From: Acidimicrobiia bacterium | GTDB taxonomy: Bacteria; Actinomycetota; Acidimicrobiia; Acidimicrobiales; Bin134 | DNA: 64,000 nt | Direction of reading: 5' to 3' | Assembly: GCA_009842675.1 (NCBI GenBank) | Contig: VYEX01000062.1 | Coordinates: 15,218 to 79,217, forward strand | In this document: piece by piece, positions 1 to 64,000 of the stretch | How positions within the stretch are numbered: the stretch's first letter is position 1 | Layout: the number at the start of each line of letters is the position of its first letter | Position numbers and translations under genes: made by a program | The notes under the pieces: model-generated | Databases searched by the model: none | What the model was told of the DNA's origin: nothing | What the model saw: the letters and a program-made list of their open reading frames with translations, nothing else

Positions 1-761
1 CACTCGGCGCAGAAGTCATCGGGCTCGATCTGACCAGGGGAATCGAGGGATCGGCGTTCTCAGCCGTACGCGACGCCCTCCACAAGAGCGGTGTGATCTG
101 TATTCGCGACCAGGGGGCCATGACCCCAGAAGACCAACTGGCATTTGCCGGGAATTGGGGGGAGATTTCTATCCACCCTTACGTACCCTCTATTGAGGGC
201 TACCCGGGGATCATGAAGATCTACGATCCAAACCCCATCACCCAGACTTGGCACTCCGACTCAACCCATATGCGGCACCCCCATGCCTACACTCTGCTGT
301 TGGCTCGGGTATTGCCCAAGGTGGGCGGCGACACCATGTTCGCCTCCGCCGTAAAGGCATTCGAATCGCTGTCCCCAGGGCTTCAGGAGGCACTTCGGGC
401 GCTGTCTGCTGTACACGAGGGAACCAGCCTGGCCGCTGAAGCCGGACTGGAGCACGAGGCGGTCGTCGCCGTCCACCCGATGGTACGGGCTCATCCTGAC
501 ACTGGGGCAGAGGCGCTGTTCGTCAACGACAACTATGTGACCCGGATCGATGGGTGGACTCCCGCGGAGAGCCGCCCGCTTCTGGAGTTCCTCTACGGAG
601 TAATCGGCCGCTACGAGAACACATACCGACATCGCTGGCGCCACGGCGACCTGGTGATATGGGGCAACCGATCTACCCAACATGCCGTCGTGGGCGATGT
701 CAGCGGCGAAGAGCGAGTCCTCCACCGGGTGACGATTGCCAGCAGTGCTTCTGGCCGGTGA
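1..761 (+). CDS. TauD/TfdA-family Fe(II)/2-oxoglutarate dioxygenase (5' end outside window)
   Basis: Frame 3 is open from the window edge (LGAEVIGLDLTRG...VICIRDQ precedes the first ATG at 93). WHSDSTH His-x-Asp motif and TauD-like sequence throughout. Stop at 759-761. Confidence 0.8.
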   Translation, partial: LGAEVIGLDLTRGIEGSAFSAVRDALHKSGVICIRDQGAMTPEDQLAFAGNWGEISIHPYVPSIEGYPGIMKIYDPNPITQTWHSDSTHMRHPHAYTLLLARVLPKVGGDTMFASAVKAFESLSPGLQEALRALSAVHEGTSLAAEAGLEHEAVVAVHPMVRAHPDTGAEALFVNDNYVTRIDGWTPAESRPLLEFLYGVIGRYENTYRHRWRHGDLVIWGNRSTQHAVVGDVSGEERVLHRVTIASSASGR

Positions 762-762
762 G

Positions 763-2355
763 CTAGTGGTCCGTCTGCGAAGCAGTCAGCCTGGCCAAGC
801 GCTCTGAATGTTCGGCTGTGGTGCCGCCCCGGGATTGGGCAGCCCACGCTCGACGGGCGAAGGGCGCGAGGAAATGGTCCTCGTAGTACCCGTCGGCCCC
901 GTGCAGTTGGTGAGCCCCCGCTATGACGTCCAATAGGGCTTCGTTCCCGGTCGCTTTGGCTGCCGCCACCAGATAGTCGCGGGCAACACCGGTAGGGGAG
1001 AGGGCGGCCTCGGCCGCAGTGAGCTCCATCGCCTCGACTGCGATGGCCATGTCCACGAAGCGATGGCGGGCGGCCTGGAAGTCTTGCACTTGTCGGCCGT
1101 ACAGCGGGCGGTGCAGGGCATGATGAGCGGTTCGGGCCAAGAGCTGGCGTGCATCAGAGGCCATTTCGGCGCAAGCAGCGAGAACAGGATCGTCGGCGAC
1201 GTTTGGCAGGGGAGGGGATACGGACAGATCGCTGTCCAGCAGGACAGTGGCGATCATGTCCCGATGGGTCTCGTTGGCACCGACCGAGATGGGGGGATGG
1301 ATGGCCTCGAGTGCGTCATAGGTGTACGTGGGCCCCTGCTCGAACATGGCAGTCCAATCGGTTTCTCCTGGTCCCGCCCAAGTCCGGGACGTGCGGGCGA
1401 TGCTCTGGAGAAGCTCGGTGGAGGTCACCTTCACTACCGAGGCCTGGTAGTCCACTGTCTGGCCTGTCTCCTCGTAGTCAATTAACCGCTGGCAAAAGGC
1501 TCGGACTCGAGCCGCCGCGGCGTGCAGACGGGATCGTTCCCATGAGGGAATCGCAACGGGCATGCGTTGCAACCAAAGCTCGGCCCACCCGTAGTGGGCC
1601 AGAGAGCCCCGCTCCGCGGCCACGGCGGCCATTACCTGCGACCACCCTTGGCCGACCTCGCCCAATACGCTGTCGTCGCCCAGTCGAACCTGACCGAGGT
1701 TTATGTCACAGAGAGTCCAATGATTGATGGTGGACCTTCGTCCCACCTCCACTCCGGGAGCATCAAGGGGAACGATAAAAATGGTCATCGCGGAACGGGC
1801 GTTTTCCTCAGGGTCGGTTACCGCCAAAACCAAGGCCACTTCTGCCTTGTGCGCGCCCGTAATGTGCGACTTGGTTCCCGACAGCTCCCAGCCGTCAGAG
1901 CGGCGAACTCCAGTCGTGGCGATGGCCGCCAGGCTGTTGCCCGCGCCGGCCTCGCTGTAGGCAATTGCGCCAAGCATCTCGCCGGAGACCATCGGGGCTA
2001 GCCACCGGGCCTTCTGGGCTGGCGTTCCGAATTGAGAGAGCACATAGCCGCACAGCGTCACACCGGTGTCAATTGATGGCGCACCGTGGTAGGCAGCCTC
2101 CAAGTCGTACACGTGCTTCCAAGCCCGAGAGCAGCCGCGTCCCCCATCGGCTTCGGACAATGAGACAGCCAAAAAGCCCCGACGAGCTGCCTCCCTTTGA
2201 TGTCGCTGTTCGAACTCCAGGTCGAGACCGGTCAGATCGGTGGGGTCGACATGGCCAAACACCTTTTCGGGCGCCATCTCCGCAGCCAAGAACTCCCGAA
2301 CCTCTTCGCGCCATGGGAGCAAATCTGGGCTCAATCGGAGTTCGGTCAGCCGCAT
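763..2355 (-). CDS. acyl-CoA dehydrogenase family protein, long form (530 aa) with an extra C-terminal helical domain
   Basis: ACAD-like N-terminal and middle parts (GAIAYSEAGAGNSLAAI, GWELSGTKSHITG). These are followed by two segments that each resemble the ACAD C-terminal helical domain (second: YGRQVQDFQAARHRFVDMAIAVEAMEL...QLHGADGY). Confidence 0.7.
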   Translation of the reverse strand: MRLTELRLSPDLLPWREEVREFLAAEMAPEKVFGHVDPTDLTGLDLEFEQRHQREAARRGFLAVSLSEADGGRGCSRAWKHVYDLEAAYHGAPSIDTGVTLCGYVLSQFGTPAQKARWLAPMVSGEMLGAIAYSEAGAGNSLAAIATTGVRRSDGWELSGTKSHITGAHKAEVALVLAVTDPEENARSAMTIFIVPLDAPGVEVGRRSTINHWTLCDINLGQVRLGDDSVLGEVGQGWSQVMAAVAAERGSLAHYGWAELWLQRMPVAIPSWERSRLHAAAARVRAFCQRLIDYEETGQTVDYQASVVKVTSTELLQSIARTSRTWAGPGETDWTAMFEQGPTYTYDALEAIHPPISVGANETHRDMIATVLLDSDLSVSPPLPNVADDPVLAACAEMASDARQLLARTAHHALHRPLYGRQVQDFQAARHRFVDMAIAVEAMELTAAEAALSPTGVARDYLVAAAKATGNEALLDVIAGAHQLHGADGYYEDHFLAPFARRAWAAQSRGGTTAEHSERLARLTASQTDH

Positions 2356-2383
2356 TGCCCAGTGCGGGTTCTATGGGACCGCG

Positions 2384-2854
2384 TCAGCAGTCGGCGCAAT
2401 GTCCGTGAAGGTCGAGACTGTGGGTGGTGGGGGTGAATCCGGTTCGGGCTGATATCTCATTCAAACTCTTGTCCACCAGGTGTTCGATTTCACTGTCGAA
2501 TTGAACGTCTTCAATGCTGCCACAGCTCAGGCATATCAGGTGGTGGTGGTGACCGAGTAACGGTTCCGCCAACTCGAAGTAGGTGTGATCGCCCCCCACG
2601 TTGATTCGCCGAATGACACCGCAGCGAACCAAGACATCTAAATTGCGATAGGCAGAACTCTGAGCCAACTTCGGATCTGCCTCCACGATGTCAGGCAGAA
2701 TCATCGGTTGGCCGGAGAGGACTAGAACCTCCACCAGTTTCCGTCGGCCGCTGGTGTACCGGTGGCCCTGTTGGGCCAGCCTGCCGCCGATCTGAGCGTG
2801 CAACTCGGAGAGGAACTCCCTGTCTTCCGCGCTCTGTCGTAGCTGCTCAGTCAT
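2384..2854 (-). CDS. zur: Fur-family metalloregulator, probably Zur
   Basis: Winged-helix segment (SSAYRNLDVLVRCGVIRR), HHHH followed by CLSCGS, and C-terminal HCADC (two CxxC pairs). Sits divergent to a Zn-type ABC uptake operon. The Zn specificity is inferred from context only. Confidence 0.7.
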   Translation of the reverse strand: MTEQLRQSAEDREFLSELHAQIGGRLAQQGHRYTSGRRKLVEVLVLSGQPMILPDIVEADPKLAQSSAYRNLDVLVRCGVIRRINVGGDHTYFELAEPLLGHHHHLICLSCGSIEDVQFDSEIEHLVDKSLNEISARTGFTPTTHSLDLHGHCADC

Positions 2855-2868
2855 TCCTGTCTTTTATC

Positions 2869-3027
2869 TTAGGGGTTCATTTCGGATGTACACCGCTCAC
2901 GGCGGGCGCACCGTCGTTTCCAGCAGTACCGACAGCAATCGCACACCAGCAGGGGGACAACGAAAACCACCCCCATGATCGCAAAGAGCTGGCCAATGAT
3001 GTACAGCGCATGGACTATTGCCGTCAT
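2869..3027 (-). CDS. small membrane-anchored Cys-rich protein (52 aa from the internal ATG)
   Basis: ATG at 3027 is preceded by AGAAGGGAAGACC (SD-like). One hydrophobic helix (AIVHALYIIGQLFAIMGVVFVVPLLV) is followed by CDCCRYCWKRRCARRERC. No family recognised. The ORF track version starts at 3084. Confidence 0.4.
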   Translation of the reverse strand: MTAIVHALYIIGQLFAIMGVVFVVPLLVCDCCRYCWKRRCARRERCTSEMNP

Positions 3028-3110
3028 GGTCTTCCCTTCTTGCCCGAACGTCTCTCCGCAAAGTAAGCGTTGTCTGTTTGTCATCGACGCAGGTCGCAGA
3101 ATACGTTTGC

Positions 3111-3129
3111 AGGAATGAGACTCATTATC
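3111..3129. promoter_or_regulatory. Fur-family (Zur?) box candidate
   Basis: AGGAATGAGACTCATTATC matches 14 of 19 positions of the classical Fur box GATAATGATAATCATTATC. It contains the perfect palindrome AATGAG-A-CTCATT (3114-3126). It lies in the zur/znuA divergent spacer and overlaps the znuA ATG at 3115. Confidence 0.45.
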
Positions 3130-4317
3130 AATTCAAGGCGAGCGATATTTGGTGCAGGGTGCTTGCTGGCTGTGTTGGCACTGATCGCTGCCGGTTGCGG
3201 GAACGACGATGAAGATGACGGAGGTGGTGTACCGACAGTCATAGCCACCACGTCGATATGGGCTGATGTGGTCGCCAACGTGGCCTGCGACGGGTTGGCC
3301 GAAGTGGTAACCGTCATCCCCCCCGGTGGCGACCCTCATGCCTTTCAGCCCTCGTTGAGTGATCGCGAGAACATGGAACACGCCGCGTTGATAGTGGCAA
3401 ACGGCTTGTTCCTGGAGGAAGGCCTAGAGGACACCATTGATGCGGTCGAAGATGCGGGCACACCAGTGTTTCGCGTGGCTGACCATGTCTCGGTAATCGA
3501 ATTCGGCTCGGCGATGGGCCACGACGACCACGAGGACGAGCACGAAGACGATCACGACGATCACGAGGGCCACGACCACGACGAGGACGAGCACGAAGAC
3601 GATCACGACGATCATGAAGACGATCACGACGATCACGAGGACGACCACGACGAGGACGACGGCCACGGCCACGACGAAGACGATCACGAGGACGACCACG
3701 ACGAGGACGACGGCCACGGCCACGACGAAGACGATCACGAGGACGACCACGACGAGGACGACGGCCACGGCCATGCGCACGCGCACGGAAGTGAGGACCC
3801 CCACGTGTGGTTCGATCCCATTCGAGTTGCCGATGCGTTGCCCGCGCTCAGCCAGGCTCTGGCCACCCAGGCAGGCCTCGATGCCGCGGCCCTAGACGAG
3901 TGCGTTGCGGCGTATCACAGCGAGCTCATTGCTCTGGACGCTGAGGTCGATGCCGTCTTGGCCTCGCTGCATCCTGAGGATCGCCTGTTGGTCACCAACC
4001 ACGATGCCCTCGGTTATTTCGCCGATCGCTACGGGTTCCAGGTGATCGGGACGGTCATTCCCAGCGGCTCCACTCTGGCCGCGGCTAGCCCCGCGGGGCT
4101 CCAGGAACTGGTTGAGCTAATCGACGAGACCGGTGTGTCCGCCATCTTCTCGGAGACGACGCACAGTTCTGATGACACTGAAGCCTTGGGTCGAGAGGCC
4201 GGTGTCCAGGTGGTTTCCTTGAATACTGGATCGCTGGGTCCCGCTGATAGCAGCTCGGGCACCTATATCGGGTTCATACGCACCAACGCACAAAAGATCG
4301 CCGAAGGCCTCGGTTGA
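3115..4317 (+). CDS. znuA: metal (Zn-type) ABC transporter substrate-binding lipoprotein with a very long His/Asp/Glu-rich loop
   Basis: TroA/ZnuA-like sequence (GGDPHAFQPS, DPHVWFDP, LVTNHDALGYFADRYG, IFSETT). N-terminus is MRLIINSRRAIFGAGCLLAVLALIAAGCG (signal peptide plus AAGC lipobox). The His-rich loop is a hallmark of Zn-specific members. The track start at 3070 (TTG) is less likely than the ATG at 3115. Confidence 0.85.
   Translation: MRLIINSRRAIFGAGCLLAVLALIAAGCGNDDEDDGGGVPTVIATTSIWADVVANVACDGLAEVVTVIPPGGDPHAFQPSLSDRENMEHAALIVANGLFLEEGLEDTIDAVEDAGTPVFRVADHVSVIEFGSAMGHDDHEDEHEDDHDDHEGHDHDEDEHEDDHDDHEDDHDDHEDDHDEDDGHGHDEDDHEDDHDEDDGHGHDEDDHEDDHDEDDGHGHAHAHGSEDPHVWFDPIRVADALPALSQALATQAGLDAAALDECVAAYHSELIALDAEVDAVLASLHPEDRLLVTNHDALGYFADRYGFQVIGTVIPSGSTLAAASPAGLQELVELIDETGVSAIFSETTHSSDDTEALGREAGVQVVSLNTGSLGPADSSSGTYIGFIRTNAQKIAEGLG
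3532..3773 (+). repeat. in-frame tandem duplications with a 51-bp (17-codon) period inside znuA
   Basis: gaggacgagcacgaagacgatcacgacgatca occurs at 3532 and 3583. The unit ggccacggccacgacgaagacgatcacgaggacgaccacgacgaggacgac occurs perfectly at 3661-3711 and 3712-3762, with partial copies at 3631-3660 and 3763-3773. Confidence 0.9.
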
Positions 4318-4341
4318 TGTTCCGCTAGCTAAATTGGACCA

Positions 4342-5205
4342 GTGGACTTTCTGACCAGTCCGTTCGACTGGTGGATCGAGCCCTTTTACGACAACGTCTT
4401 CATGCGGAATGCCCTGTGGTCAGGGCTGCTAGCGGTCTTGGCCACTTCCACGGTGGGAACGTGGGTGGTGCTTCGAGGGATGAGCTTCTTCGGGGAGGCC
4501 ATGGCCCATGGGGTGCTGCCCGGATTGGCCATTGCTTTCATACTCGGGGGCGATCCCACGCTTGGTGCATTGACCGCTGCGTTCGTCATGGTTTATGGCG
4601 TAAATCTTGTTCGCAACCATTCGCCATTGCCTGAAGACAGTTCGATCGTGCTGCTTTATGTGGGGTTCTTGGCCTTGGCGGTGGTAATTCTGTCCAGCGG
4701 CTCAGGGGCATATGCCGGAGACCTGACCCGTTTCCTCTTCGGATCCATCACTGGGGTGACCAACAGCGACCTCATTCGCCAGCTCATCATCGCTGGAATC
4801 ACCTTGTTGGGAGTTGTGGTGCTCCATCGGGCTTTTCTGGTCATGACCTTCGACGAGGTACAAGCCCGTCTGATGGGGCTTCGACCTCGACTGGCTCACG
4901 CTGGGCTGCTGGCGCTTTTGGCTATATCAATCGTGGCTTCATTTCAAGCTGTAGGGAACTTGCAGGTCTTCGCATTCTTGGTGGGCCCGCCGTCGACTGC
5001 CGCCATGTTGGTGCGGCGGATCCCTATCATGATGGTTACCGCAGTTGTTCTCGGTTCTGTCGCCGTTGTCGTTGGCCTGCTCATTAGCTACCACCACGAC
5101 ACCGCAGCCGGTGCCACGATGGCGCTGGGCACAGTCGTACTTTTTTTGATCGCTGTGCTGATCCGATCTCTTTCCGGCACCTACAACGTGCGGCTCATCA
5201 CCTAG
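4342..5205 (+). CDS. znuB: metal ABC transporter permease (ABC-3 / ZnuB family)
   Basis: Polytopic membrane protein immediately after znuA. ABC-3-like N-terminus (NALWSGLLAVLATSTVGTWVVLRGMSFFGEAMAHGVLPG). No ATPase gene follows it. Confidence 0.85.
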   Translation: MDFLTSPFDWWIEPFYDNVFMRNALWSGLLAVLATSTVGTWVVLRGMSFFGEAMAHGVLPGLAIAFILGGDPTLGALTAAFVMVYGVNLVRNHSPLPEDSSIVLLYVGFLALAVVILSSGSGAYAGDLTRFLFGSITGVTNSDLIRQLIIAGITLLGVVVLHRAFLVMTFDEVQARLMGLRPRLAHAGLLALLAISIVASFQAVGNLQVFAFLVGPPSTAAMLVRRIPIMMVTAVVLGSVAVVVGLLISYHHDTAAGATMALGTVVLFLIAVLIRSLSGTYNVRLIT

Positions 5206-5212
5206 TGGTCCG

Positions 5213-5623
5213 TCAACTCAACAGCAGGGTTGCGGTTCCGGCCAGCACCGGATGAGTCCCGTCGCGGGCCAGCCAGACATCGCATTCGACGTTACCGTCA
5301 TCGCCGACCGCAGTGACCGAGCCGCCGGCCTCCAACCAGTCGCCAGCGAAGACGTTGTCCAGAAAACGAACGCGGATCTTCTGGATGCGTTCGGCGCCGC
5401 CGGCCCAGTCGCCCAGCATGTTCATCACATATCCCAGATTGTTGGGACCCTGATTAACCGGTTGATCACCCATGCCCAGTTCCCTCACGGTGTCGACATC
5501 CCAGTGGATGGGATTGGAATCGGCCAGCAGGGCGGCCATCGTCTTCATCTTTTCGGCGTCCACCGACTCGATAACCAGACGGGGAAGCTCGTCACCCACT
5601 GATGGAATTGGGTTCGCGCTCAC
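5213..5623 (-). CDS. MaoC-like (R)-hydratase hotdog-fold protein
   Basis: 136 aa with a MaoC-dehydratase-like core (DSNPIHWD...). 4-nt overlap with the upstream hotdog gene. Confidence 0.65.
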   Translation of the reverse strand: MSANPIPSVGDELPRLVIESVDAEKMKTMAALLADSNPIHWDVDTVRELGMGDQPVNQGPNNLGYVMNMLGDWAGGAERIQKIRVRFLDNVFAGDWLEAGGSVTAVGDDGNVECDVWLARDGTHPVLAGTATLLLS

Positions 5624-6078
5624 TTGGGCCTCCTGGGAAAGATGAACGAATTGGACACCACAGACGACACTTCGCCATCTGGGGCAACGACCTCCAGTTG
5701 AAATGCGACAATGTCAAAGGTCCCTGTGCGGGCCCCATCCTTGCGGATTGCGCTGGTGATCTCCCCCTTCACGGTGTAGGTGGCACCGACCTCCAATGGG
5801 CGCAGCTGCTGGATATCGCACTCGCCGAACATCGGGCCATCGTCGGCTGATGCATAACAAAGGGTGAACATCTCATCGATGGAGATGCCCAAACCGGCCA
5901 TTGCCGCGTAGTAGCAGAACATGGGGTGGGCGATGCCGTCGGTTCGCTGGGGCGACCCGAGGACGTCGTTGGTGAGCCAAACCCTCCACGGATCCACGGC
6001 GTAGGTTCCACCGGGGAACTGTCTTCCCACCAGGGATTCCAATTCCTCGATGGTCGGAGTTTGCGTCGCCGAAGTCAT
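5620..6078 (-). CDS. hotdog-fold protein (FAS1-like / HadA-type N-terminal dehydratase subunit)
   Basis: 152 aa. Pairing with the following MaoC gene resembles two-subunit hydratases (HadAB / ChsH1-ChsH2 style). The assignment is by pattern only. Confidence 0.5.
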   Translation of the reverse strand: MTSATQTPTIEELESLVGRQFPGGTYAVDPWRVWLTNDVLGSPQRTDGIAHPMFCYYAAMAGLGISIDEMFTLCYASADDGPMFGECDIQQLRPLEVGATYTVKGEITSAIRKDGARTGTFDIVAFQLEVVAPDGEVSSVVSNSFIFPRRPK

Positions 6079-6082
6079 TGCT

Positions 6083-7165
6083 TCACCACCGGCAGGCCTC
6101 TGGAATGGCGGGATGTTCGGGGGCGGGGTACTTGCGGTGTAACGGCTTTACCACCTCCTCGCCGAAGCGCTGGATCTGCTCGCGGGTAGCTTCGAAAGAC
6201 GGCCCGGTGACCATGCGGAACTGCACGGTGAAATACTGCACGCCCAGTTCCTCGTAGTACTGCTCCAACCGTTCCCGGCATTGGGCAGGGGAGCCCACCA
6301 CGATGTGCTCGCGGGCCGATTCGGTGGTGATCTTCTCGGGAGAGTCGAATTCGGGGTGGTGGGCCAGGATGCCCTGCTCGCAGTAGAACCGCATTTCGGG
6401 CACATAGTGGGTCCCGTACTGCTCGGCTGCCTGTTCGAAGGTGTCGGCCACCCATGCTTTGCGCATCAGAACGACAAAAGGCTCCTTGCCGTGCTCGATG
6501 GCCTTGGCCCGATAGGCGCCCGCCTGTTGATCCCATACCTCCTTGAGGATGGGAAAGTCGTCGCAAGTCCAAGACTCCGCGTAGACCCCACACCGCTCGA
6601 TGGCCGCGGGCAGCTGTCCGCCGCCCCAGAAGGGGAACCGGGGCTGCTGATAAGAATTGGGCGACAACAAGCCGTCGTTCACCTGATAGAAGTCTCCGTC
6701 CCAGCTGAACCGTTCGCCCTTGGATTGCAGGGCCTTGTCGATGACGGCCACGTTCTCCAGGTAGCGGCCCAACATCCGCTCAGGTGGAACGCCGAACTGG
6801 CCCCAGTAGCCGGCGTGGAAACCCCGACCCCAGGTCATGTACAGCCTACCCCTCGAGATGTTGTCGATAATGGCGCACTGCTCGGCCACCTCCATGGGGT
6901 GATAGAGCGTGTTGACCAAGCAGTAGGAGCCGATGGCCACCCTGCTGGTCTCCCGGGCCAAGATCATCAACAGATTTAGCGGCGAGCCGAAGTACGACTC
7001 GGTTCGGCCATGGCGGTCGGGCACTTGAATCGAGTGGAATCCCGACTGCTCGGCCAAGATGCCTTCTTCGATCATGGCATCAAGGACGTCGGCTGCGTTG
7101 GCGGGCTCGGGAAGAGGCTGGTCGTAGTACCCATGGTTGGTGTCGATCAGATAGCCGATGCGCAA
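6083..7165 (-). CDS. LLM-class (luciferase-like) flavin-dependent oxidoreductase
   Basis: MRIGYLIDT..., SGFHSIQVPDRHG, SRGRLYMTWGRGF. Typical luciferase-like monooxygenase layout, 360 aa. Confidence 0.75.
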   Translation of the reverse strand: MRIGYLIDTNHGYYDQPLPEPANAADVLDAMIEEGILAEQSGFHSIQVPDRHGRTESYFGSPLNLLMILARETSRVAIGSYCLVNTLYHPMEVAEQCAIIDNISRGRLYMTWGRGFHAGYWGQFGVPPERMLGRYLENVAVIDKALQSKGERFSWDGDFYQVNDGLLSPNSYQQPRFPFWGGGQLPAAIERCGVYAESWTCDDFPILKEVWDQQAGAYRAKAIEHGKEPFVVLMRKAWVADTFEQAAEQYGTHYVPEMRFYCEQGILAHHPEFDSPEKITTESAREHIVVGSPAQCRERLEQYYEELGVQYFTVQFRMVTGPSFEATREQIQRFGEEVVKPLHRKYPAPEHPAIPEACRW

Positions 7166-7305
7166 GGTGGACTCGCTTTCAGATGTTGTGGTCGGGCTTG
7201 TCAGTCGTCTTTCCCACCCTATTTGCCTGAAGCGGTGAGCGCCGAGCAGCTAGTTGCCGCAGCGGGTTGGCCTACGCTGAGGGGCAACATTCGAAGGAGC
7301 GCACT

Positions 7306-8073
7306 GTGGCCATTCACACCGAGATCGACGAGCAAGGCATTGCCGTCGTCACCATGGACAATCCGCCGGTGAACGCACTCAATATCGCCGACACCTATCG
7401 GCTGGCTGAGATTTTCCGCGGTTATAAGCACGACACCGATGTGAGAGTCGCCATCCTCACCGCCGTGGGTCGGGGATTCAACGCTGGAGTGGACATCAAA
7501 GAGATGCAGGCCATGGAGGGCTTTGAGGGCGTGTTGGGAACCGGAGATGCCTGCTATGAGGCCTTCGGGGCGGTGTACGACTGCACGGTGCCGGTGATCG
7601 CCGCGGTGCAAGACTTTTGCCTGGGCTTGGGGATTGGCCTCGCAGGGAACTGCGACTTGGTAGTGGCCGCCGAAGGGGTCAAATTCTCCATGCCCGAAGT
7701 GGATAACGGGGCCCTGGGGGCCGCCACTCACACCGCTCGGCTGGTTCCGGAGAAGGTGATGCGCTGGATGATGTACAGCTGCGAGCCGGTGGCCGCCGAA
7801 GACCTCCAGCGGTGGGGGACCGTGCTCAGCGTCGTCCCCGGCGAGCAGCTGATGGACGAGGCCCGCCGGGTGGCCGGGGTGATCGCATCCAAGCCACCGG
7901 GGGTGATTCGCAAGGCCAAGTGGTCGATCAATGGGATAGACCCGGTGGACGTCCACCGTAGCTATCGATACGAGCAGGGGTTCACCTACGAGTTGAACCT
8001 CATGGGCGAAGGCGAAAAGGCCCGGGACGCCTTCATCAAAGGCGAGCGGGAGTCGAACAAAGCCGCCCAGTAG
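7306..8073 (+). CDS. enoyl-CoA hydratase/isomerase (crotonase) family protein
   Basis: IAVVTMDNPPVNAL, TAVGRGFNAGVDIKEM. GTG at 7306 is preceded by GAAGGAG (7293-7299). The track start at 7267 has no comparable SD. Confidence 0.8.
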   Translation: MAIHTEIDEQGIAVVTMDNPPVNALNIADTYRLAEIFRGYKHDTDVRVAILTAVGRGFNAGVDIKEMQAMEGFEGVLGTGDACYEAFGAVYDCTVPVIAAVQDFCLGLGIGLAGNCDLVVAAEGVKFSMPEVDNGALGAATHTARLVPEKVMRWMMYSCEPVAAEDLQRWGTVLSVVPGEQLMDEARRVAGVIASKPPGVIRKAKWSINGIDPVDVHRSYRYEQGFTYELNLMGEGEKARDAFIKGERESNKAAQ

Positions 8074-9575
8074 TGGTTGACACCGTAATTGTTGGGGGAG
8101 GTTCGGCGGGATCGGTCTTGGCGTCCCGGTTGTCGGAGGATCCGGCCCGCAAAGTCCTGCTGCTGGAAGCCGGACCAGACCATGGGGACCACCTGCCGCC
8201 GGAATTGGCTGACATCACGGTCTCTTCTCATCCCCAGCATGATTGGGGCGATGTAGTCCGTCTTCCCGGTGGGAGGACTCAGCCCTATCCCCGGGGGCGA
8301 GTGCTGGGGGGCAGCTCTTCGGTCAATGGCGGGATTGCCGTGCGGGCCATGCCCGCAGACTTTGACTCCTGGGGCTTCGCCGAATGGCGGTGGGAGGCGC
8401 TGCTGGACTGCTTCAGACGATTGGAGACCGACCTAGATGGAGAAGAGCAATGGCATGGCCGCGATGGCCCGTTACCCATTGAGCGCACTCCCGAATCGGA
8501 GCTAAACCCAGTCCACGCAGTGTTCTACGAGGCGTGCGAGGCGGCTGGCTACCGGTACGTTGCCGATCACAACGCCCCGAATTCCCACGGCGCCGGGCCG
8601 CTGCCCCGCAATCGACAAGGGCTGCGACGAGTGTCAGCGGCCGATGCCTATTTGACCGCTGAAGTCCGAAGTCGCCCGAATCTGGACGTACGAGGGCATT
8701 GCCTGGCCACAGCAGTTCGCTGGCGGGGCAATCGAGCCGTCGGCGTGGACGCGCTGTGCGACGGCCGAGGCGAGTCAATATCCGCTGGTGAGGTGATCGT
8801 GGCTGCCGGCGTTATCCAATCGCCCATGCTGCTATGGCGCTCCGGTATAGGGCCGGCATCGGAGCTGACCGGGTTGGGGGTCGACATCGTGGCCGACCGC
8901 CCCGGGGTGGGAGGGAACTTCTCCGATCATCCGGCCATCTACCTGTTCGCGGCGCCCAAGCCGGGAATGGTGTCTCCTGAAGACGTCACCATCCAGACGT
9001 TGCTGCGATTCACCAGCTCGTCGGGCCCGGCCAATGATCTCCAGCTGTTTCCCGTCGGAGTAATCGATCTCTCTTCCAGCCCTCGACGTCGAGCCGAAGC
9101 CGGAGGTTCGGATGCCGTTTTTGCCTTCAACGCGGCTCTGCAACGGGTGGAGATCAGAGGATCAGTTCACCCGATGTCGCTTGACCCGGCCGAGCCTCCG
9201 ACAATCACCTATCCGTTCCTAGCCCACAAGCCCGATCTGGAGAGGCTGGTTGAAGCCTTTGAGCTCGGTTTGGAGTTGTTGATGTCACCCTCGTACCAGA
9301 AAGTGGCAGACGGCCCGCTGTTTCTGCCGGATCGGCTTGCTCCTGACGATCTGCTGGCCCACGTATTCGCCCACCATGTGGCCTTCTACCACGGTGCTGG
9401 CACCTGCGCCATGGGCGCACCTGACGATCCCGCCGCCGTAGTCGGCCCCGATGGCCGGGTTTGGGAGACAGAAGGGTTGAGGGTTTGCGACGCCTCGATC
9501 ATGCCGGAAACTCCCAGAGCCAACACCAACCTGAACGTCATCGCCATGGCCGAGCGAATGGTTGAACTGATCTAA
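8073..9575 (+). CDS. GMC-family FAD oxidoreductase (choline dehydrogenase-like)
   Basis: N-terminal VIVGGGSAGSVLASRLSEDP...LLLEAGP FAD fingerprint. C-terminal GTCAMG...LRVCDASIMP. The GTG start overlaps the upstream TAG (TAGTG). Confidence 0.85.
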   Translation: MVDTVIVGGGSAGSVLASRLSEDPARKVLLLEAGPDHGDHLPPELADITVSSHPQHDWGDVVRLPGGRTQPYPRGRVLGGSSSVNGGIAVRAMPADFDSWGFAEWRWEALLDCFRRLETDLDGEEQWHGRDGPLPIERTPESELNPVHAVFYEACEAAGYRYVADHNAPNSHGAGPLPRNRQGLRRVSAADAYLTAEVRSRPNLDVRGHCLATAVRWRGNRAVGVDALCDGRGESISAGEVIVAAGVIQSPMLLWRSGIGPASELTGLGVDIVADRPGVGGNFSDHPAIYLFAAPKPGMVSPEDVTIQTLLRFTSSSGPANDLQLFPVGVIDLSSSPRRRAEAGGSDAVFAFNAALQRVEIRGSVHPMSLDPAEPPTITYPFLAHKPDLERLVEAFELGLELLMSPSYQKVADGPLFLPDRLAPDDLLAHVFAHHVAFYHGAGTCAMGAPDDPAAVVGPDGRVWETEGLRVCDASIMPETPRANTNLNVIAMAERMVELI

Positions 9576-9588
9576 CGGAGAATCGCCG

Positions 9589-10722
9589 TCACGCCGCGGT
9601 GAGGGTTAGCCCCAAGATCTGTTCGGGAGGGGTGAAGCTGAGGCCCAGTGATTGGGCCACTGCCGGCTCGGTTACCTGCCCCTGGCACACCGACAGGCCA
9701 GCTCGGAGTCCGGGATCGGCGCTCATAGCCTCCCTGGGGCCGAGTTCGGCCAGCATCGTTATGTAGGGAAGGGTGGCGTTTTCCAAGGCGAACGTGGAAG
9801 TGCGAGGGACGGCGCCGGGCATGTTGGCCACGCAGTAATGGACCACGTCGTAGGCCAGATACGTGGGATTGGCATGGGTCGTGGGCCGTGAGGTCTCAAT
9901 ACAGCCCCCCTGATCGATGGCCACGTCCACCACGGCCGACCGGGGTCGCATCTGCTTGACCATGCCGGTGGTAACCAGGTGCGGGGCGCGGGCGCCTCGA
10001 ACCAGGACTGCCCCGATGACCAAATCGGCCCCCAGGACCGCCTCCTCCAGGGCGCCACCACTGGAGTGCAAAGTGTGCAGAGCGGAGCCGTATCGCGAGC
10101 TCAAATCCTCCAATACGGCAACGTCTCGGTCGATCACCGTCACGTCGGCACCGAGGCCAACGGCCATCTGCACTGCGTTCCGGCCGACCACGCCGCCGCC
10201 AAGGATGACCACCTTGGCGGGGGCAACGCCGGGCACACCACCAAGAAGCACCCCACGTCCGCCTTGTGAGGACTCCAGGCAATGGGCCCCGGCCTGGATC
10301 GACATCCGACCGGCAACCTGGGACATTGGGGCCAGCAGCGGAAGTCCGCCGTTGGGGCCCACCACTGATTCGTAGGCGATGGCGGTCACACCCTGGGCAA
10401 CCAGCTCGGCTGTCTGGACTGCGTCCGCGGCCAGATGCAGATAGGTGAAAAGAACCTGGTTCTCGTCGAGTCGGGCCCGCTCCTCGGCCTGGGGTTCCTT
10501 CACCTTCACGATCATTTCGGCCCAGCTGAACACCTCTTCAGCGGAATCAGCGATGACCGCGCCGTGGGAGGCGTACTCCTCGTCGGCAAATCCCGCCCCT
10601 GAACCGCAGCCCCGCTCAACGAGCACCGTGTGGCCCCTCTTCACGAGTTCAGTGGCCCCGCCGGGCGTCAATGCCACTCTTCGCTCTTCGTTCTTGATTT
10701 CCTTGGGAACCCCGATGCGCAT
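9589..10722 (-). CDS. ald: alanine dehydrogenase
   Basis: MRIGVPKEIKNEERRVALTP..., VVILGGGVVGRNA NAD fingerprint, about 377 aa. The start is taken at the internal ATG (MRIGVPKE) rather than 10740. Confidence 0.85.
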   Translation of the reverse strand: MRIGVPKEIKNEERRVALTPGGATELVKRGHTVLVERGCGSGAGFADEEYASHGAVIADSAEEVFSWAEMIVKVKEPQAEERARLDENQVLFTYLHLAADAVQTAELVAQGVTAIAYESVVGPNGGLPLLAPMSQVAGRMSIQAGAHCLESSQGGRGVLLGGVPGVAPAKVVILGGGVVGRNAVQMAVGLGADVTVIDRDVAVLEDLSSRYGSALHTLHSSGGALEEAVLGADLVIGAVLVRGARAPHLVTTGMVKQMRPRSAVVDVAIDQGGCIETSRPTTHANPTYLAYDVVHYCVANMPGAVPRTSTFALENATLPYITMLAELGPREAMSADPGLRAGLSVCQGQVTEPAVAQSLGLSFTPPEQILGLTLTAA

Positions 10723-10907
10723 TGAATGCCTCCGCCACAAATCGATGGCTACGAGGATATTTTACCCGCGATAGTGGTGAATAAATCTTGAATCTTTGCT
10801 GTGAAAGCACCAGGAGGCGAAACTTTTGTTCGCAAAGCCACCCAAAATCGCGTATTTTGTGTGTTGCCTCATTTTGATTCACACGTAGCTTCTGAGGAGT
10901 AAGACCA

Positions 10908-11369
10908 GTGACGGAATTGGATCCAATCGATCGATCGATCCTCAACGAACTCCAGACCGATGCTCGCATGTCCAACGTGGAACTTGCCGATCGAGTGGGC
11001 TTATCGCCCTCGGCCTGCTATCGGAGGGTCCGTCGACTGGAAGCTGAAGGGGTGATCGCCGGCTACGTGATGATCGTCAACCCTGAAGCCATCAACCGCT
11101 CTCTGGACGTATTCGTCGAGATCTCCTTGGTAAGCCAGAGCGAAGCCAATCTGCGTCAATTCGAGAAGGAGGTCGTGGAATGCCCAGAGGTTATGTCCTG
11201 CCATCTGATGGCTGGCGATGCCGACTACCTCCTCCACCTGGCCGTGGCCGATCAGCGGGACTTTGAGCGGATCCACAACCAATACCTGTCGCGTTTCAGC
11301 GGAGTAGGTCGCCTCCGGTCCAGCTTTGCCATCCGCTCTGTATGGGAGACCACCCGCCACGAGCTCTAG
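10908..11369 (+). CDS. Lrp/AsnC-family transcriptional regulator
   Basis: DPIDRSILNELQTDARMSNVELADRVGLSPSACYRRVRRLEAEGVI HTH followed by a RAM-type domain. Divergent from ald, as with the mycobacterial aldR-ald pair. Confidence 0.85.
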   Translation: MTELDPIDRSILNELQTDARMSNVELADRVGLSPSACYRRVRRLEAEGVIAGYVMIVNPEAINRSLDVFVEISLVSQSEANLRQFEKEVVECPEVMSCHLMAGDADYLLHLAVADQRDFERIHNQYLSRFSGVGRLRSSFAIRSVWETTRHEL

Positions 11370-11378
11370 CTTTGAGTC

Positions 11379-12362
11379 ATGACCACTGCCGCCCAGCACA
11401 CCTACGACTCCTACGAAGATTTGGTGGAGGACTATTTCGAGAGGGGATGGACAGATGGTCTTCCCGTCATGCCCCCCACGCCCGACAAGGTGACCGCATT
11501 TCTTGATGGCGCCGGGCTCTCCGGGGACGAAGTGCTGGGAACAGTTCCCACCCGGGAGGTGACGTGTACCGCGGAGCAGGCGGCGGCAAACGCAGTCATG
11601 GCTGGTTGCCTGCCCGAGTATTTCCCAACAGTGGTGGCCGCGGTTCGAGCTCATCTCCATCCCAAGGGCAACTGCCACTCGACCACCGGAACACTGTCGG
11701 GCGCCGCTCAGGCGGTCATCATCAACGGACCCGTCCGAAACGAGCTCGGCGTAGCCTCAGGGGCCGGCTGCTTCGGACCCGGATTCAGGGCCAACGCCAC
11801 CATAGGCCGGGCGCTGCGCTTAGTGATTCGCAACGTGTGCCGGGGGATTCCCGGTTTCTTGGACCGGGCCAGCTTTTCCACCCCGGCTCGCTACACCTTC
11901 TGCTTCGGGGAGAACGAAGAGGTCTCCGACTGGGAGCCACTGCACGTTCAACGGGGCCTGTCTCCCGAGCAAAGTGGGGTAACTGTCCACTCCCTGATGA
12001 AGATGGTCGAGGCCACCGATTTCACCAGCCGCACCGCCGAGGCAGTGTGCGAGACCCTGGTGCGCGACATCCGGGCCAATGGAGTCGCGGGCGATTCCTG
12101 GCTAGGAGAGGACGGCAACTTAGTCATCGTGATCGGCCATGAGCATCATCGGTTCTTTCTCGAAGAGGGATGGTCTAAGGCCGACATACAGCAATACCTA
12201 TGGCCCCGGCTCAATGCCCCCGCCACCAGCGCCACCGACCGGATGGCCCGTATCGGCAAGCCCGAGGGCATCCTCATCGTGGCTGCCGGTGGAGCAGGCA
12301 TGGGGGCAAGCTGGCTATTACTACCCCACCTGGCCCTCGCCATCACCGAACCAATTCTGTGA
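11379..12362 (+). CDS. conserved hypothetical protein (GWTDGLPVMPPT motif)
   Basis: 327-aa ORF with strong GC3 bias. No family recognised. Lies between the Lrp regulator gene and the TGA-containing gene on the same strand. Confidence 0.6.
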   Translation: MTTAAQHTYDSYEDLVEDYFERGWTDGLPVMPPTPDKVTAFLDGAGLSGDEVLGTVPTREVTCTAEQAAANAVMAGCLPEYFPTVVAAVRAHLHPKGNCHSTTGTLSGAAQAVIINGPVRNELGVASGAGCFGPGFRANATIGRALRLVIRNVCRGIPGFLDRASFSTPARYTFCFGENEEVSDWEPLHVQRGLSPEQSGVTVHSLMKMVEATDFTSRTAEAVCETLVRDIRANGVAGDSWLGEDGNLVIVIGHEHHRFFLEEGWSKADIQQYLWPRLNAPATSATDRMARIGKPEGILIVAAGGAGMGASWLLLPHLALAITEPIL

Positions 12363-12386
12363 AGAAGAACAGGCTAGGGTAAGGAC

Positions 12387-12935
12387 ATGACTGCCCTTAT
12401 CGGCCTCGACCCAACTTCGGGCCCGTTCGACCGTACTGACGATCACGAATTCTCTCCCCGGCCAGCCAGTCTGGACGGAGCAGTGGTCGCTTTGGTAGCT
12501 AATGGCCTCGGCGAGGGGGAGATCTTCCTGGATGCCCTCTACGACGAGCTGACCAAGCTGAGCGATCCTCTAGCCCCGCTCAAGGTGGTCAAGAGCTCGG
12601 TGTCGATAGCCCCTGATCCCGGTGATTGGAGCAGGCTCACTGAGGAGGCAACAGTCGCGATAACCGGCTTTGGCGGTTGAGGCAGCTGTAGTGCCCGCAG
12701 TTTGCGGGACGCAGTGGAGCTCGAGTGGGCCGGTGTCCCCAGTGTCGCCATCGTCCACGAGGAGATGAGGGGCTCAGCCCAGGCAATCGCCCGAGTGAGC
12801 GGATGCCCAGACTATGAGTTTCTTGCCGCCAATTACCCGTGGACCCCCACCGCTATCTGGTCCAAGGAGGAGTGCCTCGAGTTGGCCGAGATCATGGCCC
12901 CCAAGGTCTTGGCCGCATTGACTGGCCAGAGCTAA
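12387..12935 (+). CDS. candidate selenoprotein with a U-G-S-C (UxxC) motif; in-frame TGA at 12678-12680
   Basis: ORFs 12387-12680 and 12702-12935 are in the same frame and separated by only one TGA (...ITGFGG-TGA-GSCSARSLRD...). The downstream part has no ATG or GTG start and no SD. A hairpin follows the TGA. The joined product is 182 aa with Sec at residue 98. Confidence 0.6.
12685..12715 (+). promoter_or_regulatory. SECIS-like mRNA hairpin
   Basis: 13 pairs including two G-U. Upper stem 12694-12699 pairs with 12703-12708 (cccgca/tgcggg) with loop GUU. Lower stem 12685-12692 pairs with 12709-12715. Single-nucleotide bulges at A12690 and G12693. The hairpin starts 5 nt after the UGA. Confidence 0.45.
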
Positions 12936-12938
12936 CAG

Positions 12939-14315
12939 CTACTCCGCCAAGTCGGAGCTCGCTGAGGAAATAGCAGCAGCACCAATAACGCCGACGGCGG
13001 CTACTGCCGCGCCCAACCAAAATGCGCTGGCAAAGGCTGCTCCGGTGACGTTCTCTCCCACGGCCAGTACCAGTACCTGGACGCCAGCGGCAGTACCCAG
13101 GCTGGTCAGTGTCTGGAACATCCCAGTTGCCGCCCCGAGGCGGTCCATCGGCACTGCTCCCACGACCGAAACCTGATAAGCCGGCCCGGCCACCCCTAGC
13201 CCTCCGCCAGCCAGCGCTAGACCCAGGATCACCAGCACTACGGCGTCGACCAGCGATCCCGCCGCGAAGGACACCATGGCCAAGACCACCAGCGCGCTAC
13301 CCAAACAGGAAGTCCATCGTTCGCCCCGGGTAGCAGCCAGCCGGCCGCCCACCGGAGAGCTGAGGCTGAAGAAGACCAGGCGAACTACTAGAAACACCGT
13401 GGCGGCAGTCAGGGTGTACCCATAGCGCTCTTGCAAGAGTTGGGGCGCGAGGATGAATCCGCCCATATAGGCCGCATTGGCCGTGGCTGAGGCCACAACC
13501 GGCCCGGCATAGTTGCGGCGGCGGAACCACTCAAGCGGGACCATCGGGTGGGCCGTACGTCGTTCGATGGCCACGAATGTCCAGATGGTTGCCGGAACGA
13601 GGGCCAACAGCGCCAATGCAACCGGGTGCTCGAAACCCAGGTTGGCGCCTCGGTCCAGAGCCACCATCAATACGACTACCGCGGCAACCAAGCTGAGCGC
13701 GCCGGCCACGTCGACCGGCTTGGCTTCGCCGGCGCGAGAAGGACGAACAACGAAAATCGCAGCAATCAAGCCGATTGCGGCAATGGGGGTGTAGACGGCG
13801 AAGATTGCCCGCCAGCCCAGCGCATCCACCAACGCGCCGCCAGTCACCAACCCGATGGCCGGTCCTCCAACGGCCGCGAATTGGAACCAGCCCATGGCCC
13901 TAGCCCGCTGATTGACCGGGAACGCAGCCATCATTATCGCCATCCCGTTGGGAATCATCATGGCTCCGCCCAGCCCTACCAACGCCCGAAACCCGATAAA
14001 GCTGAGGGCATCCCAGGCCAGTCCGCACACTCCTGTGGCTGCGGTGAAGACGGTCAAACCGAGGATCAGCATCCGCCGGTGCCCCCATAAGTCGCCCAGG
14101 GTGCCGAATACCGTTGTCCCCGCGGCGAGACCTAGGAACGGGGCAGAGACCGCCCACGACAACGTGGCGTTTGTGGTACCCAGGCTCTCCGAGATGTCCG
14201 AAAGAGAGGCTCCAATGATGGTCATGGTGGAGCCGAACACCACCTGACCCGCCAACAGGGTTACCAGCAGCCTCCAGGCGTAAGCCGCATCATGTGGAGT
14301 TGTTGAAGTGCTCAG
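12939..14315 (-). CDS. MFS transporter (DHA2/EmrB-like, 14-TM type); the N-terminus probably starts at a CTG
   Basis: Polytopic. LGDLWGHRRMLILGL-type motif A region. The first canonical start (TTG 14255) cuts TM1. The frame is open upstream to CTG at 14315, which overlaps the cupin stop (CTGA). Confidence 0.75.
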   Translation of the reverse strand: MSTSTTPHDAAYAWRLLVTLLAGQVVFGSTMTIIGASLSDISESLGTTNATLSWAVSAPFLGLAAGTTVFGTLGDLWGHRRMLILGLTVFTAATGVCGLAWDALSFIGFRALVGLGGAMMIPNGMAIMMAAFPVNQRARAMGWFQFAAVGGPAIGLVTGGALVDALGWRAIFAVYTPIAAIGLIAAIFVVRPSRAGEAKPVDVAGALSLVAAVVVLMVALDRGANLGFEHPVALALLALVPATIWTFVAIERRTAHPMVPLEWFRRRNYAGPVVASATANAAYMGGFILAPQLLQERYGYTLTAATVFLVVRLVFFSLSSPVGGRLAATRGERWTSCLGSALVVLAMVSFAAGSLVDAVVLVILGLALAGGGLGVAGPAYQVSVVGAVPMDRLGAATGMFQTLTSLGTAAGVQVLVLAVGENVTGAAFASAFWLGAAVAAVGVIGAAAISSASSDLAE

Positions 14316-14632
14316 TCTTTTAGCTCAATCAGGACTTCGTAATAGGGCTTGGAGCCGGTGTTTACTGCGGTCTCTATGCCGCCTTTGGAGATGAACATGG
14401 ACTGACCGGGAATCACGTCGCCCTCCACAAGGCCTGAGAACTCCCCTGTGGTGTCGGGCTCGAAGTCTCCTGCGATCTTGTCGCCGGTAACCTGGACCAG
14501 CACGTAGTCGAGATCGTGCTGGTGAAGATCAGACCGCTCGCCAGGGTCCAGGCGCATTTCCCAGATACGCACCCGGTCGTTTTCCATCAGCAGTTTGGTG
14601 GCCACGTCACCGAATACCCGTTCTTCGCTCAT
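14312..14632 (-). CDS. cupin-domain protein
   Basis: 106 aa with a small beta-barrel signature (RIWEMRLDPGERSDLHQHDLDYVLVQVTG). Confidence 0.6.
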   Translation of the reverse strand: MSEERVFGDVATKLLMENDRVRIWEMRLDPGERSDLHQHDLDYVLVQVTGDKIAGDFEPDTTGEFSGLVEGDVIPGQSMFISKGGIETAVNTGSKPYYEVLIELKD

Positions 14633-14654
14633 ACCCGCATCGTAGGCTCACGGA

Positions 14655-15434
14655 ATGGCCAGTGCAGAGCCACCTGGAGTGCGGTATGCCATGTCGGAGA
14701 TCGGCGAGGAAGGGGAAGGACCGCGCCTGGCCATGTTGGAGGCCATCCTCGATGAACCCACATTTGACCGGCTGAAACAAACCGGCGTGGGCCGCGGTTG
14801 GCGGTGCGCCGACGTAGGCGCCGGACGGGGGTCAGTGTCGAAATGGCTGCGAAATCGGGGGGCTGAGGTTGTTTCGGCCGACATCATGCCCCGCTTCTTG
14901 AGCGGTCCCGACGTTCGCACCCATGACATTTGCGATGGCCCAGTGGAGGATTCAGCTTTCGACTTGGTGCACTGCCGGGCCCTGCTGGCCCACGTGGCCG
15001 ACTTCGATGGCGCCGTCGATAATTTGGTGGCCTCGGCCCGCCCAGGAGGATGGGTCATGGCCGCTGAACCCGACTACGGGACCATGGTGGAGTGCGAACC
15101 CGATCATCCCCGGGCCGAGGTATTTCGCCGCTTCCGTGAACGGTCGGCTGCTGGTACCAGGATGGACGCCTTCGTAGGCCGCCGCATCCACGAGGTGCTC
15201 GGCGCCCGTCTAGATGATGTGTCCTCAGAGGGACTGACCGACATCGTGAGCGGCGGGTCTCTGCGCGCTCGATACCGCCGCTTCACCATGGAAGTTGCCC
15301 GGCCCCTTAGCGCCCGACGCGACGACTACGACGAAGCTGAATACGATGAGCTGCTGGCTTGCTTCGACGATCCCACATTCCGCTACATCGACTGTCTTTG
15401 GGTAGCCGTTTGGGGAAAGCGACCGGAGGGTTAG
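14655..15434 (+). CDS. class I SAM-dependent methyltransferase
   Basis: Motif I CADVGAGRGSVSKWL and the following acidic loop VVSADI. Confidence 0.7.
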   Translation: MASAEPPGVRYAMSEIGEEGEGPRLAMLEAILDEPTFDRLKQTGVGRGWRCADVGAGRGSVSKWLRNRGAEVVSADIMPRFLSGPDVRTHDICDGPVEDSAFDLVHCRALLAHVADFDGAVDNLVASARPGGWVMAAEPDYGTMVECEPDHPRAEVFRRFRERSAAGTRMDAFVGRRIHEVLGARLDDVSSEGLTDIVSGGSLRARYRRFTMEVARPLSARRDDYDEAEYDELLACFDDPTFRYIDCLWVAVWGKRPEG

Positions 15435-15454
15435 CGGCGTGCTAAGCCATCGGG

Positions 15455-16813
15455 ATGGCTGAGGAGTTCAAACACGACCTACCCGACGGGATGACCGACT
15501 GGATTGCTGAGGCGGGGGGAGGGGGCATCACCCGCTTGGAGCGCCACATCGCTCGGCGCGAAGCATGGGTGGTGGATGTGACCCGACCCGACGGATCGGT
15601 AGCCGAGTACTTCTTGCGCTTGGATCGCGAAGGGGACGGCAGTGGCACCCACTCGGTGAAGAGCGAAGCCAAGGTTCAGACCGCACTGGTCGAGACTGGC
15701 ATGAAGGTTCCCGCCATTTGCGCTTGGAGTGAGGATCTTCAGGCTGCGTTGCATGAGCGGATGCCGGGACGGGCCGATTTGGACAACGCCGAACCCGACG
15801 AGCAGGCCGCGGTGCTAGAGGACTTCATCCAGCAGTTGGTTCTGCTTCACTCGCTGGATCCCGACTCGCTGGGGCTCGACCACATGCCCATTCCCGCCAC
15901 ATCGGCCGAGTGCGCGTTGGGCGAGATCGACTTCGTGGAGCAGTTCCTCGGCGGCATGGTGACTGACCCGCTGTATACGTATTCGCTTCAATGGATTCGG
16001 AACCATGTTCCCGAGCACCTTGACCGAGTAAGCCTCTTGCAGGGCGATACCGGGCCAGCCAATTTCATGTTCCACGAAGGGCAGGTGAGCGCCATAGTCG
16101 ACTGGGAGTGGGCCCACTTCGGAGATCCCATGGAGGACTTTGGCAATATCTGCACCCGGGAGTTCTACTGCCCTTCGACTCCCGATGAAGGTCTCGCTCC
16201 AATGTTTCGCCGGTACGAGGAGTTGTCCGGGTTTCCCGTTCACCTCGACTCGGTTCGCTACTACCGGGTGCAGCAGTTTGTGCGGTCCATCGTGTCGCTG
16301 GCCCGCATTACCGCCATCAACGACCCCCAAATGCCCAATGCCATGAATTGGGCCTATCGCTACATCTGCGAACGGGCTACCTGTGAAGCGCTGGCCGACG
16401 CTATGGGCATCGAGTTGGAACGTCCCGAGCTGCCCGAGATAGAGATGGCCAGTTCTCTTGAAGGGGTGGTCGTCCAAAACCTGCGCGATGAGGTGCTGCC
16501 CGCCGTCGACGGTGACTATCCCCTCCATCGGCTCGAGCACGCCACGCTGCTGGTGGAGTGCTTGGACCGCCAGAAGCAACTCGGCCCCGATCTTGCCAGC
16601 ATTGAGTTGGACGAGATCGCCGCGCTTACCGGCCGACGGGCCGACAGCCTTGATGACGGATTGATGGAGCTAGACCACGCAATCCAAGGTTGGGGTACAG
16701 AAAATGAATCTGAGGTGCTCCGCTATCTGGCTCGGCGAGCTTGGCGGCTGGAGTACCTGTGGAAGCCGGTGGTGGACCTGTTCCCCGACCGCAAGTTCTC
16801 AAGAATCGACTAG
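15455..16813 (+). CDS. phosphotransferase (APH/choline-kinase fold) family protein
   Basis: LLQGDTGPANFMF (catalytic loop) and IVDWEWAHFGDPMEDF (DxD-type metal loop). Confidence 0.75.
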   Translation: MAEEFKHDLPDGMTDWIAEAGGGGITRLERHIARREAWVVDVTRPDGSVAEYFLRLDREGDGSGTHSVKSEAKVQTALVETGMKVPAICAWSEDLQAALHERMPGRADLDNAEPDEQAAVLEDFIQQLVLLHSLDPDSLGLDHMPIPATSAECALGEIDFVEQFLGGMVTDPLYTYSLQWIRNHVPEHLDRVSLLQGDTGPANFMFHEGQVSAIVDWEWAHFGDPMEDFGNICTREFYCPSTPDEGLAPMFRRYEELSGFPVHLDSVRYYRVQQFVRSIVSLARITAINDPQMPNAMNWAYRYICERATCEALADAMGIELERPELPEIEMASSLEGVVVQNLRDEVLPAVDGDYPLHRLEHATLLVECLDRQKQLGPDLASIELDEIAALTGRRADSLDDGLMELDHAIQGWGTENESEVLRYLARRAWRLEYLWKPVVDLFPDRKFSRID

Positions 16814-17607
16814 CGCTGTCGCAGCCCCATCATCTTGATGGCTTCCACCAGATAGCCATTGGGGTCGGCTCGCTTGGCTTGGGCGGTCTCCTTCAGGGCA
16901 GGTGCGGCAAAACCCTCAAAGTCGTCATTTCCCAATTTGGCTATCAGCGCCTTGGCCACGTCCACCGGGTCCATGAACGCGCCGGGGGGCTGGGGGAATG
17001 GGTCGTCGTTTCCCGGCTTGGGGGTGGAGAACTCGGTGTCGGTGGAACCTGGGGTGAACAGATGGGCCCGAACGCCGGTTCCCACCAGATCAAAATAGAG
17101 TCCTTCGGTGAACAAGTTGAGAGCGGCTTTGGCCGCGCCGTAGGCGCCGGTGCGAAAGGCCATCGACTGGGTTCCCATTGACGACACATTGACGATTGCC
17201 CCTGAATCTCGCTCCAGCATGTAGGGCAGCAAAGCCAAGGACAACCGGGCTGATCCGGTGAAGTTCACCGCCATGGTCTCGTCCAATTCCTCGGGGGTGA
17301 GTCGTTTCATCGATCGCCGACGGGGAGCGCCGGCGTTGTTTACCAGTACGTCGATGGGCCCCATTTCGGCCCAGGCTCGCTCGGCAAACGGGGCCATGCT
17401 TTCGAGGTCAGCCAGATCCAGCAGCCACCAGCAGCCGTCTCCGCCAGCATCTCGCACTTGGCCCAACACCTGTTCGAGGCGGTCGCCCCGCCGGGCCGCC
17501 AATCCGACATATGCCCCACCCCGCCCCAGCTCAACTGCCAACGCCGCGCCAATTCCCGAAGAGGCACCGGTTACCAGCACCCGTTGGCCGGCCGGATCCC
17601 AGCTCAT
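16810..17607 (-). CDS. SDR-family oxidoreductase
   Basis: VLVTGASSGIGAALA cofactor motif, NNAG, YGAAKAAL catalytic Y-x3-K. Confidence 0.85.
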   Translation of the reverse strand: MSWDPAGQRVLVTGASSGIGAALAVELGRGGAYVGLAARRGDRLEQVLGQVRDAGGDGCWWLLDLADLESMAPFAERAWAEMGPIDVLVNNAGAPRRRSMKRLTPEELDETMAVNFTGSARLSLALLPYMLERDSGAIVNVSSMGTQSMAFRTGAYGAAKAALNLFTEGLYFDLVGTGVRAHLFTPGSTDTEFSTPKPGNDDPFPQPPGAFMDPVDVAKALIAKLGNDDFEGFAAPALKETAQAKRADPNGYLVEAIKMMGLRQR

Positions 17608-18350
17608 CCTGCGGTCAACCCAGCGTCGATACTCAGCACTGCTCCATGAATTCGATGGGCTTCATCAGAGGCCAAATAGGCCACCGCCGAGGCGATGTCA
17701 TCGGCTTGGGCCATGCCCCGCATCCCCATGTATCGCCCCATCAGTTCCATGTCGGGACCATCAGGAAAGCCAAACGAGGCGGCCAGATTGGTTTCCACTC
17801 CACCCGGTGCGATGGCATTAATCCGAACGCCGGCCTTCATGGTCTCCATGGCCATGGCCTTGGTGATCTGAATCACCGCCCCCTTGCTGGCGCAATAGGG
17901 CACGGTATAGGCCTGTCCCATCAATCCGGCGTTGGAGGCCATGTTCACGATGCAGCCGTTCGATGACTCCAAGTGGGGAAGTGCTGCCTGCGACATCCAA
18001 AACACCCCTTCAACGTTTACGCCAAAGATCAGGTCCCACACTTCCTGGTCGACTTCCCCCACCCGATGGCCCCGGGCAACCCCTGCGATATTGCACAGCA
18101 CATCGAGTCGACCGTGGTCGGCCACTACCGAAGCCACCAGATCATGGCAAGCGTCCCGAGACCTCACATCAGACTCCACCGGTTGGAACACCGACCCCTC
18201 GTCAACCATCGCCGTGGTTTTCTCCAGTCCGGCAGCATTGATATCGCTACCCACTACGACGGCCCCTTCATCGGCTAGAAGCACCGACGTGGCTTGGCCA
18301 ATACCCGACCCAGCCCCCGTGACCACGGCCACCCTTCCAGAAAATCTCAC
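17604..18350 (-). CDS. SDR-family oxidoreductase
   Basis: VAVVTGAGSGIGQAT, NIAG, YCASKGAV. 4-nt overlap with the next SDR gene. Confidence 0.85.
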   Translation of the reverse strand: MRFSGRVAVVTGAGSGIGQATSVLLADEGAVVVGSDINAAGLEKTTAMVDEGSVFQPVESDVRSRDACHDLVASVVADHGRLDVLCNIAGVARGHRVGEVDQEVWDLIFGVNVEGVFWMSQAALPHLESSNGCIVNMASNAGLMGQAYTVPYCASKGAVIQITKAMAMETMKAGVRINAIAPGGVETNLAASFGFPDGPDMELMGRYMGMRGMAQADDIASAVAYLASDEAHRIHGAVLSIDAGLTAG

Positions 18351-18379
18351 GATCTCTCTCCTCGCTAGCGCTCTGGCTT

Positions 18380-19231
18380 TTAGGGCAACCCCGCGCCGGG
18401 GATTTCCACAGGCACGGATTCAATTCGGCCCTGCCCAAGGCCCTGCACCTCGTCGGGATGTGAACCCGGAGCACTGACGAGGAAGAGGGTACGGCGGTCA
18501 TCGCCTCCCAACATCACCGCGAAGCAGTTGAGCTCTGTTTCAACTCGGTGAGTGATCTCGCCCCCCTCAATCACCCGCAGGGCAGCCCGGCCTATGGCAT
18601 CGGCATACCAAATGCCCCCTTCAGCGTCATAGCAGCAACCGTCAGGGATGGTGCCGGGCACCGCGGCCCATAGCCGGCGGTTCTCCAGCCGACCCTCTGA
18701 ACCGAAGTCGAACGCGGTGAATTGGCTGGCAAAGCTCTCGCCCACGATGAACGTAGCCCCGTCTGGGGTGATCACCGCCCCGTTGGGAAAGGCCAATCCT
18801 TCGGCCCCGGCCTCTGTCGTGCCGTCGGGTTGCACCAATCCCAGGGTGGCCGGAGCGAATTCCTCTCCACTGTGAAGGTCGAACCCGAAATTGCCGACAT
18901 AGGCCCGACCCTCGGCATCCACCGTCATGTCGTTGCAGAGCGAGGTAGCAATCCCGGAGAGGTCGGCATGCTCGTGGAGCGCCACCCCGTCATAGCGCAT
19001 CACCCGGCGGTCCCTCATCGATACCACCAACAGGTCGCCGTTGGGCATCCATCCCAGACCTGACGGTTGGCCGGGAACCTCAACTATCACCTCAACGGTG
19101 CCGTCCAGCGAAGCGGCATTCACGGTGTACTGATAGAAGTCCGAGTACCAGAGCCGGCCGTCATGCCAGCGGGGTCCCTCGCCAAAATCGATTCCTCCTA
19201 CGAAGGTCTCAGGGCTGGGAAGTATCTCCAT
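18380..19231 (-). CDS. SMP-30/gluconolactonase/LRE-family beta-propeller protein
   Basis: EGPRWHDGRLWYSDF, PNGDLLVV, FPNGAVITPDG repeats. The internal ATG at 19231 is chosen because the longer ORF would run into the divergent P450 gene. Confidence 0.75.
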   Translation of the reverse strand: MEILPSPETFVGGIDFGEGPRWHDGRLWYSDFYQYTVNAASLDGTVEVIVEVPGQPSGLGWMPNGDLLVVSMRDRRVMRYDGVALHEHADLSGIATSLCNDMTVDAEGRAYVGNFGFDLHSGEEFAPATLGLVQPDGTTEAGAEGLAFPNGAVITPDGATFIVGESFASQFTAFDFGSEGRLENRRLWAAVPGTIPDGCCYDAEGGIWYADAIGRAALRVIEGGEITHRVETELNCFAVMLGGDDRRTLFLVSAPGSHPDEVQGLGQGRIESVPVEIPGAGLP

Positions 19232-19251
19232 GCCGGGGGACAATAGCGACT

Positions 19252-20433
19252 GTGGACGAACTCCCTGTTGTAGACCTGACCGATCCGGCCTTTTGGTCCG
19301 ACCCATACCCAGTACTCGCTGAGGCACTCGGCCAGCATCCCTTGGGGCGGGGGGTCGACGGGGGCCTGATCGCTTTGAGCTTTGACGCGGCTGAGATGGT
19401 GCTACGAGATCCCCGATTCTTGACCACCGACCTGCTAGCCCCCCGAGGCATCACCGAAGGTCCCATTGCCGACTGGTGGGGTCAGGTCATGTTCTCCGCC
19501 AACCCGCCGGTCCACACCCGGCTGCGCCGACTGGTCAGCCGGGCGTTTACCCCTCGAGCAGTGGAATCGCTGCGCCCCCGCGTGGTTGGGATAACCGAGG
19601 AGTTGCTGGACGACTTCCACGGTGACACCGTGGATCTGGTGGCCGGGTTTGCCCATGACCTGCCCATCAGGGTGATGGGGGCCATGCTGGAGGTTCCTGC
19701 TGGTGACCACCGTCATTTTGCGACCTGGACCGCAGATCTTGGACTCGTCTTTTCCTCAGTACACACACCCGAATTGCTCAGTCGACTGGAATCGGCCATC
19801 ACCGGGCTCAATGGTTATGTGGCCGAACTCATTGCTGACCGGCGGCGGCAACCCGGTGATGACCTACTCAGCAAATTGATCGCCGCTGAAGCCGACGGAG
19901 ATGTCCTCACCGAACCCGAATTGGTCGCCATGGTGGAGAACTTGCTCTTTGCCGGACACGACACCACCCGCTCAATGCTGATGATCGGCGCGGCGCTGCT
20001 GCTGTCTCATCCAGAACAACGAGCATTGCTGAGCGGCAATCCTGATCTGGCCGCCCAGGCGGTCGACGAAATCCTCCGCTTCGAAGCCCCGGTACTTGGG
20101 TCGGGAAGGGATGCCCCCGAGCCCTTGAGTCTGTTCGGTGTGTCGGTGGAGGCCGGGGAAACGGTCACGACCATGTCCCTAGCGGCCAACCGCGACCCGG
20201 CTGCCTTTGAAAATCCCGACCGCTTCGACATTCTCCGCCCAGGGGGCAAGCTGATGAGCTTCGGGCAAGGTATCCACTACTGCCTCGGAGCGGCCTTGGC
20301 CCGTCTAGAGGGCCAGGTGGCCTTCCCCATGCTGTTGGAACGCTATCCCCGGATGGGGCTGGCTGTGGAGCCCACTTGGGTGCCCTATGCCTCCATTCGC
20401 CGCTTCGAGGAACTGCTGGTGACGACCACCTGA
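19252..20433 (+). CDS. cytochrome P450
   Basis: Heme loop FGQGIHYCLGAALARLE, I-helix AGHDTT, EILRFEAP (ExxR). Confidence 0.9.
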   Translation: MDELPVVDLTDPAFWSDPYPVLAEALGQHPLGRGVDGGLIALSFDAAEMVLRDPRFLTTDLLAPRGITEGPIADWWGQVMFSANPPVHTRLRRLVSRAFTPRAVESLRPRVVGITEELLDDFHGDTVDLVAGFAHDLPIRVMGAMLEVPAGDHRHFATWTADLGLVFSSVHTPELLSRLESAITGLNGYVAELIADRRRQPGDDLLSKLIAAEADGDVLTEPELVAMVENLLFAGHDTTRSMLMIGAALLLSHPEQRALLSGNPDLAAQAVDEILRFEAPVLGSGRDAPEPLSLFGVSVEAGETVTTMSLAANRDPAAFENPDRFDILRPGGKLMSFGQGIHYCLGAALARLEGQVAFPMLLERYPRMGLAVEPTWVPYASIRRFEELLVTTT

Positions 20434-20470
20434 CCGTATTCGGCGCCACCGAGGATAGGGTGATCGAGCC

Positions 20471-21358
20471 ATGCTTCACTGGGCCAAGACTCGGGTGATC
20501 AACTCAGTGAGCGGCATGTTCGCCCACGCGGAAATGCCGTTGAAGAACACCGGAGACTTTCCGGGAGATCCAGGATTGTGTGGTCCTGATTCGATCAGCT
20601 GGCAAGTGATCGGTGATGTGAGTGTGTTCGTTGGCGGCATCCGCGCCTTGCTGATCCAAGCAGCCCATCCGGAAGTGGTCGCCGGGGTGGACGAGCACAG
20701 CCGCTATCGGGATGATCCCCTTGGTCGGCTCAGCCGGACATCCTTCTATGTCACCTCGGCCACCTTCGGCGCGATGCCTGAAGTGAAGGAGGCCTTGGAT
20801 CTGGTCAATTCTGCGCACCAGGGAGTGATGGGCACGTCACACCGCGGAAAGTCGTACAGCGCGTCGACTCCAGAGTTGGCTGCGTGGGTCCACAACTCCC
20901 TGACTGATTCTTTCTTGGAGGCCTATCAGTGCCTCGGCGGCCGTCTCAGCACCCACCACGCCGACCAATTCGTGGTTGAGCAGACGAGGGTAGGGGAGAT
21001 GCTGGGCGCCTCACCTCTGCCCACAACCGCCGGTGAACTGCGGGAGTGGATCACCGGGCATCCGTCGTTGGCTCCGAGCCCGGGGATGCGAGCTGCTGTC
21101 AAATTTCTTCAGAACCCCCCGATACCTGCGGCCCAGAAGGCGGGGTACCAAATCCTGATGAATGGGGCCATCACCACCATCCCCCGAGAACTCACGTCGG
21201 TCTTGGGGCTGACCCCAACTCCGGGCGCCAGAGTGAGCAGTACGGCGGTGGTATTGGGCTTGCGCCGAATCATGAAGAACAGCCCCGCCTGGCAGGCTGC
21301 CCTAGAGCGGTGCAACGTGCCCTACGACCCGCGGCTATTTCGCGACAAACGAAGTTAG
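20471..21358 (+). CDS. MpaB/DUF2236-family oxygenase
   Basis: SISWQVIGDVSVFVGGIRALLIQAAHPEVVAGVDEHS... is a typical DUF2236 N-terminal core. Confidence 0.65.
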   Translation: MLHWAKTRVINSVSGMFAHAEMPLKNTGDFPGDPGLCGPDSISWQVIGDVSVFVGGIRALLIQAAHPEVVAGVDEHSRYRDDPLGRLSRTSFYVTSATFGAMPEVKEALDLVNSAHQGVMGTSHRGKSYSASTPELAAWVHNSLTDSFLEAYQCLGGRLSTHHADQFVVEQTRVGEMLGASPLPTTAGELREWITGHPSLAPSPGMRAAVKFLQNPPIPAAQKAGYQILMNGAITTIPRELTSVLGLTPTPGARVSSTAVVLGLRRIMKNSPAWQAALERCNVPYDPRLFRDKRS

Positions 21359-21389
21359 CCAAGACCCTGCCTGTCCCCGATTGGCGAAA

Positions 21390-22586
21390 TTAGCTCGCCA
21401 ACAGACCGGCCAGATTGTCTCGCATGATGAGACGAGTGTCGGTGGGGGAGAGGCTCGATAGGCCCTCCACGAACTCCAATGGCTCGGCCAAGCCCTCGGC
21501 ATGGGGCCAGTCGGACCCGAACAGCACTTGGGAAACTCCAATGGACCGGGCCAGATCAGCTACCGGCTCCTCATGATGGGGGGAAACGAACACATGGCGG
21601 CGAAACACGTCGCTGGGCTTCTCGGTCAGTGGACCTCTATACCACGGACCGTTGCGGCCCATTCGGTTCATCTTGTTCATGGCCGCCATCAGGTACTCCA
21701 CCCACAGGCTGCCGTTCTCCACGCTCATGACTCGAACATTTGGAAAGGCGTCGAACAGGTTGGCGTAAATCAGCGCAGCCACCGTCTCCATGATCGGTCG
21801 GTCGCCGTAGAAGCAGGTCCACTGCAATGCCGACTGCCGGTGAGATGGCGGATTGGGCTCTTCACCCCAATGCACCGACATCGACTGGTTGTAACCCGAC
21901 TCACCGATGTGGAATCCGACCACCGCGCCGGCCTCATTGATCCGGGCCCAGAAGGGGTCGAAGACCGGGTCGGCGATATTGCGGCCGGCCGCGGGCCCCG
22001 GACGAAGCGACACCACTCGGGCGCCCCGGTCTAGTGCCCATTCCAACTCCTCCACGGCCCGATCGGGATCGACCAATGACAACAGGGGAGGGGCATGGAT
22101 GCGACCATCCCGGTTGAGGCCCCACTCGTCGTCCAACCAGCGGTTGAAGGCGGACAGGTTGGCGTAGAGCAGGTCGGGATCGTCAACCATGTAGTGCTCC
22201 ACGCACACCGCCAAGGTGGGGTACAGCACTGCGGCTTCGATGCCCTGGGCGTCGAGCACCTGGACTCGGGCTGATCGCTTGACGTACTCGGGCCGGTGGG
22301 GCTCAGAAACCCGGGTGCCCTTGATGTTCCCCCCGTCGTCGCCCCACTTCATGGCCTTCAACATTTCCCGCAGCATTCCAGGGCGGGGGGCGGTGTCGTA
22401 GTTGCGGTGCTCCAAGAAAGTGAACCGCCGATCGCCGATGTAGATCTCTTCGGTGCCGTCGGCCTCGAAAAGCGGCCGCACTGCCTGATCGGCGAAGGCG
22501 GGGTCGATGTAGCGGGTAAAGGCATCTCGGGATTCGTAGTAGTGATTGTCGGCGTCGAACGCCCGATATGCCAGATCCATCCGCAC
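21390..22586 (-). CDS. amidohydrolase-2 (ACMSD-like) family metal-dependent hydrolase
   Basis: AFDADNHYYE near the N-terminus and LFGSDWPHAEG near the C-terminus. Confidence 0.75.
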   Translation of the reverse strand: MRMDLAYRAFDADNHYYESRDAFTRYIDPAFADQAVRPLFEADGTEEIYIGDRRFTFLEHRNYDTAPRPGMLREMLKAMKWGDDGGNIKGTRVSEPHRPEYVKRSARVQVLDAQGIEAAVLYPTLAVCVEHYMVDDPDLLYANLSAFNRWLDDEWGLNRDGRIHAPPLLSLVDPDRAVEELEWALDRGARVVSLRPGPAAGRNIADPVFDPFWARINEAGAVVGFHIGESGYNQSMSVHWGEEPNPPSHRQSALQWTCFYGDRPIMETVAALIYANLFDAFPNVRVMSVENGSLWVEYLMAAMNKMNRMGRNGPWYRGPLTEKPSDVFRRHVFVSPHHEEPVADLARSIGVSQVLFGSDWPHAEGLAEPLEFVEGLSSLSPTDTRLIMRDNLAGLLAS

Positions 22587-22662
22587 AGGTTAGGGCCGCA
22601 TCCACAGGACGGGTAGTGTGACCCCCGCAAGTACCACCTGATCGAAGAAGGAGAGCCGAGAG

Positions 22663-23460
22663 ATGGGACGGCTAGACGGCAAGGTAGCGATCATCACCGG
22701 AGCAGCTCGAGGGCAGGGGGAGGCCGAGGCCCGGCTATTCGCCTCCGAAGGCGCCAAGGTGGTGCTTGGAGACGTCCTCGACGACGACGGTGAGCAGGTA
22801 GCCGCCAGCATCGGCGACAACGCCCGCTATGTACACCTAGACGTATCCCAAGAAGCCGATTGGACCGCGGCGGTGGCAGCCGCCGCCGACATGGGCTCGC
22901 TGAGGGTTTTGGTCAACAACGCGGCCATAATTCGGCCGGCAGCCATTGAGGACACTTCCTTGGATGACTACATGGAGGTCATCAACGTCAATCAGGTGGG
23001 CACCTTCTTGGGGATGAAGGCCGTTTTCGAATCTATGAAGATGGCCGGTGGGGGTTCCATTGTGAACATCAGCTCGATTGACGGCCAACAGTCCAAGAAC
23101 GGACTCATCAGCTATTCCGCTTCCAAATTCGCCATCCGGGGCATGACCAAGACCGCGGCCATTGAGTGGGGCCGGTTCGACATCAGGGTGAACTCCATTC
23201 ATCCTGGCGGGGTGAACACGCCGATGGGTAATCCGAACAATGATCCCCGGGCCGAGAAAGAGCCCTACATATTCCACCCCATTGCTCGTGTGGGTGAGCC
23301 GATTGAAATCGCCTATGCCGCCCTCTTCTTGGCCAGCGACGAAGCCTCGTACATCACCGGTTCAGAGGTCAACGTCGACGGCGGCTGGAGAGCTGGACTG
23401 ATCACCCCTGGTCTTCCCGGCACCGATTTCGTGGTTGAGTACGGCTACGACACCGACTGA
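22663..23460 (+). CDS. SDR-family oxidoreductase (3-alpha/20-beta-HSD-like)
   Basis: GKVAIITGAARGQGEAEAR, NNAA, YSASKFAIRG. GAAGGAGAG SD upstream. Confidence 0.85.
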   Translation: MGRLDGKVAIITGAARGQGEAEARLFASEGAKVVLGDVLDDDGEQVAASIGDNARYVHLDVSQEADWTAAVAAAADMGSLRVLVNNAAIIRPAAIEDTSLDDYMEVINVNQVGTFLGMKAVFESMKMAGGGSIVNISSIDGQQSKNGLISYSASKFAIRGMTKTAAIEWGRFDIRVNSIHPGGVNTPMGNPNNDPRAEKEPYIFHPIARVGEPIEIAYAALFLASDEASYITGSEVNVDGGWRAGLITPGLPGTDFVVEYGYDTD

Positions 23461-23481
23461 CTCCTCTAGCTACCTCTCCAC

Positions 23482-24189
23482 TTGAGCGAACCGCCACTCT
23501 GGGACGCCCCCAGCGCTACCCCTAGCGCCGACTACGGCGCTGGTGTAGAACGGCTGGCCATCGCGGGCGCCGCCCGCCGCCTATTGAATGCCGCGCGGGT
23601 AACCGCGGCAGGCGACGATGCCGTGTCCGAGGCCACCGACTTGATCGAGCAGGCAGCGAAACTGCTGGAGGCTGAGCAGATGGAAGGCCTCCACCGCCAT
23701 GGGGTGATGGGCGACCTCGAAACCGGTTTCGAGTCCCGCGACCCCATGGCGTTCTTCCCTTACAGCCCGATTATCGGACGGCTGAACCCGGCCTCGCCTC
23801 CTGCGGAGTTCTGGGTTGAGGGCGTCGAGGTCCACGGGCGGATGAACCTGTCGGCGGTTTATGCCGGTCCACCGGGACTGGTACACGGCGGGATCATCGC
23901 CATGGTGTTCGACGAGCTCCTGGGCGTGGTCAATGTGGTCAACGGCAGAGGCGGGTACACGGGGACGCTCAATGTGAGGTACCACCGACCGACCCCGCTG
24001 ATGGAGGAGATCGCCCTGCGGGCGTGGCCATCGGGAGGCGAGGGGCGCAAGCTGTATGCCGCTGGGGAGATGGTTTACGACGGAACTGTGACGGCCACTG
24101 CCGAGGGTGTCTTCATTCGGGCCAACCGCCAGCTTGTCGACGATCTGAAGAATTCCCCGGAATCAGCAAGCCCAAAGGAGAATCCATGA
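23482..24189 (+). CDS. PaaI-family hotdog thioesterase
   Basis: GPPGLVHGGIIAMVFDELLG core. TTG start. ATGA overlap with the next gene. Confidence 0.65.
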   Translation: MSEPPLWDAPSATPSADYGAGVERLAIAGAARRLLNAARVTAAGDDAVSEATDLIEQAAKLLEAEQMEGLHRHGVMGDLETGFESRDPMAFFPYSPIIGRLNPASPPAEFWVEGVEVHGRMNLSAVYAGPPGLVHGGIIAMVFDELLGVVNVVNGRGGYTGTLNVRYHRPTPLMEEIALRAWPSGGEGRKLYAAGEMVYDGTVTATAEGVFIRANRQLVDDLKNSPESASPKENP

Positions 24190-25268
24190 CAGACACTGGC
24201 TTTGAGACCAGCGCGGCAGTACACGAGCTGATCGACACCATGAAGGGCCTCGATCAGGAGTTTCTCTCGGGCCCCAAGGCGCTGGCCGACGATCAGGCGG
24301 TGCTAGAGGGCTACCGATGGATCTTCTCCATCACCCAGGTAGCGCTGGATGTGTACGTCTGGGCCGACACCAACCGGCCTCGATTCACCGAAATCGTGGG
24401 CCCGTACAAGAAGTGGGGCGGCGATAACTCCGACGCCTTCTACTTCATGACCCGGATCGACCCCTCCCGCACTTACCGGGTGACCGTGGACCCCGGCGAC
24501 GCGGTGTACCTGTCGCTCACCGTGTACGGCGGACCGGATGACGGCCGTTACTCCGAGCGCATCGTCGGAACGCTCAACACCACTCAGATGACTCCCAATC
24601 CCGACGGCACTTACGAGATGATCATCAGCCCGAACGACCACGACGGCAACTTCCTGAAGCTGGCGCCCGATGCCGTGGTGGCCTGCACCCGCGACTACAT
24701 GAACGACCCTGTCAACGGGGAGAAGGCGCGCTGGCGTATCGAGTGTTTGGATCCGGCTCCTGAGTGGAATGACGTGCACACCGACGCCGAGGTAGCCCGG
24801 CGCTTCCAGCACGCCACGACGTGGGTGAAGGAGCAAGCCGCCATGGTTCCCATTCCGCTGGGCACACTCAACCACATGGATGACCCCTTCCCGGTTCCCT
24901 CCGAGACCTTCGGCTGGGCCGCGGGGGATGCCTCCTACGCAATGGGAGCCTTCGAGTTGGACGATGATGAGGCGCTTGTTCTGAAGGGCCGCTCCCCGGA
25001 GTGCGTCTTCTGGAACATGTGCCTGTGGAACCAATTTCTGCACTGTTTCAACTACGACTACGACGATGTCACGACCAATAGCTCCAAAGTGCAGCTCGAC
25101 GATGACGGGTCATGGACCATTGTGATCTCGGCAACCGACCCTGGCGTGCCCAACTGGGTATCCACCCAGGGCCGGATTCACGGGCGCATCTGGTTCCGCT
25201 GGTTCTTGCCCGAGCGGACTCCCGACCCCATCGGCGCTGAGGTGGTCAAGTTGGCTGAGGTTCGCTAG
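24186..25268 (+). CDS. DUF1214-like domain protein
   Basis: The C-terminal VFWNMCLWN...DDDGSWTIVISATDPGVPNWVSTQG...GRIWFRWFLP pattern resembles DUF1214. The start is taken at the ATG overlapping the upstream stop. The track ORF from 24024 overlaps the thioesterase gene. Confidence 0.55.
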   Translation: MTDTGFETSAAVHELIDTMKGLDQEFLSGPKALADDQAVLEGYRWIFSITQVALDVYVWADTNRPRFTEIVGPYKKWGGDNSDAFYFMTRIDPSRTYRVTVDPGDAVYLSLTVYGGPDDGRYSERIVGTLNTTQMTPNPDGTYEMIISPNDHDGNFLKLAPDAVVACTRDYMNDPVNGEKARWRIECLDPAPEWNDVHTDAEVARRFQHATTWVKEQAAMVPIPLGTLNHMDDPFPVPSETFGWAAGDASYAMGAFELDDDEALVLKGRSPECVFWNMCLWNQFLHCFNYDYDDVTTNSSKVQLDDDGSWTIVISATDPGVPNWVSTQGRIHGRIWFRWFLPERTPDPIGAEVVKLAEVR

Positions 25269-26551
25269 TGCTCTAGCTCCACCGCGAAGCGGTCGGTGTA
25301 GAAACTGAGCGCTTGGCGGCGCTCCTTTGGAGTCATGCCGAAATCGGCCAGGTTGTAAATCACCCTGCCGTGCTTTCCCCGGGGATGCTCGACCATGTAC
25401 TGGTCCATGGCCGCCTTCACATCAGAAGTAAACGGCTGGTCGGCCAGCTTGTAGATACGCTCCACCATGGCCACGTCATCGGCCATGAACTCGTGGAACA
25501 GCACGTCGATGGACTGCTCGGGAGGCACCAAGTCCCGGTCGTCAGTGCACGACTGGAGCATGTCCTGGATGAGCTGGGCCCACCATTGGCCAATGCCGTG
25601 AACATCAACCGGGTGGGGGGCGCTCATGCGGGCCGAGTAGCAGATCATGGTGGCGAACGAGGCGGTAATCGACACCGGGTCTCGGTGGGTGAACACCACC
25701 GTGGCGTCACCGAACACGTTCATGAGCGGCCCAATCTGCTCCAGATGCTGGGGCGACTTGAGGACCCAGCGCTCGCGAGGCGGGCGCTGATGAGCGAGAA
25801 CCTTGAGGATCCGCTTGAGATACTGGTAATGCGGGGTTTGGTCGTGCTCCTTGTAGTACGACCGCCATGAGGGCATAACGGCTGAGCAGTCGAACAGCAT
25901 GGTGGAGAAGTCGATTGCCAGCAGGTGGATTTCCTCGTGGACGTGGTCCCAGGTCATCTCGTGCATTCGGTCGTAATGGGGCACGGCCTTGTTCATGATT
26001 ACCAGCCCGTCTTTGGCCCGCTGAACGCGGCCCTCAATGGTGCCGGCCTCTTCGGCAGGGGGAACCGGCTCTAGAGATTCCCACCATGGCAGCGAGCGCA
26101 ACGCCGGATCGGCAGATATGAGGTTGTGCAAATGCGTGGTGCCGGTACGGGGCAGCCCGGCGATCACGATAGGCCGATCGACGGGTACGTCTAGGGCATC
26201 AGGGTGGTCCTTTATGTACTGCTCGATGCGCAGCCGATTGACCGCGAAGGCGGTGAGCTGGCTGAACTGGCTCAACTTGCCCATGGGGGAGAAGTCGGCC
26301 TCTGTGTCCATCGCCCGACACAGCACCTCCAACGGTTCCCGGAATTCGTCGGAGCCGAAATCGCTGAGCCCCGACTGAGCGGTGGCCGCTCCCAGCACTG
26401 CCTCGGGGCTCAATTCGATCTGGTCGGCCAGCGGCGCAGTTTGCTCCATCATCTGGACGATCTCAGGAGGCAGAGCCGGTTCGACAAGATCCTCAATGCG
26501 GATGGGGGCAGGACGGTCGCTCACGCTCGGCAGGATAATCTCACGGCCCAT
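25265..26551 (-). CDS. sulfotransferase-family protein
   Basis: PAPS-binding loop GLPRTGTTHLHNL and a downstream RDP...S motif region. The N-terminal 141 codons of the track ORF are antisense to the SDR gene and are rejected. The start is either 26551 or 26452 (MMEQ). Confidence 0.7.
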   Translation of the reverse strand: MGREIILPSVSDRPAPIRIEDLVEPALPPEIVQMMEQTAPLADQIELSPEAVLGAATAQSGLSDFGSDEFREPLEVLCRAMDTEADFSPMGKLSQFSQLTAFAVNRLRIEQYIKDHPDALDVPVDRPIVIAGLPRTGTTHLHNLISADPALRSLPWWESLEPVPPAEEAGTIEGRVQRAKDGLVIMNKAVPHYDRMHEMTWDHVHEEIHLLAIDFSTMLFDCSAVMPSWRSYYKEHDQTPHYQYLKRILKVLAHQRPPRERWVLKSPQHLEQIGPLMNVFGDATVVFTHRDPVSITASFATMICYSARMSAPHPVDVHGIGQWWAQLIQDMLQSCTDDRDLVPPEQSIDVLFHEFMADDVAMVERIYKLADQPFTSDVKAAMDQYMVEHPRGKHGRVIYNLADFGMTPKERRQALSFYTDRFAVELEH

Positions 26552-27320
26552 GGATCTTGGACTCCAAGGAGCGCGGGTGATTGTGACCGGGGGCAGTCGG
26601 GGAATCGGGGCAGCCGCGTCCAGGATTTTCGCCGCCGAGGGCGCCCGAGTGGCGGTGGTCGCCCGCACAACCGCCGATGTAGAAGCAATGGCCGACGAGA
26701 TTGCTGGCATTGCCGTGATCGCCGACCTGTCGACGGCCACCGGGGTTGCGATGGCCATGGATGAAGCTATGGCGCAGTTGGGCGGGGTTGACGTGCTGGT
26801 CAACAACGCCGGTTCCTCTACAGGAGGATCGATTTTTGACGCCGACGAGCAGGCTTGGCAGGAGACCATCGACCTCAAGCTGATGGGATATGTGCGGTCC
26901 ATGCGCGCCGTGTTGCCGGCAATGCAACAGCAGGGCTCGGGCACGGTGGTGAACGTGCTCGGAGTGGCGGGCACGGAGGCATCACCAGGCTATGTACTGG
27001 CGTGCATCGTGACCGCGTTGACCCACGTAAGCGTCTCGGTCGGGCAGTTGGTGGCGCCAGACGGTGTCCGGGTGGTGGCTGTGCACCCCGGGCCAACGGC
27101 CACCGACCGGCTGATGGAGATGGTCGCCAATGCCGCTGCCGCCCAGGAGATGAGTCCTCAGGAATTCGCCGACACGGTGCTCGGCAGCCGGATTCCCCAG
27201 GGCCGGGTTGGTCGGGCTGAAGAGGTGGCCCGCACCATTGTGTTCGTGGCCTCGGAGGCATCCGGATTCATCAACGCCAGCCAGCTATTCGTCGACGGTG
27301 GCTCGGCGGCAAAGATCTGA
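26550..27320 (+). CDS. SDR-family oxidoreductase
   Basis: MDLGLQGARVIVTGGSRGIGAAA..., NNAG. The start is placed where the canonical N-terminus begins. Confidence 0.8.
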   Translation: MDLGLQGARVIVTGGSRGIGAAASRIFAAEGARVAVVARTTADVEAMADEIAGIAVIADLSTATGVAMAMDEAMAQLGGVDVLVNNAGSSTGGSIFDADEQAWQETIDLKLMGYVRSMRAVLPAMQQQGSGTVVNVLGVAGTEASPGYVLACIVTALTHVSVSVGQLVAPDGVRVVAVHPGPTATDRLMEMVANAAAAQEMSPQEFADTVLGSRIPQGRVGRAEEVARTIVFVASEASGFINASQLFVDGGSAAKI

Positions 27321-27344
27321 CCAGGCGAGAACAGGAGTAGGACG

Positions 27345-28070
27345 ATGCCCCAGCATGTACCCGAGATTCAGTGGACCGAGGACGCCCTTGAACTGCGGCA
27401 GTTCGTCTTCGACTACTGGGCGGAGAACAAGCGAGCCCCCAATCTGGCCGCCATGCACGCGGGGACCGGCATCGAGCGGCGTCGCTTGCTGGAGGCGCTC
27501 AAGCTCCTACAACTGGGGATCGTGTTCGTGATTGACGAGACGTCGCCCAACTGCGACATCTTGAAGGCCCCGCCGTTCTCGGCGTTCCCCAGCCAGGTGG
27601 AGATGTACATCGACGGGGAGTTCCACAGCTATATCGGCTGCGCCCACGAGGGGATCGGGGTGTCGTGGACCCCGTACTTCCGGGACAAGGAGGTAGAGCT
27701 GCGGACCTACGACGCTCACACACTGGAACCCATCACCCTCGTCTGCAAGGACTTCAAGCTCTTATCCGCGGAGCCCTCTGAGCCATTGATCCTGAGTACG
27801 GAGGTGATCTGGGATTGGGTGAACACCGACATGAAGCACATGTGCGACCACACCAACTTCGTGTTGAACCGCGAGAACGGGGCCGCCTACGAGGCGTCCA
27901 TCGGCCGCCGGGGCATTTACTTCACCGTTGACCAGGTAGCTGAGTACATCGCGTTTGTGCTCAACATCCGCATCTACGACTACCACTGGCCCGCCATGAC
28001 CATGGATCCACCCATGATCATCGACCGGCTCCGGGAGCTGGAGGTAGATCTAAGCCCGTGGGGGATGTAG
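27345..28070 (+). CDS. hypothetical protein, possibly alkylmercury-lyase (MerB)-like fold
   Basis: An N-terminal wHTH-like segment is followed by IDGEFHSYIGCAHEGIG (compare MerB C96-x-x-D99) and HMCDHTNF (compare the MerB C159 region). The similarity is judged from memory of MerB only. Confidence 0.35.
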   Translation: MPQHVPEIQWTEDALELRQFVFDYWAENKRAPNLAAMHAGTGIERRRLLEALKLLQLGIVFVIDETSPNCDILKAPPFSAFPSQVEMYIDGEFHSYIGCAHEGIGVSWTPYFRDKEVELRTYDAHTLEPITLVCKDFKLLSAEPSEPLILSTEVIWDWVNTDMKHMCDHTNFVLNRENGAAYEASIGRRGIYFTVDQVAEYIAFVLNIRIYDYHWPAMTMDPPMIIDRLRELEVDLSPWGM

Positions 28071-28088
28071 CGCCCAAGGATCGGTCCC

Positions 28089-30269
28089 TCAACCGGCCGC
28101 CTTTTGGCGGCGGCGGTGGGCGGTGAGGATCGGCTCGGTGTAGCCGTTGGGCTGATCGCGGCCTTCCAGCACCAAGGCCAACGCGGCGCTGAACGGAATA
28201 CTGGTCGCCAAGTCACTGCTCATGTACTCGTAGGCAGGATCGTCGGCGTTCTGGCTGTCAACCACAGAGGCCATGCGCTTCATGGTCTCCACCACCTGCT
28301 CTTCCGACAGCAGCCCGTGGTGGAGCCAGTTGGCGATGTGCTGGGACGAGATCCGAAGGGTGGCCCGGTCTTCCATCAAAGCGACGTTGTCGATATCGGG
28401 GACTTTGGAACATCCCACTCCCTGGCCCACCCATCGGGTCACGTAACCCAGGATTCCTTGGGCGTTGTTGTCCAGATCCCGTTGGATCTCCGCGGGTGAG
28501 AGCTCGCGATCCGACGGCAAGACCGCGGGGGCGAGCATGGCTTGAACGGCCTCGGCACGGTCTGGCGGCGAGATTGCAATCTCTGTCTGTCGAGCGGCAA
28601 CGTCGGTTTCCAGATAGTGCAGTGCGTGCAAAGTGGCTGCGGTGGGGGAGGGGACCCACGCGGTGGTTGCTCCCGCTTGAGGATGGCCAATCTTCTCGTC
28701 CAGCATGGCCGCCATGTCGTCGGGCCGAGCCCACATTCCCTTGCCGATCTGGGCATGCCCCGGCAGACCCATAGCCAGCCCGACGGCCACATTGGCCTCC
28801 TCATAGGCGTTCAGCCATCCCGACGCCTTGATCTCCGCTTTGGGGACCATGGCGCCGGCCTCCATGTTGGTATGGATGTCATCGCCGGTTCGGTCCAGAA
28901 AGCCGGTGTTGATGAACACCACCCGCTCTGAGGCCTCGGCAATGCAGGCGGCCAAATTGAGAGACGTCCGGCGCTCCTCGTCCATGATCCCCATTTTCAG
29001 CGTGTTGGGAGACAGGCCCAAGATGCCCTCAACCTCAGTGAACAATTCACGAATCAGAGCCGTTTCGCGGGGACCGTGCAGCTTGGGCATCACGATGTAC
29101 ACCGACCCGGTTTGGCTGTTGCGATGAGAGTCAGTGCCGGTCAGATTGTGGAGGGCACCCCAAGCTGCCACCGCCACGTCGACGATGGTCTCGGGAATCG
29201 GCTGGCCATTTAGGCAAACCATGTCGGTTTCCATATGCAGGCCCACGCTGCGGATCAACATGACGCTGCGGCGACGCACCGAGATGGGACTTCCCAACCG
29301 GTCGATCACCGTCGAGTCGGCATTCAGGCTGCGGGTCATGGCCTGGCCGCCCTTGGTGAATGAGGCGATAAGAGTGCCCTGCATCAGGCCGAGCCAGTTG
29401 GCATAGGCCAGGGTCTTGTCCTCCGCGTCCACCGCGGCCACCGAGTCTTCAAGGTCCATTATGGCGGTCAGGGCCGATTCCATCATCACATCAGCCACCC
29501 CTGCGGGGTCATCTCGGCCGATGGCGTGGTCGCGGTCGATCACCAGCTCAATGTGGAGGCCGTGCTTGCGCAGCAGCACTGTTTCGGGAGCCGAAGTCAC
29601 ACCGGTATACCCGGCAAACTGCTCGGGAACGAGCAGCTCTGCGGAGGTGCCATCGGTAAGTTCAACCCGCAGCCCATTGGCAGTCACCGTGTAGGCCACC
29701 GCGTCGACATGGGAGCCGGAGGACAACGGGACATGGTCGTCCAGCAGAGCCCGAACCCGGGCGATCACCCGCTGGCCCCGAACCGGGTTGTATGGCCCAC
29801 TTCGACCGGCGCCCTCCGCCTCGTCGATTACGTCGGTGCCGTAGAAGGCGTCGTACAGGCTGCCCCAGCGAGCGTTGGCCGCGTTGAGGGCATAGCGGGC
29901 GTTGTCCAGCGGTACGACAAGCTGGGGCCCGGCCAGCGATGCGATTTCAGGGTCCACACCCGAAGTAGTCACCGGCACTGGTCCGGGATCTTCAACCAGG
30001 TACCCGATGGAGCGCAGGAAGTCAGTCGCCTCCTCGGGTTCCGAACCCCGGTCGAGGTGCCAGGAATCGATTCGAGCCTGGAGGTCGTCGCGCTCATCCA
30101 AGCTGGCTCGCACCCGCGGCATGAAGCGTTCGACGATCTGCTCCAAGGACGACCAGAAATCCCCGACCCCCACATTGGTGCCAGGTGCAAGCTGATTGCG
30201 GACGAAGTCGTCCAGTGGGCTGGCCACTTCGAGCATTCCATGGGTCTCGTAGGTCATGGGCACGGCCAC
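28089..30269 (-). CDS. glcB: malate synthase G
   Basis: About 725 aa with GlcB-like sequence throughout (N-terminal [13 protein letters not shown]..., central [20 protein letters not shown]-terminal PNGYTEPIL). The start could be 30257 (MTYE). Confidence 0.9.
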
Positions 30270-30398
30270 AGGGTAGAAGTTGCTTTGGCCGATTTCTCAA
30301 GCAAGGTCATGTTTCCTGGAAATAAAGGTGCAGTTAGGGCTAGCGCGGTTGCTATCGTCGCCGGACAACCACCCTCACCTGACCTGAGAGGTATCAAT

Positions 30399-32669
30399 AT
30401 GGCCGCCAACGTTGCCGGTTCATTCGATGCCGAGGTTCGATCCACCCAGTCGTGGATGGCCTCGCCCCGCTTCGAGGGGATTACCCGCCTGTACTCGGCC
30501 CGTCAAGTAGTGGAGCAACGCGGGGCCCTCAATCAGGATCACACCGTGGCTCGATTGGCCTCTGAGCGGTTCTATGCCCGCTTGCGGGAGCTGTTCGAAC
30601 AAGGACAGTGCATCTCCACTTTCGGCCCCTACTCGCCGGGTCAGGCCGTGGCCATGAAGCGAGCCGGGATCGAGGGTATCTACCTGGGCGGATGGGCCAC
30701 TTCCGCGAAGGGTTCTCTGCACGAGGATCCCGGTCCCGACTTGGCCAGCTACCCGCTGGGCATGGTTCCCGACGAGGCGGCAGGGTTGGTCCGAGCGCTG
30801 TTGACCGCCGATCGCAACCAGCGGTTCGCCCGGTCGCGGATGAGCATTGAAGAGCGCATGAGCGCCCCGGAGGTGGACTTCACTCCGTCGATAATCGCCG
30901 ATGCCGATACCGGCCACGGCGGTGACGCCCACGTTCGAAATCTGATCCGCCGATTCGTCGAGGCCGGAGTGCCCGGGTACCACATCGAGGACCAAAAGCC
31001 CGGGGTCAAGAAGTGCGGGCATCAAGGCGGCAAGGTGTTGGTGCCGTGCGACGAACAGATCAAGCGGCTCAATGCGGCCCGATTCCAGTTGGACGTAATG
31101 GGCGTTCCCGGCATCATCGTGGCCCGCACCGATGCCGAAGCTGCCAATTTGTTGGATGGTGGAACTGACGAGCGGGATCAGCCGTTCATCATGGGGGCTA
31201 CCCAGCAATCAGTCCCGTCGTACAAAGATGCCTATCTCGCGGTCCTGCGCCTGTTGGCCGAAGCCGGAGTAGAAGGGGTGAACGGTCATCTGCTGTATGC
31301 AGTGCCCGAGAACCGTTACAAGCGGGCCATTGCCTGGCTTGATCAGACCGGAGTCAACCAGATCATCGAGAAGGCTGCGGTCACGTACCACGCCTCCCCT
31401 GATCCCCGGGCCGACGACGCAGTCGACCGAGCCTCCGATGCGCTGGCCGAAGCGTGGCACCGGGCGTCGGGGCTGGCTACCTATGCCCAGGCCGTGGCCG
31501 ATCAGCTGTCGCTTCGGACATCGGAGGGGGAGAGTTTCGGAATGGAAGTGGGGGAGTGGCTCAGCTTCGCCCGCACAGTCGACACTGCCACCGCCCGAGG
31601 CCGGGCCGCGGAGATGGGTCTTGATGTGGCCTGGAACGCTGAGGTGGCCCGAACCACCGAGGGTTACTACCAGGTGCAGGGTGGCATCCCCTACGCCGTG
31701 GCCAAGTCCCTGGCTGTGGCCCCGTACTGCGACTTGCTTTGGATGGAAACCAAGACCGCCGACCTTGAGGACGCCAAGGAGTTCGCCGAGGCCGTCCATG
31801 CCGTGCATCCCGACAAGATGCTGGCCTACAACCTGTCGCCCTCCTTCAACTGGGACACCACCGGCATGACCGAGGACGAGATGCGCGAGTTTCCCGCCGA
31901 ACTGGGTCAACTCGGGTTCGTGTTCAACTTCATCACCTACGGCGGACACCAAATCGACGGCATGGCCGGCGAGGAGTTTGCCGCCTCCCTTCAACAAGAC
32001 GGCATGCTGGCTCTAGCGCGGCTTCAGAGGAAGTTCCGCCTGGTCGACTCCCCGTACAAGACACCCCAAACGTTGGTGGGTGGCCCCCGGCTCGATGCCG
32101 CTCTCATGGCCAGCTCCGGCCGCACTGCCACCACCCGGGCCATGGGAAAGGGATCGACCCAGTTCCAACACCTCGTACAGACCGAGGTACCCACCCGGGA
32201 GCTCGAAGGCTGGCTCGAGCGGTGGGCACTGCACAACAACGTCGATGCCGAACTGAAGGTGCAACTGCGCCCCTATACCGCGGGTTCCGAGATCCTCGAA
32301 CTTGTGGTTCGCAGCGGCGACAACGACCTGGCCAACGTGGTGTTCGGGGTGCTGCACGACCGGCGCCGTCGGGCCATCCTCTCGGTACGAGACCAGAACA
32401 CCCACAGTCCTGCGTTGCGCCGCAAACGGCTGATGACCCTGATGCACCTCTATCTGATCCGGCGCTACAACGCAGTATCGGTCCAGTATCTGACCCCCAC
32501 CGAGGATAACTTTCGACAGGCCGCGGGTATGCGAGGAATGGGGTTCTACTCCTCGGTATCCGACGAGGTGGGGCAGATCACCGTTGCCGATGTCGACGAA
32601 GAGGTGGTTGTCAACTTGGTTACCGACGACGACTCCCTCCAGCAGCTCATCACCGGACGGGAGACGTAG
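30399..32669 (+). CDS. aceA: isocitrate lyase, long (ICL2/AceAb-type, 756 aa)
   Basis: ICL signature [20 protein letters not shown], and a long C-terminal extension. The ATG at 30399 follows a 129-bp spacer. The upstream 291 codons of the track ORF are antisense to glcB. Confidence 0.9.
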
Positions 32670-32672
32670 CCC

Positions 32673-33899
32673 TTATTTCTTACCCGGTTGCTGGGGGGCG
32701 CGGGCCATTTCCGTTCGGAGCAGGACCGCGAGCAGCGCGGTGGTTGCTGCCACACCGGTTAGGAGCGTCAGCCCCGCAGTCGATCCGCCCACATCGGAGA
32801 GCACGCCGAAGAGAATCGGGCCTACCACCCCTCCAGCTTCCCCAGCAGTGAAGAACAATCCGCCTGCGGCGCCCATATTGCGGTGGGTGACGCCCGGCAA
32901 CTGCATCATGACCACCAGCGCCACCGGCACAGCCAGCCCTCTGATCGATCCCATGATGGCAAGTCCGATGAAAGCAGACGGCCTGCCTTCTAGGTTGAGC
33001 AGAATGGTTGTCACCCCGAACAAGGCAAATACCACCGCCATGGCTGCGATGCGGTGTTTCTCAGGAATGAATCGGGGCCCGACCAAGGCGCCTACGATGC
33101 TCATTGCGGTGACTGATCCGGCCAGATAACCCGCCACCGAACTGGAAAATCCCCGGTCTTCAATGATGGTGGGCAGCCACCCGTTGAGGGCATGGTTGAA
33201 GAAGAACATCCCCACTGCCATCGCCAGCATGGCCTGCACGGCGCGGTGGCCAAGGAGTTCCCAGGCGCCAGAGAAGCCAGGGGCAGAGTCGCTGTCGCGG
33301 TCAACACCGGGGGCGACTCGCTCGGCTGCGGCTGCGGCAACCAGCCAAATTGCGATGACTGCCACGCTGATGAGGGCATATACCAACAAGGTGGCTCGCC
33401 AGCTCTGGTCAAAGGCAGGCATGAGCACGCTATTGGCAGTGGCCAATGGAAGTACGCCGCCGATGGCCGGAGCGGTCATGGTGATTCCCATGGCCATTGC
33501 CCTCTCATCGTCGTCGAACCAGACGCTGACTAGCTTGGGGGCACCAATTGAGACCAGTGGGCCGCCGAGGCCGAAGAGGGCCACCGCGCCGAACATCGCA
33601 ATGAAGCTGTCGGCGACCGGGCGCAGCAGCGCGGAGGCCGAGATGATGACGGCAGCAATCCCCAATGAACGCCTCAACCCAAGCCGATCCACCAGCGCAC
33701 CCGAAGGGAGCGCGGCCACCAGGTACACCAGCGGCCAAGCTCCCAGAACAGCGCCCATGGCACCCCTGTTCATTCCGAGGTCCTCGCGGATGGTCTCTAC
33801 CAGTGGCGCCATGGAGAACACCGCCAATCCGAAGGAGAAGTACACCATCCACAGCGCGCCGAGCAGCACCCAGCGGAATCGATGGCGGTGATGAAGCAC
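32673..33899 (-). CDS. MFS transporter (12-TM type)
   Basis: 408-aa polytopic protein with a GALVDRLGLRRSL motif-A-like loop. Confidence 0.8.
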   Translation of the reverse strand: MLHHRHRFRWVLLGALWMVYFSFGLAVFSMAPLVETIREDLGMNRGAMGAVLGAWPLVYLVAALPSGALVDRLGLRRSLGIAAVIISASALLRPVADSFIAMFGAVALFGLGGPLVSIGAPKLVSVWFDDDERAMAMGITMTAPAIGGVLPLATANSVLMPAFDQSWRATLLVYALISVAVIAIWLVAAAAAERVAPGVDRDSDSAPGFSGAWELLGHRAVQAMLAMAVGMFFFNHALNGWLPTIIEDRGFSSSVAGYLAGSVTAMSIVGALVGPRFIPEKHRIAAMAVVFALFGVTTILLNLEGRPSAFIGLAIMGSIRGLAVPVALVVMMQLPGVTHRNMGAAGGLFFTAGEAGGVVGPILFGVLSDVGGSTAGLTLLTGVAATTALLAVLLRTEMARAPQQPGKK

Positions 33900-33946
33900 G
33901 CCGGGACCGTACCAACGCCGCGCCGCTTATCTGCCATGCTGGCCCA

Positions 33947-34660
33947 ATGGGTACAGCAGTGGTAACCGGCGCCGGGCAGGGGCTCGGACGGGCGATTTCG
34001 AAGCGGTTAGCGGCGGACGGCCATCACATTGTGGCGGTGGACCTGAACCCCGAGACCGCCGAAGCCACCGCGGAGAAGCTTGACGGGCAATGGCGGCAGT
34101 GCGATGTCTCCGATCCGGAATCGGTGGCCGCTCTAGCCGAATCGCTCACCCACGTGGACGTGCTGGTGAACAACGCCGGTATCTGGATCTTCGCCGGCAT
34201 GGACGAAATGACCCCTGAGGATGTGCGTCGAGTGCTGGAGGTTAACGTGATGGGCGTGTTTCATTGCACCCAGGCATTGGCCCCGCTGATGGGGCCAGGG
34301 GCGGCCATCGTGAACCTGTCGTCCAATGCCGCTTATTCCAATTCACCGGGGGTGGGCATCTACCCGGCGTCCAAGGCGGCGGTGGAGAGCTTCACCAAGC
34401 AGACCGCCCTTGAGTTGGCCCGCCGGGGCATCAGGGCCAATGCCGTCGGCCCGGGGATGATCCAAACCGAGGGCACCCAGGTCAACTACGAGGGCGAGCT
34501 AGGCCGGCGCAGGGCTAAGGCCGTGCCCTTAGGTCGAAACGGACAGCCCGACGACATCGCCGATGTGGTGGGATTCTTGGCCTCCCACGACGCCCGCTAT
34601 GTGACGGGCCAGGTGATTTACGTCGACGGCGGCCTCAGCGCCGGCCGAGGCGCCCTCTAG
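33947..34660 (+). CDS. SDR-family oxidoreductase
   Basis: MGTAVVTGAGQGLGRAI, NNAG, YPASKAAV. The upstream part of the track ORF is antisense to the MFS gene. Confidence 0.85.
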   Translation: MGTAVVTGAGQGLGRAISKRLAADGHHIVAVDLNPETAEATAEKLDGQWRQCDVSDPESVAALAESLTHVDVLVNNAGIWIFAGMDEMTPEDVRRVLEVNVMGVFHCTQALAPLMGPGAAIVNLSSNAAYSNSPGVGIYPASKAAVESFTKQTALELARRGIRANAVGPGMIQTEGTQVNYEGELGRRRAKAVPLGRNGQPDDIADVVGFLASHDARYVTGQVIYVDGGLSAGRGAL

Positions 34661-37161
34661 CCGCCGCCTGCGCTCACCAGGCTGGCCTCGTGGATCCGCC
34701 ACCGGTGGTAGTGGGCCCAGAGCACCAGCAGGGGAGGGAGCACGGTGAATGTGGCGATCAGGCCGAATAGGATCGCCACCGCGGCCAGGATGCCCAACTC
34801 TTGCATTGGCACGAGGGGTGAGAACAACAGCGCCAGCAGGCCGAGCGCGGTGGTGAGCGCACTGGCCAAGAGAGCCCCTCCAGTGGTGACCATCGCCCCC
34901 CTGATGGCGTCAACCACCCGGGCCGACTCCTGTAACTCTTCCAAGAAGCGATGCGTCAGGTGGATCGTGTAGTCAACGCCGATCCCGATGGTAAGCACCA
35001 CCATGAGCGCGGTACCCATGTTGTAGGAGATTCCGAACACCCACATGGCACCCAGCAGCCAAGAGAGGGTCACGGCAATGGGAATTATGGCGATCAAGCC
35101 GAGCAGCGGACGGGACTGGCTGATTGCGAAGTAGGCCACCAGGATGGCCAGAGCGGCGGCAATGACCAGCCCCACGCTGAGAACCTGGCTGTCAGCCAGT
35201 TCCTCGGTGATCAGCGCGATAAGGGCGTCGCCACCGGTGACGGTGATTTCGGAGGTGTCACCTCCCCAAAGCGTCTCCAATTCGGTGATCAGCTCTTGAA
35301 GAGCCTCGTTGCTCTCCACGGCAACCGGTATCTGGATGATGGTGCGGTCGAGTTCCCCAGAGCGGAGGTCGAGCACTTCGGCGAAGCCTTCTGGGTCCGC
35401 ACTTCTCAGCAGGTTCCACGCCTGCCGGGCCTCCTCGTCGGTGGCAGTGATGCTGGTGTTGAGGTGGTCAAAAGCAGCCGCGACGGCGGGGTCATAGTTG
35501 ACTCCGCTCTGCCCGGTTGAGTCGGCGAGCAGCGTTCCGGCTGAGGCCAGGGGAGGTCCCACAATGCCATCGGGTCGCCGCAGCGGATCAACCAATGTCT
35601 CGTGCAAATCGGTGAGGTTTCGAACCGCCCGGGCGTTGTCGAGGTCGGTCTCGATGAGCACCGTCATCAGGGTGGCGCTGCCGTCGAAGTTCTCTTCCAG
35701 AAAGTCGAAACTCTGGAAGGTGTCGGAGTCATTGGGCAAGAAGTCCTTGACGGCGAAGCTGGTGCTGAGGTTGCTCGCGGCCACGACGGACAGAACTGTG
35801 AGGGCTAAAGCAACGATGATGACCGGCAAAGGCCGGCGGGCAACGCCGGTGGCAACCCGGGGTAGGAGGGCTCCTGCCCCAGGAATCGTGTCGGCCAGTG
35901 GACGGGTTGTCGGCGCCTTTCCCTTTGCCGCGAGCCGGCGGTCCAGCATCAACCGGGCGGATGGCACGAAGTTGGTCATCACGATCCAGCCCGAGATGAC
36001 GCCAATGCTGGCGATAATGCCAAAGTCGGCAATGGGCTCGAACCGGCTGCTCAAGTTGGCCAGCAAGCTGATGGCGGTTGTGCCGGCTGCCAGCAAGACC
36101 GGCACGCCGCATAGCCGCACCGAGCGGGCAATAGCCCGTCCGGAGGCGTCGCCGCCCTCACCGGTATCTTCGGCATGGTCTGCGTTACCGCCCCCCTCGT
36201 TGCCTTCACGCAGAGCCTCGCGGTAGCGACCGACGATCTGAAGGGCATAGTCCACCGACAGGCTGATGAGCAGGACAGGGACGAGCGTCAGGAGGATGTT
36301 GTCGGGGTCGACGATGCCGACACCACCGGGGGAGAGCCAGGACAGGGCGCCGAACGTCCAGAGAATCGTCATACCGAGGCCCAGCATGGTGATGTGGACG
36401 TCAGACTGGGTCCGGTAGAACAGGGCCAGCAGTACCACGATCACCGCGAGCGCGATCACGGTGAGGATCAGCAGGTTCTCTTCTCGGGCATCCTTGCCCT
36501 CGGCATCGCTCTTGGCCAGCGTGATGATGGTGACGTCAAGGGATGCCGTATCGAATGAATCGGCAATCTCATGGGCCCGCAATTGAGCCGCCTCTTGGCC
36601 GAGAGCGTCGCCGACATCGTCGAGAATGACCAGCGAGAGTCCGGCAATGGGAGCGCCGTCGCCGCCGCGGGCCACAAAGCGGCCGAGTAAGTCGTTCAAT
36701 TCAGCGCGTTCGGGGTCCTGCGCCAACTCGGCCAGGCCGAGAGAAACTTGGGCATCAGTAAGCGTTTCCAGACGGAGACCCACATCGGCTGCCGCCAGTT
36801 CTATGAGCTGGACGTATCCATAGAGGGGGTCATCGACCAGGAACGGCGCAATCTCCGGATCACTGATGATGGCGGTTTGCAGGCCATTGACGGTCCGAAG
36901 GGAATCAGCGGTTAGGACGTCGCCTTTGGCCAGTATCTGGACCACCCGCAAGTCGGCCGCGGCTGGAAAACTCTCCCTGATGGCGTCGGTGGCTTCGGCG
37001 AGGTCGCTGTCGGCCGGCAGGAAGATCCCGGTGGAGTCGATTGGCCCCTGAGGCCGGTCCCGAACCAGGAAGCCGGCCAAAAGGGCCAACGTCAACGCCC
37101 CCAATACCAGAAGGACGAGTTGTGGCGATCTCTGGATTGTGCGGGCCTGCCAGCGGAACAT
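34657..37161 (-). CDS. MMPL/RND-superfamily membrane transporter
   Basis: 834 aa. Two soluble-domain-plus-6-TM halves. GIGVDYTIHLTHRFLEE and SVDYALQIVGRYRE motifs typical of the MMPL family. Confidence 0.8.
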   Translation of the reverse strand: MFRWQARTIQRSPQLVLLVLGALTLALLAGFLVRDRPQGPIDSTGIFLPADSDLAEATDAIRESFPAAADLRVVQILAKGDVLTADSLRTVNGLQTAIISDPEIAPFLVDDPLYGYVQLIELAAADVGLRLETLTDAQVSLGLAELAQDPERAELNDLLGRFVARGGDGAPIAGLSLVILDDVGDALGQEAAQLRAHEIADSFDTASLDVTIITLAKSDAEGKDAREENLLILTVIALAVIVVLLALFYRTQSDVHITMLGLGMTILWTFGALSWLSPGGVGIVDPDNILLTLVPVLLISLSVDYALQIVGRYREALREGNEGGGNADHAEDTGEGGDASGRAIARSVRLCGVPVLLAAGTTAISLLANLSSRFEPIADFGIIASIGVISGWIVMTNFVPSARLMLDRRLAAKGKAPTTRPLADTIPGAGALLPRVATGVARRPLPVIIVALALTVLSVVAASNLSTSFAVKDFLPNDSDTFQSFDFLEENFDGSATLMTVLIETDLDNARAVRNLTDLHETLVDPLRRPDGIVGPPLASAGTLLADSTGQSGVNYDPAVAAAFDHLNTSITATDEEARQAWNLLRSADPEGFAEVLDLRSGELDRTIIQIPVAVESNEALQELITELETLWGGDTSEITVTGGDALIALITEELADSQVLSVGLVIAAALAILVAYFAISQSRPLLGLIAIIPIAVTLSWLLGAMWVFGISYNMGTALMVVLTIGIGVDYTIHLTHRFLEELQESARVVDAIRGAMVTTGGALLASALTTALGLLALLFSPLVPMQELGILAAVAILFGLIATFTVLPPLLVLWAHYHRWRIHEASLVSAGGG

Positions 37162-37199
37162 GCCTTGGCCTCAGAGGGTTGCCTGCCGGTTAGAGAGGC

Positions 37200-38378
37200 T
37201 CACCACTTGCTGGACTCCTCGGCGTAAACGTGGTCAGGCAGGTCGTAGGTGATGCCCTCATCGTGGTACCAAGACCCCGACATAAGAGTAGTGAAATTGG
37301 AAGCGTTGCTCTTGCGGGCAATCTTGGGAAGGACCCGCGACGTGAAGCGGTCATACCTGGCTTGGACGCGAAACCAGGGAAGCACTCCGAACGTGGACTG
37401 CTTGGGATAGTTCAATTGGTCGGCCAGCAAGTCTCCGATGAGCGATCGCGACACCTTGTAGACGTATTGCGACAACTTCTTTCCTTCGACTGGGTCCTCG
37501 ATGCCAACCACAAGCGGCGCCGAGTTGACCAGCGAGTTAGCCAGCACAACGGATGAAGCGCTGGGCTCTGGCTCGCACATGGTGCCGATGTCATACAGCT
37601 TCAAAGCATCGTCTTCGCCCTCGAAGAGGATCGCCTCAGGAATCCCCATGAGAAGTCCCGAGTAGCGCCACGTGGCCATGAAGCTGGCTGCCTCCTCATC
37701 GCTGAACGCTGCCCCCAAACTCCTCATGTGCTTGAGCAGCCGCGCGGAGAACGCGGTGATCGCGTAGCCACAATGTGCGGCGCTCAACGGGACACCCAAA
37801 GCACCCACGTCCCAGTCCTCGGAATTGTTGAGCAAGTATCGGACCTGGGCGTGAACAAGGCGAATCCGAAACGAGAGCCTCCACCCATCGCCGTAGGGCT
37901 CCATCCCGCCGGGAATGAAGATCTCCACCATATGGCGGTTGTTCTGCTGTAGACGTCGCACACCCTGATAGCGCAAACGACCGGTAATAAAAAATGATTC
38001 GCTGATGTTGGTGGAGAAACCCTCCACCAATACTCCAGCCAGCATCCCGGCCACCACCATCTTTCGGTTGCGGTGGAACATGTGAATGCCGGCCGTCAAC
38101 GAGGGAAGATCGAGCCAGTCTGGTGGCGACATGACATCCTCAAAGAGGGTCCGGACCTCCGCTGGGGCGTCAGGAAGCTCTTTTCCGTCAGGGGGGCTCA
38201 TGTAGGCCGCGATCAGCCGGTTCGATTCCGAGCGTTTCAGAGTGGAAAGCGCTTCAACCGCGGCGTCAGCCAACGGATCACCGACCATCGTGTGGGCCAC
38301 GTAGTTCTCGGCCATCTCGGAATCGAGGGCATGAGCTTGCGCGTAGCCGGGGTTGTCGTAGTCGGTGGGTGTATTCAT
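37200..38378 (-). CDS. MpaB/DUF2236-family oxygenase (second paralog)
   Basis: RIRLVHAQVRYLL and GVPLSAAHCGYAITAF core. The start is taken at MNTPTDYD. Confidence 0.6.
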   Translation of the reverse strand: MNTPTDYDNPGYAQAHALDSEMAENYVAHTMVGDPLADAAVEALSTLKRSESNRLIAAYMSPPDGKELPDAPAEVRTLFEDVMSPPDWLDLPSLTAGIHMFHRNRKMVVAGMLAGVLVEGFSTNISESFFITGRLRYQGVRRLQQNNRHMVEIFIPGGMEPYGDGWRLSFRIRLVHAQVRYLLNNSEDWDVGALGVPLSAAHCGYAITAFSARLLKHMRSLGAAFSDEEAASFMATWRYSGLLMGIPEAILFEGEDDALKLYDIGTMCEPEPSASSVVLANSLVNSAPLVVGIEDPVEGKKLSQYVYKVSRSLIGDLLADQLNYPKQSTFGVLPWFRVQARYDRFTSRVLPKIARKSNASNFTTLMSGSWYHDEGITYDLPDHVYAEESSKW

Positions 38379-38467
38379 CAGTTTCCGATGAGGGATCTGC
38401 CAAGTCTGAGGCGGCCGGTAATCTTCGTGCCAAATAATAGTCCTGATCGCACTGAAAACGGCCCTCC

Positions 38468-38524
38468 AGAGCAGAACCTTTGGCAACACATAGATGGGGG
38501 AGTCCGGGCAGGCGGTTCTGCTCT
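38468..38524. repeat. 11-bp inverted repeat with a 35-nt spacer
   Basis: agagcagaacc (38468-38478) and ggttctgctct (38514-38524). The right arm overlaps the stop codon of the MBL gene. Confidence 0.5.
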
Positions 38525-39431
38525 ACTCGTCCCAGATAAACGGCGTGTGAGCTCGCTGACTCCAATGCTGCTGTCCGGTTTCACGCATAGCTGGGCCGAG
38601 TTCGGCCATTTGGCGGGAATAGTGATCGGTGCCGATCTGATGCCACTTTCCGTGGGCGGGGAAAATCCATTCGACGTCAAGCCCCGCAATGCTATCCATG
38701 CTGTCGGCGAGAACGTCCCAGGAGTACCACGTCTGCTTCGGAGTTATGTCAAGTTCTTGGCGCCGATGGTTCCAGAACAGGGCGTCGCCGGTGAACAGCC
38801 AACGTTTGTCCACGTAGTAGGCAACATGACCCTTGGTGTGGCCGGGTATCGGGATGGACACAACTCCCGTCTCGACCACTTCCTCTGTACTGGTGATGTC
38901 GGTGGCAAAGGGTGCAGCATCGGCATCGTCCTTGTGGATCCAGACTCGGGCGTCATACCGGCTGGCCCATTTCTCCGCATCAGCGACCTCGTCACGGTGG
39001 GAGAGAAGCACATGTTTGACTCCTCCGAGGCGATCAACTGTCTCCGCAAGACCTCGTGTGCAGCGCGGCGAGTCAACCATGAGATTTCCTGCTGGCCTGG
39101 GCAAAAGATAGGAGTGCCCGCCAAACGAGCTCCGAGCGTTGTACCCCAGGGCATACACCCCGTCCGTCAGCTCATAGGGGAAGACACCTGCCGGCGGCCG
39201 GACCACCTCGCGATTCCCAATCGACTGCGTCGGACACGCCACCGCCGCTCGCCACAACGCAGCCGTCTCTGCCTGAGTCTGCGGCTGGCGGGCGACAAAC
39301 GACCGACCCTTGTCGTCCATGTCGATGAGTCCCGGAGCCCAATGTCGAGCTACGTCACACCCAATGCAGCGGGTATCCACAAACCACGGGCCGTCCGCAT
39401 TGTCGGCGTGAACTTGATCTCTTCGGGCCAT
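38523..39431 (-). CDS. MBL-fold metallo-hydrolase with an N-terminal Cys-cluster (ferredoxin-like) segment
   Basis: N-terminal FVDTRCIGCDVARHWAP...AVACPTQSI. This is followed by an MBL-like core (LLSHRDEVAD, GHTKGH, AHG). Confidence 0.65.
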   Translation of the reverse strand: MARRDQVHADNADGPWFVDTRCIGCDVARHWAPGLIDMDDKGRSFVARQPQTQAETAALWRAAVACPTQSIGNREVVRPPAGVFPYELTDGVYALGYNARSSFGGHSYLLPRPAGNLMVDSPRCTRGLAETVDRLGGVKHVLLSHRDEVADAEKWASRYDARVWIHKDDADAAPFATDITSTEEVVETGVVSIPIPGHTKGHVAYYVDKRWLFTGDALFWNHRRQELDITPKQTWYSWDVLADSMDSIAGLDVEWIFPAHGKWHQIGTDHYSRQMAELGPAMRETGQQHWSQRAHTPFIWDE

Positions 39432-39701
39432 CAGCGTCTTGATTGACGAAACAAACCTATCGCATTGGATCAGTTCTTCCCGCAGCTTGACATAAAGGGG
39501 TCACCCCCAGATGCCCCGGGGAACCCCACAACTTTACATAACATATATTCTCAACGTTTAGCACCAAAATGGCTGACTGGCAGTTAACGAAATTATCTAT
39601 AGACATCTGAAAAGACACGCGCTAGAGTAATCATCACTGGCTCCGACCAGTGCTATCGGCCTCCCAGGCCCCCCATCGAGAAACATCGAACGGAGGGCCG
39701 A

Positions 39702-40823
39702 ATGGGTACGGTCTGGCCAGTCAAGGCCTTGATTCTTCTGCTTGCACTGGCGGCCGCGGGCTGTGGGTCGGGCGATCACGGAGCACCCGGACCTTCGCAA
39801 ACACCTTCGGAGCAGACCTCCAGCGGCCCAACCGCGGAAGTGCTCGACTTTCAGACTGGTACCGCCAGTACGGCATCCGGACCAGCCCCCACGGCCACTG
39901 GGACATCGGATCAGCGCACCGGTGCAGTTGTACCTCTCATAGCCTCTGCCGTAACGAGTGCTACTCCGAGCCCGGGTGCTGGGGCAGGTGGCTCTCCCCC
40001 AGACCCCACCGCCCGGGCGATTGCCATCCCCGTGCCCACCCGAGATGCAGTTGCTGCTTCATCGCCGCCGAAGCTCTCCCTGCTTCGCAACGCCTCGCAA
40101 TCCAGTCCGTTCCACCAGTTCGGAGACGGCGTATACACCTGGGACGATCACCGGAGGATCGTCGTGCTGGCGGTTCCTGCCGACCACCCATCCTTGGATG
40201 AGGTCAGGGAGATCGGCGGCCATTGGGATGGGACCATTGAAGACACCGCCGGAACACGAGTGTGGGTTCAGCAGTGTGCCCGACAGCTCGCCGATAACGC
40301 CCTTGAATCCTCTGATGCGGTGTATGGAGCGGTCTCGGCTCAGGCCGTTCACGCCTGCATGGGCGGACTGACCCACCTAGCAGAGTTATTTGCCCGCTAT
40401 TGGTGGACTGAGGCAGGGGTCGGTTGCCTGTCCGACGCGGTCACAACTCATTCCCTCCACGGTGACAACCGGTCCAGGCCGCTAGCCGTTTGCCCATCCA
40501 TCGGCTACGACCCGGCTGCGCCTCGGCCGCTGGGATGGTTGGCACAGCGCTGCGCGGAAATCGCGGCCGCCCATCCCAATCCAAAATATCCGTCGGTTGC
40601 CGCCCAGCCGGGTCAACCCCTTCCCTCCTGTTGGGAGCCTCTGCTGGCGATCATTGAAGCCCACGCGGCCGAGAGTGCCGAGATCGGCCTTCCCGACAGC
40701 CCCCACGACTGTTACCACGCGTTCTTGGGCTATGTGTGGGCCCGGCAGACCGATCGGGAGAGCCGCCCGCCCAACGACCTGGCCATCGGCTGCCACTACC
40801 GGGCTTTCGAGGCCATCCCATGA
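39702..40823 (+). CDS. lipoprotein of unknown family with a Cys-rich C-terminal domain
   Basis: MGTVWPVKALILLLALAAAGCGS (signal plus AAGC lipobox) with GGAGGG SD upstream. About 110 residues of low-complexity S/T/P/A/G linker, then a domain with 8 Cys. Confidence 0.7.
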   Translation: MGTVWPVKALILLLALAAAGCGSGDHGAPGPSQTPSEQTSSGPTAEVLDFQTGTASTASGPAPTATGTSDQRTGAVVPLIASAVTSATPSPGAGAGGSPPDPTARAIAIPVPTRDAVAASSPPKLSLLRNASQSSPFHQFGDGVYTWDDHRRIVVLAVPADHPSLDEVREIGGHWDGTIEDTAGTRVWVQQCARQLADNALESSDAVYGAVSAQAVHACMGGLTHLAELFARYWWTEAGVGCLSDAVTTHSLHGDNRSRPLAVCPSIGYDPAAPRPLGWLAQRCAEIAAAHPNPKYPSVAAQPGQPLPSCWEPLLAIIEAHAAESAEIGLPDSPHDCYHAFLGYVWARQTDRESRPPNDLAIGCHYRAFEAIP

Positions 40824-42157
40824 CGGCCTCATCGAGCAGAGCAATGTTGCGAGCCCTGCTGGCTGTTGGCCTGCTGGCTGGCGGGCTAGCACTGGTGGCT
40901 TCCGCCGGCCCATCGGCCCATGCCCATGAACAGACCAGACTCGTAGCGGCCAGCGGAACAGGTCGGTGCCCTTCCGGCATACAGAACTGCTCGGAAACTT
41001 GGACGCACGTCAACTCCTGGACCCACTACACCGCCCGCGTTCCCTCGAACTGCGAAGTTGACATCATCGACCAGTGCGGGGTCCGCGTGACATCCAGGTC
41101 GGCCTCCAGCTCGTGCCGGAATTCCGCCAACTGCGGGCACGGCCCGCACAGCAGCACTCCCCGACCCACTGGCCCCGGCACGTGGACCACATGGAACGGA
41201 CACCAGAACACCAACTACCGATGGTCGGGACCAAGGCAGGAACCCGTCGAACACGAACATGGCACGCCGAATCCGTCTCCGACCCCTTCGCCTTCTGAAC
41301 CGAGCCCCGACCCGTCTCCTGCCCCTTCGCCGTCCGAGCCAAGTCCGGCCCCGCCATTCTTCGACCCGTCTGACATCGACTGGAGCAATTTCGATCCGTG
41401 TGCCAACGGCGGCTGTGTGCCCCCCTGTTTAACCGATGGAATCGCCAACAGCTGCCCGTGGGAGTCGCTCCCACCCAAGGTCTGCACCACGGCGTGGGGC
41501 AAGGTTCAGCGAGAGGCGCTGCTCAGCAGGCTCCGTTGGGAGTCGATTGTTCCCTATTCCCCGGGGTTCACCGGGCACCACCCCGAAGTTCCCGGCGGTC
41601 ATCTGTACTTGACGGCAGCTTCGAGCCCCAACAGTCCGGCTCGCCACTGGACGGCAATTCAGCCGGGCACCACGCTCGACGTGCAGGATGCCCCGGTTGA
41701 CGGATGTTTGTGGACGGCCAATGCCGTCGGCGTGTCTTTGCAAGAGCTGATCCCCCACGAGGCCGCTGATCTGACCAGGCTTAGATCTGCGAGCGCCGTG
41801 GCCGCCGCAGACGAGGCCCACCAAGCCGCGGAATTGTGGGACCGGCTGAGCGTTCAGCGGCGCCAGTGGTTCCAGGCCGCCTTTCCCCGGAATGACCCCC
41901 CAATCGTCTGGTGCTCCCCCGCTGACTTGCCCCCATGGACGATTCCGGCCAGCGACGTGCTTAGCCTTCCATCCGACTGGGAAGACCGATTCGGAAAGTG
42001 CCGTTGGACAATCCCCCGCCGCGGCTTTTGGGAGTGGGAACTCCAAATCCAGTACAGCTCGGAGCAAGGCAACCTCCACACGGAAGTGGTGGCTTCTGAT
42101 CTGTCTTGGTTCCGCGAGCCCACCGGTTACGTCGATCAGCAGGTGACCCTGTGGTGA
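40820..42157 (+). CDS. secreted Cys-rich protein of unknown family with a PSPSEPSP linker
   Basis: The ATG overlaps the upstream stop (ATGA). Signal peptide MTASSSRAMLRALLAVGLLAGGLALVASAGPSAHA. Proline-rich linker PNPSPTPSPSEPSPDPSPAPSPSEPSPAPP. Confidence 0.65.
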   Translation: MTASSSRAMLRALLAVGLLAGGLALVASAGPSAHAHEQTRLVAASGTGRCPSGIQNCSETWTHVNSWTHYTARVPSNCEVDIIDQCGVRVTSRSASSSCRNSANCGHGPHSSTPRPTGPGTWTTWNGHQNTNYRWSGPRQEPVEHEHGTPNPSPTPSPSEPSPDPSPAPSPSEPSPAPPFFDPSDIDWSNFDPCANGGCVPPCLTDGIANSCPWESLPPKVCTTAWGKVQREALLSRLRWESIVPYSPGFTGHHPEVPGGHLYLTAASSPNSPARHWTAIQPGTTLDVQDAPVDGCLWTANAVGVSLQELIPHEAADLTRLRSASAVAAADEAHQAAELWDRLSVQRRQWFQAAFPRNDPPIVWCSPADLPPWTIPASDVLSLPSDWEDRFGKCRWTIPRRGFWEWELQIQYSSEQGNLHTEVVASDLSWFREPTGYVDQQVTLW

Positions 42158-42813
42158 GCGGGCCCGGCCGCGACCAGTGGTCGCCCGCATCCTGGCCGGT
42201 GAGCCTTCGGTGGCGTCTGCTGGCGGCAGCGATCGTGCTGGCCGCCACCGTGGCGACAATCGCGGCCTTATCCCGCGATGGTGACTCCATCTCGGAGGTC
42301 CCGGTGGTGGCCGCTGCCCAGCGGTGGACCGCGGGGCACCCGCCTGGAGAGCTCCTCATCATCGACATGCCCGCCGATAAGGCCATCTTCTTCGTTCATC
42401 CATCGGAGATGGATGGTGCCATTGCCGCCGTGGATGTACCCGAGGGAACGCTGGTATCGCCCCAAATGCTGCGCCCCCGCCAACGTGACGACGACACCAG
42501 GAGAACCACCCTGATGCGGTTCGGTGTGAACGACGAGATGTGGCCCGCTCCCGGTCCAGCGCCTGGTAACCGAGCTGTGTTCTCTTCGTCACCCGGAGGG
42601 TGCGCCGCAGCCTTGGTTACTTTGGTGGCGGTTAACGACGACGGTGTTGTCGAATCCGGTGTGACGGTGGAGGCGGACCCCGAACTGGCCGCGGTGCTCT
42701 CTGATGGCCAGTGGTGGATCTGGGAATCGCCTCCTGGCCGTTGGCCCCTGTGTGAGCCATCGAGAAGCAACCCCTCCCCTACCCTCGATGCAGAAAACAG
42801 GGCGGTCCGCTGA
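42154..42813 (+). CDS. membrane-anchored protein, possibly CpaB/RcpC-like (SAF-type)
   Basis: The GTG overlaps the upstream stop (GTGA). Single N-terminal TM (WRLLAAAIVLAATVATIAAL). AAVDVPEGTLVSPQML resembles SAF-domain motifs. The position before the ATPase gene matches CpaB. Confidence 0.4.
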   Translation: MSGPGRDQWSPASWPVSLRWRLLAAAIVLAATVATIAALSRDGDSISEVPVVAAAQRWTAGHPPGELLIIDMPADKAIFFVHPSEMDGAIAAVDVPEGTLVSPQMLRPRQRDDDTRRTTLMRFGVNDEMWPAPGPAPGNRAVFSSSPGGCAAALVTLVAVNDDGVVESGVTVEADPELAAVLSDGQWWIWESPPGRWPLCEPSRSNPSPTLDAENRAVR

Positions 42814-44357
42814 TGCTCTTGGCGGTAGGCGACCGATGGCTCGACGCCGAGGCAGTGAAGCAGGTCATGGACGGGGTGTTGGAGGGCATGGCCAGTACTG
42901 CCCCTGGGGCAGCCTTGGCCACCTCACCGGCTGAAGTCGACCAGGCGTCGGCCGCCGGCCACCCCACCGTTCTGCTGATGCGGGACGACGAACCCGAGAT
43001 ACGTCTCGAATCAGCAGTGGCATCGGCTGCCGCCGTGTTATGGATCACCACCGCTGATAGCTCCGACGTGCGTTCCCTTCTCCGGTTGGACACAGGGTCG
43101 CGCCGTAACACCCCAATCGTCTCGGTTGTGGTGTCCGACAACCAGCCCGACCGAGAGCGATTTCGCCGCCAACGAGTGATCAGCCTGTGGATACCCCCCG
43201 AACCCGCCCGGCGCGATCTGCGCCGGCTGCATCGACTCGGGCGCCGACTGGCGTGGACGGCGGTCGCGCCTCGCCGGCTAGATCCGCTCGATCGAGAGAC
43301 CCATCTGTGGGCTGCTTCTCAAGCCGCCCAAACCCGCCTGGCCGACCTACTCGAGGAAACCGGGGTCGAGGAGTTTCAGATCAGGGGCGGAGAGTGCATG
43401 ATCGTTCATCGGGCCGAAGGGCAGCGGGAGCGCCGGAACTCGCCCTTTGCGTCCAACGAAGAGTTGATCGAAACAGCCCGCCACCTGGCCAGCTTCTCTG
43501 GTGGCCAACCCCAGCGCTTCGACGTGCTCGACAGTCGGTTGGACATACGCCTCGGTGGCCGGTGGAGGCTCCACGCCGAGGCGTTCATGTGTCATCCCCC
43601 CACGATGGTGCTGCGATCGAACATGGCCGGCGAGGCCACGCTGGGCGATCTCAATGTGGCTACCGCACCGCTTCAGAAGATCCTGATAGGGGCAGTCTCG
43701 GGGCCCGTCAGGGCCAACATTGTGATCGCTGCTGCGATGGGCGGAGGCAAGACCACCCTTTGTCAGGCTCTGCTAGCCACCGTCGACAGCTCCGAGAGGA
43801 TCGACACCATTGAGGACACTCCTGAGCTCCGATTGGCTCAGTACGGCATCCATCCCAACAGCTACGAGCGCCTCACCCGTGACGCCAACAACGACGGCGT
43901 GGGAAAACTGGCCATGAGCGACCATATACGCGACGCCAAACGGGCCAACTCGTCCAAGTTGGTGATAGGCGAGACCAGAGGAGAGGGAACGCTGGCCTTG
44001 CTGGACGCCATGAGCAGCGGGCTGAGCGGTTGTCTGGTCACCCTGCACAGCCAGCCCGGCGCAGGGGTGTTGGCCAAACTGCTGTCCTATGCGTGCAGTG
44101 AAGGCGCAGACCCCCGATTCGCCCGCCAGCAAATTGCCATTGCAGTTCAACTCCTCGTGTGGATGGGCCGCAACGAACTCGGTGAGAGGGTGATCTCCGA
44201 CGTCTCCCAGATCGTCAGCTACGACGAGCGCAATGACACCATCGACACCCGGTGCTTGTGGTCCCTTCGCCCTGGCCAGCGGTGGGCTGCCCCCGCGGGA
44301 CTGCCCCACGGACAGATAGAGCGTCTGTACCAATCCGCGGGGATGAAGGTCCAATGA
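42813..44357 (+). CDS. tadA: TadA/CpaF-family secretion ATPase with an N-terminal extension of about 170 aa
   Basis: Walker A AAAMGGGKTTL, Asp box IEDTPEL, Walker B KLVIGETRG, His box VTLHS. TGATG junction with the upstream gene. Confidence 0.8.
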   Translation: MLLAVGDRWLDAEAVKQVMDGVLEGMASTAPGAALATSPAEVDQASAAGHPTVLLMRDDEPEIRLESAVASAAAVLWITTADSSDVRSLLRLDTGSRRNTPIVSVVVSDNQPDRERFRRQRVISLWIPPEPARRDLRRLHRLGRRLAWTAVAPRRLDPLDRETHLWAASQAAQTRLADLLEETGVEEFQIRGGECMIVHRAEGQRERRNSPFASNEELIETARHLASFSGGQPQRFDVLDSRLDIRLGGRWRLHAEAFMCHPPTMVLRSNMAGEATLGDLNVATAPLQKILIGAVSGPVRANIVIAAAMGGGKTTLCQALLATVDSSERIDTIEDTPELRLAQYGIHPNSYERLTRDANNDGVGKLAMSDHIRDAKRANSSKLVIGETRGEGTLALLDAMSSGLSGCLVTLHSQPGAGVLAKLLSYACSEGADPRFARQQIAIAVQLLVWMGRNELGERVISDVSQIVSYDERNDTIDTRCLWSLRPGQRWAAPAGLPHGQIERLYQSAGMKVQ

Positions 44358-45169
44358 CCGGGTCCACCGTCATCGTCCTTCTCGCTGGGATCGCGCTGAT
44401 GTCCGTCATCTGGTGGCCGAATTCTGCAAACAGCCCCACCACACTGCTGCTGGGAAGCGTGGTGCTGTCCCCGCGACCCTCCCTTCGAGCAGGCACGATT
44501 GCAGCAATTGTGGCGGTTGGACTCGGCTTTGTCCTTGGACTGCTGTTGGTTGGGGCGACCACCGGGCTAGCAGCCATGATCCTGACTACCGTCGGAGTCT
44601 GGTCGGTAGCAGTGCAGATCCGCTCGCGCCGAAGCCTTCAGGCATCCGACGAACTGGCCCAGCTGACAAACGGCTTGGCCAACCAGGCCTTGGTGGCCCC
44701 CACCGTGGTGGAGGCCGTGCGCCAAGCTGCGCCCCTGATCCCCGGACAGGTCGGCTCGGCTGCCCGGCGAATGGCCGCCGAATGCGAGACCGGAGGTCTA
44801 GTAGAAGCCGCCAACCGCTTTGCCACCGCCATCCGACGCCCAGTTGCCGAAATGCTGGCCACGGTACTGACCGAGGCGTTCAGGGGTGGATCCCAATGGG
44901 TGGGCTTGGCCGGAGTCCTTGCCGAGGAGGCCAACGAGGCGGCCGACACGGCGCGGCACTTCCACCGGCATGTGGCCGCGCTCATGCCCCAGATCGCTGT
45001 CACACTGGTGATGGCCGTCGCCATGTTGGCCATCACCGGATTCGCCGCCAAGGACGTGGGTCGGTGGCTGACCTCTCCGCCGGGACAGCAGCTTCTCCTT
45101 CTCCTGGCCGTGCTCGCCGCGGCCCTCTGCGCCCGGGTGCTGGCCCCGGCCTGGAGGCTTAGCCGATGA
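44354..45169 (+). CDS. tadB: TadB-like (T2SS-F domain) inner-membrane protein
   Basis: ATGA overlap. N-terminal TMs, a cytoplasmic helical domain, then C-terminal TMs, directly after the ATPase gene. The assignment is by topology and gene order. Confidence 0.55.
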   Translation: MTGSTVIVLLAGIALMSVIWWPNSANSPTTLLLGSVVLSPRPSLRAGTIAAIVAVGLGFVLGLLLVGATTGLAAMILTTVGVWSVAVQIRSRRSLQASDELAQLTNGLANQALVAPTVVEAVRQAAPLIPGQVGSAARRMAAECETGGLVEAANRFATAIRRPVAEMLATVLTEAFRGGSQWVGLAGVLAEEANEAADTARHFHRHVAALMPQIAVTLVMAVAMLAITGFAAKDVGRWLTSPPGQQLLLLLAVLAAALCARVLAPAWRLSR

Positions 45170-45879
45170 TCCTGCTAGCCGGATTGTCCGGAGTAGCCGC
45201 AGTGGCCGTTCTGCTCCTTGCCCCGCCCAAAACGGGCAGCCGGACTGCGGTACAGGCCGCGGCAATGGGGTGGCCGCCCAATCAGATATCGACGGCGGGC
45301 TGGACTCTGGCCGTCGCCGGGTCGGCAGCGGGTGCACTGGTCGGACGGGCGACGTTCGGATGGGCCGCGGGCTTGGCCATGGCCGTTGTGGTCGGAACCT
45401 GGCTGCCCTGGTTGGTGCCGGCCGCTATTCGGGCCTTCGCCGCCGCGGCCTACCGCACTGAACGGGACCAGAAGATGCTCGAGTGGTTGCGCAAGCTGCG
45501 GCTTCTGACGTCGGCGGGCCAACCCATCAACGCCGCCGCGGTAAACGCTGCTCTGACCGTTTCTGGCCGGGCATTCACGGTGGCTCAGGGGGCCATAGGG
45601 GCAGCCCTGGACGCCGGTCGCGACCCGCTACCCGCGGTGTCCTCGGCCATTGCCGGTTCCCCCGCGGAGCCCCTGCTGGCTTCGGTGGTGGCCGCTGAGC
45701 GGGCCGGCGCGGCCTCCTCTGACCTCTTGGACAATTCTTTGTCCCGATCCGTTCGGACCCTGGAGTCCGAGCGGCGCCTGGCAATTGACCAGCTAAGCCG
45801 GGCCATCGGAACCACGGTCACCCTGGTGGCCGCCATCGCTGGTCTCGTAGTCATGGCCGCTGTGATCTTCGTGCTCTGA
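45166..45879 (+). CDS. tadC: TadC-like (T2SS-F domain) inner-membrane protein
   Basis: ATGA overlap and the same architecture as the preceding gene. Confidence 0.55.
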   Translation: MILLAGLSGVAAVAVLLLAPPKTGSRTAVQAAAMGWPPNQISTAGWTLAVAGSAAGALVGRATFGWAAGLAMAVVVGTWLPWLVPAAIRAFAAAAYRTERDQKMLEWLRKLRLLTSAGQPINAAAVNAALTVSGRAFTVAQGAIGAALDAGRDPLPAVSSAIAGSPAEPLLASVVAAERAGAASSDLLDNSLSRSVRTLESERRLAIDQLSRAIGTTVTLVAAIAGLVVMAAVIFVL

Positions 45880-45916
45880 AGGCCACCGGTCGTCTCAAAC
45901 TCAGGAGAACCCCGTC

Positions 45917-46129
45917 ATGCAATCAGCCATCGTCCAAATGATCTTGATCGTGGTCGGCATCGCCGCCGCGGCCATCGTGTCGATCATCGTCTACGCCCAA
46001 CTCAGCTCCAACGCCCCCGAAGACGGGGACAACATCGACAAGACGCGGATCACGACTGAAACGCTCTGCAAGGCGGTCGGAGGGACATGGACTGCTGGCT
46101 CAGGCACGAGCCCGGGTACATGCGCATAG
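45917..46129 (+). CDS. small hydrophobic-N-terminus protein, pilin-like but without a Flp G/xxxxEY leader
   Basis: Strong SD (CAGGAGAA). MQSAIVQMILIVVGIAAAAIVSIIVYAQL followed by a short soluble tail with two Cys (TLCK...GTCA). Occupies the pilin slot of the cluster. Confidence 0.5.
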   Translation: MQSAIVQMILIVVGIAAAAIVSIIVYAQLSSNAPEDGDNIDKTRITTETLCKAVGGTWTAGSGTSPGTCA

Positions 46130-46135
46130 CAGACT

Positions 46136-46537
46136 ATGACCTCCTCCCTGGTCGTCCTTCGCACGTCGGTTCTGCTGATGCTGTTGCTGGCCACCTTCAC
46201 CGGATTGTACGTGCGCCACGTCACCCGGCTGGCGGCCGACGCGGGTGCTCAGTCGGCAGCCAGCGCGGCGGTCCAGGCTGCTACCGCCGCCGGATGGCAG
46301 TGCCAAACCGCTCCCCCACCCGAGTCAGTCATTGCCGCGGCCCGAGCAGCCTGGAGTCAGATAGACCACCTCTCGGTTCAGCCGGTGGACGTGGAGGTAT
46401 CTGCCGACGCTTGCAATCTGATCACCACGGTCACCGCCGCGCCGCTGGATTCCCGGGTGTCCTCGCTGAACACCACCGCTGCCGCCTGTCGCGCCGCGGT
46501 CCGCACCGCCGTGCTGAGCGTACCCGGCTCGTGTTGA
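46136..46537 (+). CDS. TadE-like pseudopilin
   Basis: N-terminal TM (LVVLRTSVLLMLLLATFTGL), Ala-rich helix, about 130 aa, immediately after the pilin-like gene. Confidence 0.45.
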   Translation: MTSSLVVLRTSVLLMLLLATFTGLYVRHVTRLAADAGAQSAASAAVQAATAAGWQCQTAPPPESVIAAARAAWSQIDHLSVQPVDVEVSADACNLITTVTAAPLDSRVSSLNTTAAACRAAVRTAVLSVPGSC

Positions 46538-46547
46538 GGCCAACCTT

Positions 46548-46964
46548 ATGAGCGACGCCATCGCCTTCCTCCTCATCCTCCCTGCTCTGGTGCTGGGAAT
46601 CGTGGTGCTGGATGCCGCCGGGACCCTGGGAACAGCCAGATACCGGACCTCGACCTTTGCCGAGGCCGCAGCCCAACACGCCGCAGATGCCTTGGCCTCC
46701 TCCCCCGGCGAGACCGAGCCATCCGCCCGCAACCGATGGGGTGAGATGGTGGCCACAATCGAGCAGTCTGGACTGGCCGCCACCGCAGGGGTATGCGACC
46801 AGGCCGACGCCGTGTTCAACATCAGCTTGGTGTCCCAGCCGAGCCCGGCCCGCAACCCTGGCGCTTCTCCGTCGGTGGCCACCGTGGTCAGCTGCCCGGT
46901 GCCGTTGGGGGGATTGCTCGCCACCAACCGGGTTGTGGCAACCAATGTTGAATCGGTGCCGTAG
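46548..46964 (+). CDS. TadE-like pseudopilin
   Basis: MSDAIAFLLILPALVLGIVVLD resembles the TadE N-terminal motif (acidic residue followed by FALVLPVLL). Confidence 0.5.
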   Translation: MSDAIAFLLILPALVLGIVVLDAAGTLGTARYRTSTFAEAAAQHAADALASSPGETEPSARNRWGEMVATIEQSGLAATAGVCDQADAVFNISLVSQPSPARNPGASPSVATVVSCPVPLGGLLATNRVVATNVESVP

Positions 46965-46968
46965 AGCG

Positions 46969-47340
46969 ATGTACATCCCGATTGTGCTGTTGTCGCTGGG
47001 GCTGGCCGTGGCGGTGGCCACCGGATCGCTGGCCGACCATGGCAACCTGATCACCAGCCGAAATCTGGCCGCCATGAGAGCTGAACGGGCCGCAGACGCC
47101 TTCATCGACGGGTGCGGTGGTGGGGGATGCCGTGCCAGCGCGGTCAACACAACCCGCCTCGACGGCACCAGGTTGTCTGGGTGCATCCAGATAGTCGAAG
47201 GCAACCTGGTCCTGCGAGTCGAAGGGCAAGTCCCCTGGAGTCCCCGAGTGTTCACCGGCTTAACACCGGCTTCCGCGGTGACCGCGGTTCAACTTGGAGG
47301 TTTCGGACCTTCAGCGACAACGGTGTTGGCGTCGTGCTGA
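46969..47340 (+). CDS. TadE/TadG-like pseudopilin (third)
   Basis: ATG at 46969, 4 nt after the upstream stop. N-terminal TM (MYIPIVLLSLGLAVAVATGSL). 123 aa. The longer track ORF from 46612 overlaps the previous gene. Confidence 0.4.
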   Translation: MYIPIVLLSLGLAVAVATGSLADHGNLITSRNLAAMRAERAADAFIDGCGGGGCRASAVNTTRLDGTRLSGCIQIVEGNLVLRVEGQVPWSPRVFTGLTPASAVTAVQLGGFGPSATTVLASC

Positions 47341-47417
47341 CCTTGTCCGATGCACCACACAACCGGCGACCGCCAGCAGTTCTGAATGCACACGCTCATG
47401 CGGTAGCGTGACCGCCG

Positions 47418-48647
47418 GTGTCTCGAAGGATAGATATTGAGCTGACCAGCCAACGGCCCGATGGCTCTTGGACCTGGCGGGCCGCCGGTGCCCGCGAGCC
47501 CAAGGGCGAACTGGCCGGCGATCTGATTGCCTTCTCCGCCAATGTGGGTGACGAGCTGACCGTCGAGGCCGAGTTCCACATGGACGGCATCGAGATCATC
47601 GAGGCATTCGAGTCCAAGAAGAAGCGTCCCATGCCCGAAACTCTCGAGATTCTGGGCTCCGGTAGGGATCAACCCCTCGTAACCACCCAACTGGTGCCTA
47701 GCCGCAAGAGTCGAGACCGTGATCGCCCACGGGGTGACCGCCGGGGTCGTCAGGATCGACGCAGCCGAGGCGACCGAAAAGAGCGTGATCACCAAGAGTC
47801 TCGCCGCCAGGACGATCGCCCCAAGGCCAAGCGACTGCGCCCGGGTCGAACCCACCGCCAAGCGCTTATCGAAGACCTGCCCGAAGATCAACAGTCGGTA
47901 GCGGAGCGGATGGTTCGCGAGGGCGTCAGCTCGGTAGAGCAGGCCCTGCGTGACCAGCGTAAGAAGGCCCGCGATGCCGCCAAGGCCAAAAAGGAGGCCG
48001 CCCAAAAGGCCGCCAAAGAAGCCGAATCCCCCCAAACAGAACCAGCCGATGACTTCTTGAGTGCGGCCGGCAAACTGCTGCCTCGCATGCGCGCCGCGGA
48101 GTGGCGTGATCGGGCTGACGCTGCGCTGGCCGGCATCGACGAGATCGACCTGCGCGATCTCCGCTCGGTGGTGGTAGCCGCCGAGGCCGGAGCGGCCGAT
48201 GAGGAGGCTAAAGCACTGGCTGAAGAGCTCCGCACCAAGCTCACCGAGCGGGTCGACCGAGAGCACGCCGAATGGCTGGCCGAAGTGGCCGCCACGCTGG
48301 CCGATGGCCGCATGGTCCGAGCCTTGCGGCTTAGCTCTCGACCCCCCAAGGCCGGGGTGCCCCTCCCCCAGGACATGGTCACCCGGCTGACAGACGCAGC
48401 CAGCGCCGCTTTGACCAGCGATACGCCAACAAAGCGCTGGACTACTGTCCTCGGCGCGGTTGCGTTCTCACCGGTGCGCCGGACTGTGCAGCCTCAGGGC
48501 ATACCGGAGAAGCCCGACAAGGAGTTGCTGGCTGAGGTAACCAAGCTCTCCGAGCGGGTTCCCCACATTGCGGCCTTGTTCGGGGTGGAGCCCACTCCGC
48601 CACCCAAGCGCGGTCGTCGGGGTGCGGGGAAGCAGGCCTCTACCTAG
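47418..48647 (+). CDS. conserved hypothetical protein with an Arg/Asp-rich low-complexity centre
   Basis: Strong GC3 bias on the + strand (the 325-aa antisense ORF is rejected). The N-terminal domain RIDIELTSQRPDGSWTWRAAG is followed by SRKSRDRDRPRGDRRGRQDRRSRGDRKERD and a Lys/Ala/Glu-rich helix. Confidence 0.6.
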   Translation: MSRRIDIELTSQRPDGSWTWRAAGAREPKGELAGDLIAFSANVGDELTVEAEFHMDGIEIIEAFESKKKRPMPETLEILGSGRDQPLVTTQLVPSRKSRDRDRPRGDRRGRQDRRSRGDRKERDHQESRRQDDRPKAKRLRPGRTHRQALIEDLPEDQQSVAERMVREGVSSVEQALRDQRKKARDAAKAKKEAAQKAAKEAESPQTEPADDFLSAAGKLLPRMRAAEWRDRADAALAGIDEIDLRDLRSVVVAAEAGAADEEAKALAEELRTKLTERVDREHAEWLAEVAATLADGRMVRALRLSSRPPKAGVPLPQDMVTRLTDAASAALTSDTPTKRWTTVLGAVAFSPVRRTVQPQGIPEKPDKELLAEVTKLSERVPHIAALFGVEPTPPPKRGRRGAGKQAST

Positions 48648-49038
48648 GTATCACCTTGTGGTCGGCCAGAAACTGGTGCAGACCGTCAACCAAGTCCCAA
48701 TTTCCAAGCTCTTCGAAAGACACCCAAGCGGCGTCCGATGCATCGGTGCCAGCCACGGGGATCGCGTCGGGGTCAACTGCCACCCAGAAGTCCACCACCA
48801 CATAGTGACGGCGCCGGCCGATCAGTTCGATCCAGCCCACGGCCTCTCCCACTTCACCATCCAAGCCCGTTTCCTCTTTCAATTCCCTTTGGGCGGCATC
48901 AGCCAGCGTCTCTCCCTGCTGCACCCGGCCGCCGGGTACCGACCACAAACCCTCACCCGGTGGGGTGCCTCGACGGATGAGCAAAATGGAGCCGTCGCAC
49001 ACCGCCACTGCGCCAACGCACAGCTCTGGCCCGCTCAT
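48640..49038 (-). CDS. NUDIX hydrolase
   Basis: Exact Nudix box GRVQQGETLADAAQRELKEETGL (Gx5Ex7REUxEExGU). Confidence 0.85.
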   Translation of the reverse strand: MSGPELCVGAVAVCDGSILLIRRGTPPGEGLWSVPGGRVQQGETLADAAQRELKEETGLDGEVGEAVGWIELIGRRRHYVVVDFWVAVDPDAIPVAGTDASDAAWVSFEELGNWDLVDGLHQFLADHKVIPR

Positions 49039-49535
49039 GTCTCTTGGTCTTGATCAATGCCGGTGTGGACGATCAGGGCATGGGCCGTCATCTTGAAAGT
49101 CTCAAAGAAGTTCTTGGCCTCGCGGTGACCTGGCAGCACAAATGCGTCCATCGCCGTCAACTGCTCCTCTCGGGCCCATTTCGCCAGGGCATTGAACAAC
49201 GACTCCCCCACGCCTACCGACCGGGCCTCTGGGGTAACGAACAACTCCTCAATCCGGGCAATGGGCGATCCGTCTTGACGGACTATCCGACGAGCCCAGC
49301 TATACCCCACCACAGCATCCTCCCAGACGCCGGCAAACACGACCGCCCCAGGGTCGGCCATCAGCTCCTCTAAGTAGCCTTCCAGCGGCTCCGGGGCAGC
49401 TTCGGTGGCCATCCAGCGCTCCCCTCCTCGGTAGTCCCGAGCCTCGCGACGGGCTTCTCGGGCCAAGTCGGCAACGGCGCCAATGTCTCCGCGGCGGGCT
49501 AGCCGGGTTGTGCCTTGCTTTGGCCGCTCACCCAC
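49035..49535 (-). CDS. GNAT-family N-acetyltransferase
   Basis: Acetyl-CoA loop VTPEARSVGVGESLFNAL. 166 aa. ATGA overlap with the Nudix gene. Confidence 0.8.
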   Translation of the reverse strand: MGERPKQGTTRLARRGDIGAVADLAREARREARDYRGGERWMATEAAPEPLEGYLEELMADPGAVVFAGVWEDAVVGYSWARRIVRQDGSPIARIEELFVTPEARSVGVGESLFNALAKWAREEQLTAMDAFVLPGHREAKNFFETFKMTAHALIVHTGIDQDQET

Positions 49536-49538
49536 CGC

Positions 49539-49772
49539 TCAGCCTGACTTCGGATCAGCCGTGTTATCGCTCGACTCTGGCGGCGTCGTAGCGTGGCCCA
49601 AGGCCATGCGACCAAGTAAGCGCGCCGCCTCCACCTGACGCCGACCCCGCGCCGCCAACTCAGAGGGGGGCGTACCTGCCGAGAGGAGCAGCCCCACGGG
49701 GGCATAGAGGACGGCGTCCAGCAGCCGGTCCAGCGCTTCTCGAGAGGACTCGGCGCTATCAGTAGAGCTCAC
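49539..49772 (-). CDS. small hypothetical protein (77 aa from a GTG overlapping the upstream stop)
   Basis: GTG at 49772 overlaps the DUF4193-like stop (GTGA). The track version (to 49880) would overlap that gene by 112 nt. No family recognised. Confidence 0.35.
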   Translation of the reverse strand: MSSTDSAESSREALDRLLDAVLYAPVGLLLSAGTPPSELAARGRRQVEAARLLGRMALGHATTPPESSDNTADPKSG

Positions 49773-50260
49773 AGCCGGACCAGCGATGGGCAAGGCTCCT
49801 CCCCCGATGGGCAACGGGGATTGTCGCGGGGCCCGAACTGGCTCGAGCTGACGATGAGAAAACACCCTTCGCAGGTCCACTCGTTGTCACGTTTGGGCGC
49901 GACCTGACCTGAGGCTTCTGGGGATGGATCAGGCGTCTCTTCGTCCTCGTCCTCATCGTCTCCCGCCGCCAGTCGATCCTTCAGAATTGTGTCGAGGTCG
50001 GCCTCCACATTGTCGGGATCAATGTCCTCGCCATCGCCGTCCTCGTCATCGGACATGGTTGCATTTCGAACCGGACCGTTCTTGCTGCTCTCTTCCTCTT
50101 CTTCGATTTCCTCTTCGAGGTCGTCGTCGATCTCGCCGTCTTCGAGGACGTCTTCGAATTCCTCATCGAGGTCGTCGCCAATTTCGTCGCCGAGATCGTC
50201 GATGTTTCCATCCTCGAACTCCTCGTCCGGAATCTCGTCGTGTTCGTCAGGGTCTGTCAT
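49769..50260 (-). CDS. DUF4193-like zinc-ribbon protein with a hyper-acidic N-terminal region
   Basis: GAGGAGG SD upstream. About 110 N-terminal residues are dominated by D/E. C-terminal WTCEGCFLIVSSSQF...RCPSGEEPC (CxxC...Cx6C). The family name is from memory. Confidence 0.6.
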   Translation of the reverse strand: MTDPDEHDEIPDEEFEDGNIDDLGDEIGDDLDEEFEDVLEDGEIDDDLEEEIEEEEESSKNGPVRNATMSDDEDGDGEDIDPDNVEADLDTILKDRLAAGDDEDEDEETPDPSPEASGQVAPKRDNEWTCEGCFLIVSSSQFGPRDNPRCPSGEEPCPSLVRL

Positions 50261-50376
50261 GCTCCCCTGCTACCTCCTCAGGCATACCGATCAGCGCGGA
50301 TCATAGACACCCTTACCCCGGCCATGTGCGGTCTTCCTGGAAGAAACATTTTCTCATCCGAATGGAGCTCTCGGGC

Positions 50377-51993
50377 TCAAGCCCGTTCTCGTACTTGACG
50401 CCGCTCCTCGGCGCGGCGCTCAGCATCAAGACGGCCCAGCGGAGGCTCTTCGCTGAGATCCACAAATCTCATCATTTCTGCCACCGCGGCGTGGCCGGCC
50501 TCGTCGCGAATCAGACGCCACATCTCTTGCCCGATCCCTCGGTACACCGAATGGCCTTGAGGAGTGGTGCGCAATTCGATTAGGTGCATCGCCGCCCGAG
50601 CATTGATGCCCATGACGAAGCGCACCTTGTAGGCAAAGCTCACTGCATACGAAGCCTGCTCCGGGAAGTCCCGATCAAGAATGTCGTACAGAGCGGCCGA
50701 TCGCTCCATAACCTCGTCGAAGACCGGGGTACACCCCGCAGCTTCCACCGATTCGGGACGAGTGAACCCGTGTCGGGGACTGAGCTTCTGCCATTCCAGG
50801 GTCAGCATGCGATGCCGTTGCAGGTCCCGGAAGGCGCCGTAGTCCGCCAGAACGTCGAACCGGTAGAAGGGCCGTTCCAAGGCCCGTCCCGGCTTGTGAC
50901 GCCGATTGCTCCGGTCGCCCACGTAGGCGTGCACCACCGACAGACGGTCTTCCACCCCCATCGCCTCAACCTCCCGCTCCAGCTGTTCCTCGGGCAGGTG
51001 GGTATAGGGATACAGCATGGAAGCCACCATCTTCTCTTCTGCATCCGGGTCGTAATCCACCAGGCGAACGGTCGGGGCATTGTCAGCAGCCAGGTCGGCC
51101 GGCAGTAGAAAGTCGACCACGCTCTCCATCGACTCCTGAACGTCGCCCATATAACGGGTCCATGCCACTCCCCGATCCTCCAGGTCCACCCGCTTGAGGA
51201 AGGACGGAATGACCTTGCGCAGCTCGGTCAGCATCAAATCGGCATAGGCCTGAACCTCGGGGAGCTCATGAGCCCGCATCCGTAGCAGCAACAGCTCATA
51301 CGACTGACCGGTGCCGTAAATGCCCACGTTGGAAACCGTCGCCGCCGGGAGCACCCCCCGAACCGAATCCAGTGCCTTGGCCCGAATCGCCTGCCGATAG
51401 GCGAAATCGGAAGAATCTGGATCCCTTGGGGTGTGCTGGCGGAAGAACTCGGTCAGAGCGGGAAGGAGTTCGCCATAGGCCTCGAACATCCGATCCATGT
51501 CGCCCACGTAGCGGCCCGACAGGGGCGACTCTCCGACCTCGGGATCGCGGTAGTACCGGTAACGGCCCCCGATGCGGGCCAGGTAATCGATGTACCGGGT
51601 GGACTGCTCCAAGTACGACATCAGGCGACCCCACTCGAGCACCTTGGTCAAGATGTTGGACGCTTGCTCGCAGGCCAGGTGGACACCGCCCAACTGGGCC
51701 ACCGAGTCATCCCCGTACTCGAAGAAGACCCGGTCGTACAGTTCCTCGGCCCGCCGAAGTCCCACAGTGGCATCAATGGTGACATCGCCGCTGATGTCCA
51801 GCTCGCCGACGAACTCGTCCAAGAACAGCCGCCGAAGTGATTTCGCTGAACGGCTGTAGCGCGCGAACAGCGCTCCCTTGACCACCTCCGGCAGGTTCAC
51901 CAGGGCGAAAACCGGCTGATCCAAATTGGTGAAATACCGGCGGAGGATGTCCTCCTCATCAGCGGTGAACTGCTCGGCGACGTACTGGCTCAT
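50377..51993 (-). CDS. ThyX (Thy1)-family protein, long 538-aa form
   Basis: ALFARYSRS and DLQRHRMLTLEWQ motifs resemble flavin-dependent thymidylate synthase. The length is roughly twice that of canonical ThyX. Confidence 0.55.
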   Translation of the reverse strand: MSQYVAEQFTADEEDILRRYFTNLDQPVFALVNLPEVVKGALFARYSRSAKSLRRLFLDEFVGELDISGDVTIDATVGLRRAEELYDRVFFEYGDDSVAQLGGVHLACEQASNILTKVLEWGRLMSYLEQSTRYIDYLARIGGRYRYYRDPEVGESPLSGRYVGDMDRMFEAYGELLPALTEFFRQHTPRDPDSSDFAYRQAIRAKALDSVRGVLPAATVSNVGIYGTGQSYELLLLRMRAHELPEVQAYADLMLTELRKVIPSFLKRVDLEDRGVAWTRYMGDVQESMESVVDFLLPADLAADNAPTVRLVDYDPDAEEKMVASMLYPYTHLPEEQLEREVEAMGVEDRLSVVHAYVGDRSNRRHKPGRALERPFYRFDVLADYGAFRDLQRHRMLTLEWQKLSPRHGFTRPESVEAAGCTPVFDEVMERSAALYDILDRDFPEQASYAVSFAYKVRFVMGINARAAMHLIELRTTPQGHSVYRGIGQEMWRLIRDEAGHAAVAEMMRFVDLSEEPPLGRLDAERRAEERRQVRERA

Positions 51994-52040
51994 CTCATGA
52001 GACCTGTCGCTGATTGGAGTTCAGCGGCGGAGACAACATC

Positions 52041-53252
52041 TCAGGCCCGGGCATGGGCCAACTCTTCGGCCGCCCGATCAAGGACGTCAGGATAAAGCCA
52101 AAGATCTGCGACCGTCATGGCCATAATCTTCGCCCCGTCGAGCACCGCTTGATCACCGCTCGGTGATTTCGCATAGTGGGCAAACTCCGGGGTGTGGATG
52201 GCCACATCATCGGGGGCCGCCTTGATCATGGGATGGATCGAAGGTACGGCGTAGCTGACGTTTCCCATGTCGGTGCTGCCCACCACCGAGTGTGAGGATT
52301 GCGGCTGGCTTACCACCCTTCCCGCAGCCGCGGCATTTAGGGCGTAGAGCTCCAGCATGGTTTCGCTGTTGATCATGTCGGCGTAGATGGGCGCTTTGCA
52401 CTGGCACTCGATATCGACCCCGGCGGCAGTGGCACCGGCCTCAAGACAGGCCACCACCCTCTCTCGCAACTCAGCCAGGCTGTCGAGTTTTGGTGATCTG
52501 ACGTACCACTCCGCGGCCGCCTCGTGGGGAACAATGTTCGGCTTGTCACCTGCTCGGGTGAAAATGCCGTGGATGCGCTCGTCGGGCCGTATGTGCTGAC
52601 GAAGTGCGGCCACATTCATGTACCCCAACACCGCGCCGTCGAGGGCGTTTCGCCCCTTATGGGGCGCGGCAGACGCATGGGCTGTCTGGCCGGAGTAGGT
52701 CACCTCCAATTGCTCCACCGCGATGGCACTCATAAAGGTGAGCTCGTGGTTGGCGGGATGGACCATCATGGCCGCTTCGACCCCGTCGAAGGCGCCCCGC
52801 TCAAGCAGGTAGCACTTGCCTCCGCCGCCCTCCTCCGCGGGTGTACCGATAATGCTGACCCGTCCTCCGAGTCTGTCGGCCATAGCCGCCGCGGCCAACC
52901 CGGCCCCCAATCCAGCGGCGGCGATCACGTTGTGACCGCAGGCGTGTCCGATCTCGGGCAGGGCATCGTATTCGCAGATCACCGCAATGTGTGGCCCGTC
53001 TCGGCCAGCCCTAGCCACGAAAGCCGTATCCAAGTCGTAAGCCGACCGCTCCACCTCAAGGCCTTCGTCTTCCAAGACGGTGCACAACAAGTCGTGGGCG
53101 GCATGCTCCTCAAAGCAGAGTTCAGGGGTCTCGTGGATCTGGTGGGAGACGCTGAGCAGACGGGCTGCTCGAACATCCACCTCCGAGGCCATCTGCTGCT
53201 TGGCCACATCGGGTGTCACGGGCCGAATGCTAGTGGCCTTCCTGTCCCCCAT
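52041..53252 (-). CDS. M20-family amidohydrolase/peptidase (M20D, AbgB-like)
   Basis: ETPELCFEEH, CEYDALPEIGHACGHN, GTPAEEGGGGK. The internal ATG at 53252 avoids overlap with the upstream gene. Confidence 0.8.
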   Translation of the reverse strand: MGDRKATSIRPVTPDVAKQQMASEVDVRAARLLSVSHQIHETPELCFEEHAAHDLLCTVLEDEGLEVERSAYDLDTAFVARAGRDGPHIAVICEYDALPEIGHACGHNVIAAAGLGAGLAAAAMADRLGGRVSIIGTPAEEGGGGKCYLLERGAFDGVEAAMMVHPANHELTFMSAIAVEQLEVTYSGQTAHASAAPHKGRNALDGAVLGYMNVAALRQHIRPDERIHGIFTRAGDKPNIVPHEAAAEWYVRSPKLDSLAELRERVVACLEAGATAAGVDIECQCKAPIYADMINSETMLELYALNAAAAGRVVSQPQSSHSVVGSTDMGNVSYAVPSIHPMIKAAPDDVAIHTPEFAHYAKSPSGDQAVLDGAKIMAMTVADLWLYPDVLDRAAEELAHARA

Positions 53253-53274
53253 TGCGTATCTGCCACTGCGGTGA

Positions 53275-53886
53275 TCAGACCACCACGGTGAGCGCGGCCG
53301 GCTCCACCCGGATAGACACATTGGAGGCCCGCTGAACCGGCTCCCCGTCCAACTCCACCATCAACGGCCCCTGGAACTCGACCTGGAACGCCCCCGTACG
53401 ATGGCACCGAATTTGGGGGTGGGGCAGGTGGTCTCCAGTGCCGACCCTTCGCAGGGCTCGCAGCCGATCCCCGGTCGACAAGTGCCCGTGGGAGATGTCC
53501 AGCAGTCCATCGCCTGGGTGGGCTTTGGGACCCAGATTCCAAGTCCCTCGCCAAGCCGCATTCATGGCCACGAGAGCCTCGCCAGCCCACCCCTTCCTCC
53601 GGGCAACAAGATGGGCGCAGAACCAGAACAAACGACCGTCCAGCAATACGGCCCCCAGATCCACATCGAACCGCCACGCTTCCAGCGAGCGAATGGCGTC
53701 GGCATCGCCCCGACCTCCGAGCGTGCGACACAGATCTCCTCCCAGCAGTCCGAGTTCGGGAAGCGGGCGATTGGTCCGGCGTGCCTCCTCTATCAGCCTT
53801 CGGGCCTCGGCATCGTTGTCAACTAGCACGCCGTTGGGTCCCAAGCCGCCGGTTTCACCCCAGTCCTCCCCTCGACGGATTGGCAT
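53275..53886 (-). CDS. hypothetical protein resembling the C-terminal part of DAGK/YegS-type lipid kinases
   Basis: HPGDGLLDI...LRALRRVGTGDHL...VELDGEPV pattern. No clear GGDGT catalytic loop. Confidence 0.35.
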   Translation of the reverse strand: MPIRRGEDWGETGGLGPNGVLVDNDAEARRLIEEARRTNRPLPELGLLGGDLCRTLGGRGDADAIRSLEAWRFDVDLGAVLLDGRLFWFCAHLVARRKGWAGEALVAMNAAWRGTWNLGPKAHPGDGLLDISHGHLSTGDRLRALRRVGTGDHLPHPQIRCHRTGAFQVEFQGPLMVELDGEPVQRASNVSIRVEPAALTVVV

Positions 53887-53891
53887 ATCGC

Positions 53892-54755
53892 TCAGTCCTC
53901 GCTGGGGGAAACAGCCTGAGATGCCTCAAGGGCGTTGGTGTCGGCCTCGCCAGTCGTCTCGCGGCGATTGCGACGGTCGCGCAGCCAGCCGACGACGATT
54001 GCCGCCTCGTAGAACAAGTACATAGGCACCGACAGCACCATCAAGGTGAAGGGGTCTCCACTGGGGGTTATCACCGCCACGAGGGCCACAATGCCGACAA
54101 TGGCGAAACGGCGCCACCGAATGAGCTGCCGGTAGTGGATGATCCCCGCGAACTGCAAGAACACCAGCAGTATGGGAAACTCGAAGCCAATACCGAACGC
54201 AGCCATCATCTTGATCACGAAGGACAGATATTTGGCCGGCGAAAAGCCGGTAACCAGGTCTTCGCCTCCGATGGTGGCCAGGAATTTGAGCGCTCGGGGG
54301 ATGCTCCAGTAGGCCAGGCCAGCACCGAGAGCGAACAGAAGCGCGCCGACCACGGTGAATGCCGCCGCGTGGCGACGCTCACGAGGGTAGAGACCGGGCT
54401 GCACAAACCTCCACACTTGCCAGAGAATGATCGGAATGGCCAGGGTCAATCCGCCGTAGCCCGCGACGGTCAGGCGAACAGAAAACGGCTCCAGTGGATC
54501 AAGCACCAAGAGCTCGCATCCGCCGAAGAGGTTTTGTCGGGCGGCCTCCTCAGCCACGGCCTGTTCGGGAACAATGTCGCAATAAGGCTGGACCATCAGG
54601 TCCAGGATCTGGGGATAGAGCACCCAGCAGGCCACGGCTCCGGCAACCACCGCCAATATGCACTTGATGAGCCTCGACCGCAGCTCAACAAGGTGCCCCA
54701 TCAATGGCATGGTCCCGTCGGTCGAGCGGGCGCGGTCCATCCCCGCGTCGTTCAC
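53892..54755 (-). CDS. tatC: twin-arginine translocase subunit TatC
   Basis: MPLMGHLVELRSRLIK motif and 6-TM layout. The GTG start overlaps the tatA stop (GTGA). Confidence 0.9.
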   Translation of the reverse strand: MNDAGMDRARSTDGTMPLMGHLVELRSRLIKCILAVVAGAVACWVLYPQILDLMVQPYCDIVPEQAVAEEAARQNLFGGCELLVLDPLEPFSVRLTVAGYGGLTLAIPIILWQVWRFVQPGLYPRERRHAAAFTVVGALLFALGAGLAYWSIPRALKFLATIGGEDLVTGFSPAKYLSFVIKMMAAFGIGFEFPILLVFLQFAGIIHYRQLIRWRRFAIVGIVALVAVITPSGDPFTLMVLSVPMYLFYEAAIVVGWLRDRRNRRETTGEADTNALEASQAVSPSED

Positions 54756-55075
54756 GGGCTGCTTTGCGGTTGGTCGAAGGCCTGTGTTGCTCCCGGCCCA
54801 TCCTTCTCGCCGTCAGTCGTTGCCCCTGGCTCCTTTTCTTTGCCGTTGGCCAGCTTGTCCTCTTCGACGGCAATTCTGCCTCGACGACGGGCCTCCTCCT
54901 CAATGGGCTCGTCGAGGGCATTTTGCAACTCCTGCTGGAACCCCGTGGAGATCTTGCGCACCTGTCGGATTACATTGCCGATCTGACGGGCCGCCCCGGG
55001 CAGCTTCTCAGGTCCCAACACCACTAGAGCCACCACCACGATTACCGCGATCTCAGCCCATCCGAGGTTGCCCAC
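54752..55075 (-). CDS. tatA: twin-arginine translocase subunit TatA/E
   Basis: MGNLGWAEIAVIVVVALVVLGPEKLPGAARQIG (TM plus amphipathic helix) and a charged tail. Confidence 0.85.
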   Translation of the reverse strand: MGNLGWAEIAVIVVVALVVLGPEKLPGAARQIGNVIRQVRKISTGFQQELQNALDEPIEEEARRRGRIAVEEDKLANGKEKEPGATTDGEKDGPGATQAFDQPQSSP

Positions 55076-55109
55076 CCCCAGAGGCTACCGCTCTACTTGC
55101 TTTCTGAGG

Positions 55110-55889
55110 TTGTCCGAGCCGGAGGCAGCAACCAATGATGAAGGCGTGCCTCCCCGGATCTCTCCGCTTCGAATTCCGCCTCTGGGATTCGCCCATAGGG
55201 GCGCTCGAGCCCACGAGCGGGAGAACACTCTGGCTGCCTTCTCGCTTGCGTTGGAGATGGGAGCTGGCGGTCTGGAGAGCGATGTCTGGGTGACCGCCGA
55301 CGGCCAGGCGGTGCTCGACCATGATGGCCTGGTTCGCTCATCCCGGTGGCGTCGAAAGCGTCCTATCTCTGATTGTCGCCGCGACGAACTGCCCGACCAC
55401 ATCCCCGCCCTGGCGGAGCTCTACAGCGAGTGCGGCACAAACTTCGAGTTATCGCTCGACTTGAAGGATGCCGGGGCAGCGTCGGCGGTGGTCGACAGTG
55501 TGGACGCGGTGGCCGCCGACACCGGCGAGGCCCTCAGAGAGCGACTGTGGCTGTGCCACCCCGATGTCGACACCCTGGTACTTCTGCGGAAGCAATGGCC
55601 CGACGTTCGCCTATGCAATTCCACCCGGCTGAGTCGCATGGACGGTGGTCCGGAGCGGCGGGCTGCGGTGTTGGCCGAATCCGGGATCGACTCGGTGAAC
55701 CTCCATCAAACCGACTGGACCGGTGGCCTGGTCACATTGTTCCACCGGTTTGGAGTTCTGTGCTTTGGGTGGGATGCGCAGCAGCCCCGAGTGCTCAACG
55801 AATTGCTGGATATGGGAATCGACGCGGTCTATAGCGACCACGTCGACCGACTGAGGATGGCGCTGGATAGCTGGTACCCTGACCGGTGA
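55110..55889 (+). CDS. glycerophosphodiester phosphodiesterase family protein
   Basis: GFAHRGA...ENTLAAF...GLESDVWVTADGQAVLDHD. The start is uncertain (TTG 55068, TTG 55110 or GTG 55146). Confidence 0.75.
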   Translation: MSEPEAATNDEGVPPRISPLRIPPLGFAHRGARAHERENTLAAFSLALEMGAGGLESDVWVTADGQAVLDHDGLVRSSRWRRKRPISDCRRDELPDHIPALAELYSECGTNFELSLDLKDAGAASAVVDSVDAVAADTGEALRERLWLCHPDVDTLVLLRKQWPDVRLCNSTRLSRMDGGPERRAAVLAESGIDSVNLHQTDWTGGLVTLFHRFGVLCFGWDAQQPRVLNELLDMGIDAVYSDHVDRLRMALDSWYPDR

Positions 55890-56758
55890 TGAGTGATCGT
55901 GCCGCAAATGCAAAGGCTTTCGTTGCTCAGAACCAGGAACCCGTCGTTTTTGACGGCGTAGTGGCCAAGTACGGCAACGGTCACATCGCTCTTTCTGGCA
56001 TTAGCTGTAAGTTCCAACACGGGACCTCCACCGCTCTGGTAGGTGCCAACGGATCGGGAAAGACCACTCTGCTCCGAATGATGTGCGGTCTTGCCCAGCC
56101 ATACCAGGGGACCATCACCCCAGATCCCTCCAAGAAGACGATCGCCCTAGTGGCGCAACAGCACGGGCAACGGTCGTGGATGCCGCTGACAGTGGCCAAC
56201 GTCTTACGCATGTCCCGGTTCCGTGACCGGGGCTTGGTCAAGCGCTTCAGCGCTGCGGATCGGATTCTCATCGAGGAATCGGCCGAGCGCCTCGAGGTAG
56301 CCAACCTGAAGAATCGCCAGTTTCAAGAGTTGTCTGGAGGCCAACGCCAGAGGGTAATGGTTGCCCAGGCATTGGCCCACGACGCTGACGTGCTTTTGAT
56401 GGACGAGCCCATCACCGGATTGGACATACCCAGCCAGGAGGCGATTCTCCGAATAGTCGATGAGGAGCGCCAACGGGGCCGCATCGTGGTTATTTCAACC
56501 CACCACATGGACGAAGCCGAACTCTGCGACCAAGTGCTCCTCTTGGCCAACCGGATGGTCGCAGCAGGAACACCCGGCGAGGTGCTCACCAACAAGAATC
56601 TCCAAGAAGCCTTCGGCCTCCGCATGGCCCACGGCGACGAAGAAGACTGTGTCTTCCACGGAGAGCACGACAGCCACGAAGGCGGTGTCGTCCATGTCTT
56701 CAACGATCACGGCCATGGCCACGATCACGGCCATGGCCACGACCACTTCGACTGTTAG
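55886..56758 (+). CDS. metal ABC transporter ATP-binding protein (ZnuC/TroB-like) with a His-rich C-terminal tail
   Basis: Walker A GANGSGKTT, signature LSGGQRQR, Walker B LLMDEP. Tail HGDEEDCVFHGEHDSHEGGVVHVFNDHGHGHDHGHGHDHFDC. The start overlaps the GDPD stop (GTGATG). Confidence 0.8.
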   Translation: MMSDRAANAKAFVAQNQEPVVFDGVVAKYGNGHIALSGISCKFQHGTSTALVGANGSGKTTLLRMMCGLAQPYQGTITPDPSKKTIALVAQQHGQRSWMPLTVANVLRMSRFRDRGLVKRFSAADRILIEESAERLEVANLKNRQFQELSGGQRQRVMVAQALAHDADVLLMDEPITGLDIPSQEAILRIVDEERQRGRIVVISTHHMDEAELCDQVLLLANRMVAAGTPGEVLTNKNLQEAFGLRMAHGDEEDCVFHGEHDSHEGGVVHVFNDHGHGHDHGHGHDHFDC

Positions 56759-56790
56759 CGGTTCGCAGACGGACCACTAGCCGCCTGTAG

Positions 56791-57438
56791 CTACAGGCGG
56801 CCGAAGTCGGTCATCGGCCACAGTCTCAGGAAGGCGTGGCCCACTATCAGATCCTCAGAGATCGGGCCGAATGTCCGGCTATCGGTTGAGTTTGGCCGGT
56901 TGTCGCCCATGACGAACACCTCCCCCGCCCCAATCAGACATCCCTCGTCCACTATCGCGGCGCACCCGGATGGCATCTTTCCGGTAGTAATTCCCGACGA
57001 TTCCAGATAGGGCTCGTGGAGCCTCCGCCCATCGATGTACACGTCCCCTTCCACGAATGCGATTACCTCGCCCGGCAAGGCGATCACCCGCTTTATGAGA
57101 TCGTCCTCTTGGCGGCCACTTACCCCCCGGGGCCGCTCGAATACCACCAGGTCCCCGCGATCAACGTCGCCGATGTCGTAGCCCAGCTTGTTAACCAGGA
57201 CTCGGTCGCCGTTGCCCAGCGTGGGCTCCATGGATGTGAACCGGATGTAGTAGGCCTGGAAAAGCACAGATCGCAGTATCAGGGCCAGCACCAGTGCGCC
57301 GGCCAAGACCGCCACCCACTCCGCTATGACACGAGCCGTGGACTTCTCCTTCTTGCCGTTCCCAGGGCCTTCCTCACCGTCGGAATGTTCTGAAACGGCC
57401 ACCGAGGCCTCCGACTGCTCCGGCTGATCGATGCTCAT
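56791..57438 (-). CDS. lepB: signal peptidase I
   Basis: Box B SMEPTL, box D KRVIALPGE, box E GDNRPNSTDSR. Confidence 0.9.
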   Translation of the reverse strand: MSIDQPEQSEASVAVSEHSDGEEGPGNGKKEKSTARVIAEWVAVLAGALVLALILRSVLFQAYYIRFTSMEPTLGNGDRVLVNKLGYDIGDVDRGDLVVFERPRGVSGRQEDDLIKRVIALPGEVIAFVEGDVYIDGRRLHEPYLESSGITTGKMPSGCAAIVDEGCLIGAGEVFVMGDNRPNSTDSRTFGPISEDLIVGHAFLRLWPMTDFGRL

Positions 57439-57452
57439 GGCCCGCGTTGCCC

Positions 57453-58409
57453 CTAGCGGTACCTAGCCAGCACCCGCTGGGCGGCGATTCGGGCTTGGTC
57501 TGCGGCAACCGGCGGATCAGCACTACGCAACTCAGCTTGGGGTCCGAGCTGAAGCAACAACCGCTCCAGCCGGCTGACCTGGCTCACTGGCATTGTGGCA
57601 TCGATCTCCCCGCTGTCCAGGACTGCCTGTTCCTCGGTCGGGTATTTCTCAATGGCCCAAGAAGTGCCCGGGGCCAGACGTAGCACAACCCGGGGGTCGC
57701 TCGACCGGGCCTCAAAAGCCGACGGCTGGCGAGTCTCGTCAGGCGGGTCGAAGAATTCCTCCAACGCTTCGAGGGATCTGATCCGGTCGATGCGGAACAC
57801 CCGCACGCCCCCGGCCTTCAGGCAATTGCCCTGCAAGTACCAGTTGCCCATCTCAGAGAAAACCCTGTACGGGTGGACGATGCGATCGGATTCCTGCCCT
57901 CTTCCGAAGCTGAAGTATCGAATTCGAACTTGGCGGCGATCTGCGACCGCACCCAACAGCGGCTCAACCCATTCCCCGGCTGACTCCCCCAAGCTCACCG
58001 CCAAATCCTCTCCGACACTCACTCCGAGGCCCGCAGCCAACTTGGCCAATCCGCGGCTCAGCGGACCATCGGGATCGGCATCGGACAGCAAGGCCTCCCC
58101 GGCCCCAATCAACCCGAGAGCTTGGCCGGACGTAAGCCGCAAAGGACGGGAGAAGTAGTCGGCATTGCTGATCGCCACCCAACCGCCGTTGTCCTCTTCA
58201 TCCAAGCCCATCACATTTATCAGCTCGTCAGGGGTGAAGGGGTGTAGCCCCACTACGAACAGAACCCTCACCAGATCCTCTCGCAGCTCTGCTTCCGGAT
58301 AGTCAAACCGCTGGGAGATCTCGTCTAGTTCTGCCCCGTCCTGGGACATAACCCAGGGAACAAGCTCCAGCATCCGCCGCAAGCGATCCCCCGCGCTCAG
58401 CCGACTCAT
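57453..58409 (-). CDS. pafC: WYL-domain transcriptional regulator, PafC-type
   Basis: HTH-WYL architecture. Second of two paralogs directly downstream of pafA. 4-nt overlap with pafB. Confidence 0.75.
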   Translation of the reverse strand: MSRLSAGDRLRRMLELVPWVMSQDGAELDEISQRFDYPEAELREDLVRVLFVVGLHPFTPDELINVMGLDEEDNGGWVAISNADYFSRPLRLTSGQALGLIGAGEALLSDADPDGPLSRGLAKLAAGLGVSVGEDLAVSLGESAGEWVEPLLGAVADRRQVRIRYFSFGRGQESDRIVHPYRVFSEMGNWYLQGNCLKAGGVRVFRIDRIRSLEALEEFFDPPDETRQPSAFEARSSDPRVVLRLAPGTSWAIEKYPTEEQAVLDSGEIDATMPVSQVSRLERLLLQLGPQAELRSADPPVAADQARIAAQRVLARYR

Positions 58410-59371
58410 CGGCTCAATTCCTCAAGCCAGGCCACTACGCCAGCACGCAGTTCCGGGGGGCTGACGATCTCAGCGTGCTCAAGGAATTCCAAGGCCAAAG
58501 AGCGAAAAGCATCCGTACTGCGGACCACAACCTCGAACACCGCCGAGCCGTCGCTCTCTTTCGCCACCGGTTCTTGTCCAAGGCGCCGAGCGGCCCAGAC
58601 TGCCTGCTCCGGGTCGACTCTAAGACGGGCACTCACCGGTGTCTCGGTCCCAAATTTCCAGGGCTGAATTGGCACCCAGCCGACAGCGTCCTCAGGCTGC
58701 TGGAAGCCGCCGGGGGAACCCAAGGTCACGTCACCTTCGATTCGGTCCACCCGGAAGGTGCGCTTGTCGTCGCGCGAGCGGTCGTGGCCCACCACATACC
58801 AGTGCCCCTGATCGAAGGCCAGGGTCCACGGCTCAATGGCACGGTCCTGCCCGCCGTAGGCGAACCCGGCCACTCGCTGTTCGGTGACCGCCTGGAACAG
58901 GTCTGCCAGTGCGGGATGAACCGGCACCGCAGCTAATTCAGCCTCTGTCCCCTCACCGACCCTCCCGCCCAGCTTCCACAGCGCCTCTGAACCCGATACC
59001 CCGTCGAATCGGACTGCGGTGGCCGCCCGGTGCAAGGCGGCTAGCTCGTCCGCCTCCAAGTCCATCTCCGGCAGCGAGTAGTCCTGCTTGCGGATTCGGT
59101 ATCCCCAGGTCTCCCGTTCCTGGCCGGGCACCGGCCCGGAAATGACTGGGATCCCGGCGTCGGCCAACTCGTTCATGTCTCGATGAAAGGCCCGCTTGGC
59201 GGCCGCCCCGTTCTCCGGATAGCCAGCCGAGTCGGCGCCGCGGGAGATTCCCACCCTCTTGTGGATCTCTTCGATGGAGAGGAATCGAGGCGTGTCGATA
59301 AGTGCGGCGATAAGTCGAAGCAATCGCTCCAGCCTGACCTGCTCCGGTTTCCTTCTGGAAATGGCAGCCAT
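58406..59371 (-). CDS. pafB: WYL-domain transcriptional regulator, PafB-type
   Basis: HTH-WYL architecture (GHWYVVGHD) immediately downstream of pafA. Confidence 0.75.
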   Translation of the reverse strand: MAAISRRKPEQVRLERLLRLIAALIDTPRFLSIEEIHKRVGISRGADSAGYPENGAAAKRAFHRDMNELADAGIPVISGPVPGQERETWGYRIRKQDYSLPEMDLEADELAALHRAATAVRFDGVSGSEALWKLGGRVGEGTEAELAAVPVHPALADLFQAVTEQRVAGFAYGGQDRAIEPWTLAFDQGHWYVVGHDRSRDDKRTFRVDRIEGDVTLGSPGGFQQPEDAVGWVPIQPWKFGTETPVSARLRVDPEQAVWAARRLGQEPVAKESDGSAVFEVVVRSTDAFRSLALEFLEHAEIVSPPELRAGVVAWLEELSR

Positions 59372-59387
59372 CAGCGCGACGAAGACA

Positions 59388-60746
59388 TCACAGCGATTCG
59401 ATCAGCTTTTCCACCCGTTCGTCGTGGGCTCGGAACGGATCTTTGCAAAGGACAGTCCGCTGCGCCTGGTCGTTCAACTTCAGATGCACCCAGTCCACCG
59501 TGTAGTCCCGTTTGCGCTCTTTCGCCCTCCGTATGAATTCCCCCCGGAGTCGGGCACGGGTGGTGGCTGGCGGATTCTCCACAGCGTGGCTGATCTCGTC
59601 GTCCACGCACATCCGCTCGGTCATGCCCCGGTTCTGCATCCGGTAGAAGAGGCTGCGAGATCGGTTCACATCGTGATACTGAAGATCTAGCAGGGCCACC
59701 CGGGGATCGCTGATCCTCAGGTCGTGGCGCTCCCGATACGCCTCCACAAGGTGGAACTTCATCACCCAGTCGCATTCCCGACTCAGGCTCAGAGGATCAT
59801 CGGCGATCCGGGTCAGGCAGTGTTCCCACATTTGGAGGGCCTGCTTGTCTTGCGGCTCCAGCTCTCGACTGTCGGCGTACTTGAGGGCGCGGTCGAGGTA
59901 TTCCGACTGGATCTCCAGCGCGCTTACCTCACGGCCGCTAGCCAGTCGTATCCGCCGCGTGCATGTGGGGTCGTGGCTGATCTCTCTGATGGCCCTGATC
60001 GGATTGTCCAGGGTCATGTCCCGCAGAGCCACCGAAGGGTCTTCCAGCATCCGCAGCAGAATGCTGGTCGCCCCTGCTTTCAAGAATGTGGCGTACTCGC
60101 TCATGTTGGAGTCCCCCACGATCACATGCAGCCGCCGGTATCGCTCGGCATCGGCGTGGGGTTCGTCTCGGGTGTTGATGATGGGCCGAGAACGGGTGGT
60201 AGCGCTGGAAACCCCCTCCCAGATGTGCTCGGCCCTTTGGCTTATGCAGTAGGTGGCTCCTCGGGCGGTCTGAAGTACTTTGCCTGCTCCGGCATAGATC
60301 TGGCGGCTGACCAGAAACGGGATCAGAACTTCGGCGTATTCGGAAAAGTCATCCCGGCGGCTGGTGAGGTAGTTCTCGTGGCAGCCGTAGCTGTTCCCGG
60401 CCGAATCGGTGTTGTTCTTGAACAGATAGATGTCCCCCTGGATGCCCTCTTCCCGAAGCCGCTGCTCCGCGCTCTCGATGAGGGTCTCCAAAATGCGCTC
60501 GCCGGCCTTGTCGTGGGCCACCAGGTCGTAGACCGAGTCACACTCCGGCGTGGCGTATTCGGGATGCGAGCCCACGTCCAGATACAGCCGGGCCCCGTTG
60601 ACCAAGAACACATTGCTGCTGCGCCCCCAGGACACAACCCTTCGGAACAAGTAGCGGGCCACCTCATCGGGGCTCAGTCGGCGGTGGCCCCGAAGCGCGC
60701 AGGTGACTCCGTATTCGTTCTCGATCCCGAAGATCCGCCGCTCCAT
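59388..60746 (-). CDS. pafA: Pup--protein ligase PafA
   Basis: [13 protein letters not shown]..., [24 protein letters not shown]. 452 aa from the ATG at 60746. The 84 upstream codons of the track ORF overlap prcA. Confidence 0.9.
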
Positions 60747-60783
60747 GCCTATCTGCTTCCCATGCCGAAAGTCCGCCGCTCCA

Positions 60784-61461
60784 TCAGCCCAAGAGCCCGG
60801 CCAGCTCGTCGCCTTCGATTCTTTGGAACGCCCGCCTCCCGGTCTCGCGCACCAGGATGGCAACTTCGAGGTCGTCGGCTTCCAGCGTCCGCTCCTCGCC
60901 GGCCAGAGCTGCCGCCGCGGCTTGGACCGCATCGCCCACTGGCCAGTCCCGGTCGTAGGTCTCACCCAGCCTCTCGGCAATGGAATCGGCCTCACCACCT
61001 AGAACGGTGAAGCCTGATTCGTCGTTCACTGTTCCGTCGTAGAGAACATGGAACATCTGATCGCCGCTGGGATCGATAGTCACTTCAGTCACCAGGATTT
61101 CCACCTCCATCGGCTTCATTTCGTGGGTAAAGGTCTGACCCAGCACTTGGGCGTACTGATTGGCCAAGCTCCGGGCGTCCACGTCCTCGCGGCTATAGGT
61201 GTAACCCTTGAGGTCGGCGTGGCGAACGCCGGCGATTCGGAGTTGGTCGAATTCGTTGTAGCGGCCCACCCCGGCGAAAGCGATGCGATCGTAAATCTCA
61301 CTGACCTTGCGCAATGTATTGGAGCGGTTCTCGGCGCAGATCAAGATACCGTCGCGAACGCTAAGCGCAGTTAAGGCCCGGCCGCGGGCAATTCCCTTGC
61401 GGGCGAAGTCGGCCCGATCCTTCATCAGCTGTTCTGGCGCTACGTAGAAGGGCATGGTCAC
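60784..61461 (-). CDS. prcA: 20S proteasome alpha subunit
   Basis: [28 protein letters not shown]... is a typical PrcA N-terminus. 4-nt overlap with prcB. Confidence 0.9.
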
Positions 61462-62258
61462 TGCGAATCACCCCCTTGGTTCTCCAGACTGGCGAGGAGG
61501 TCGCGGAATCGGGTTTCGACTTCCTCATCGGCCACCCGCTGGAATCCTTCGGCTCCAATGACTGCCACCACCGGATAGATCCCTCGCACCAAATCGGGCC
61601 CACCGGTGGCCGAGTCTTCCTCCGCGGTGCGGAACAAGGCCGAAACCGCTAGATCGATCATTTCATCAGCATCGGCATCCGGACGGTAGCCCAGCTTTAT
61701 CACCGTCCCCGCGTGAAGGCTGCCCGAACCCCCCACCGCAAATTCCCGCTCCTCGTAGCGGCCGCCGGTGACGTCGTACTGGAATAGGCGACCGACTTCG
61801 CGGTTGGTGTCATAGCCGGCGAAGAGCGGGACCACCGCAAACCCCTGCATGGCCGCCGGCAGGTTGTTCCTCACCATCATGCCGAGCTGGTTGGCCTTGC
61901 CGTCCAGGCTGAGGGCTTTCCCCTCCACCTTCTCATAATGCTCGAGTTGCAATTGGAACAGCCGAACCATCTCCATCGCCGGCCCAGCGGCACCGGCGAT
62001 AGCCACCCCCGAGTAGTGGTCGGCGGGGAATACCTTTTCGATGGTCCGGTGGCTTATTAGGTGTCCGGCGGTTGCCCGGCGGTCTCCGGCCATCACCACC
62101 CCCTGGTGGCAGCGAATGGCAACCACCGTTGTGGCATGGGAAATGGCCATGTCGGCAGCCGGGACGTCGGGAACTGGCGGTACCAGCCCTGCGGACCGCA
62201 CCAACTCTGCAAAGTTGGGGCCCGGGTCACCCCCGGCTTCAAAGAGGGGCAACGTCAC
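61458..62258 (-). CDS. prcB: 20S proteasome beta subunit (with propeptide)
   Basis: Propeptide followed by ...SHATTVVAIRC (catalytic Thr) and GDRRAT. Confidence 0.9.
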   Translation of the reverse strand: MTLPLFEAGGDPGPNFAELVRSAGLVPPVPDVPAADMAISHATTVVAIRCHQGVVMAGDRRATAGHLISHRTIEKVFPADHYSGVAIAGAAGPAMEMVRLFQLQLEHYEKVEGKALSLDGKANQLGMMVRNNLPAAMQGFAVVPLFAGYDTNREVGRLFQYDVTGGRYEEREFAVGGSGSLHAGTVIKLGYRPDADADEMIDLAVSALFRTAEEDSATGGPDLVRGIYPVVAVIGAEGFQRVADEEVETRFRDLLASLENQGGDSQ

Positions 62259-62274
62259 AGTTTGCAGACTACCG

Positions 62275-62469
62275 CTACTGTCCGCCCTTTTGGATATAAG
62301 ACTTGACGAAGTCCTCGGCGTTGGATTCCAGCACCTCGTCGATCTCGTCTAGCAGCTCGTCGAGTTCCGCCTTTAGCTCCTCGCCTTGTCCCGAAGTTGC
62401 AGGGGCGTCTTCGACCTCCGACTCCTCTCGCTGAGGCGCCGGCTTCTTGATCTGCTCTCGTTCTGCCAT
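62275..62469 (-). CDS. pup: prokaryotic ubiquitin-like protein Pup
   Basis: 64 aa, acidic, ending ...VKSYIQKGGQ (GGQ terminus). Confidence 0.9.
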   Translation of the reverse strand: MAEREQIKKPAPQREESEVEDAPATSGQGEELKAELDELLDEIDEVLESNAEDFVKSYIQKGGQ

Positions 62470-62535
62470 CTCATCCCCCTGATACCCGGATGCGTGTCGA
62501 TCACGATATCGCGCTGACCCTGAGGCGAGGACAAT

Positions 62536-64000
62536 TTAGCGAGAGCCCGGTTCGCGCAGGCGGGTCAACAGCTCGCCGGCCGTATCGCAATCATCTAGGA
62601 GTTGGCCCACGTGGTCCACCGTGCCCCGGGTGGGCTCCATCATGGGAACCCGGCGCAGCGGTTCGTCTCCAACATCGAACACGATTGAGTCCCAATTCGC
62701 GGCCACAATGCTGGGAGCCCACCGTTTGAGGCACTGGCCTCGGAAGTAGGCCCGGGTGTCCGTTGGCGGATCGGAAATAGCCGAACGGGCATCGTCGGCT
62801 GAGATCAGCGATTCCAAACCCACACGCGCCGCCACCGATCTTTCTGGCCGCAAGTCGTGGTACTGAAGGTCGAGAGCAGCCAGCCGGGAATCGTCGGGCC
62901 CCATCCCATGACGCTGCGACATACCTTGAATCAACCGATACTTGGCCACCCAGTCCAGTTGGTCGGCCAGACTCATGGGGTCGGCTTCCAATGCGGCTAG
63001 CACCTGCTCCCACCGGTCTATCACCATCTCTCCAACCGGACCGCCGACTGCATCCAACCCATGGCTGTCGGCATATTTTCGAGCCTGGTCCAACAGGTCC
63101 CACTGGATTTCCAGGGCAGTGGCGGCAGTTCCGTCGGCCAGTTCCAGAGGCTTGGTCAAGCTCACGTCGTAGGAGACTTGGCGCATGGCCTGCACCGGCG
63201 TGCGGAAGCGGAACTCCCGGGGCAATACGTTGTCCTCGACCATGGCCAAGACGATGGCGGTGGTCCCTACCTTTAGAAAGGTGGCCACCTCCGACATGTT
63301 GGCATCGCCGGTGATGACGTGCAGGCGGCGATAGTGCCGGGCGTCAGCGTGGGGCTCATCGCGGGTGTTGATAATGGGCCGCTTAAGCGTGGTCTCCAGG
63401 CCCACTTCTTCCTCGAAGAAATCGGCTCGCTGGGTGATCTGGAAGGGCACCTCCGCGGTCGTAAGTCCGGGGGCTTCCGAACCAACCTTGCCTGACCCGG
63501 TGAAGATCTGACGGGTAACCAGATGGGAGGTTGCATGAACCACTATCTGGAAGAAGGGCGTAGTGCGAGCCATGAGGTAGTTCTCGTGGCAGCCGTAGCT
63601 GTTTCCCTTGCCATCAGAGTTGTTCTTGTAGACCACCAGTTCTTGACCATGGGGCAGCACCTGAGCGGCTGCCTCCATGGAACGGACCAAGATCAGTTCA
63701 CCTGCCTTGTCGAATCGGGTCACGTCTAAGGCGTTGCTGCACTCAGGAGTGGACAATTCGGGGTGGGCGTGGTCCACGTAATACCGGGCACCGTTGGTCA
63801 ACACGGCATTCACCAGGTGCGTCTCGATTTCGGGGGCCAGCGACCCCAGCGGTGCTATGCCTCGGATGTCATTTCCGGGCATCTCGTCCTCGAAATCCCA
63901 GTTCACTCCGGCGGCCGGTCCGCCTTCCCCGGTGCGCTCTACCTCTGCCAGATAAGAGTTGATGAGCAGCGATGAGGCCGCGATCGGATTGGCGTCCTCG
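62536..64000 (-). CDS. dop: Pup deamidase/depupylase Dop (5' end outside window)
   Basis: [38 protein letters not shown]. The frame stays open from 63906 to the window edge (...EDANPIAASSLLINSYLAEV...). Confidence 0.9.
   Translation of the reverse strand, partial: EDANPIAASSLLINSYLAEVERTGEGGPAAGVNWDFEDEMPGNDIRGIAPLGSLAPEIETHLVNAVLTNGARYYVDHAHPELSTPECSNALDVTRFDKAGELILVRSMEAAAQVLPHGQELVVYKNNSDGKGNSYGCHENYLMARTTPFFQIVVHATSHLVTRQIFTGSGKVGSEAPGLTTAEVPFQITQRADFFEEEVGLETTLKRPIINTRDEPHADARHYRRLHVITGDANMSEVATFLKVGTTAIVLAMVEDNVLPREFRFRTPVQAMRQVSYDVSLTKPLELADGTAATALEIQWDLLDQARKYADSHGLDAVGGPVGEMVIDRWEQVLAALEADPMSLADQLDWVAKYRLIQGMSQRHGMGPDDSRLAALDLQYHDLRPERSVAARVGLESLISADDARSAISDPPTDTRAYFRGQCLKRWAPSIVAANWDSIVFDVGDEPLRRVPMMEPTRGTVDHVGQLLDDCDTAGELLTRLREPGSR

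What the first reader, a model, noticed from the sequence alone, without database searches (positions are those of the whole stretch)
12387..12935. In-frame TGA followed by GSC: candidate UxxC selenoprotein split into two ORFs by standard translation
Seen: ORF 12387-12680 ends ...EEATVAITGFGG-TGA. The same frame continues with no other stop as GSCSARSLRDAVELEWAGVPSVAIVHEEMRG... to TAA at 12933-12935. GC-rich third positions persist on both sides. The upstream part has a purine-rich AGGGTAAGGA before its ATG. The downstream part has only a TTG 21 nt past the TGA and no SD. Established: bacterial Sec is encoded by UGA plus a downstream hairpin, and U-x-x-C is the selenium version of the CxxC redox motif. 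I recall a RefSeq family name 'UGSC family (seleno)protein', but cannot verify it here. Inference: this is one 182-aa redox selenoprotein with Sec at residue 98, which automated callers would mis-annotate as two fragments or a pseudogene.
Basis: partly seen in the sequence, partly recalled or inferred. Interest (0 to 1): 0.8.

Follow-up and report, generated by a model that had tools for sequence, protein, structure and literature searches.

The report
UGSC selenoprotein gene with obligate partner
The in-frame TGA is a genuine selenocysteine codon in a member of the already-described UGSC selenoprotein family, which databases split into two "hypothetical proteins", and it is always paired with an uncharacterised enzyme gene that probably uses it as a redox helper.

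Summary
Window 12387-12935 (+) is one 182-codon gene with a single in-frame TGA (12678-12680) in the motif GFGG-U-GSC. The joined protein matches Pfam PF24696 "UGSC family" full length (128 bits, cut-off 25). It falls below the NCBIfam equivalog NF041046 cut-off (79.5 vs 125). In 60 of 61 species-level genome loci the TGA sits at the same column; the 61st is masked there. All 27 full-length database homologues have Cys at that column. Purifying selection is equal on both sides of the TGA (pN/pS 0.066 and 0.077). A 9-bp hairpin at 12691-12712 with a GUU loop is conserved, shows one three-way compensatory pair at synonymous sites, and has suppressed synonymous change. TGA is an ordinary stop for 13 of 33 other genes in the window. 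GenBank records the two halves as adjacent hypothetical proteins. The family has been known since 2007-2008, so this is a new member of a known kind. New here: a 327-aa gene with no Pfam, NCBIfam or PDB relative (11379-12362) is adjacent in 66 of 69 loci and is fused to UGSC in both orders elsewhere. In one protein a Redoxin CxxC domain replaces UGSC. The sel genes could not be checked.

The parts
11379..12362 (+). Partner gene: a 327-aa protein of an uncurated family. It ends with TGA 24 nt before the UGSC start. Invariant residues include C77, H92, H100, C131, C154, C175, H189, H256 and H317, plus the motifs GWTDGLP and GNCHSTTGTLSGA.
   Evidence: It has no Pfam hit (E<=10), no significant NCBIfam hit (only a 12.7-bit match at E=0.12) and no significant PDB sequence hit (best E 0.73). 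It lies immediately upstream of UGSC in 58 of 61 loci and is adjacent in 8 of 8 further loci. It is fused to UGSC in other organisms. Invariant columns come from alignment A3. The AF2 model has pLDDT 85.3 and no solved relative.
12376..12385 (+). Purine-rich Shine-Dalgarno-like stretch AGGGTAAGGA ahead of the UGSC start codon.
   Evidence: Read directly from the sequence. The N-terminus MxxIGLDPT is conserved in homologues, which supports the ATG at 12387.
12387..12935 (+). Complete UGSC-family selenoprotein coding sequence: 182 codons, Sec at codon 98, TAA stop at 12933-12935.
   Evidence: Pfam PF24696 at 128.4 bits, covering residues 7-179 of the protein and positions 3-171 of the 172-position model. 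NCBIfam NF041046 at 79.5 bits, below its cut-off of 125. tblastn runs through the TGA in 61 loci. pN/pS is 0.066 upstream and 0.077 downstream of the TGA.
12678..12680 (+). Sec codon (UGA), residue 98.
   Evidence: TGA is present at this column in 60 of 61 loci, and the remaining locus is masked with N there. Cys occupies this column in 27 of 27 full-length homologues.
12678..12689 (+). U-G-S-C redox motif (Sec98-Gly-Ser-Cys101).
   Evidence: The columns G94, F95, G96, G97, C98, G99, S100, C101 and S102 are invariant. In the AF2 model of the Cys-form homologue, the motif lies between strand 90-94 and the start of helix 99-114.
12691..12712 (+). SECIS-type hairpin. It has 9 base pairs and a bulged A at 12709. 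The apical loop is G-U-U at 12700-12702. The covarying pair is 12695/12707. Two further possible pairs would extend it to 12688-12715.
   Evidence: RNAalifold predicts these 9 pairs independently. 100% of 385 pair cells form standard pairs, against 95.7% in shuffles, and 0 of 500 shuffles reach the observed value. Pair 18-30 occurs as CG 22, GC 12 and AU 1. Codon counts are CGC 59/59, AGT 59/59 and TTG 57/59. Ala+5 and Arg+9 third positions covary as 45/13/1. Synonymous divergence is 0.170 here versus 0.40-0.43 elsewhere in the gene.
10908..11369 (+). Lrp/AsnC-type regulator ending 9 nt before the partner gene. It may be co-transcribed in this clade only.
   Evidence: Pfam HTH_24, HTH_AsnC-type and AsnC_trans_reg. 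It is conserved next to the pair only in the Poriferisocius clade. No promoter- or terminator-like site separates the three genes.

Best explanation
Window 12387-12935 is one gene for a 182-residue selenoprotein of the UGSC family.

Shown: the UGA at 12678 is conserved as UGA across 60 species and corresponds to Cys in the Cys-form homologues. The sequence after it is translated and under purifying selection. A conserved hairpin with a GUU loop starts 11 nt after the UGA.

Inferred from the established bacterial mechanism: SelB carrying Sec-tRNA(Sec) binds this hairpin on the translating mRNA and inserts selenocysteine at residue 98.

Inferred for the protein: Sec98 and Cys101 sit at the N-terminal end of a helix in a flavodoxin/Rossmann-like alpha/beta domain. 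They cycle between selenol/thiol and selenenylsulfide. They serve as the redox-relay subunit of the 327-residue enzyme encoded 24 nt upstream (11379-12362). The chemistry of that enzyme is unknown, but it has several invariant Cys and His residues.

My confidence is about 0.93 that this is a Sec-encoding UGSC gene, and about 0.6 that UGSC acts as a redox partner of the upstream protein.
For: Family: Pfam PF24696 at 128 bits, full length.
Sec codon: TGA at the same column in 60 of 61 species-level loci spanning Acidimicrobiia, other Actinomycetota, Myxococcota and Proteobacteria. Cys at that column in 27 of 27 full-length homologues.
Translation past the TGA: pN/pS is 0.066 before and 0.077 after it.
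SECIS: the same 9-bp hairpin is found by RNAalifold. All pair cells are paired, and one pair has three Watson-Crick types, both of its positions being synonymous third positions. The loop codons are frozen to 1 of 6 synonymous choices. Synonymous divergence is 0.17 versus 0.40-0.43. Cys-form genes lose the GUU loop.
No global recoding: TGA ends 13 of 33 Pfam-supported ORFs in the window, including the partner gene.
Partner coupling: adjacent in 58 of 61 loci plus 8 of 8 further loci, while no other neighbour is conserved outside the clade. Fusions occur as UGSC-partner and partner-UGSC, in both Cys and Sec forms. P0380 has an AhpC/TSA-Redoxin domain with a CATC motif in place of UGSC.
Structure: the U/C-x-x-C motif lies at a strand-to-helix junction.
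Literature: UGSC is listed as a UxxC selenoprotein family with 255 Sec and 21 Cys sequences in GOS (PMC2398784).
Against: No selA, selB, selD or tRNA-Sec is present in the 64-kb window or in the ±6 kb flanks of 60 related loci. So Sec-decoding capacity of this genome is inferred, not shown.
The hairpin is not significant by single-sequence folding energy (z = -0.6 and -1.0).
Four Cys-form genes keep 7-9 of the 9 stem pairs, so part of the stem is a by-product of the Arg...Arg-Asp codons.
Only one pair shows two-sided covariation.
No Rfam family matched.
The NCBIfam equivalog cut-off is not reached.
The redox-relay role rests on gene linkage, fusions and motif position only. No structure of the complex exists, no substrate is known, and neither model has a close solved relative.
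The UGSC model was built on a 56%-identical Cys-form homologue, not on the window protein.
Confidence: 0.85

Rival explanations
1. The TGA is a real stop. The locus encodes a 97-aa protein, and perhaps a separate 77-aa protein starting at the TTG at 12702, as GenBank annotates it.
For: Gene callers and GenBank records list the two halves as separate hypothetical proteins. TGA is a normal stop elsewhere in the window.
Against: Both halves always stay in the same frame with no indel across 60 species. Cys-form homologues are single 180-200-aa proteins with Cys at the TGA column. The codons between the TGA and the TTG (GSCSARS) are invariant at the protein level. There is no Shine-Dalgarno sequence before the TTG. 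One Pfam domain spans both halves.
Confidence: 0.03
2. It is a pseudogene, or the TGA is a sequencing error at a Cys codon (TGC/TGT to TGA).
For: A single base change turns TGC or TGT into TGA. Some related assemblies do carry indel errors nearby (L035 and L062).
Against: The same TGA occurs in 60 independent species-level assemblies. pN/pS downstream is 0.077. The RNA hairpin is conserved with a compensatory change.
Confidence: 0.01
3. The UGA is read through without selenocysteine, for example by near-cognate Trp or Cys insertion or by a reassigned code. The hairpin would then merely stimulate read-through.
For: The Sec machinery was not seen in the window. Hairpins downstream of stop codons can promote read-through; this is my own general knowledge.
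Against: TGA terminates 13 of 33 other genes here, including the gene directly upstream. The aligned residue in homologues is Cys within a CxxC-type motif, which is the classical Sec/Cys exchange. The hairpin has the position and the loop G that the literature describes for bacterial SECIS elements (PMC1976440, PMC12013277). The family is catalogued as a selenoprotein family (PMC2398784, PMC13188914).
Confidence: 0.04
4. UGSC is a free-standing thioredoxin-like oxidoreductase, as proposed in 2008, and its adjacency to the 327-aa gene has no mechanistic meaning.
For: The 2008 paper suggested a Trx-like fold (PMC2398784). The UxxC motif resembles those of Trx-fold selenoproteins.
Against: The AF2 model has five alternating beta-alpha units and lacks the Trx beta-hairpin. 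Foldseek hits are flavodoxin-like or Rossmann-like and all have TM below 0.5. Gene adjacency holds across phyla, and fusions occur in both orders.
Confidence: 0.07

Closest known systems
UGSC-containing selenoprotein family (Pfam PF24696; NCBIfam NF041046; Zhang & Gladyshev 2008, PMC2398784; first noted in Hyphomonas neptunium, PMC1976440)
   Same: Full-length Pfam match. Identical U-G-S-C motif. Sec forms outnumber Cys forms: about 88 truncated versus 27 full-length proteins here, and 255 versus 21 in GOS. Fusion with the 'Unknown_1' domain, which corresponds to the partner family found here.
   Different: It scores below the NCBIfam equivalog cut-off (79.5 vs 125), so it is a divergent actinobacterial or Acidimicrobiia branch that NCBI's naming rule would not capture. 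The predicted fold is flavodoxin/Rossmann-like rather than the Trx-like fold suggested in 2008.
Bacterial SECIS elements (fdhF type; the bSECISearch consensus)
   Same: A hairpin inside the coding sequence that starts 11 nt after the UGA, with a G in a small apical loop and a bulged nucleotide in the stem. The literature describes bacterial SECIS as a stem-loop immediately downstream of the UGA with conserved loop guanosines (PMC12013277, PMC1976440).
   Different: The loop has only 3 nt (GUU). No Rfam model matched. bSECISearch itself could not be run. SelB binding is untested.
Thioredoxin-fold UxxC/CxxU selenoproteins (Trx-like, Prx-like, SelW-like)
   Same: A two-residue-spaced Sec/Cys pair at the N-terminus of a helix. 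Sec/Cys exchange among homologues. A Redoxin CxxC domain can occupy the same fusion position next to the partner enzyme.
   Different: The secondary-structure order is five alternating beta-alpha units. There is no Pfam or PDB sequence similarity to Trx-fold families, and the Foldseek matches are flavodoxin-like.
Two-subunit selenoenzymes with a dedicated selenoprotein subunit (glycine reductase GrdA/GrdB, D-proline reductase PrdA/PrdB)
   Same: A selenoprotein with a Sec/Cys motif is encoded next to a catalytic partner. This analogy comes from my own knowledge.
   Different: No sequence relationship was detected: Pfam GRDB did not match at E<=1. The partner has no recognisable family, and the genomic context is aerobic and actinobacterial. 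This is an analogy only.

Membership tests
UGSC family (Pfam PF24696) | Full-length profile match above the gathering score | tested here: met
   128.4 bits against a cut-off of 25, covering residues 7-179 on model positions 3-171 of 172.
UGSC family (Pfam PF24696) | U/C-G-S-C motif at the conserved position after GFGG | tested here: met
   GFGG-TGA-GSC at 12666-12689. These columns are invariant in alignments A2 and A4.
UGSC family (seleno)protein, NCBIfam NF041046 (equivalog) | Score at or above the curated cut-off (125 bits) | tested here: not met
   79.5 bits, E 2.5e-22, covering residues 31-179. It is homologous, but outside the equivalog as NCBI defines it.
Bacterial selenoprotein gene | In-frame UGA conserved among orthologues and aligned to Cys in other homologues | tested here: met
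   TGA in 60 of 61 loci; Cys in 27 of 27 full-length homologues.
Bacterial selenoprotein gene | Coding constraint continues downstream of the UGA | tested here: met
   pN/pS is 0.077 downstream and 0.066 upstream, measured on 28 close genes.
Bacterial selenoprotein gene | SECIS hairpin immediately downstream of the UGA with a G in the apical loop | tested here: met
   Hairpin at 12691-12712 with a GUU loop. 100% of pair cells are paired, with one three-type compensatory pair. Codons are frozen and synonymous divergence is reduced. Caveat: the stem is partly retained in Cys forms.
Bacterial selenoprotein gene | Genome encodes selA, selB, selD and tRNA-Sec | not testable with these tools
   None are present in the 64-kb window or in the flanks of 60 loci.
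Bacterial selenoprotein gene | Selenium is incorporated in the protein | not testable with these tools
   This needs 75Se labelling or mass spectrometry.
Thioredoxin-fold oxidoreductases | Trx fold (beta-alpha-beta-alpha-beta-beta-alpha with an antiparallel hairpin) | tested here: not met
   The AF2 model of the Cys-form homologue P0001 (pLDDT 88.5) has five alternating beta-alpha units. The top Foldseek hits are flavodoxin-like or Rossmann-like, with TM below 0.5. This rests on a model, not an experimental structure.
Thioredoxin-fold oxidoreductases | CxxC-type motif at the N-terminus of a helix | tested here: met
   C98 and C101 lie between strand 90-94 and helix 99-114.

The most novel reading that the evidence does not exclude
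UGSC and the 327-aa partner together form a widespread, uncharacterised two-component selenoenzyme. The partner superfamily has at least 5,719 clusters at 50% identity. The partner would be a catalytic subunit with a fold that has no solved relative and no Pfam model. UGSC would be its dedicated selenol/thiol redox subunit on a non-thioredoxin (flavodoxin-like) scaffold. Some lineages add a small NifU-like CxxC protein.
Probability: 0.45. Interest if true: 0.6.

Novelty: new member of a known kind. Interest (0 to 1): 0.35.

Why it matters
For annotation: this clade's UGSC genes score below NCBI's equivalog cut-off. They are deposited as two adjacent hypothetical proteins, with clusters of 94 N-halves and 39 C-halves. 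As a result, the selenoproteome of sponge-associated Acidimicrobiia is under-counted.

For biology: UGSC is one of the most abundant aquatic selenoprotein families, and its function is still unknown after almost 20 years. Three results here turn 'unknown function' into a concrete target for experiments, namely co-expression, an interaction assay and a substrate search. First, UGSC is almost never found without the 327-aa partner. Second, the two are fused in both orders. Third, a Redoxin CxxC domain can replace UGSC.

Tried and rejected
- Single-sequence RNA folding of the region after the TGA gave non-significant z-scores (-0.6 and -1.0). It is uninformative in GC-rich coding sequence, so I replaced it with comparative analysis.
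- Rfam at gathering thresholds gave no hit.
- ARAGORN found no tRNA or tRNA-Sec in the window or in 60 loci.
- A Pfam screen of 41 window ORFs (10 plus one rescan, and 30) found no selA, selB or selD.
- A scan for a second TGA-containing gene in the window found nothing convincing. The 262 + 262 aa pair at 30420-31997 (-) looks like two tandem genes.
- PDB sequence searches for both proteins found nothing significant.
- Foldseek against PDB gave no hit with TM of 0.5 or more for either model. I therefore rejected a relationship of the partner to Toblerone-fold hydrolases or class I fumarases, because TM was only 0.2-0.3.
So I cannot say whether any source annotates the full-length Sec form.
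- Greedy ORF clustering of neighbourhoods was confounded by antisense ORFs in GC-rich DNA. I replaced it with called genes from the look-up of encoding contigs.
- No conserved pathway context emerged. The neighbours (SDR, Amidohydro_2, luciferase-like, ECH, MFS, APH) vary between lineages.
- The literature on 'Poriferisocius' contains nothing on selenium.

Full report
**1. Observation**

Window 12387-12935 (+) reads as one frame with a single internal stop. The translation is MTALIGLDPT...ITGFGG, then TGA at 12678-12680, then GSCSARSLRDAVELEW...TGQS, then TAA at 12933-12935. The ORF list shows it as a 97-aa ATG ORF (12387-12680) and a 77-aa TTG ORF (12702-12935). AGGGTAAGGA lies at 12376-12385. 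GC3 is 0.70 upstream and 0.72 downstream of the TGA. Taken alone, though, a TGA bridging two open stretches is common in this 62% GC window: 300 such cases were found. The case therefore rests on comparative evidence.

**2. Family**

With Cys substituted for the TGA, the joined protein matches Pfam PF24696 'UGSC family' end to end, at 128.4 bits against a cut-off of 25. It also matches NCBIfam NF041046 'UGSC family (seleno)protein' at 79.5 bits, which is below that equivalog's cut-off of 125.

The family is well documented. It was noted in Hyphomonas neptunium and in Olavius symbionts as 'a selenoprotein of unknown function' (PMC1976440). It was one of the most abundant GOS selenoprotein families, with a UxxC motif, 255 Sec and 21 Cys sequences, and enrichment in non-marine samples (PMC2398784). 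It is still listed as uncharacterised in 2022 and 2026 reviews (PMC9312934, PMC13188914).

**3. Organism**

The closest loci, at 88-98% amino-acid identity, are MAGs of 'Candidatus Poriferisocius' and other sponge-associated Acidimicrobiia (the Sva0996 group). A pupylation locus in the window (two Pup-ligase paralogues and two WYL-domain regulators, the first also with a PafC-type HTH) fits Actinomycetota.

**4. Is the TGA decoded?**

- *Conservation of the codon.* In 61 loci, one per GTDB species, from Acidimicrobiia, other Actinomycetota, Frankiaceae, Myxococcota and Proteobacteria, 60 carry TGA at exactly this column followed by GSCSARS. L030 is masked with N at the site. L035 has an upstream 1-nt frameshift but keeps the TGA.
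- *Cys homologues.* All 27 full-length (150-263 aa) database homologues read GFGG-C-GSC. About 88 further hits are ~100-aa proteins ending in ...GFGG, which are N-halves cut at the TGA by gene callers.
- *Selection.* Among 28 close genes, pN/pS is 0.066 for codons 1-97 and 0.077 for codons 99-182. Selection does not notice the 'stop'.
- *No recoding.* TGA is the ordinary terminator of 13 of 33 Pfam-supported ORFs in the window, including the gene immediately upstream (12360-12362). Genome-wide recoding is therefore excluded.

**5. SECIS**

*The structure.* An alignment of 35 distinct sequences, from the TGA to +48 (A1), has no indels. RNAalifold predicts a 9-bp hairpin at columns 14-35, which is window 12691-12712. 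It has a bulged A (12709) and a G-U-U loop (12700-12702).

*Covariation.* For my slightly extended structure, all 385 pair cells form standard pairs, against 95.7% in shuffles, and 0 of 500 shuffles reach that value. Pair 18-30 occurs as C-G (22), G-C (12) and A-U (1). Both members of that pair are synonymous third positions. Ala+5 is GCC/GCG/GCA and Arg+9 is CGG/CGC/CGU, each with counts of 45/13/1 across 59 sequences.

*Frozen codons.* The codons between them are fixed: CGC in 59 of 59, AGT in 59 of 59, and TTG in 57 of 59. Each of these amino acids has six synonymous codons, and the flanking codons use 3-5 of theirs. Synonymous divergence in codons 99-111 is 0.170, against 0.40-0.43 in the rest of the gene.

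*Control.* Four Cys-form genes (L062-L065) keep 7-9 of the 9 stem pairs. They lose the GUU loop, which becomes CGC, CAA, GCA or CCA, and they vary at the protein level there (S[AST]R[SA][LM]). Part of the stem is therefore intrinsic to the Arg...Arg-Asp codons. The Sec-specific signal is the frozen loop plus the covarying pair.

*Caveats.* Single-sequence folding energies are not significant, and Rfam has no match. The position (11 nt after the UGA) and the loop G agree with published descriptions of bacterial SECIS elements (PMC12013277, PMC1976440).

**6. What could not be shown**

No tRNA, selA, selB or selD lies in the window or in the flanks of 60 loci. The Sec machinery of this genome is therefore inferred from the conservation pattern, not observed.

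**7. Mis-annotation**

Exact look-ups show the window's 97-aa and 77-aa halves in public collections, in clusters of 94 and 39 members. GenBank MAG records carry them as separate 'hypothetical proteins' with consecutive locus tags, for example OXH23_08870 (MCY3635701.1) and OXH23_08875 (MCY3635702.1). Called genes on four other contigs show the same split, with both pieces hitting PF24696.

**8. The partner**

*Linkage.* The ORF at 11379-12362 (327 aa) ends 24 nt before the UGSC start. By tblastn it lies immediately upstream of UGSC in 58 of 61 loci at 62-98% identity. The exceptions are L057, where the contig ends at the gene; L052, where it is elsewhere in the locus on the other strand; and L005, where it lies about 370 nt further upstream. 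No other neighbour is shared outside the Poriferisocius clade. It is also adjacent in all four Cys-form loci, once in reversed order, and in four further loci.

*No known family.* It has no Pfam hit at E<=10, no significant NCBIfam hit and no PDB sequence match. Even so, a word-indexed search saturates at 7,980 hits, and a full profile search finds 5,719 clusters at 50% identity with E<=0.001.

*Model and conserved residues.* The AF2 model is confident (pLDDT 85.3, pTM 0.88). Foldseek against PDB finds nothing at E<=0.001 and no TM above 0.31. Invariant residues include C77, H92, H100, C131, C154, C175, H189, H256 and H317. The two low-confidence loops, 100-107 and 162-169, carry invariant motifs. 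I infer that these are functional loops.

**9. Fusions**

- P0015 joins the partner's C-terminus (partner residues 247-301, E 1e-8) to a Cys-form UGSC.
- Among the 150 best partner representatives, 14 carry UGSC segments.
- Full N-terminal UGSC plus partner, with C-G-[SN]-C: P0301, P0359, P0375, P0387 and P0390. Two others have degenerate motifs.
- The C-terminal half of UGSC plus partner: P0362 starts LRDAIDFEWLGL, directly after the SECIS peptide. These are Sec-form fusions that were called after the TGA.
- Partner plus the N-terminal half of UGSC, ending ...AVGD or ...AIGD: P0297 and P0320. These are reversed-order Sec-form fusions cut at the TGA.
- P0380 carries an AhpC/TSA-Redoxin domain with a C-A-T-C motif where UGSC would be.

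This matches and extends the 'UGSC/Unknown_1 fusion' of the 2008 paper (PMC2398784). It argues that UGSC supplies a dithiol or selenol-thiol redox function to the partner.

**10. UGSC fold**

The AF2 model of the closest Cys-form homologue, P0001 (56% identity, pLDDT 88.5, pTM 0.85), has five alternating beta-alpha units. C98 and C101 lie at the junction of strand 90-94 and helix 99-114. Foldseek returns flavodoxin-like, SurE and GTPase-type Rossmann-like domains, all with TM below 0.5. This does not support the 'likely Trx-like fold' suggested in 2008. The placement of the motif at a helix N-terminus is nevertheless typical of redox-active CxxC sites; that point is from my own knowledge.

**11. 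Mechanism**

*Shown:* a conserved UGA, translated downstream sequence, a conserved hairpin, and obligate linkage and fusion with the partner.

*Inferred:* SelB-dependent Sec insertion at residue 98; a Sec98/Cys101 selenenylsulfide redox cycle; and electron relay to or from the partner enzyme, whose substrate is unknown.

The neighbouring genes vary (SDR, Amidohydro_2, luciferase-like, ECH, MFS, APH, an Lrp regulator) and do not define a pathway.

**12. Verdict**

This is a genuine selenoprotein gene of a known family. It is a new, mis-annotated member in sponge-associated Acidimicrobiia. The added value is the partner-gene and fusion evidence and the fold assignment. Interest is moderate to low for the finding as stated, and moderate for the two-component module.

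Noticed in passing
L066:9764-9997, L067:9559-9801, L069:9570-9815, L064:4717-4977, L065:4694-4957; also L037, L038, L039: A small ORF of 77-87 aa with a CxxC motif (…EEC-x-TCV…; weak Pfam NifU hit) sits next to the partner-UGSC pair in 8 of 70 sources. It is downstream of UGSC in the Sec-form loci L038, L039, L066, L067 and L069, and upstream of the partner in the Cys-form loci L064 and L065 and in Sec-form L037. It is absent from the window and its clade. It may be a third redox component.
   Followed up: partly
proteins P0278, P0282, P0288, P0290, P0299, P0302: Proteins of about 710-740 aa contain two or three matched stretches of the partner profile (tandem duplication of the partner domain) and have no Pfam hit.
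   Followed up: no
protein P0015: A partner-UGSC fusion protein is labelled 'Ricinus communis' in NCBI and UniRef. It sits on a 1.5-kb contig and is almost certainly bacterial contamination of the plant assembly.
   Followed up: partly
L030:~6289-6300; L035:6001-6547; L062:4995-5968: L030 has a run of N exactly over the Sec codon and the start of the SECIS. L035 (UGSC gene) and L062 (partner gene) carry frameshifts. These are probably assembly indels rather than pseudogenes, but this was not resolved.
   Followed up: partly
window 29526-32669 (+) versus 30420-31208 and 31209-31997 (-): A 1047-aa ORF on the plus strand overlaps two equal-length (262 aa) tandem ORFs on the minus strand. Those two are in the same frame and separated only by a TGA, and neither has a Pfam hit. 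It is unresolved which strand is coding.
   Followed up: partly
window 57453-63906 (-): An actinobacterial pupylation locus: two WYL-domain regulators (57453-58409, which also has a PafC-type HTH, and 58406-59371) and two Pup-ligase-family genes (59388-60998 and 62536-63906). This is consistent with an Actinomycetota origin.
   Followed up: no
window 50377-51993 (-): A 538-aa ORF has two matched stretches of the ThyX (Thy1) domain, which is about twice the usual ThyX length.
   Followed up: no
window 39702-42157, 44252-45169, 47418-48647, 53781-54986 (+): Several long ORFs (305-473 aa) have no Pfam family at E<=1e-5. They lie near a T2SSE-type ATPase gene (42813-44357) and may form a pilus or secretion cluster.
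   Followed up: no

Follow-up and report, generated by a model that had tools for sequence, protein, structure and literature searches.

The Tad/Flp (type IVc) systems of Aggregatibacter and Caulobacter comprise CpaF, TadB/TadC, Flp, TadE/F, TadV, TadZ and RcpC/CpaB. In Actinobacteria, the tad loci of Mycobacterium tuberculosis (Rv3654c-Rv3660c), Bifidobacterium breve (tad2003) and Micrococcus luteus share the core order ATPase-TadB-TadC-small pilin-minor pilins, all three use a prepilin peptidase, and their pilins carry the Flp motif and a cleavable leader (PMC9531140, PMC6916266). The M. luteus locus also provides a precedent for a missing TadZ (PMC6916266). Beyond these cases, many actinobacterial "generic" systems were reported to adjoin Tad phylogenetically, without identifiable minor pilins or TadC, and an origin of the Tad systems themselves from archaeal Epd-like pili has been proposed (Denise et al. 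2019, PMC6668835).

The ten-gene module analyzed here, contained in a window of 64 kb (the whole stretch of DNA that was analyzed), resembles the Aggregatibacter and Caulobacter systems in several respects: its ATPase is closest to CpaF, platform-type membrane proteins follow one another as a pair, a CpaB/SAF-like protein is present, larger pilin-like proteins come after a very small candidate for the major subunit, and the operon is tightly coupled. On the contrary, its small subunit is devoid of a leader peptide, of Gly at -1 and of Glu5-Tyr6, the locus is without TadV, TadZ, secretin, RcpB and TadD, its ATPase bears an extra 176-residue alpha/beta domain, and genes 1 and 2 are new. The absence of secretin, RcpB and TadD is expected in a monoderm. 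With the actinobacterial tad loci the module shares the core gene order, the actinobacterial TIGR03819 as best NCBIfam model of its ATPase, and a Rv3654c-family TadE-like model as the commonest, albeit weak, match of genes 8-10. It departs from them in that the TIGR03819 score of 130.6 bits is far under the cut-off of 373, in having three minor-pilin-like genes instead of two, and in the addition of the CpaB-like protein and gene 2; thus, it does not match the M. tuberculosis, B. breve or M. luteus tad locus gene for gene. The absence of TadZ coincides here with the extra alpha/beta domain on the ATPase. The locus would probably fall in the "generic" actinobacterial bin of PMC6668835, whose members were not dissected and for which neither leaderless subunits nor peptidase independence is described there.

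Organization and conservation of the operon

Re-translation of the window yielded ten intact, co-directional open reading frames between positions 39702 and 47340 (Table 1), reproducing exactly the genes, junctions and gaps listed in the preliminary description. Overlapping junctions are found at 40820 (ATGA), 42154 (GTGA), 42811-42815 (TGATG), 44354 (ATGA) and 45166 (ATGA), while genes 6/7, 7/8, 8/9 and 9/10 are separated by 37, 6, 10 and 4 nt, respectively. The region upstream of gene 1 is the sole long non-coding gap adjoining the module, and the one sigma-70-like match detected in it (39600-39628) was no better than those of shuffled sequence.

Table 1. Positions in the window and main features of the module genes, domains and upstream region.
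Feature	Position	Strand	Size	Description
Intergenic region	39432..39701	+	270 bp	Upstream of gene 1; likely operon promoter region (putative)
Gene 1	39702..40823	+	373 aa	Predicted lipoprotein, lipobox LAAAG-C21
Gene 2	40820..42157	+	445 aa	Secreted or anchored; signal-peptide-like N-terminus
Gene 3	42154..42813	+	219 aa	Bitopic; weakly CpaB/RcpC-like (N-terminal membrane anchor and SAF domain)
Gene 4	42813..44357	+		ATPase; two domains, below
Gene 4, N-terminal domain	42813..43340	+	residues 1-176	Extra six-stranded alpha/beta domain, flavodoxin/receiver-like
Gene 4, ATPase core	43341..44357	+	residues 177-514	Divergent CpaF/TadA-type secretion ATPase
Gene 5	44354..45169	+	271 aa	Polytopic membrane protein in TadB position; presumed first platform protein
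Gene 6	45166..45879	+	237 aa	T2SSF-family platform protein, TadC-like
Gene 7	45917..46129	+	70 aa	Leaderless, pilin-like; occupies the Flp position
Gene 8	46136..46537	+	133 aa	Leaderless, pilin-like, four invariant Cys; minor-subunit candidate
Gene 9	46548..46964	+	138 aa	Leaderless, pilin-like, two invariant Cys
Gene 10	46969..47340	+	123 aa	Leaderless, pilin-like; motif W-x-P-x-[LV]-x-x-G-L-T-P

The module stands far above chance, because genes 2-10 recur in one and the same order in 67-80 of the 80 loci of related genomes. Synteny persists across lineages whose ATPases are merely 51-57% identical to that of the window, the complete module is also present in a more distant genome (3.0 Mb), and where a second locus exists, as in some genomes, it is again of this kind and not a canonical Tad locus. 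The window derives from the sponge-associated Candidatus Poriferisocius, which belongs to the Acidimicrobiia.

Motor, platform and accessory proteins

All ATPase motifs of gene 4 are intact (Walker A MGGGKTT, Asp box IEDTPEL, Walker B KLVIGETRG and His box VTLHS), and its catalytic residues are invariant in the alignment. The protein matches PF00437 (T2SSE) with 54.6 bits, and its best PDB match is CpaF (9e24, 8rkd; E 1e-24), those to GspE2, FlaI and VirB11 being far weaker (~1e-8). At the sequence level, these data identify the motor as a divergent hexameric ATPase of the CpaF/TadA type, in line with the CpaF/TadA assignment initially proposed. Its N-terminal domain is kept across the clade and has an invariant D7 and no P-loop. 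No Pfam family was found for it among 26 members, and a PDB profile search returned a receiver domain as sole match (E 0.25). The AF2 model of this domain (pLDDT 85.6, pTM 0.80) retrieved flavodoxin-like domains with Foldseek (E 3e-5, TM 0.55) and, more weakly, receiver domains and ParA/BcsQ.

Regarding the platform, two T2SS-F-like proteins had been claimed, and the claim stands for one of them. Gene 6, present in 79/80 loci, scores above threshold against PF00482 (T2SSF) over residues 107-234 (28.8 bits; cut-off 25.2), which identifies it as a bona fide member of this family. For gene 5, present in all 80 loci, T2SSF models matched 0 of 24 orthologues, and a PDB search found nothing. Nonetheless, it shares the topology of gene 6, in which a soluble domain of ~130 aa separates two N-terminal membrane segments from those at the C-terminus, and hhalign aligns both proteins over 172 columns (E 0.0075, probability only 5%). 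Gene 5 is, thus, presumed to be TadB-like solely from its position, the shared topology and this weak match.

Gene 3 had been overlooked in the preliminary description as a CpaB/SAF-like protein. It is present in 78/80 loci and scores 18.8 bits against SAF, below the cut-off of 21; 9 of 22 orthologues match SAF, also sub-threshold (best E 2.6e-4), and TIGR03177 (pilus_cpaB) is matched with E 0.025. Its profile found no match in the PDB, and the similarity to CpaB/SAF proteins suggested by these data is weak.

The two remaining upstream proteins are without known family, supporting the lineage-specific accessory proteins mentioned earlier. Gene 1, with a single N-terminal hydrophobic segment and no match to any Pfam or NCBIfam family, has orthologues in only 14/80 loci and is a clade-specific accessory protein. 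Gene 2 is module-specific and conserved in 67/80 loci, and none of 20 members matches any Pfam family. After its signal-peptide-like N-terminus come a region rich in Cys and a Pro/Ser/Thr linker; in the conserved C-terminal domain (~225 aa), C296, W298, W340, C365, C394 and W406 are invariant in the alignment.

Pilin-like proteins without leader peptides

Each of genes 7-10 opens directly with a hydrophobic helix, predicted to be followed by a Cys-containing extracytoplasmic head. Their start positions are identical in every orthologue, many loci have a stop in frame 2-5 codons before the start, and the lengths of public gene calls agree with such starts. As judged from these comparisons, all four proteins are translated without a leader peptide. 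Classical pilin hallmarks (a leader ending in Gly/Ala and Glu5) are absent from them, and therefore they are by definition not type IV pilins. Pilin family models gave no significant match, and the PDB and Pfam pilin matches obtained range from E 0.01 to 1, hydrophobic helices being prone to attract such matches.

Gene 7 had gone unnoticed as a pilin candidate at the Flp position. Its product begins with M-Q-S-A-I-V-Q, continues into a 24-residue hydrophobic helix and ends in a small loop that the invariant C51 and C69 close. The start codon occupies the same position in 80/80 orthologues, a Shine-Dalgarno-like motif precedes it in 75/80 loci, and there is no other in-frame start in the window. 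An exhaustive search of 1.84 billion proteins retrieved relatives in only 17 clusters, all of 62-77 aa, leaderless and aligned from residue 1-3. All five top PDB matches of its profile belong to subunits of type IV filaments, archaeal and bacterial, with alignments beginning at residue 3 of the mature chains, and 4 of 28 members weakly match archaeal Pilin_N. Archaeal type IV pilins (Pilin_N/DUF1628; 8q30, 6w8x, 8fjs) give the best alignment of the N-terminal helix, residue 3 to mature residue 3, a similarity that is short, sub-significant and limited to the hydrophobic helix. Archaeal pilins have a class III signal peptide cut by PibD/EppA, whereas gene 7 lacks any leader. Among the 17 representative clusters, an acidic position 2 is paired with a basic position 7 in 12/12 cases and an uncharged one with an uncharged one in 5/5, a covariation that may reflect one or two evolutionary events only. 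Altogether, gene 7 is a good candidate for the major filament subunit.

The N-terminus of gene 8 is in register with that of gene 7 in the alignment. An in-frame stop lies two codons 5' of its ATG, and 73/76 orthologues have no alternative start. In its AF2 model (pLDDT 86.9), residues 2-51 form one helix, which together with a further helix and a three-stranded sheet gives a predicted pilin-like "lollipop", for which Foldseek retrieved nothing significant and no pilin. Gene 9 begins with M-[SDN]-[DE]-A-[IV]-A-...-L-P in the alignment, has no alternative upstream start in the window and matches no Pfam family; its N-terminal helix aligns weakly with that of gene 8 (E 0.0014). The start of gene 10 is conserved in 76 loci, many with an in-frame stop 3-4 codons upstream. 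Of the four conserved Cys of gene 10, three are invariant and the fourth is kept in ≥90% of sequences; the gene 10 profile weakly matches the Thermus narrow-pilus pilin PilA5 (E 0.48). The former assignment of three TadE-like pseudopilins is only partly sustained: TIGR03816 (TadE-like) is the commonest NCBIfam match of genes 8-10, but it is reached by 7/57 members (2/24 for gene 8), all below threshold (best E 0.0014), and Pfam TadE by 0/57.

The absences of Flp, TadV and TadZ noted previously hold on a wider scale. A scan of all frames of the 64-kb window found no A24 peptidase (TadV), ParA/TadZ, G/xxxxEY Flp or TadE motif, and the same motifs are absent from the 10-kb flanks of all 80 related loci. 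The multi-pass membrane proteins of the window are ABC-3, MFS, MMPL and TatC proteins, none of them an A24 peptidase, and the signal peptidase it also encodes is of the S26 type, not A24. To our knowledge, a pilin-cutting peptidase is otherwise universal; the lack of leader peptides in the subunits would explain why it is missing at this locus, and appears to account for it better than loss of the gene or its provision by another genomic site would. The divergent Tad-type apparatus originally described is upheld by the proximity of the ATPase to CpaF/TadA and by a gene order mirroring that of actinobacterial tad. Its qualification as "reduced" is misleading, since the locus does have a pilin candidate, gene 7 being the putative major subunit and genes 7-10 being leaderless.

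Proposed assembly and alternative readings

With modest confidence, we read the module as a chromosomal operon, inherited vertically among sponge-associated Acidimicrobiia, for a Tad-derived (type IVc-related) machine that would build a type IV filament from subunits born mature. Gene 7 would be the major subunit and genes 8-10 minor or priming ones, all inserting N-in/C-out with only 2-6 cytoplasmic residues and, thus, already "mature". The ATPase and platform would extract and polymerize them, and, the subunits being born mature, no prepilin peptidase would be needed. The acid/base pair at positions 2 and 7 of gene 7 may replace Glu5 and the N-terminal amine, which play this role in classical pilins. 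The extra domain of gene 4 may supply the scaffolding or regulatory role of TadZ, and genes 1 and 2 would act as extracytoplasmic accessories, possibly in cell-wall crossing or adhesion.

Alternatively, the locus might belong to an ordinary Tad pilus with Flp, TadV and perhaps TadZ encoded elsewhere, genes 7-10 being membrane-anchored accessories (TadG-, PilN- or PilO-like) instead of filament subunits. Different systems often share a prepilin peptidase or have it encoded at an unlinked site (PMC6668835), that of B. breve sits at another locus (PMC6916266), genes 7-10 lack significant matches to pilin models, and our searches cover the window and the 10-kb flanks of 80 loci. Considering, however, that (i) gene 7 lies exactly at the flp position of actinobacterial loci with its own strong ribosome-binding site, (ii) its family is small and always leaderless, (iii) its top PDB matches are filament subunits with mature N-termini in register, (iv) a linked flp, tadV or tadZ occurs in 0/80 loci, and (v) the second locus in some genomes is again of this kind and not canonical, such an arrangement is deemed unlikely. 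Even less credible, to the point of being highly improbable, is a non-functional, decaying Tad remnant that lost pilin signal peptides, peptidase and TadZ: hallmark motifs are indeed missing and gene 6 is fragmented in one relative (L027), but the ten frames are intact, the catalytic motifs of the ATPase are invariant, as are Cys and Trp residues of genes 2, 7, 8 and 10, and synteny outlasts the divergence of the ATPases to 51-57% identity with that of the window.

A pseudopilus-type exporter or a DNA-uptake/transfer device, in which a short filament of genes 7-10 pushes substrates (e.g., the gene 2 protein) or binds DNA through the cell wall, is rather unlikely as well. The best NCBIfam model of the ATPase is indeed named "TadA family conjugal transfer-associated ATPase", and in M. 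luteus transformation proceeds via Tad pili (PMC4322843, PMC6916266). The operon also encodes, with gene 2, a secreted protein that is conserved, and a mobile-element-like contig carries just a gene 7-like and gene 10-like pair. Nonetheless, the 130 bits reached against TIGR03819 fall far short of the 373 required, the neighborhood of the module contains no helicase, ComEA/ComEC or relaxase, and gene 2 does not need a dedicated exporter because it has its own Sec-type signal. As to the secretion system initially contemplated in place of a pilus, no observation favors it over the latter.

For the Tad-derived filament machine preferred here, attachment or cell-cell contact would be the likeliest use in a sponge symbiont, secretion or DNA uptake being less likely. 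If true, leaderless subunits independent of a peptidase would represent a new point relative to known Tad systems.

Organization and distribution of the locus

The ten plus-strand open reading frames of the module lie where the preliminary description had placed them, all with clean reading frames, and its overlapping junctions (positions in the table) and the gaps of 37, 6, 10 and 4 nt that follow the last overlap were found again. A 270-bp non-coding stretch lies directly 5' of gene 1, and promoter and terminator scans returned chance-level output only. The G+C content of the module, 0.645-0.664, is slightly higher than the window average of ~0.62. Upstream neighbors are MMPL, MpaB-like and ferredoxin/metallo-beta-lactamase genes, while a charged 409-aa protein and then NUDIX, GNAT and ThyX genes are found downstream, all of them being ordinary chromosomal genes. 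An origin of the module as a mobile island, ICE or phage is ruled out by these housekeeping flanks (MMPL, MFS, ThyX, NUDIX, GNAT). The downstream context is, moreover, conserved in the 36 loci of the Poriferisocius clade for which this flank could be retrieved, which argues for a vertically inherited chromosomal operon rather than an island. The highly charged 409-aa protein, encoded on the same strand 78 nt past gene 10 and belonging to no Pfam family, is kept at this position across the Poriferisocius clade but not in the other clades.

Coordinates of the module and of the other features described, in the window or in loci fetched from related genomes (L-numbers)
Feature	Sequence	Position	Strand
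Ten-gene module	window	39702-47340	+
ATGA junction	window	40820	+
GTGA junction	window	42154	+
TGATG junction	window	42811-42815	+
ATGA junction	window	44354	+
ATGA junction	window	45166	+
Gene 7, candidate major subunit	window	45917-46129	+
Genes 8-10	window	46136-47340	+
Rejected upstream starts of gene 10	window	46933 (TTG), 46945 (ATG)	+
Charged 409-aa protein	window	47418-48647	+
Apparent metal-uptake cluster and His-tailed ABC ATPase	window	2384-5205, 55886-56758
1047-aa isocitrate-lyase-like ORF	window	28089-32669	+
TatA, TatC, signal peptidase I	window	53892-57438
Pup-proteasome cluster	window	57453-63999	-
Pup-like ORF	window	62275-62469
Second, diverged locus	L037	13138-13643
Second, diverged locus	L038	13196-13714
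Second, diverged locus	L039	13124-13633
Second, diverged locus	L042	12779-13291
Gene 7-like/gene 10-like pair on mobile-element- or phage-like contig	L083	8001-8624
Gene 7-like/gene 10-like pair on mobile-element- or phage-like contig	L084	4608-5231
Degenerate ATPase gene copies	L046	11545-13400
Split gene 6 orthologue	L027	12469-13197

Other features were observed elsewhere in the window. An apparent metal-uptake cluster comprises a Fur-like regulator, an ABC-3 permease (201 bits) and a ZnuA-like lipoprotein with a run of ~90 His, Asp and Glu residues (HDEDEHEDDHDDHE...), and a separate ABC ATPase carries a His-rich C-terminal tail (HGHGHDHGHGHDH). The Pup-proteasome cluster, recognized from translations alone, contains two WYL/PafBC-like regulators, a PafA-like ligase, proteasome alpha and beta subunits, a Pup-like ORF of 64 aa with a GGQ end, and a Dop-like gene cut off by the end of the window; the TatA, TatC and signal peptidase I genes lie just upstream of it. 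Finally, the 1047-aa ORF with isocitrate-lyase-like sequence and a KKCGH motif overlaps, over its first ~250 codons, a minus-strand ORF resembling the C-terminal part of malate synthase G, its true start being probably well downstream of 29526.

Near-identical relatives of the gene 4 ATPase occur in Candidatus Poriferisocius (Acidimicrobiales), and full-length relatives, 54-63% identical, in other sponge-associated Acidimicrobiia. Eighty loci were fetched, representing Poriferisocius, Aldehydirespirator, Spongiisociaceae, Poriferisodalis and one Microthrixaceae MAG. Upon tblastn and iterated local HMM searches, genes 2-10 were found in the same order in 67-80 of them, and gene 1 in 14 only. 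A complete gene 2-10 module is also carried by the 3.0-Mb genome encoding P0251, a more distant gene 7 relative.

Some genomes harbor, in addition to the main module, a second and diverged locus of the same type, with an ATPase 61-68% identical, without gene 1 and gene 2, and with two tandem gene 7-like genes, the second one starting M-V-E-A-I-I-E and having a longer C-terminal loop. The sites L083 and L084 both lie on one 30-kb ENA contig of mobile-element- or phage-like character, where only a pair of gene 7-like (71 aa) and gene 10-like (134 aa) genes is present, the ATPase and platform genes being absent; a Dam-type methyltransferase, a serine-recombinase-like gene, Amidase_2 and AAA_25 are also encoded. 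The pair occurs twice there, possibly as an assembly concatemer, and the contig may represent a mobile element that provides subunits for the machine of a host. Locus L046 shows two degenerate tandem copies of the last ~70 codons of the ATPase gene, ~40% identical at the protein level, 3' of the intact gene, with the gene 5 orthologue displaced ~1.8 kb downstream. In L027, from a complete-chromosome MAG, the gene 6 orthologue is broken into three ORFs, reflecting either a pseudogene or assembly frameshift errors.

Assembly machinery and Tad components sought around it

Gene 4 encodes an ATPase of the T2SSE family (PF00437, 54.6 bits versus a cut-off of 24.9), as expected for the extension ATPase of a type IV filament superfamily system. 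Its closest solved structure is CpaF (E 1e-24, residues 178-480), 16 orders of magnitude in E-value ahead of the other solved relatives, GspE2, FlaI and VirB11, which appear near 1e-8. Throughout the clade, no substitution is seen in the residues of the Walker A, Asp box, Walker B and His box motifs. From its sequence, gene 4 would thus be placed in the TadA/CpaF clade that characterizes Tad (type IVc) pili. The best NCBIfam model, the actinobacterial TadA family TIGR03819, scores 130.6 bits, below the cut-off of 373.15 that an ATPase of the Rv3654c-Rv3660c/TIGR03819 'helicase-secretion neighbourhood' type would reach.

Gene 6 shows a T2SSF domain (PF00482, 28.8 bits versus a cut-off of 25.2) and qualifies as a platform protein of the GspF/PilC/TadB-C kind. 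T2SSF was matched by none of 24 gene 5 orthologues, and gene 5 has no PDB relative; its topology is the same as that of the adjacent gene 6, with which it aligns in register but weakly in hhalign (E 0.0075, probability 5%), and we infer that it is the platform protein in the TadB position. The bitopic gene 3, left without assignment in the preliminary description, displays sub-threshold resemblance to CpaB-type proteins, with SAF at 18.8 bits against a cut-off of 21, SAF matches in 9/22 orthologues (best E 2.6e-4) and TIGR03177 at E 0.025. Gene 1 presents a lipobox. In gene 2, the N-terminus resembles a signal peptide, a Pro/Ser/Thr linker follows, and the C-terminal domain, whose Cys and Trp positions include invariant ones, is conserved down to ~21-25% identity. 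When all ten proteins and the orthologue sets were searched against Pfam and NCBIfam, nothing above threshold was obtained for genes 1, 2, 5 and 7-10, and PDB profile searches came back empty with genes 3, 5 and 6 and with noise only for genes 8 and 9.

Filament assembly is considered to require prior removal of the leader, and reviews count the prepilin peptidase among only four universal type IV filament proteins. A six-frame motif scan of the whole 64-kb window gave neither an A24 peptidase signature nor a deviant Walker A of ParA/TadZ (KGGxGK[ST]), and neither a TadE motif nor any small hydrophobic ORF bearing G/xxxxEY, in agreement with the preliminary description regarding Flp, the A24 peptidase and TadZ. 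The multi-pass membrane proteins of the window are ABC-3, MFS, MMPL and TatC, to which an S26 signal peptidase is added, and no A24 peptidase is found among these. Every ORF of the 80 loci was put through the same scan, including 10 kb of flank per locus where the contig allowed, again with a negative outcome, so that loci of this type consistently lack these features. Pfam TadE (PF07811) was likewise matched neither by genes 8-10 of the window nor by 24 gene 9 orthologues.

CpaF has no counterpart of residues 1-176 of gene 4, which are conserved clade-wide. AlphaFold2, run on a 116-sequence alignment, confidently predicts for them a six-stranded alpha/beta sandwich (pLDDT 85.6, pTM 0.80). A fused TadZ was considered for this domain and rejected. 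In Foldseek, flavodoxin-like domains match best (E 3e-5, TM 0.55), with receiver domains and ParA/BcsQ at lower ranks; the sole PDB profile match is a response-regulator receiver (E 0.25), and the domain belongs to no Pfam family. The fold is a generic flavodoxin/receiver-like one without TadZ match and, lacking a P-loop, the domain is not TadZ. That it takes over a scaffolding or regulatory role is a conjecture.

Pilin-like character and starts of genes 7-10

By the textbook definition, which relies on a class III signal peptide and Glu5, genes 7-10 are not pilins, since they have neither. They are probably pilins by architecture and weak homology, each item being weak and all pointing in the same direction. 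When the gene 7 profile was compared with all PDB sequences, the five best matches were type IV filament subunits (E 0.057-0.82), namely the archaeal pilins 8q30, 6w8x and 8fjs, an archaellin and bacterial PilE1, with residue 3 of gene 7 aligning to residue 3 of the mature chain, or to residue 15 where the deposited chain still includes a leader of 12 residues. The archaeal Pilin_N model weakly matches 4/28 gene 7 members, while gene 7 matches neither Flp nor DUF4244. The AlphaFold2 model of gene 8 (96 sequences, pLDDT 86.9), in which an N-terminal helix of 50 residues is accompanied by a second helix and a three-stranded sheet, has the shape of the pilin 'lollipop'; Foldseek found no significant partner for it (best E 0.029). 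Among 57 gene 8-10 orthologues, the commonest NCBIfam match is the Rv3654c-family TadE-like TIGR03816, sub-threshold and in seven of them (best E 0.0014), and the gene 10 profile weakly matches a Thermus narrow-pilus pilin. Genes 7-10 resemble one another only in their first 24-50 residues, in register from residue 1; likeness limited to the N-terminal stretch is the pattern among the pilins of one system.

The 70-aa gene 7 occupies the place of flp in actinobacterial loci. Its product starts M-Q-S-A-I-V-Q, directly followed by a 24-residue hydrophobic helix and then by a small domain with invariant C51, W58 and C69. The start codon falls at the identical aligned position in 80/80 orthologues, and a Shine-Dalgarno-like motif lies 5-16 nt 5' of it in 75/80. 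No other in-frame start precedes it before the upstream stop in 49/80, this stop being only 2-4 codons away in some loci, and public gene calls for the orthologues agree in length (59-74 aa). An exhaustive search with HMMER of 1.84 billion representative proteins returned only 17 related clusters, all of 62-77 aa, aligning from residue 1-3 and none with a leader, which indicates a small, narrow and uniformly leaderless family.

The other subunits behave similarly. Gene 8 of the window has an in-frame stop two codons 5' of its ATG, with 73/76 orthologues devoid of an alternative start, and stops 3-11 codons upstream are found in many gene 9 and gene 10 orthologues. A hidden leader was considered for gene 10, where an upstream TTG or ATG would produce one ending in 'MLNRCRRA'. 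It was rejected, considering that (i) the upstream peptide is not conserved and (ii) an in-frame stop lies 3-4 codons upstream in many loci. A class III signal peptide joins a hydrophilic leader, with Gly or Ala at its end, to a hydrophobic helix of 20-25 residues. The helix is hence present and the leader absent in genes 7-10, both in the window and in 76-80 orthologues each.

Positions 2 and 7 of gene 7 vary together. Among the 17 clusters, an acidic residue 2 is accompanied by Lys/Arg 7 in 12/12, and an uncharged residue 2 (Gln or Ser) by an uncharged residue 7 in 5/5, while the pairs in the 80 loci are Q/Q (40), D/K (27), E/K (5), E/R (3), D/R (1) and V/E (4). At i to i+5 spacing both positions are not on one helix face, which suggests an inter-subunit salt bridge that might correspond to the contact made by Glu5 with the N-terminal amine. 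This covariation is a lead and not a result, since possibly only one or two independent changes underlie it.

Relation to known systems and proposed assembly

Tad (type IVc) pili are the closest known systems, and among them the actinobacterial loci Rv3654c-Rv3660c and those of B. breve and M. luteus, the core gene order being common to all. M. luteus provides a precedent for a system without TadZ, and unlinked peptidases are known (PMC6916266). The Flp pilins of these systems, Mtb Flp (PMC9531140) among them, have a Gly-terminated leader and Glu-Tyr (PMC9531140, PMC6916266), which are absent from gene 7, and these systems depend on a peptidase. No CpaE-like protein, Flp (G...EY) or DEAH-type helicase was found among the flanking genes of the module. 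Denise et al. reported that many actinobacterial systems stay 'generic', with minor pilins or TadC not being identifiable (PMC6668835), and the module probably belongs to this poorly charted group. A 2025 comparison at KEGG level of UBA5794, an Acidimicrobiia order, describes sponge genomes without type IVa genes and cpaE (PMC12008989). No publication on this module or on pilins without leaders was found in the literature search.

The earlier interpretation is right in so far as the apparatus is divergent and Tad-derived. It has to be amended on one point, a pilin candidate being present but leaderless. As judged from the sequences, this would be the likeliest reason for the missing peptidase. 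Genes 7-10 would insert via Sec/SRP as N-in/C-out bitopic proteins, as their acidic C-flank and conserved extracytoplasmic Cys pairs suggest, and, with no leader to be removed, would at once be competent for assembly. Genes 8-10 would prime the filament, and the gene 4 hexamer, sitting on genes 5 and 6, would extract and polymerize gene 7 subunits, by extension of the established CpaF/TadBC mechanism. Gene 3, and perhaps genes 1 and 2, would act outside the membrane. On sequence grounds, the product could be a long pilus used for adhesion, a short pseudopilus or a fibre for DNA uptake.

It is possible, although in our estimation a little short of an even chance, that this module represents the first type IV filament family working without a prepilin peptidase, with one major and three minor subunits genetically 'pre-matured' by translation starting at the +1 position of a processed pilin, and with the acid-base pair at positions 2 and 7 replacing the contact between Glu5 and the N-terminal amine. 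According to a recent review (PMC10191384), no type IV filament system is without its pilin, peptidase, ATPase and platform, a rule that such a family would, if real, break, defining at the same time the smallest self-contained assembly set. A natural system without leaders would show what the leader contributes, be it membrane targeting and topology, timing or membrane release, and would provide a simpler machine for reconstitution. Two conserved families of orphan function, one being gene 2 and the other the N-terminal ATPase domain, are also tied to the module. The module is, moreover, a surface or secretion apparatus conserved among sponge symbionts that are both abundant and uncultured, which makes it a concrete candidate for attachment to the host or contact between cells.
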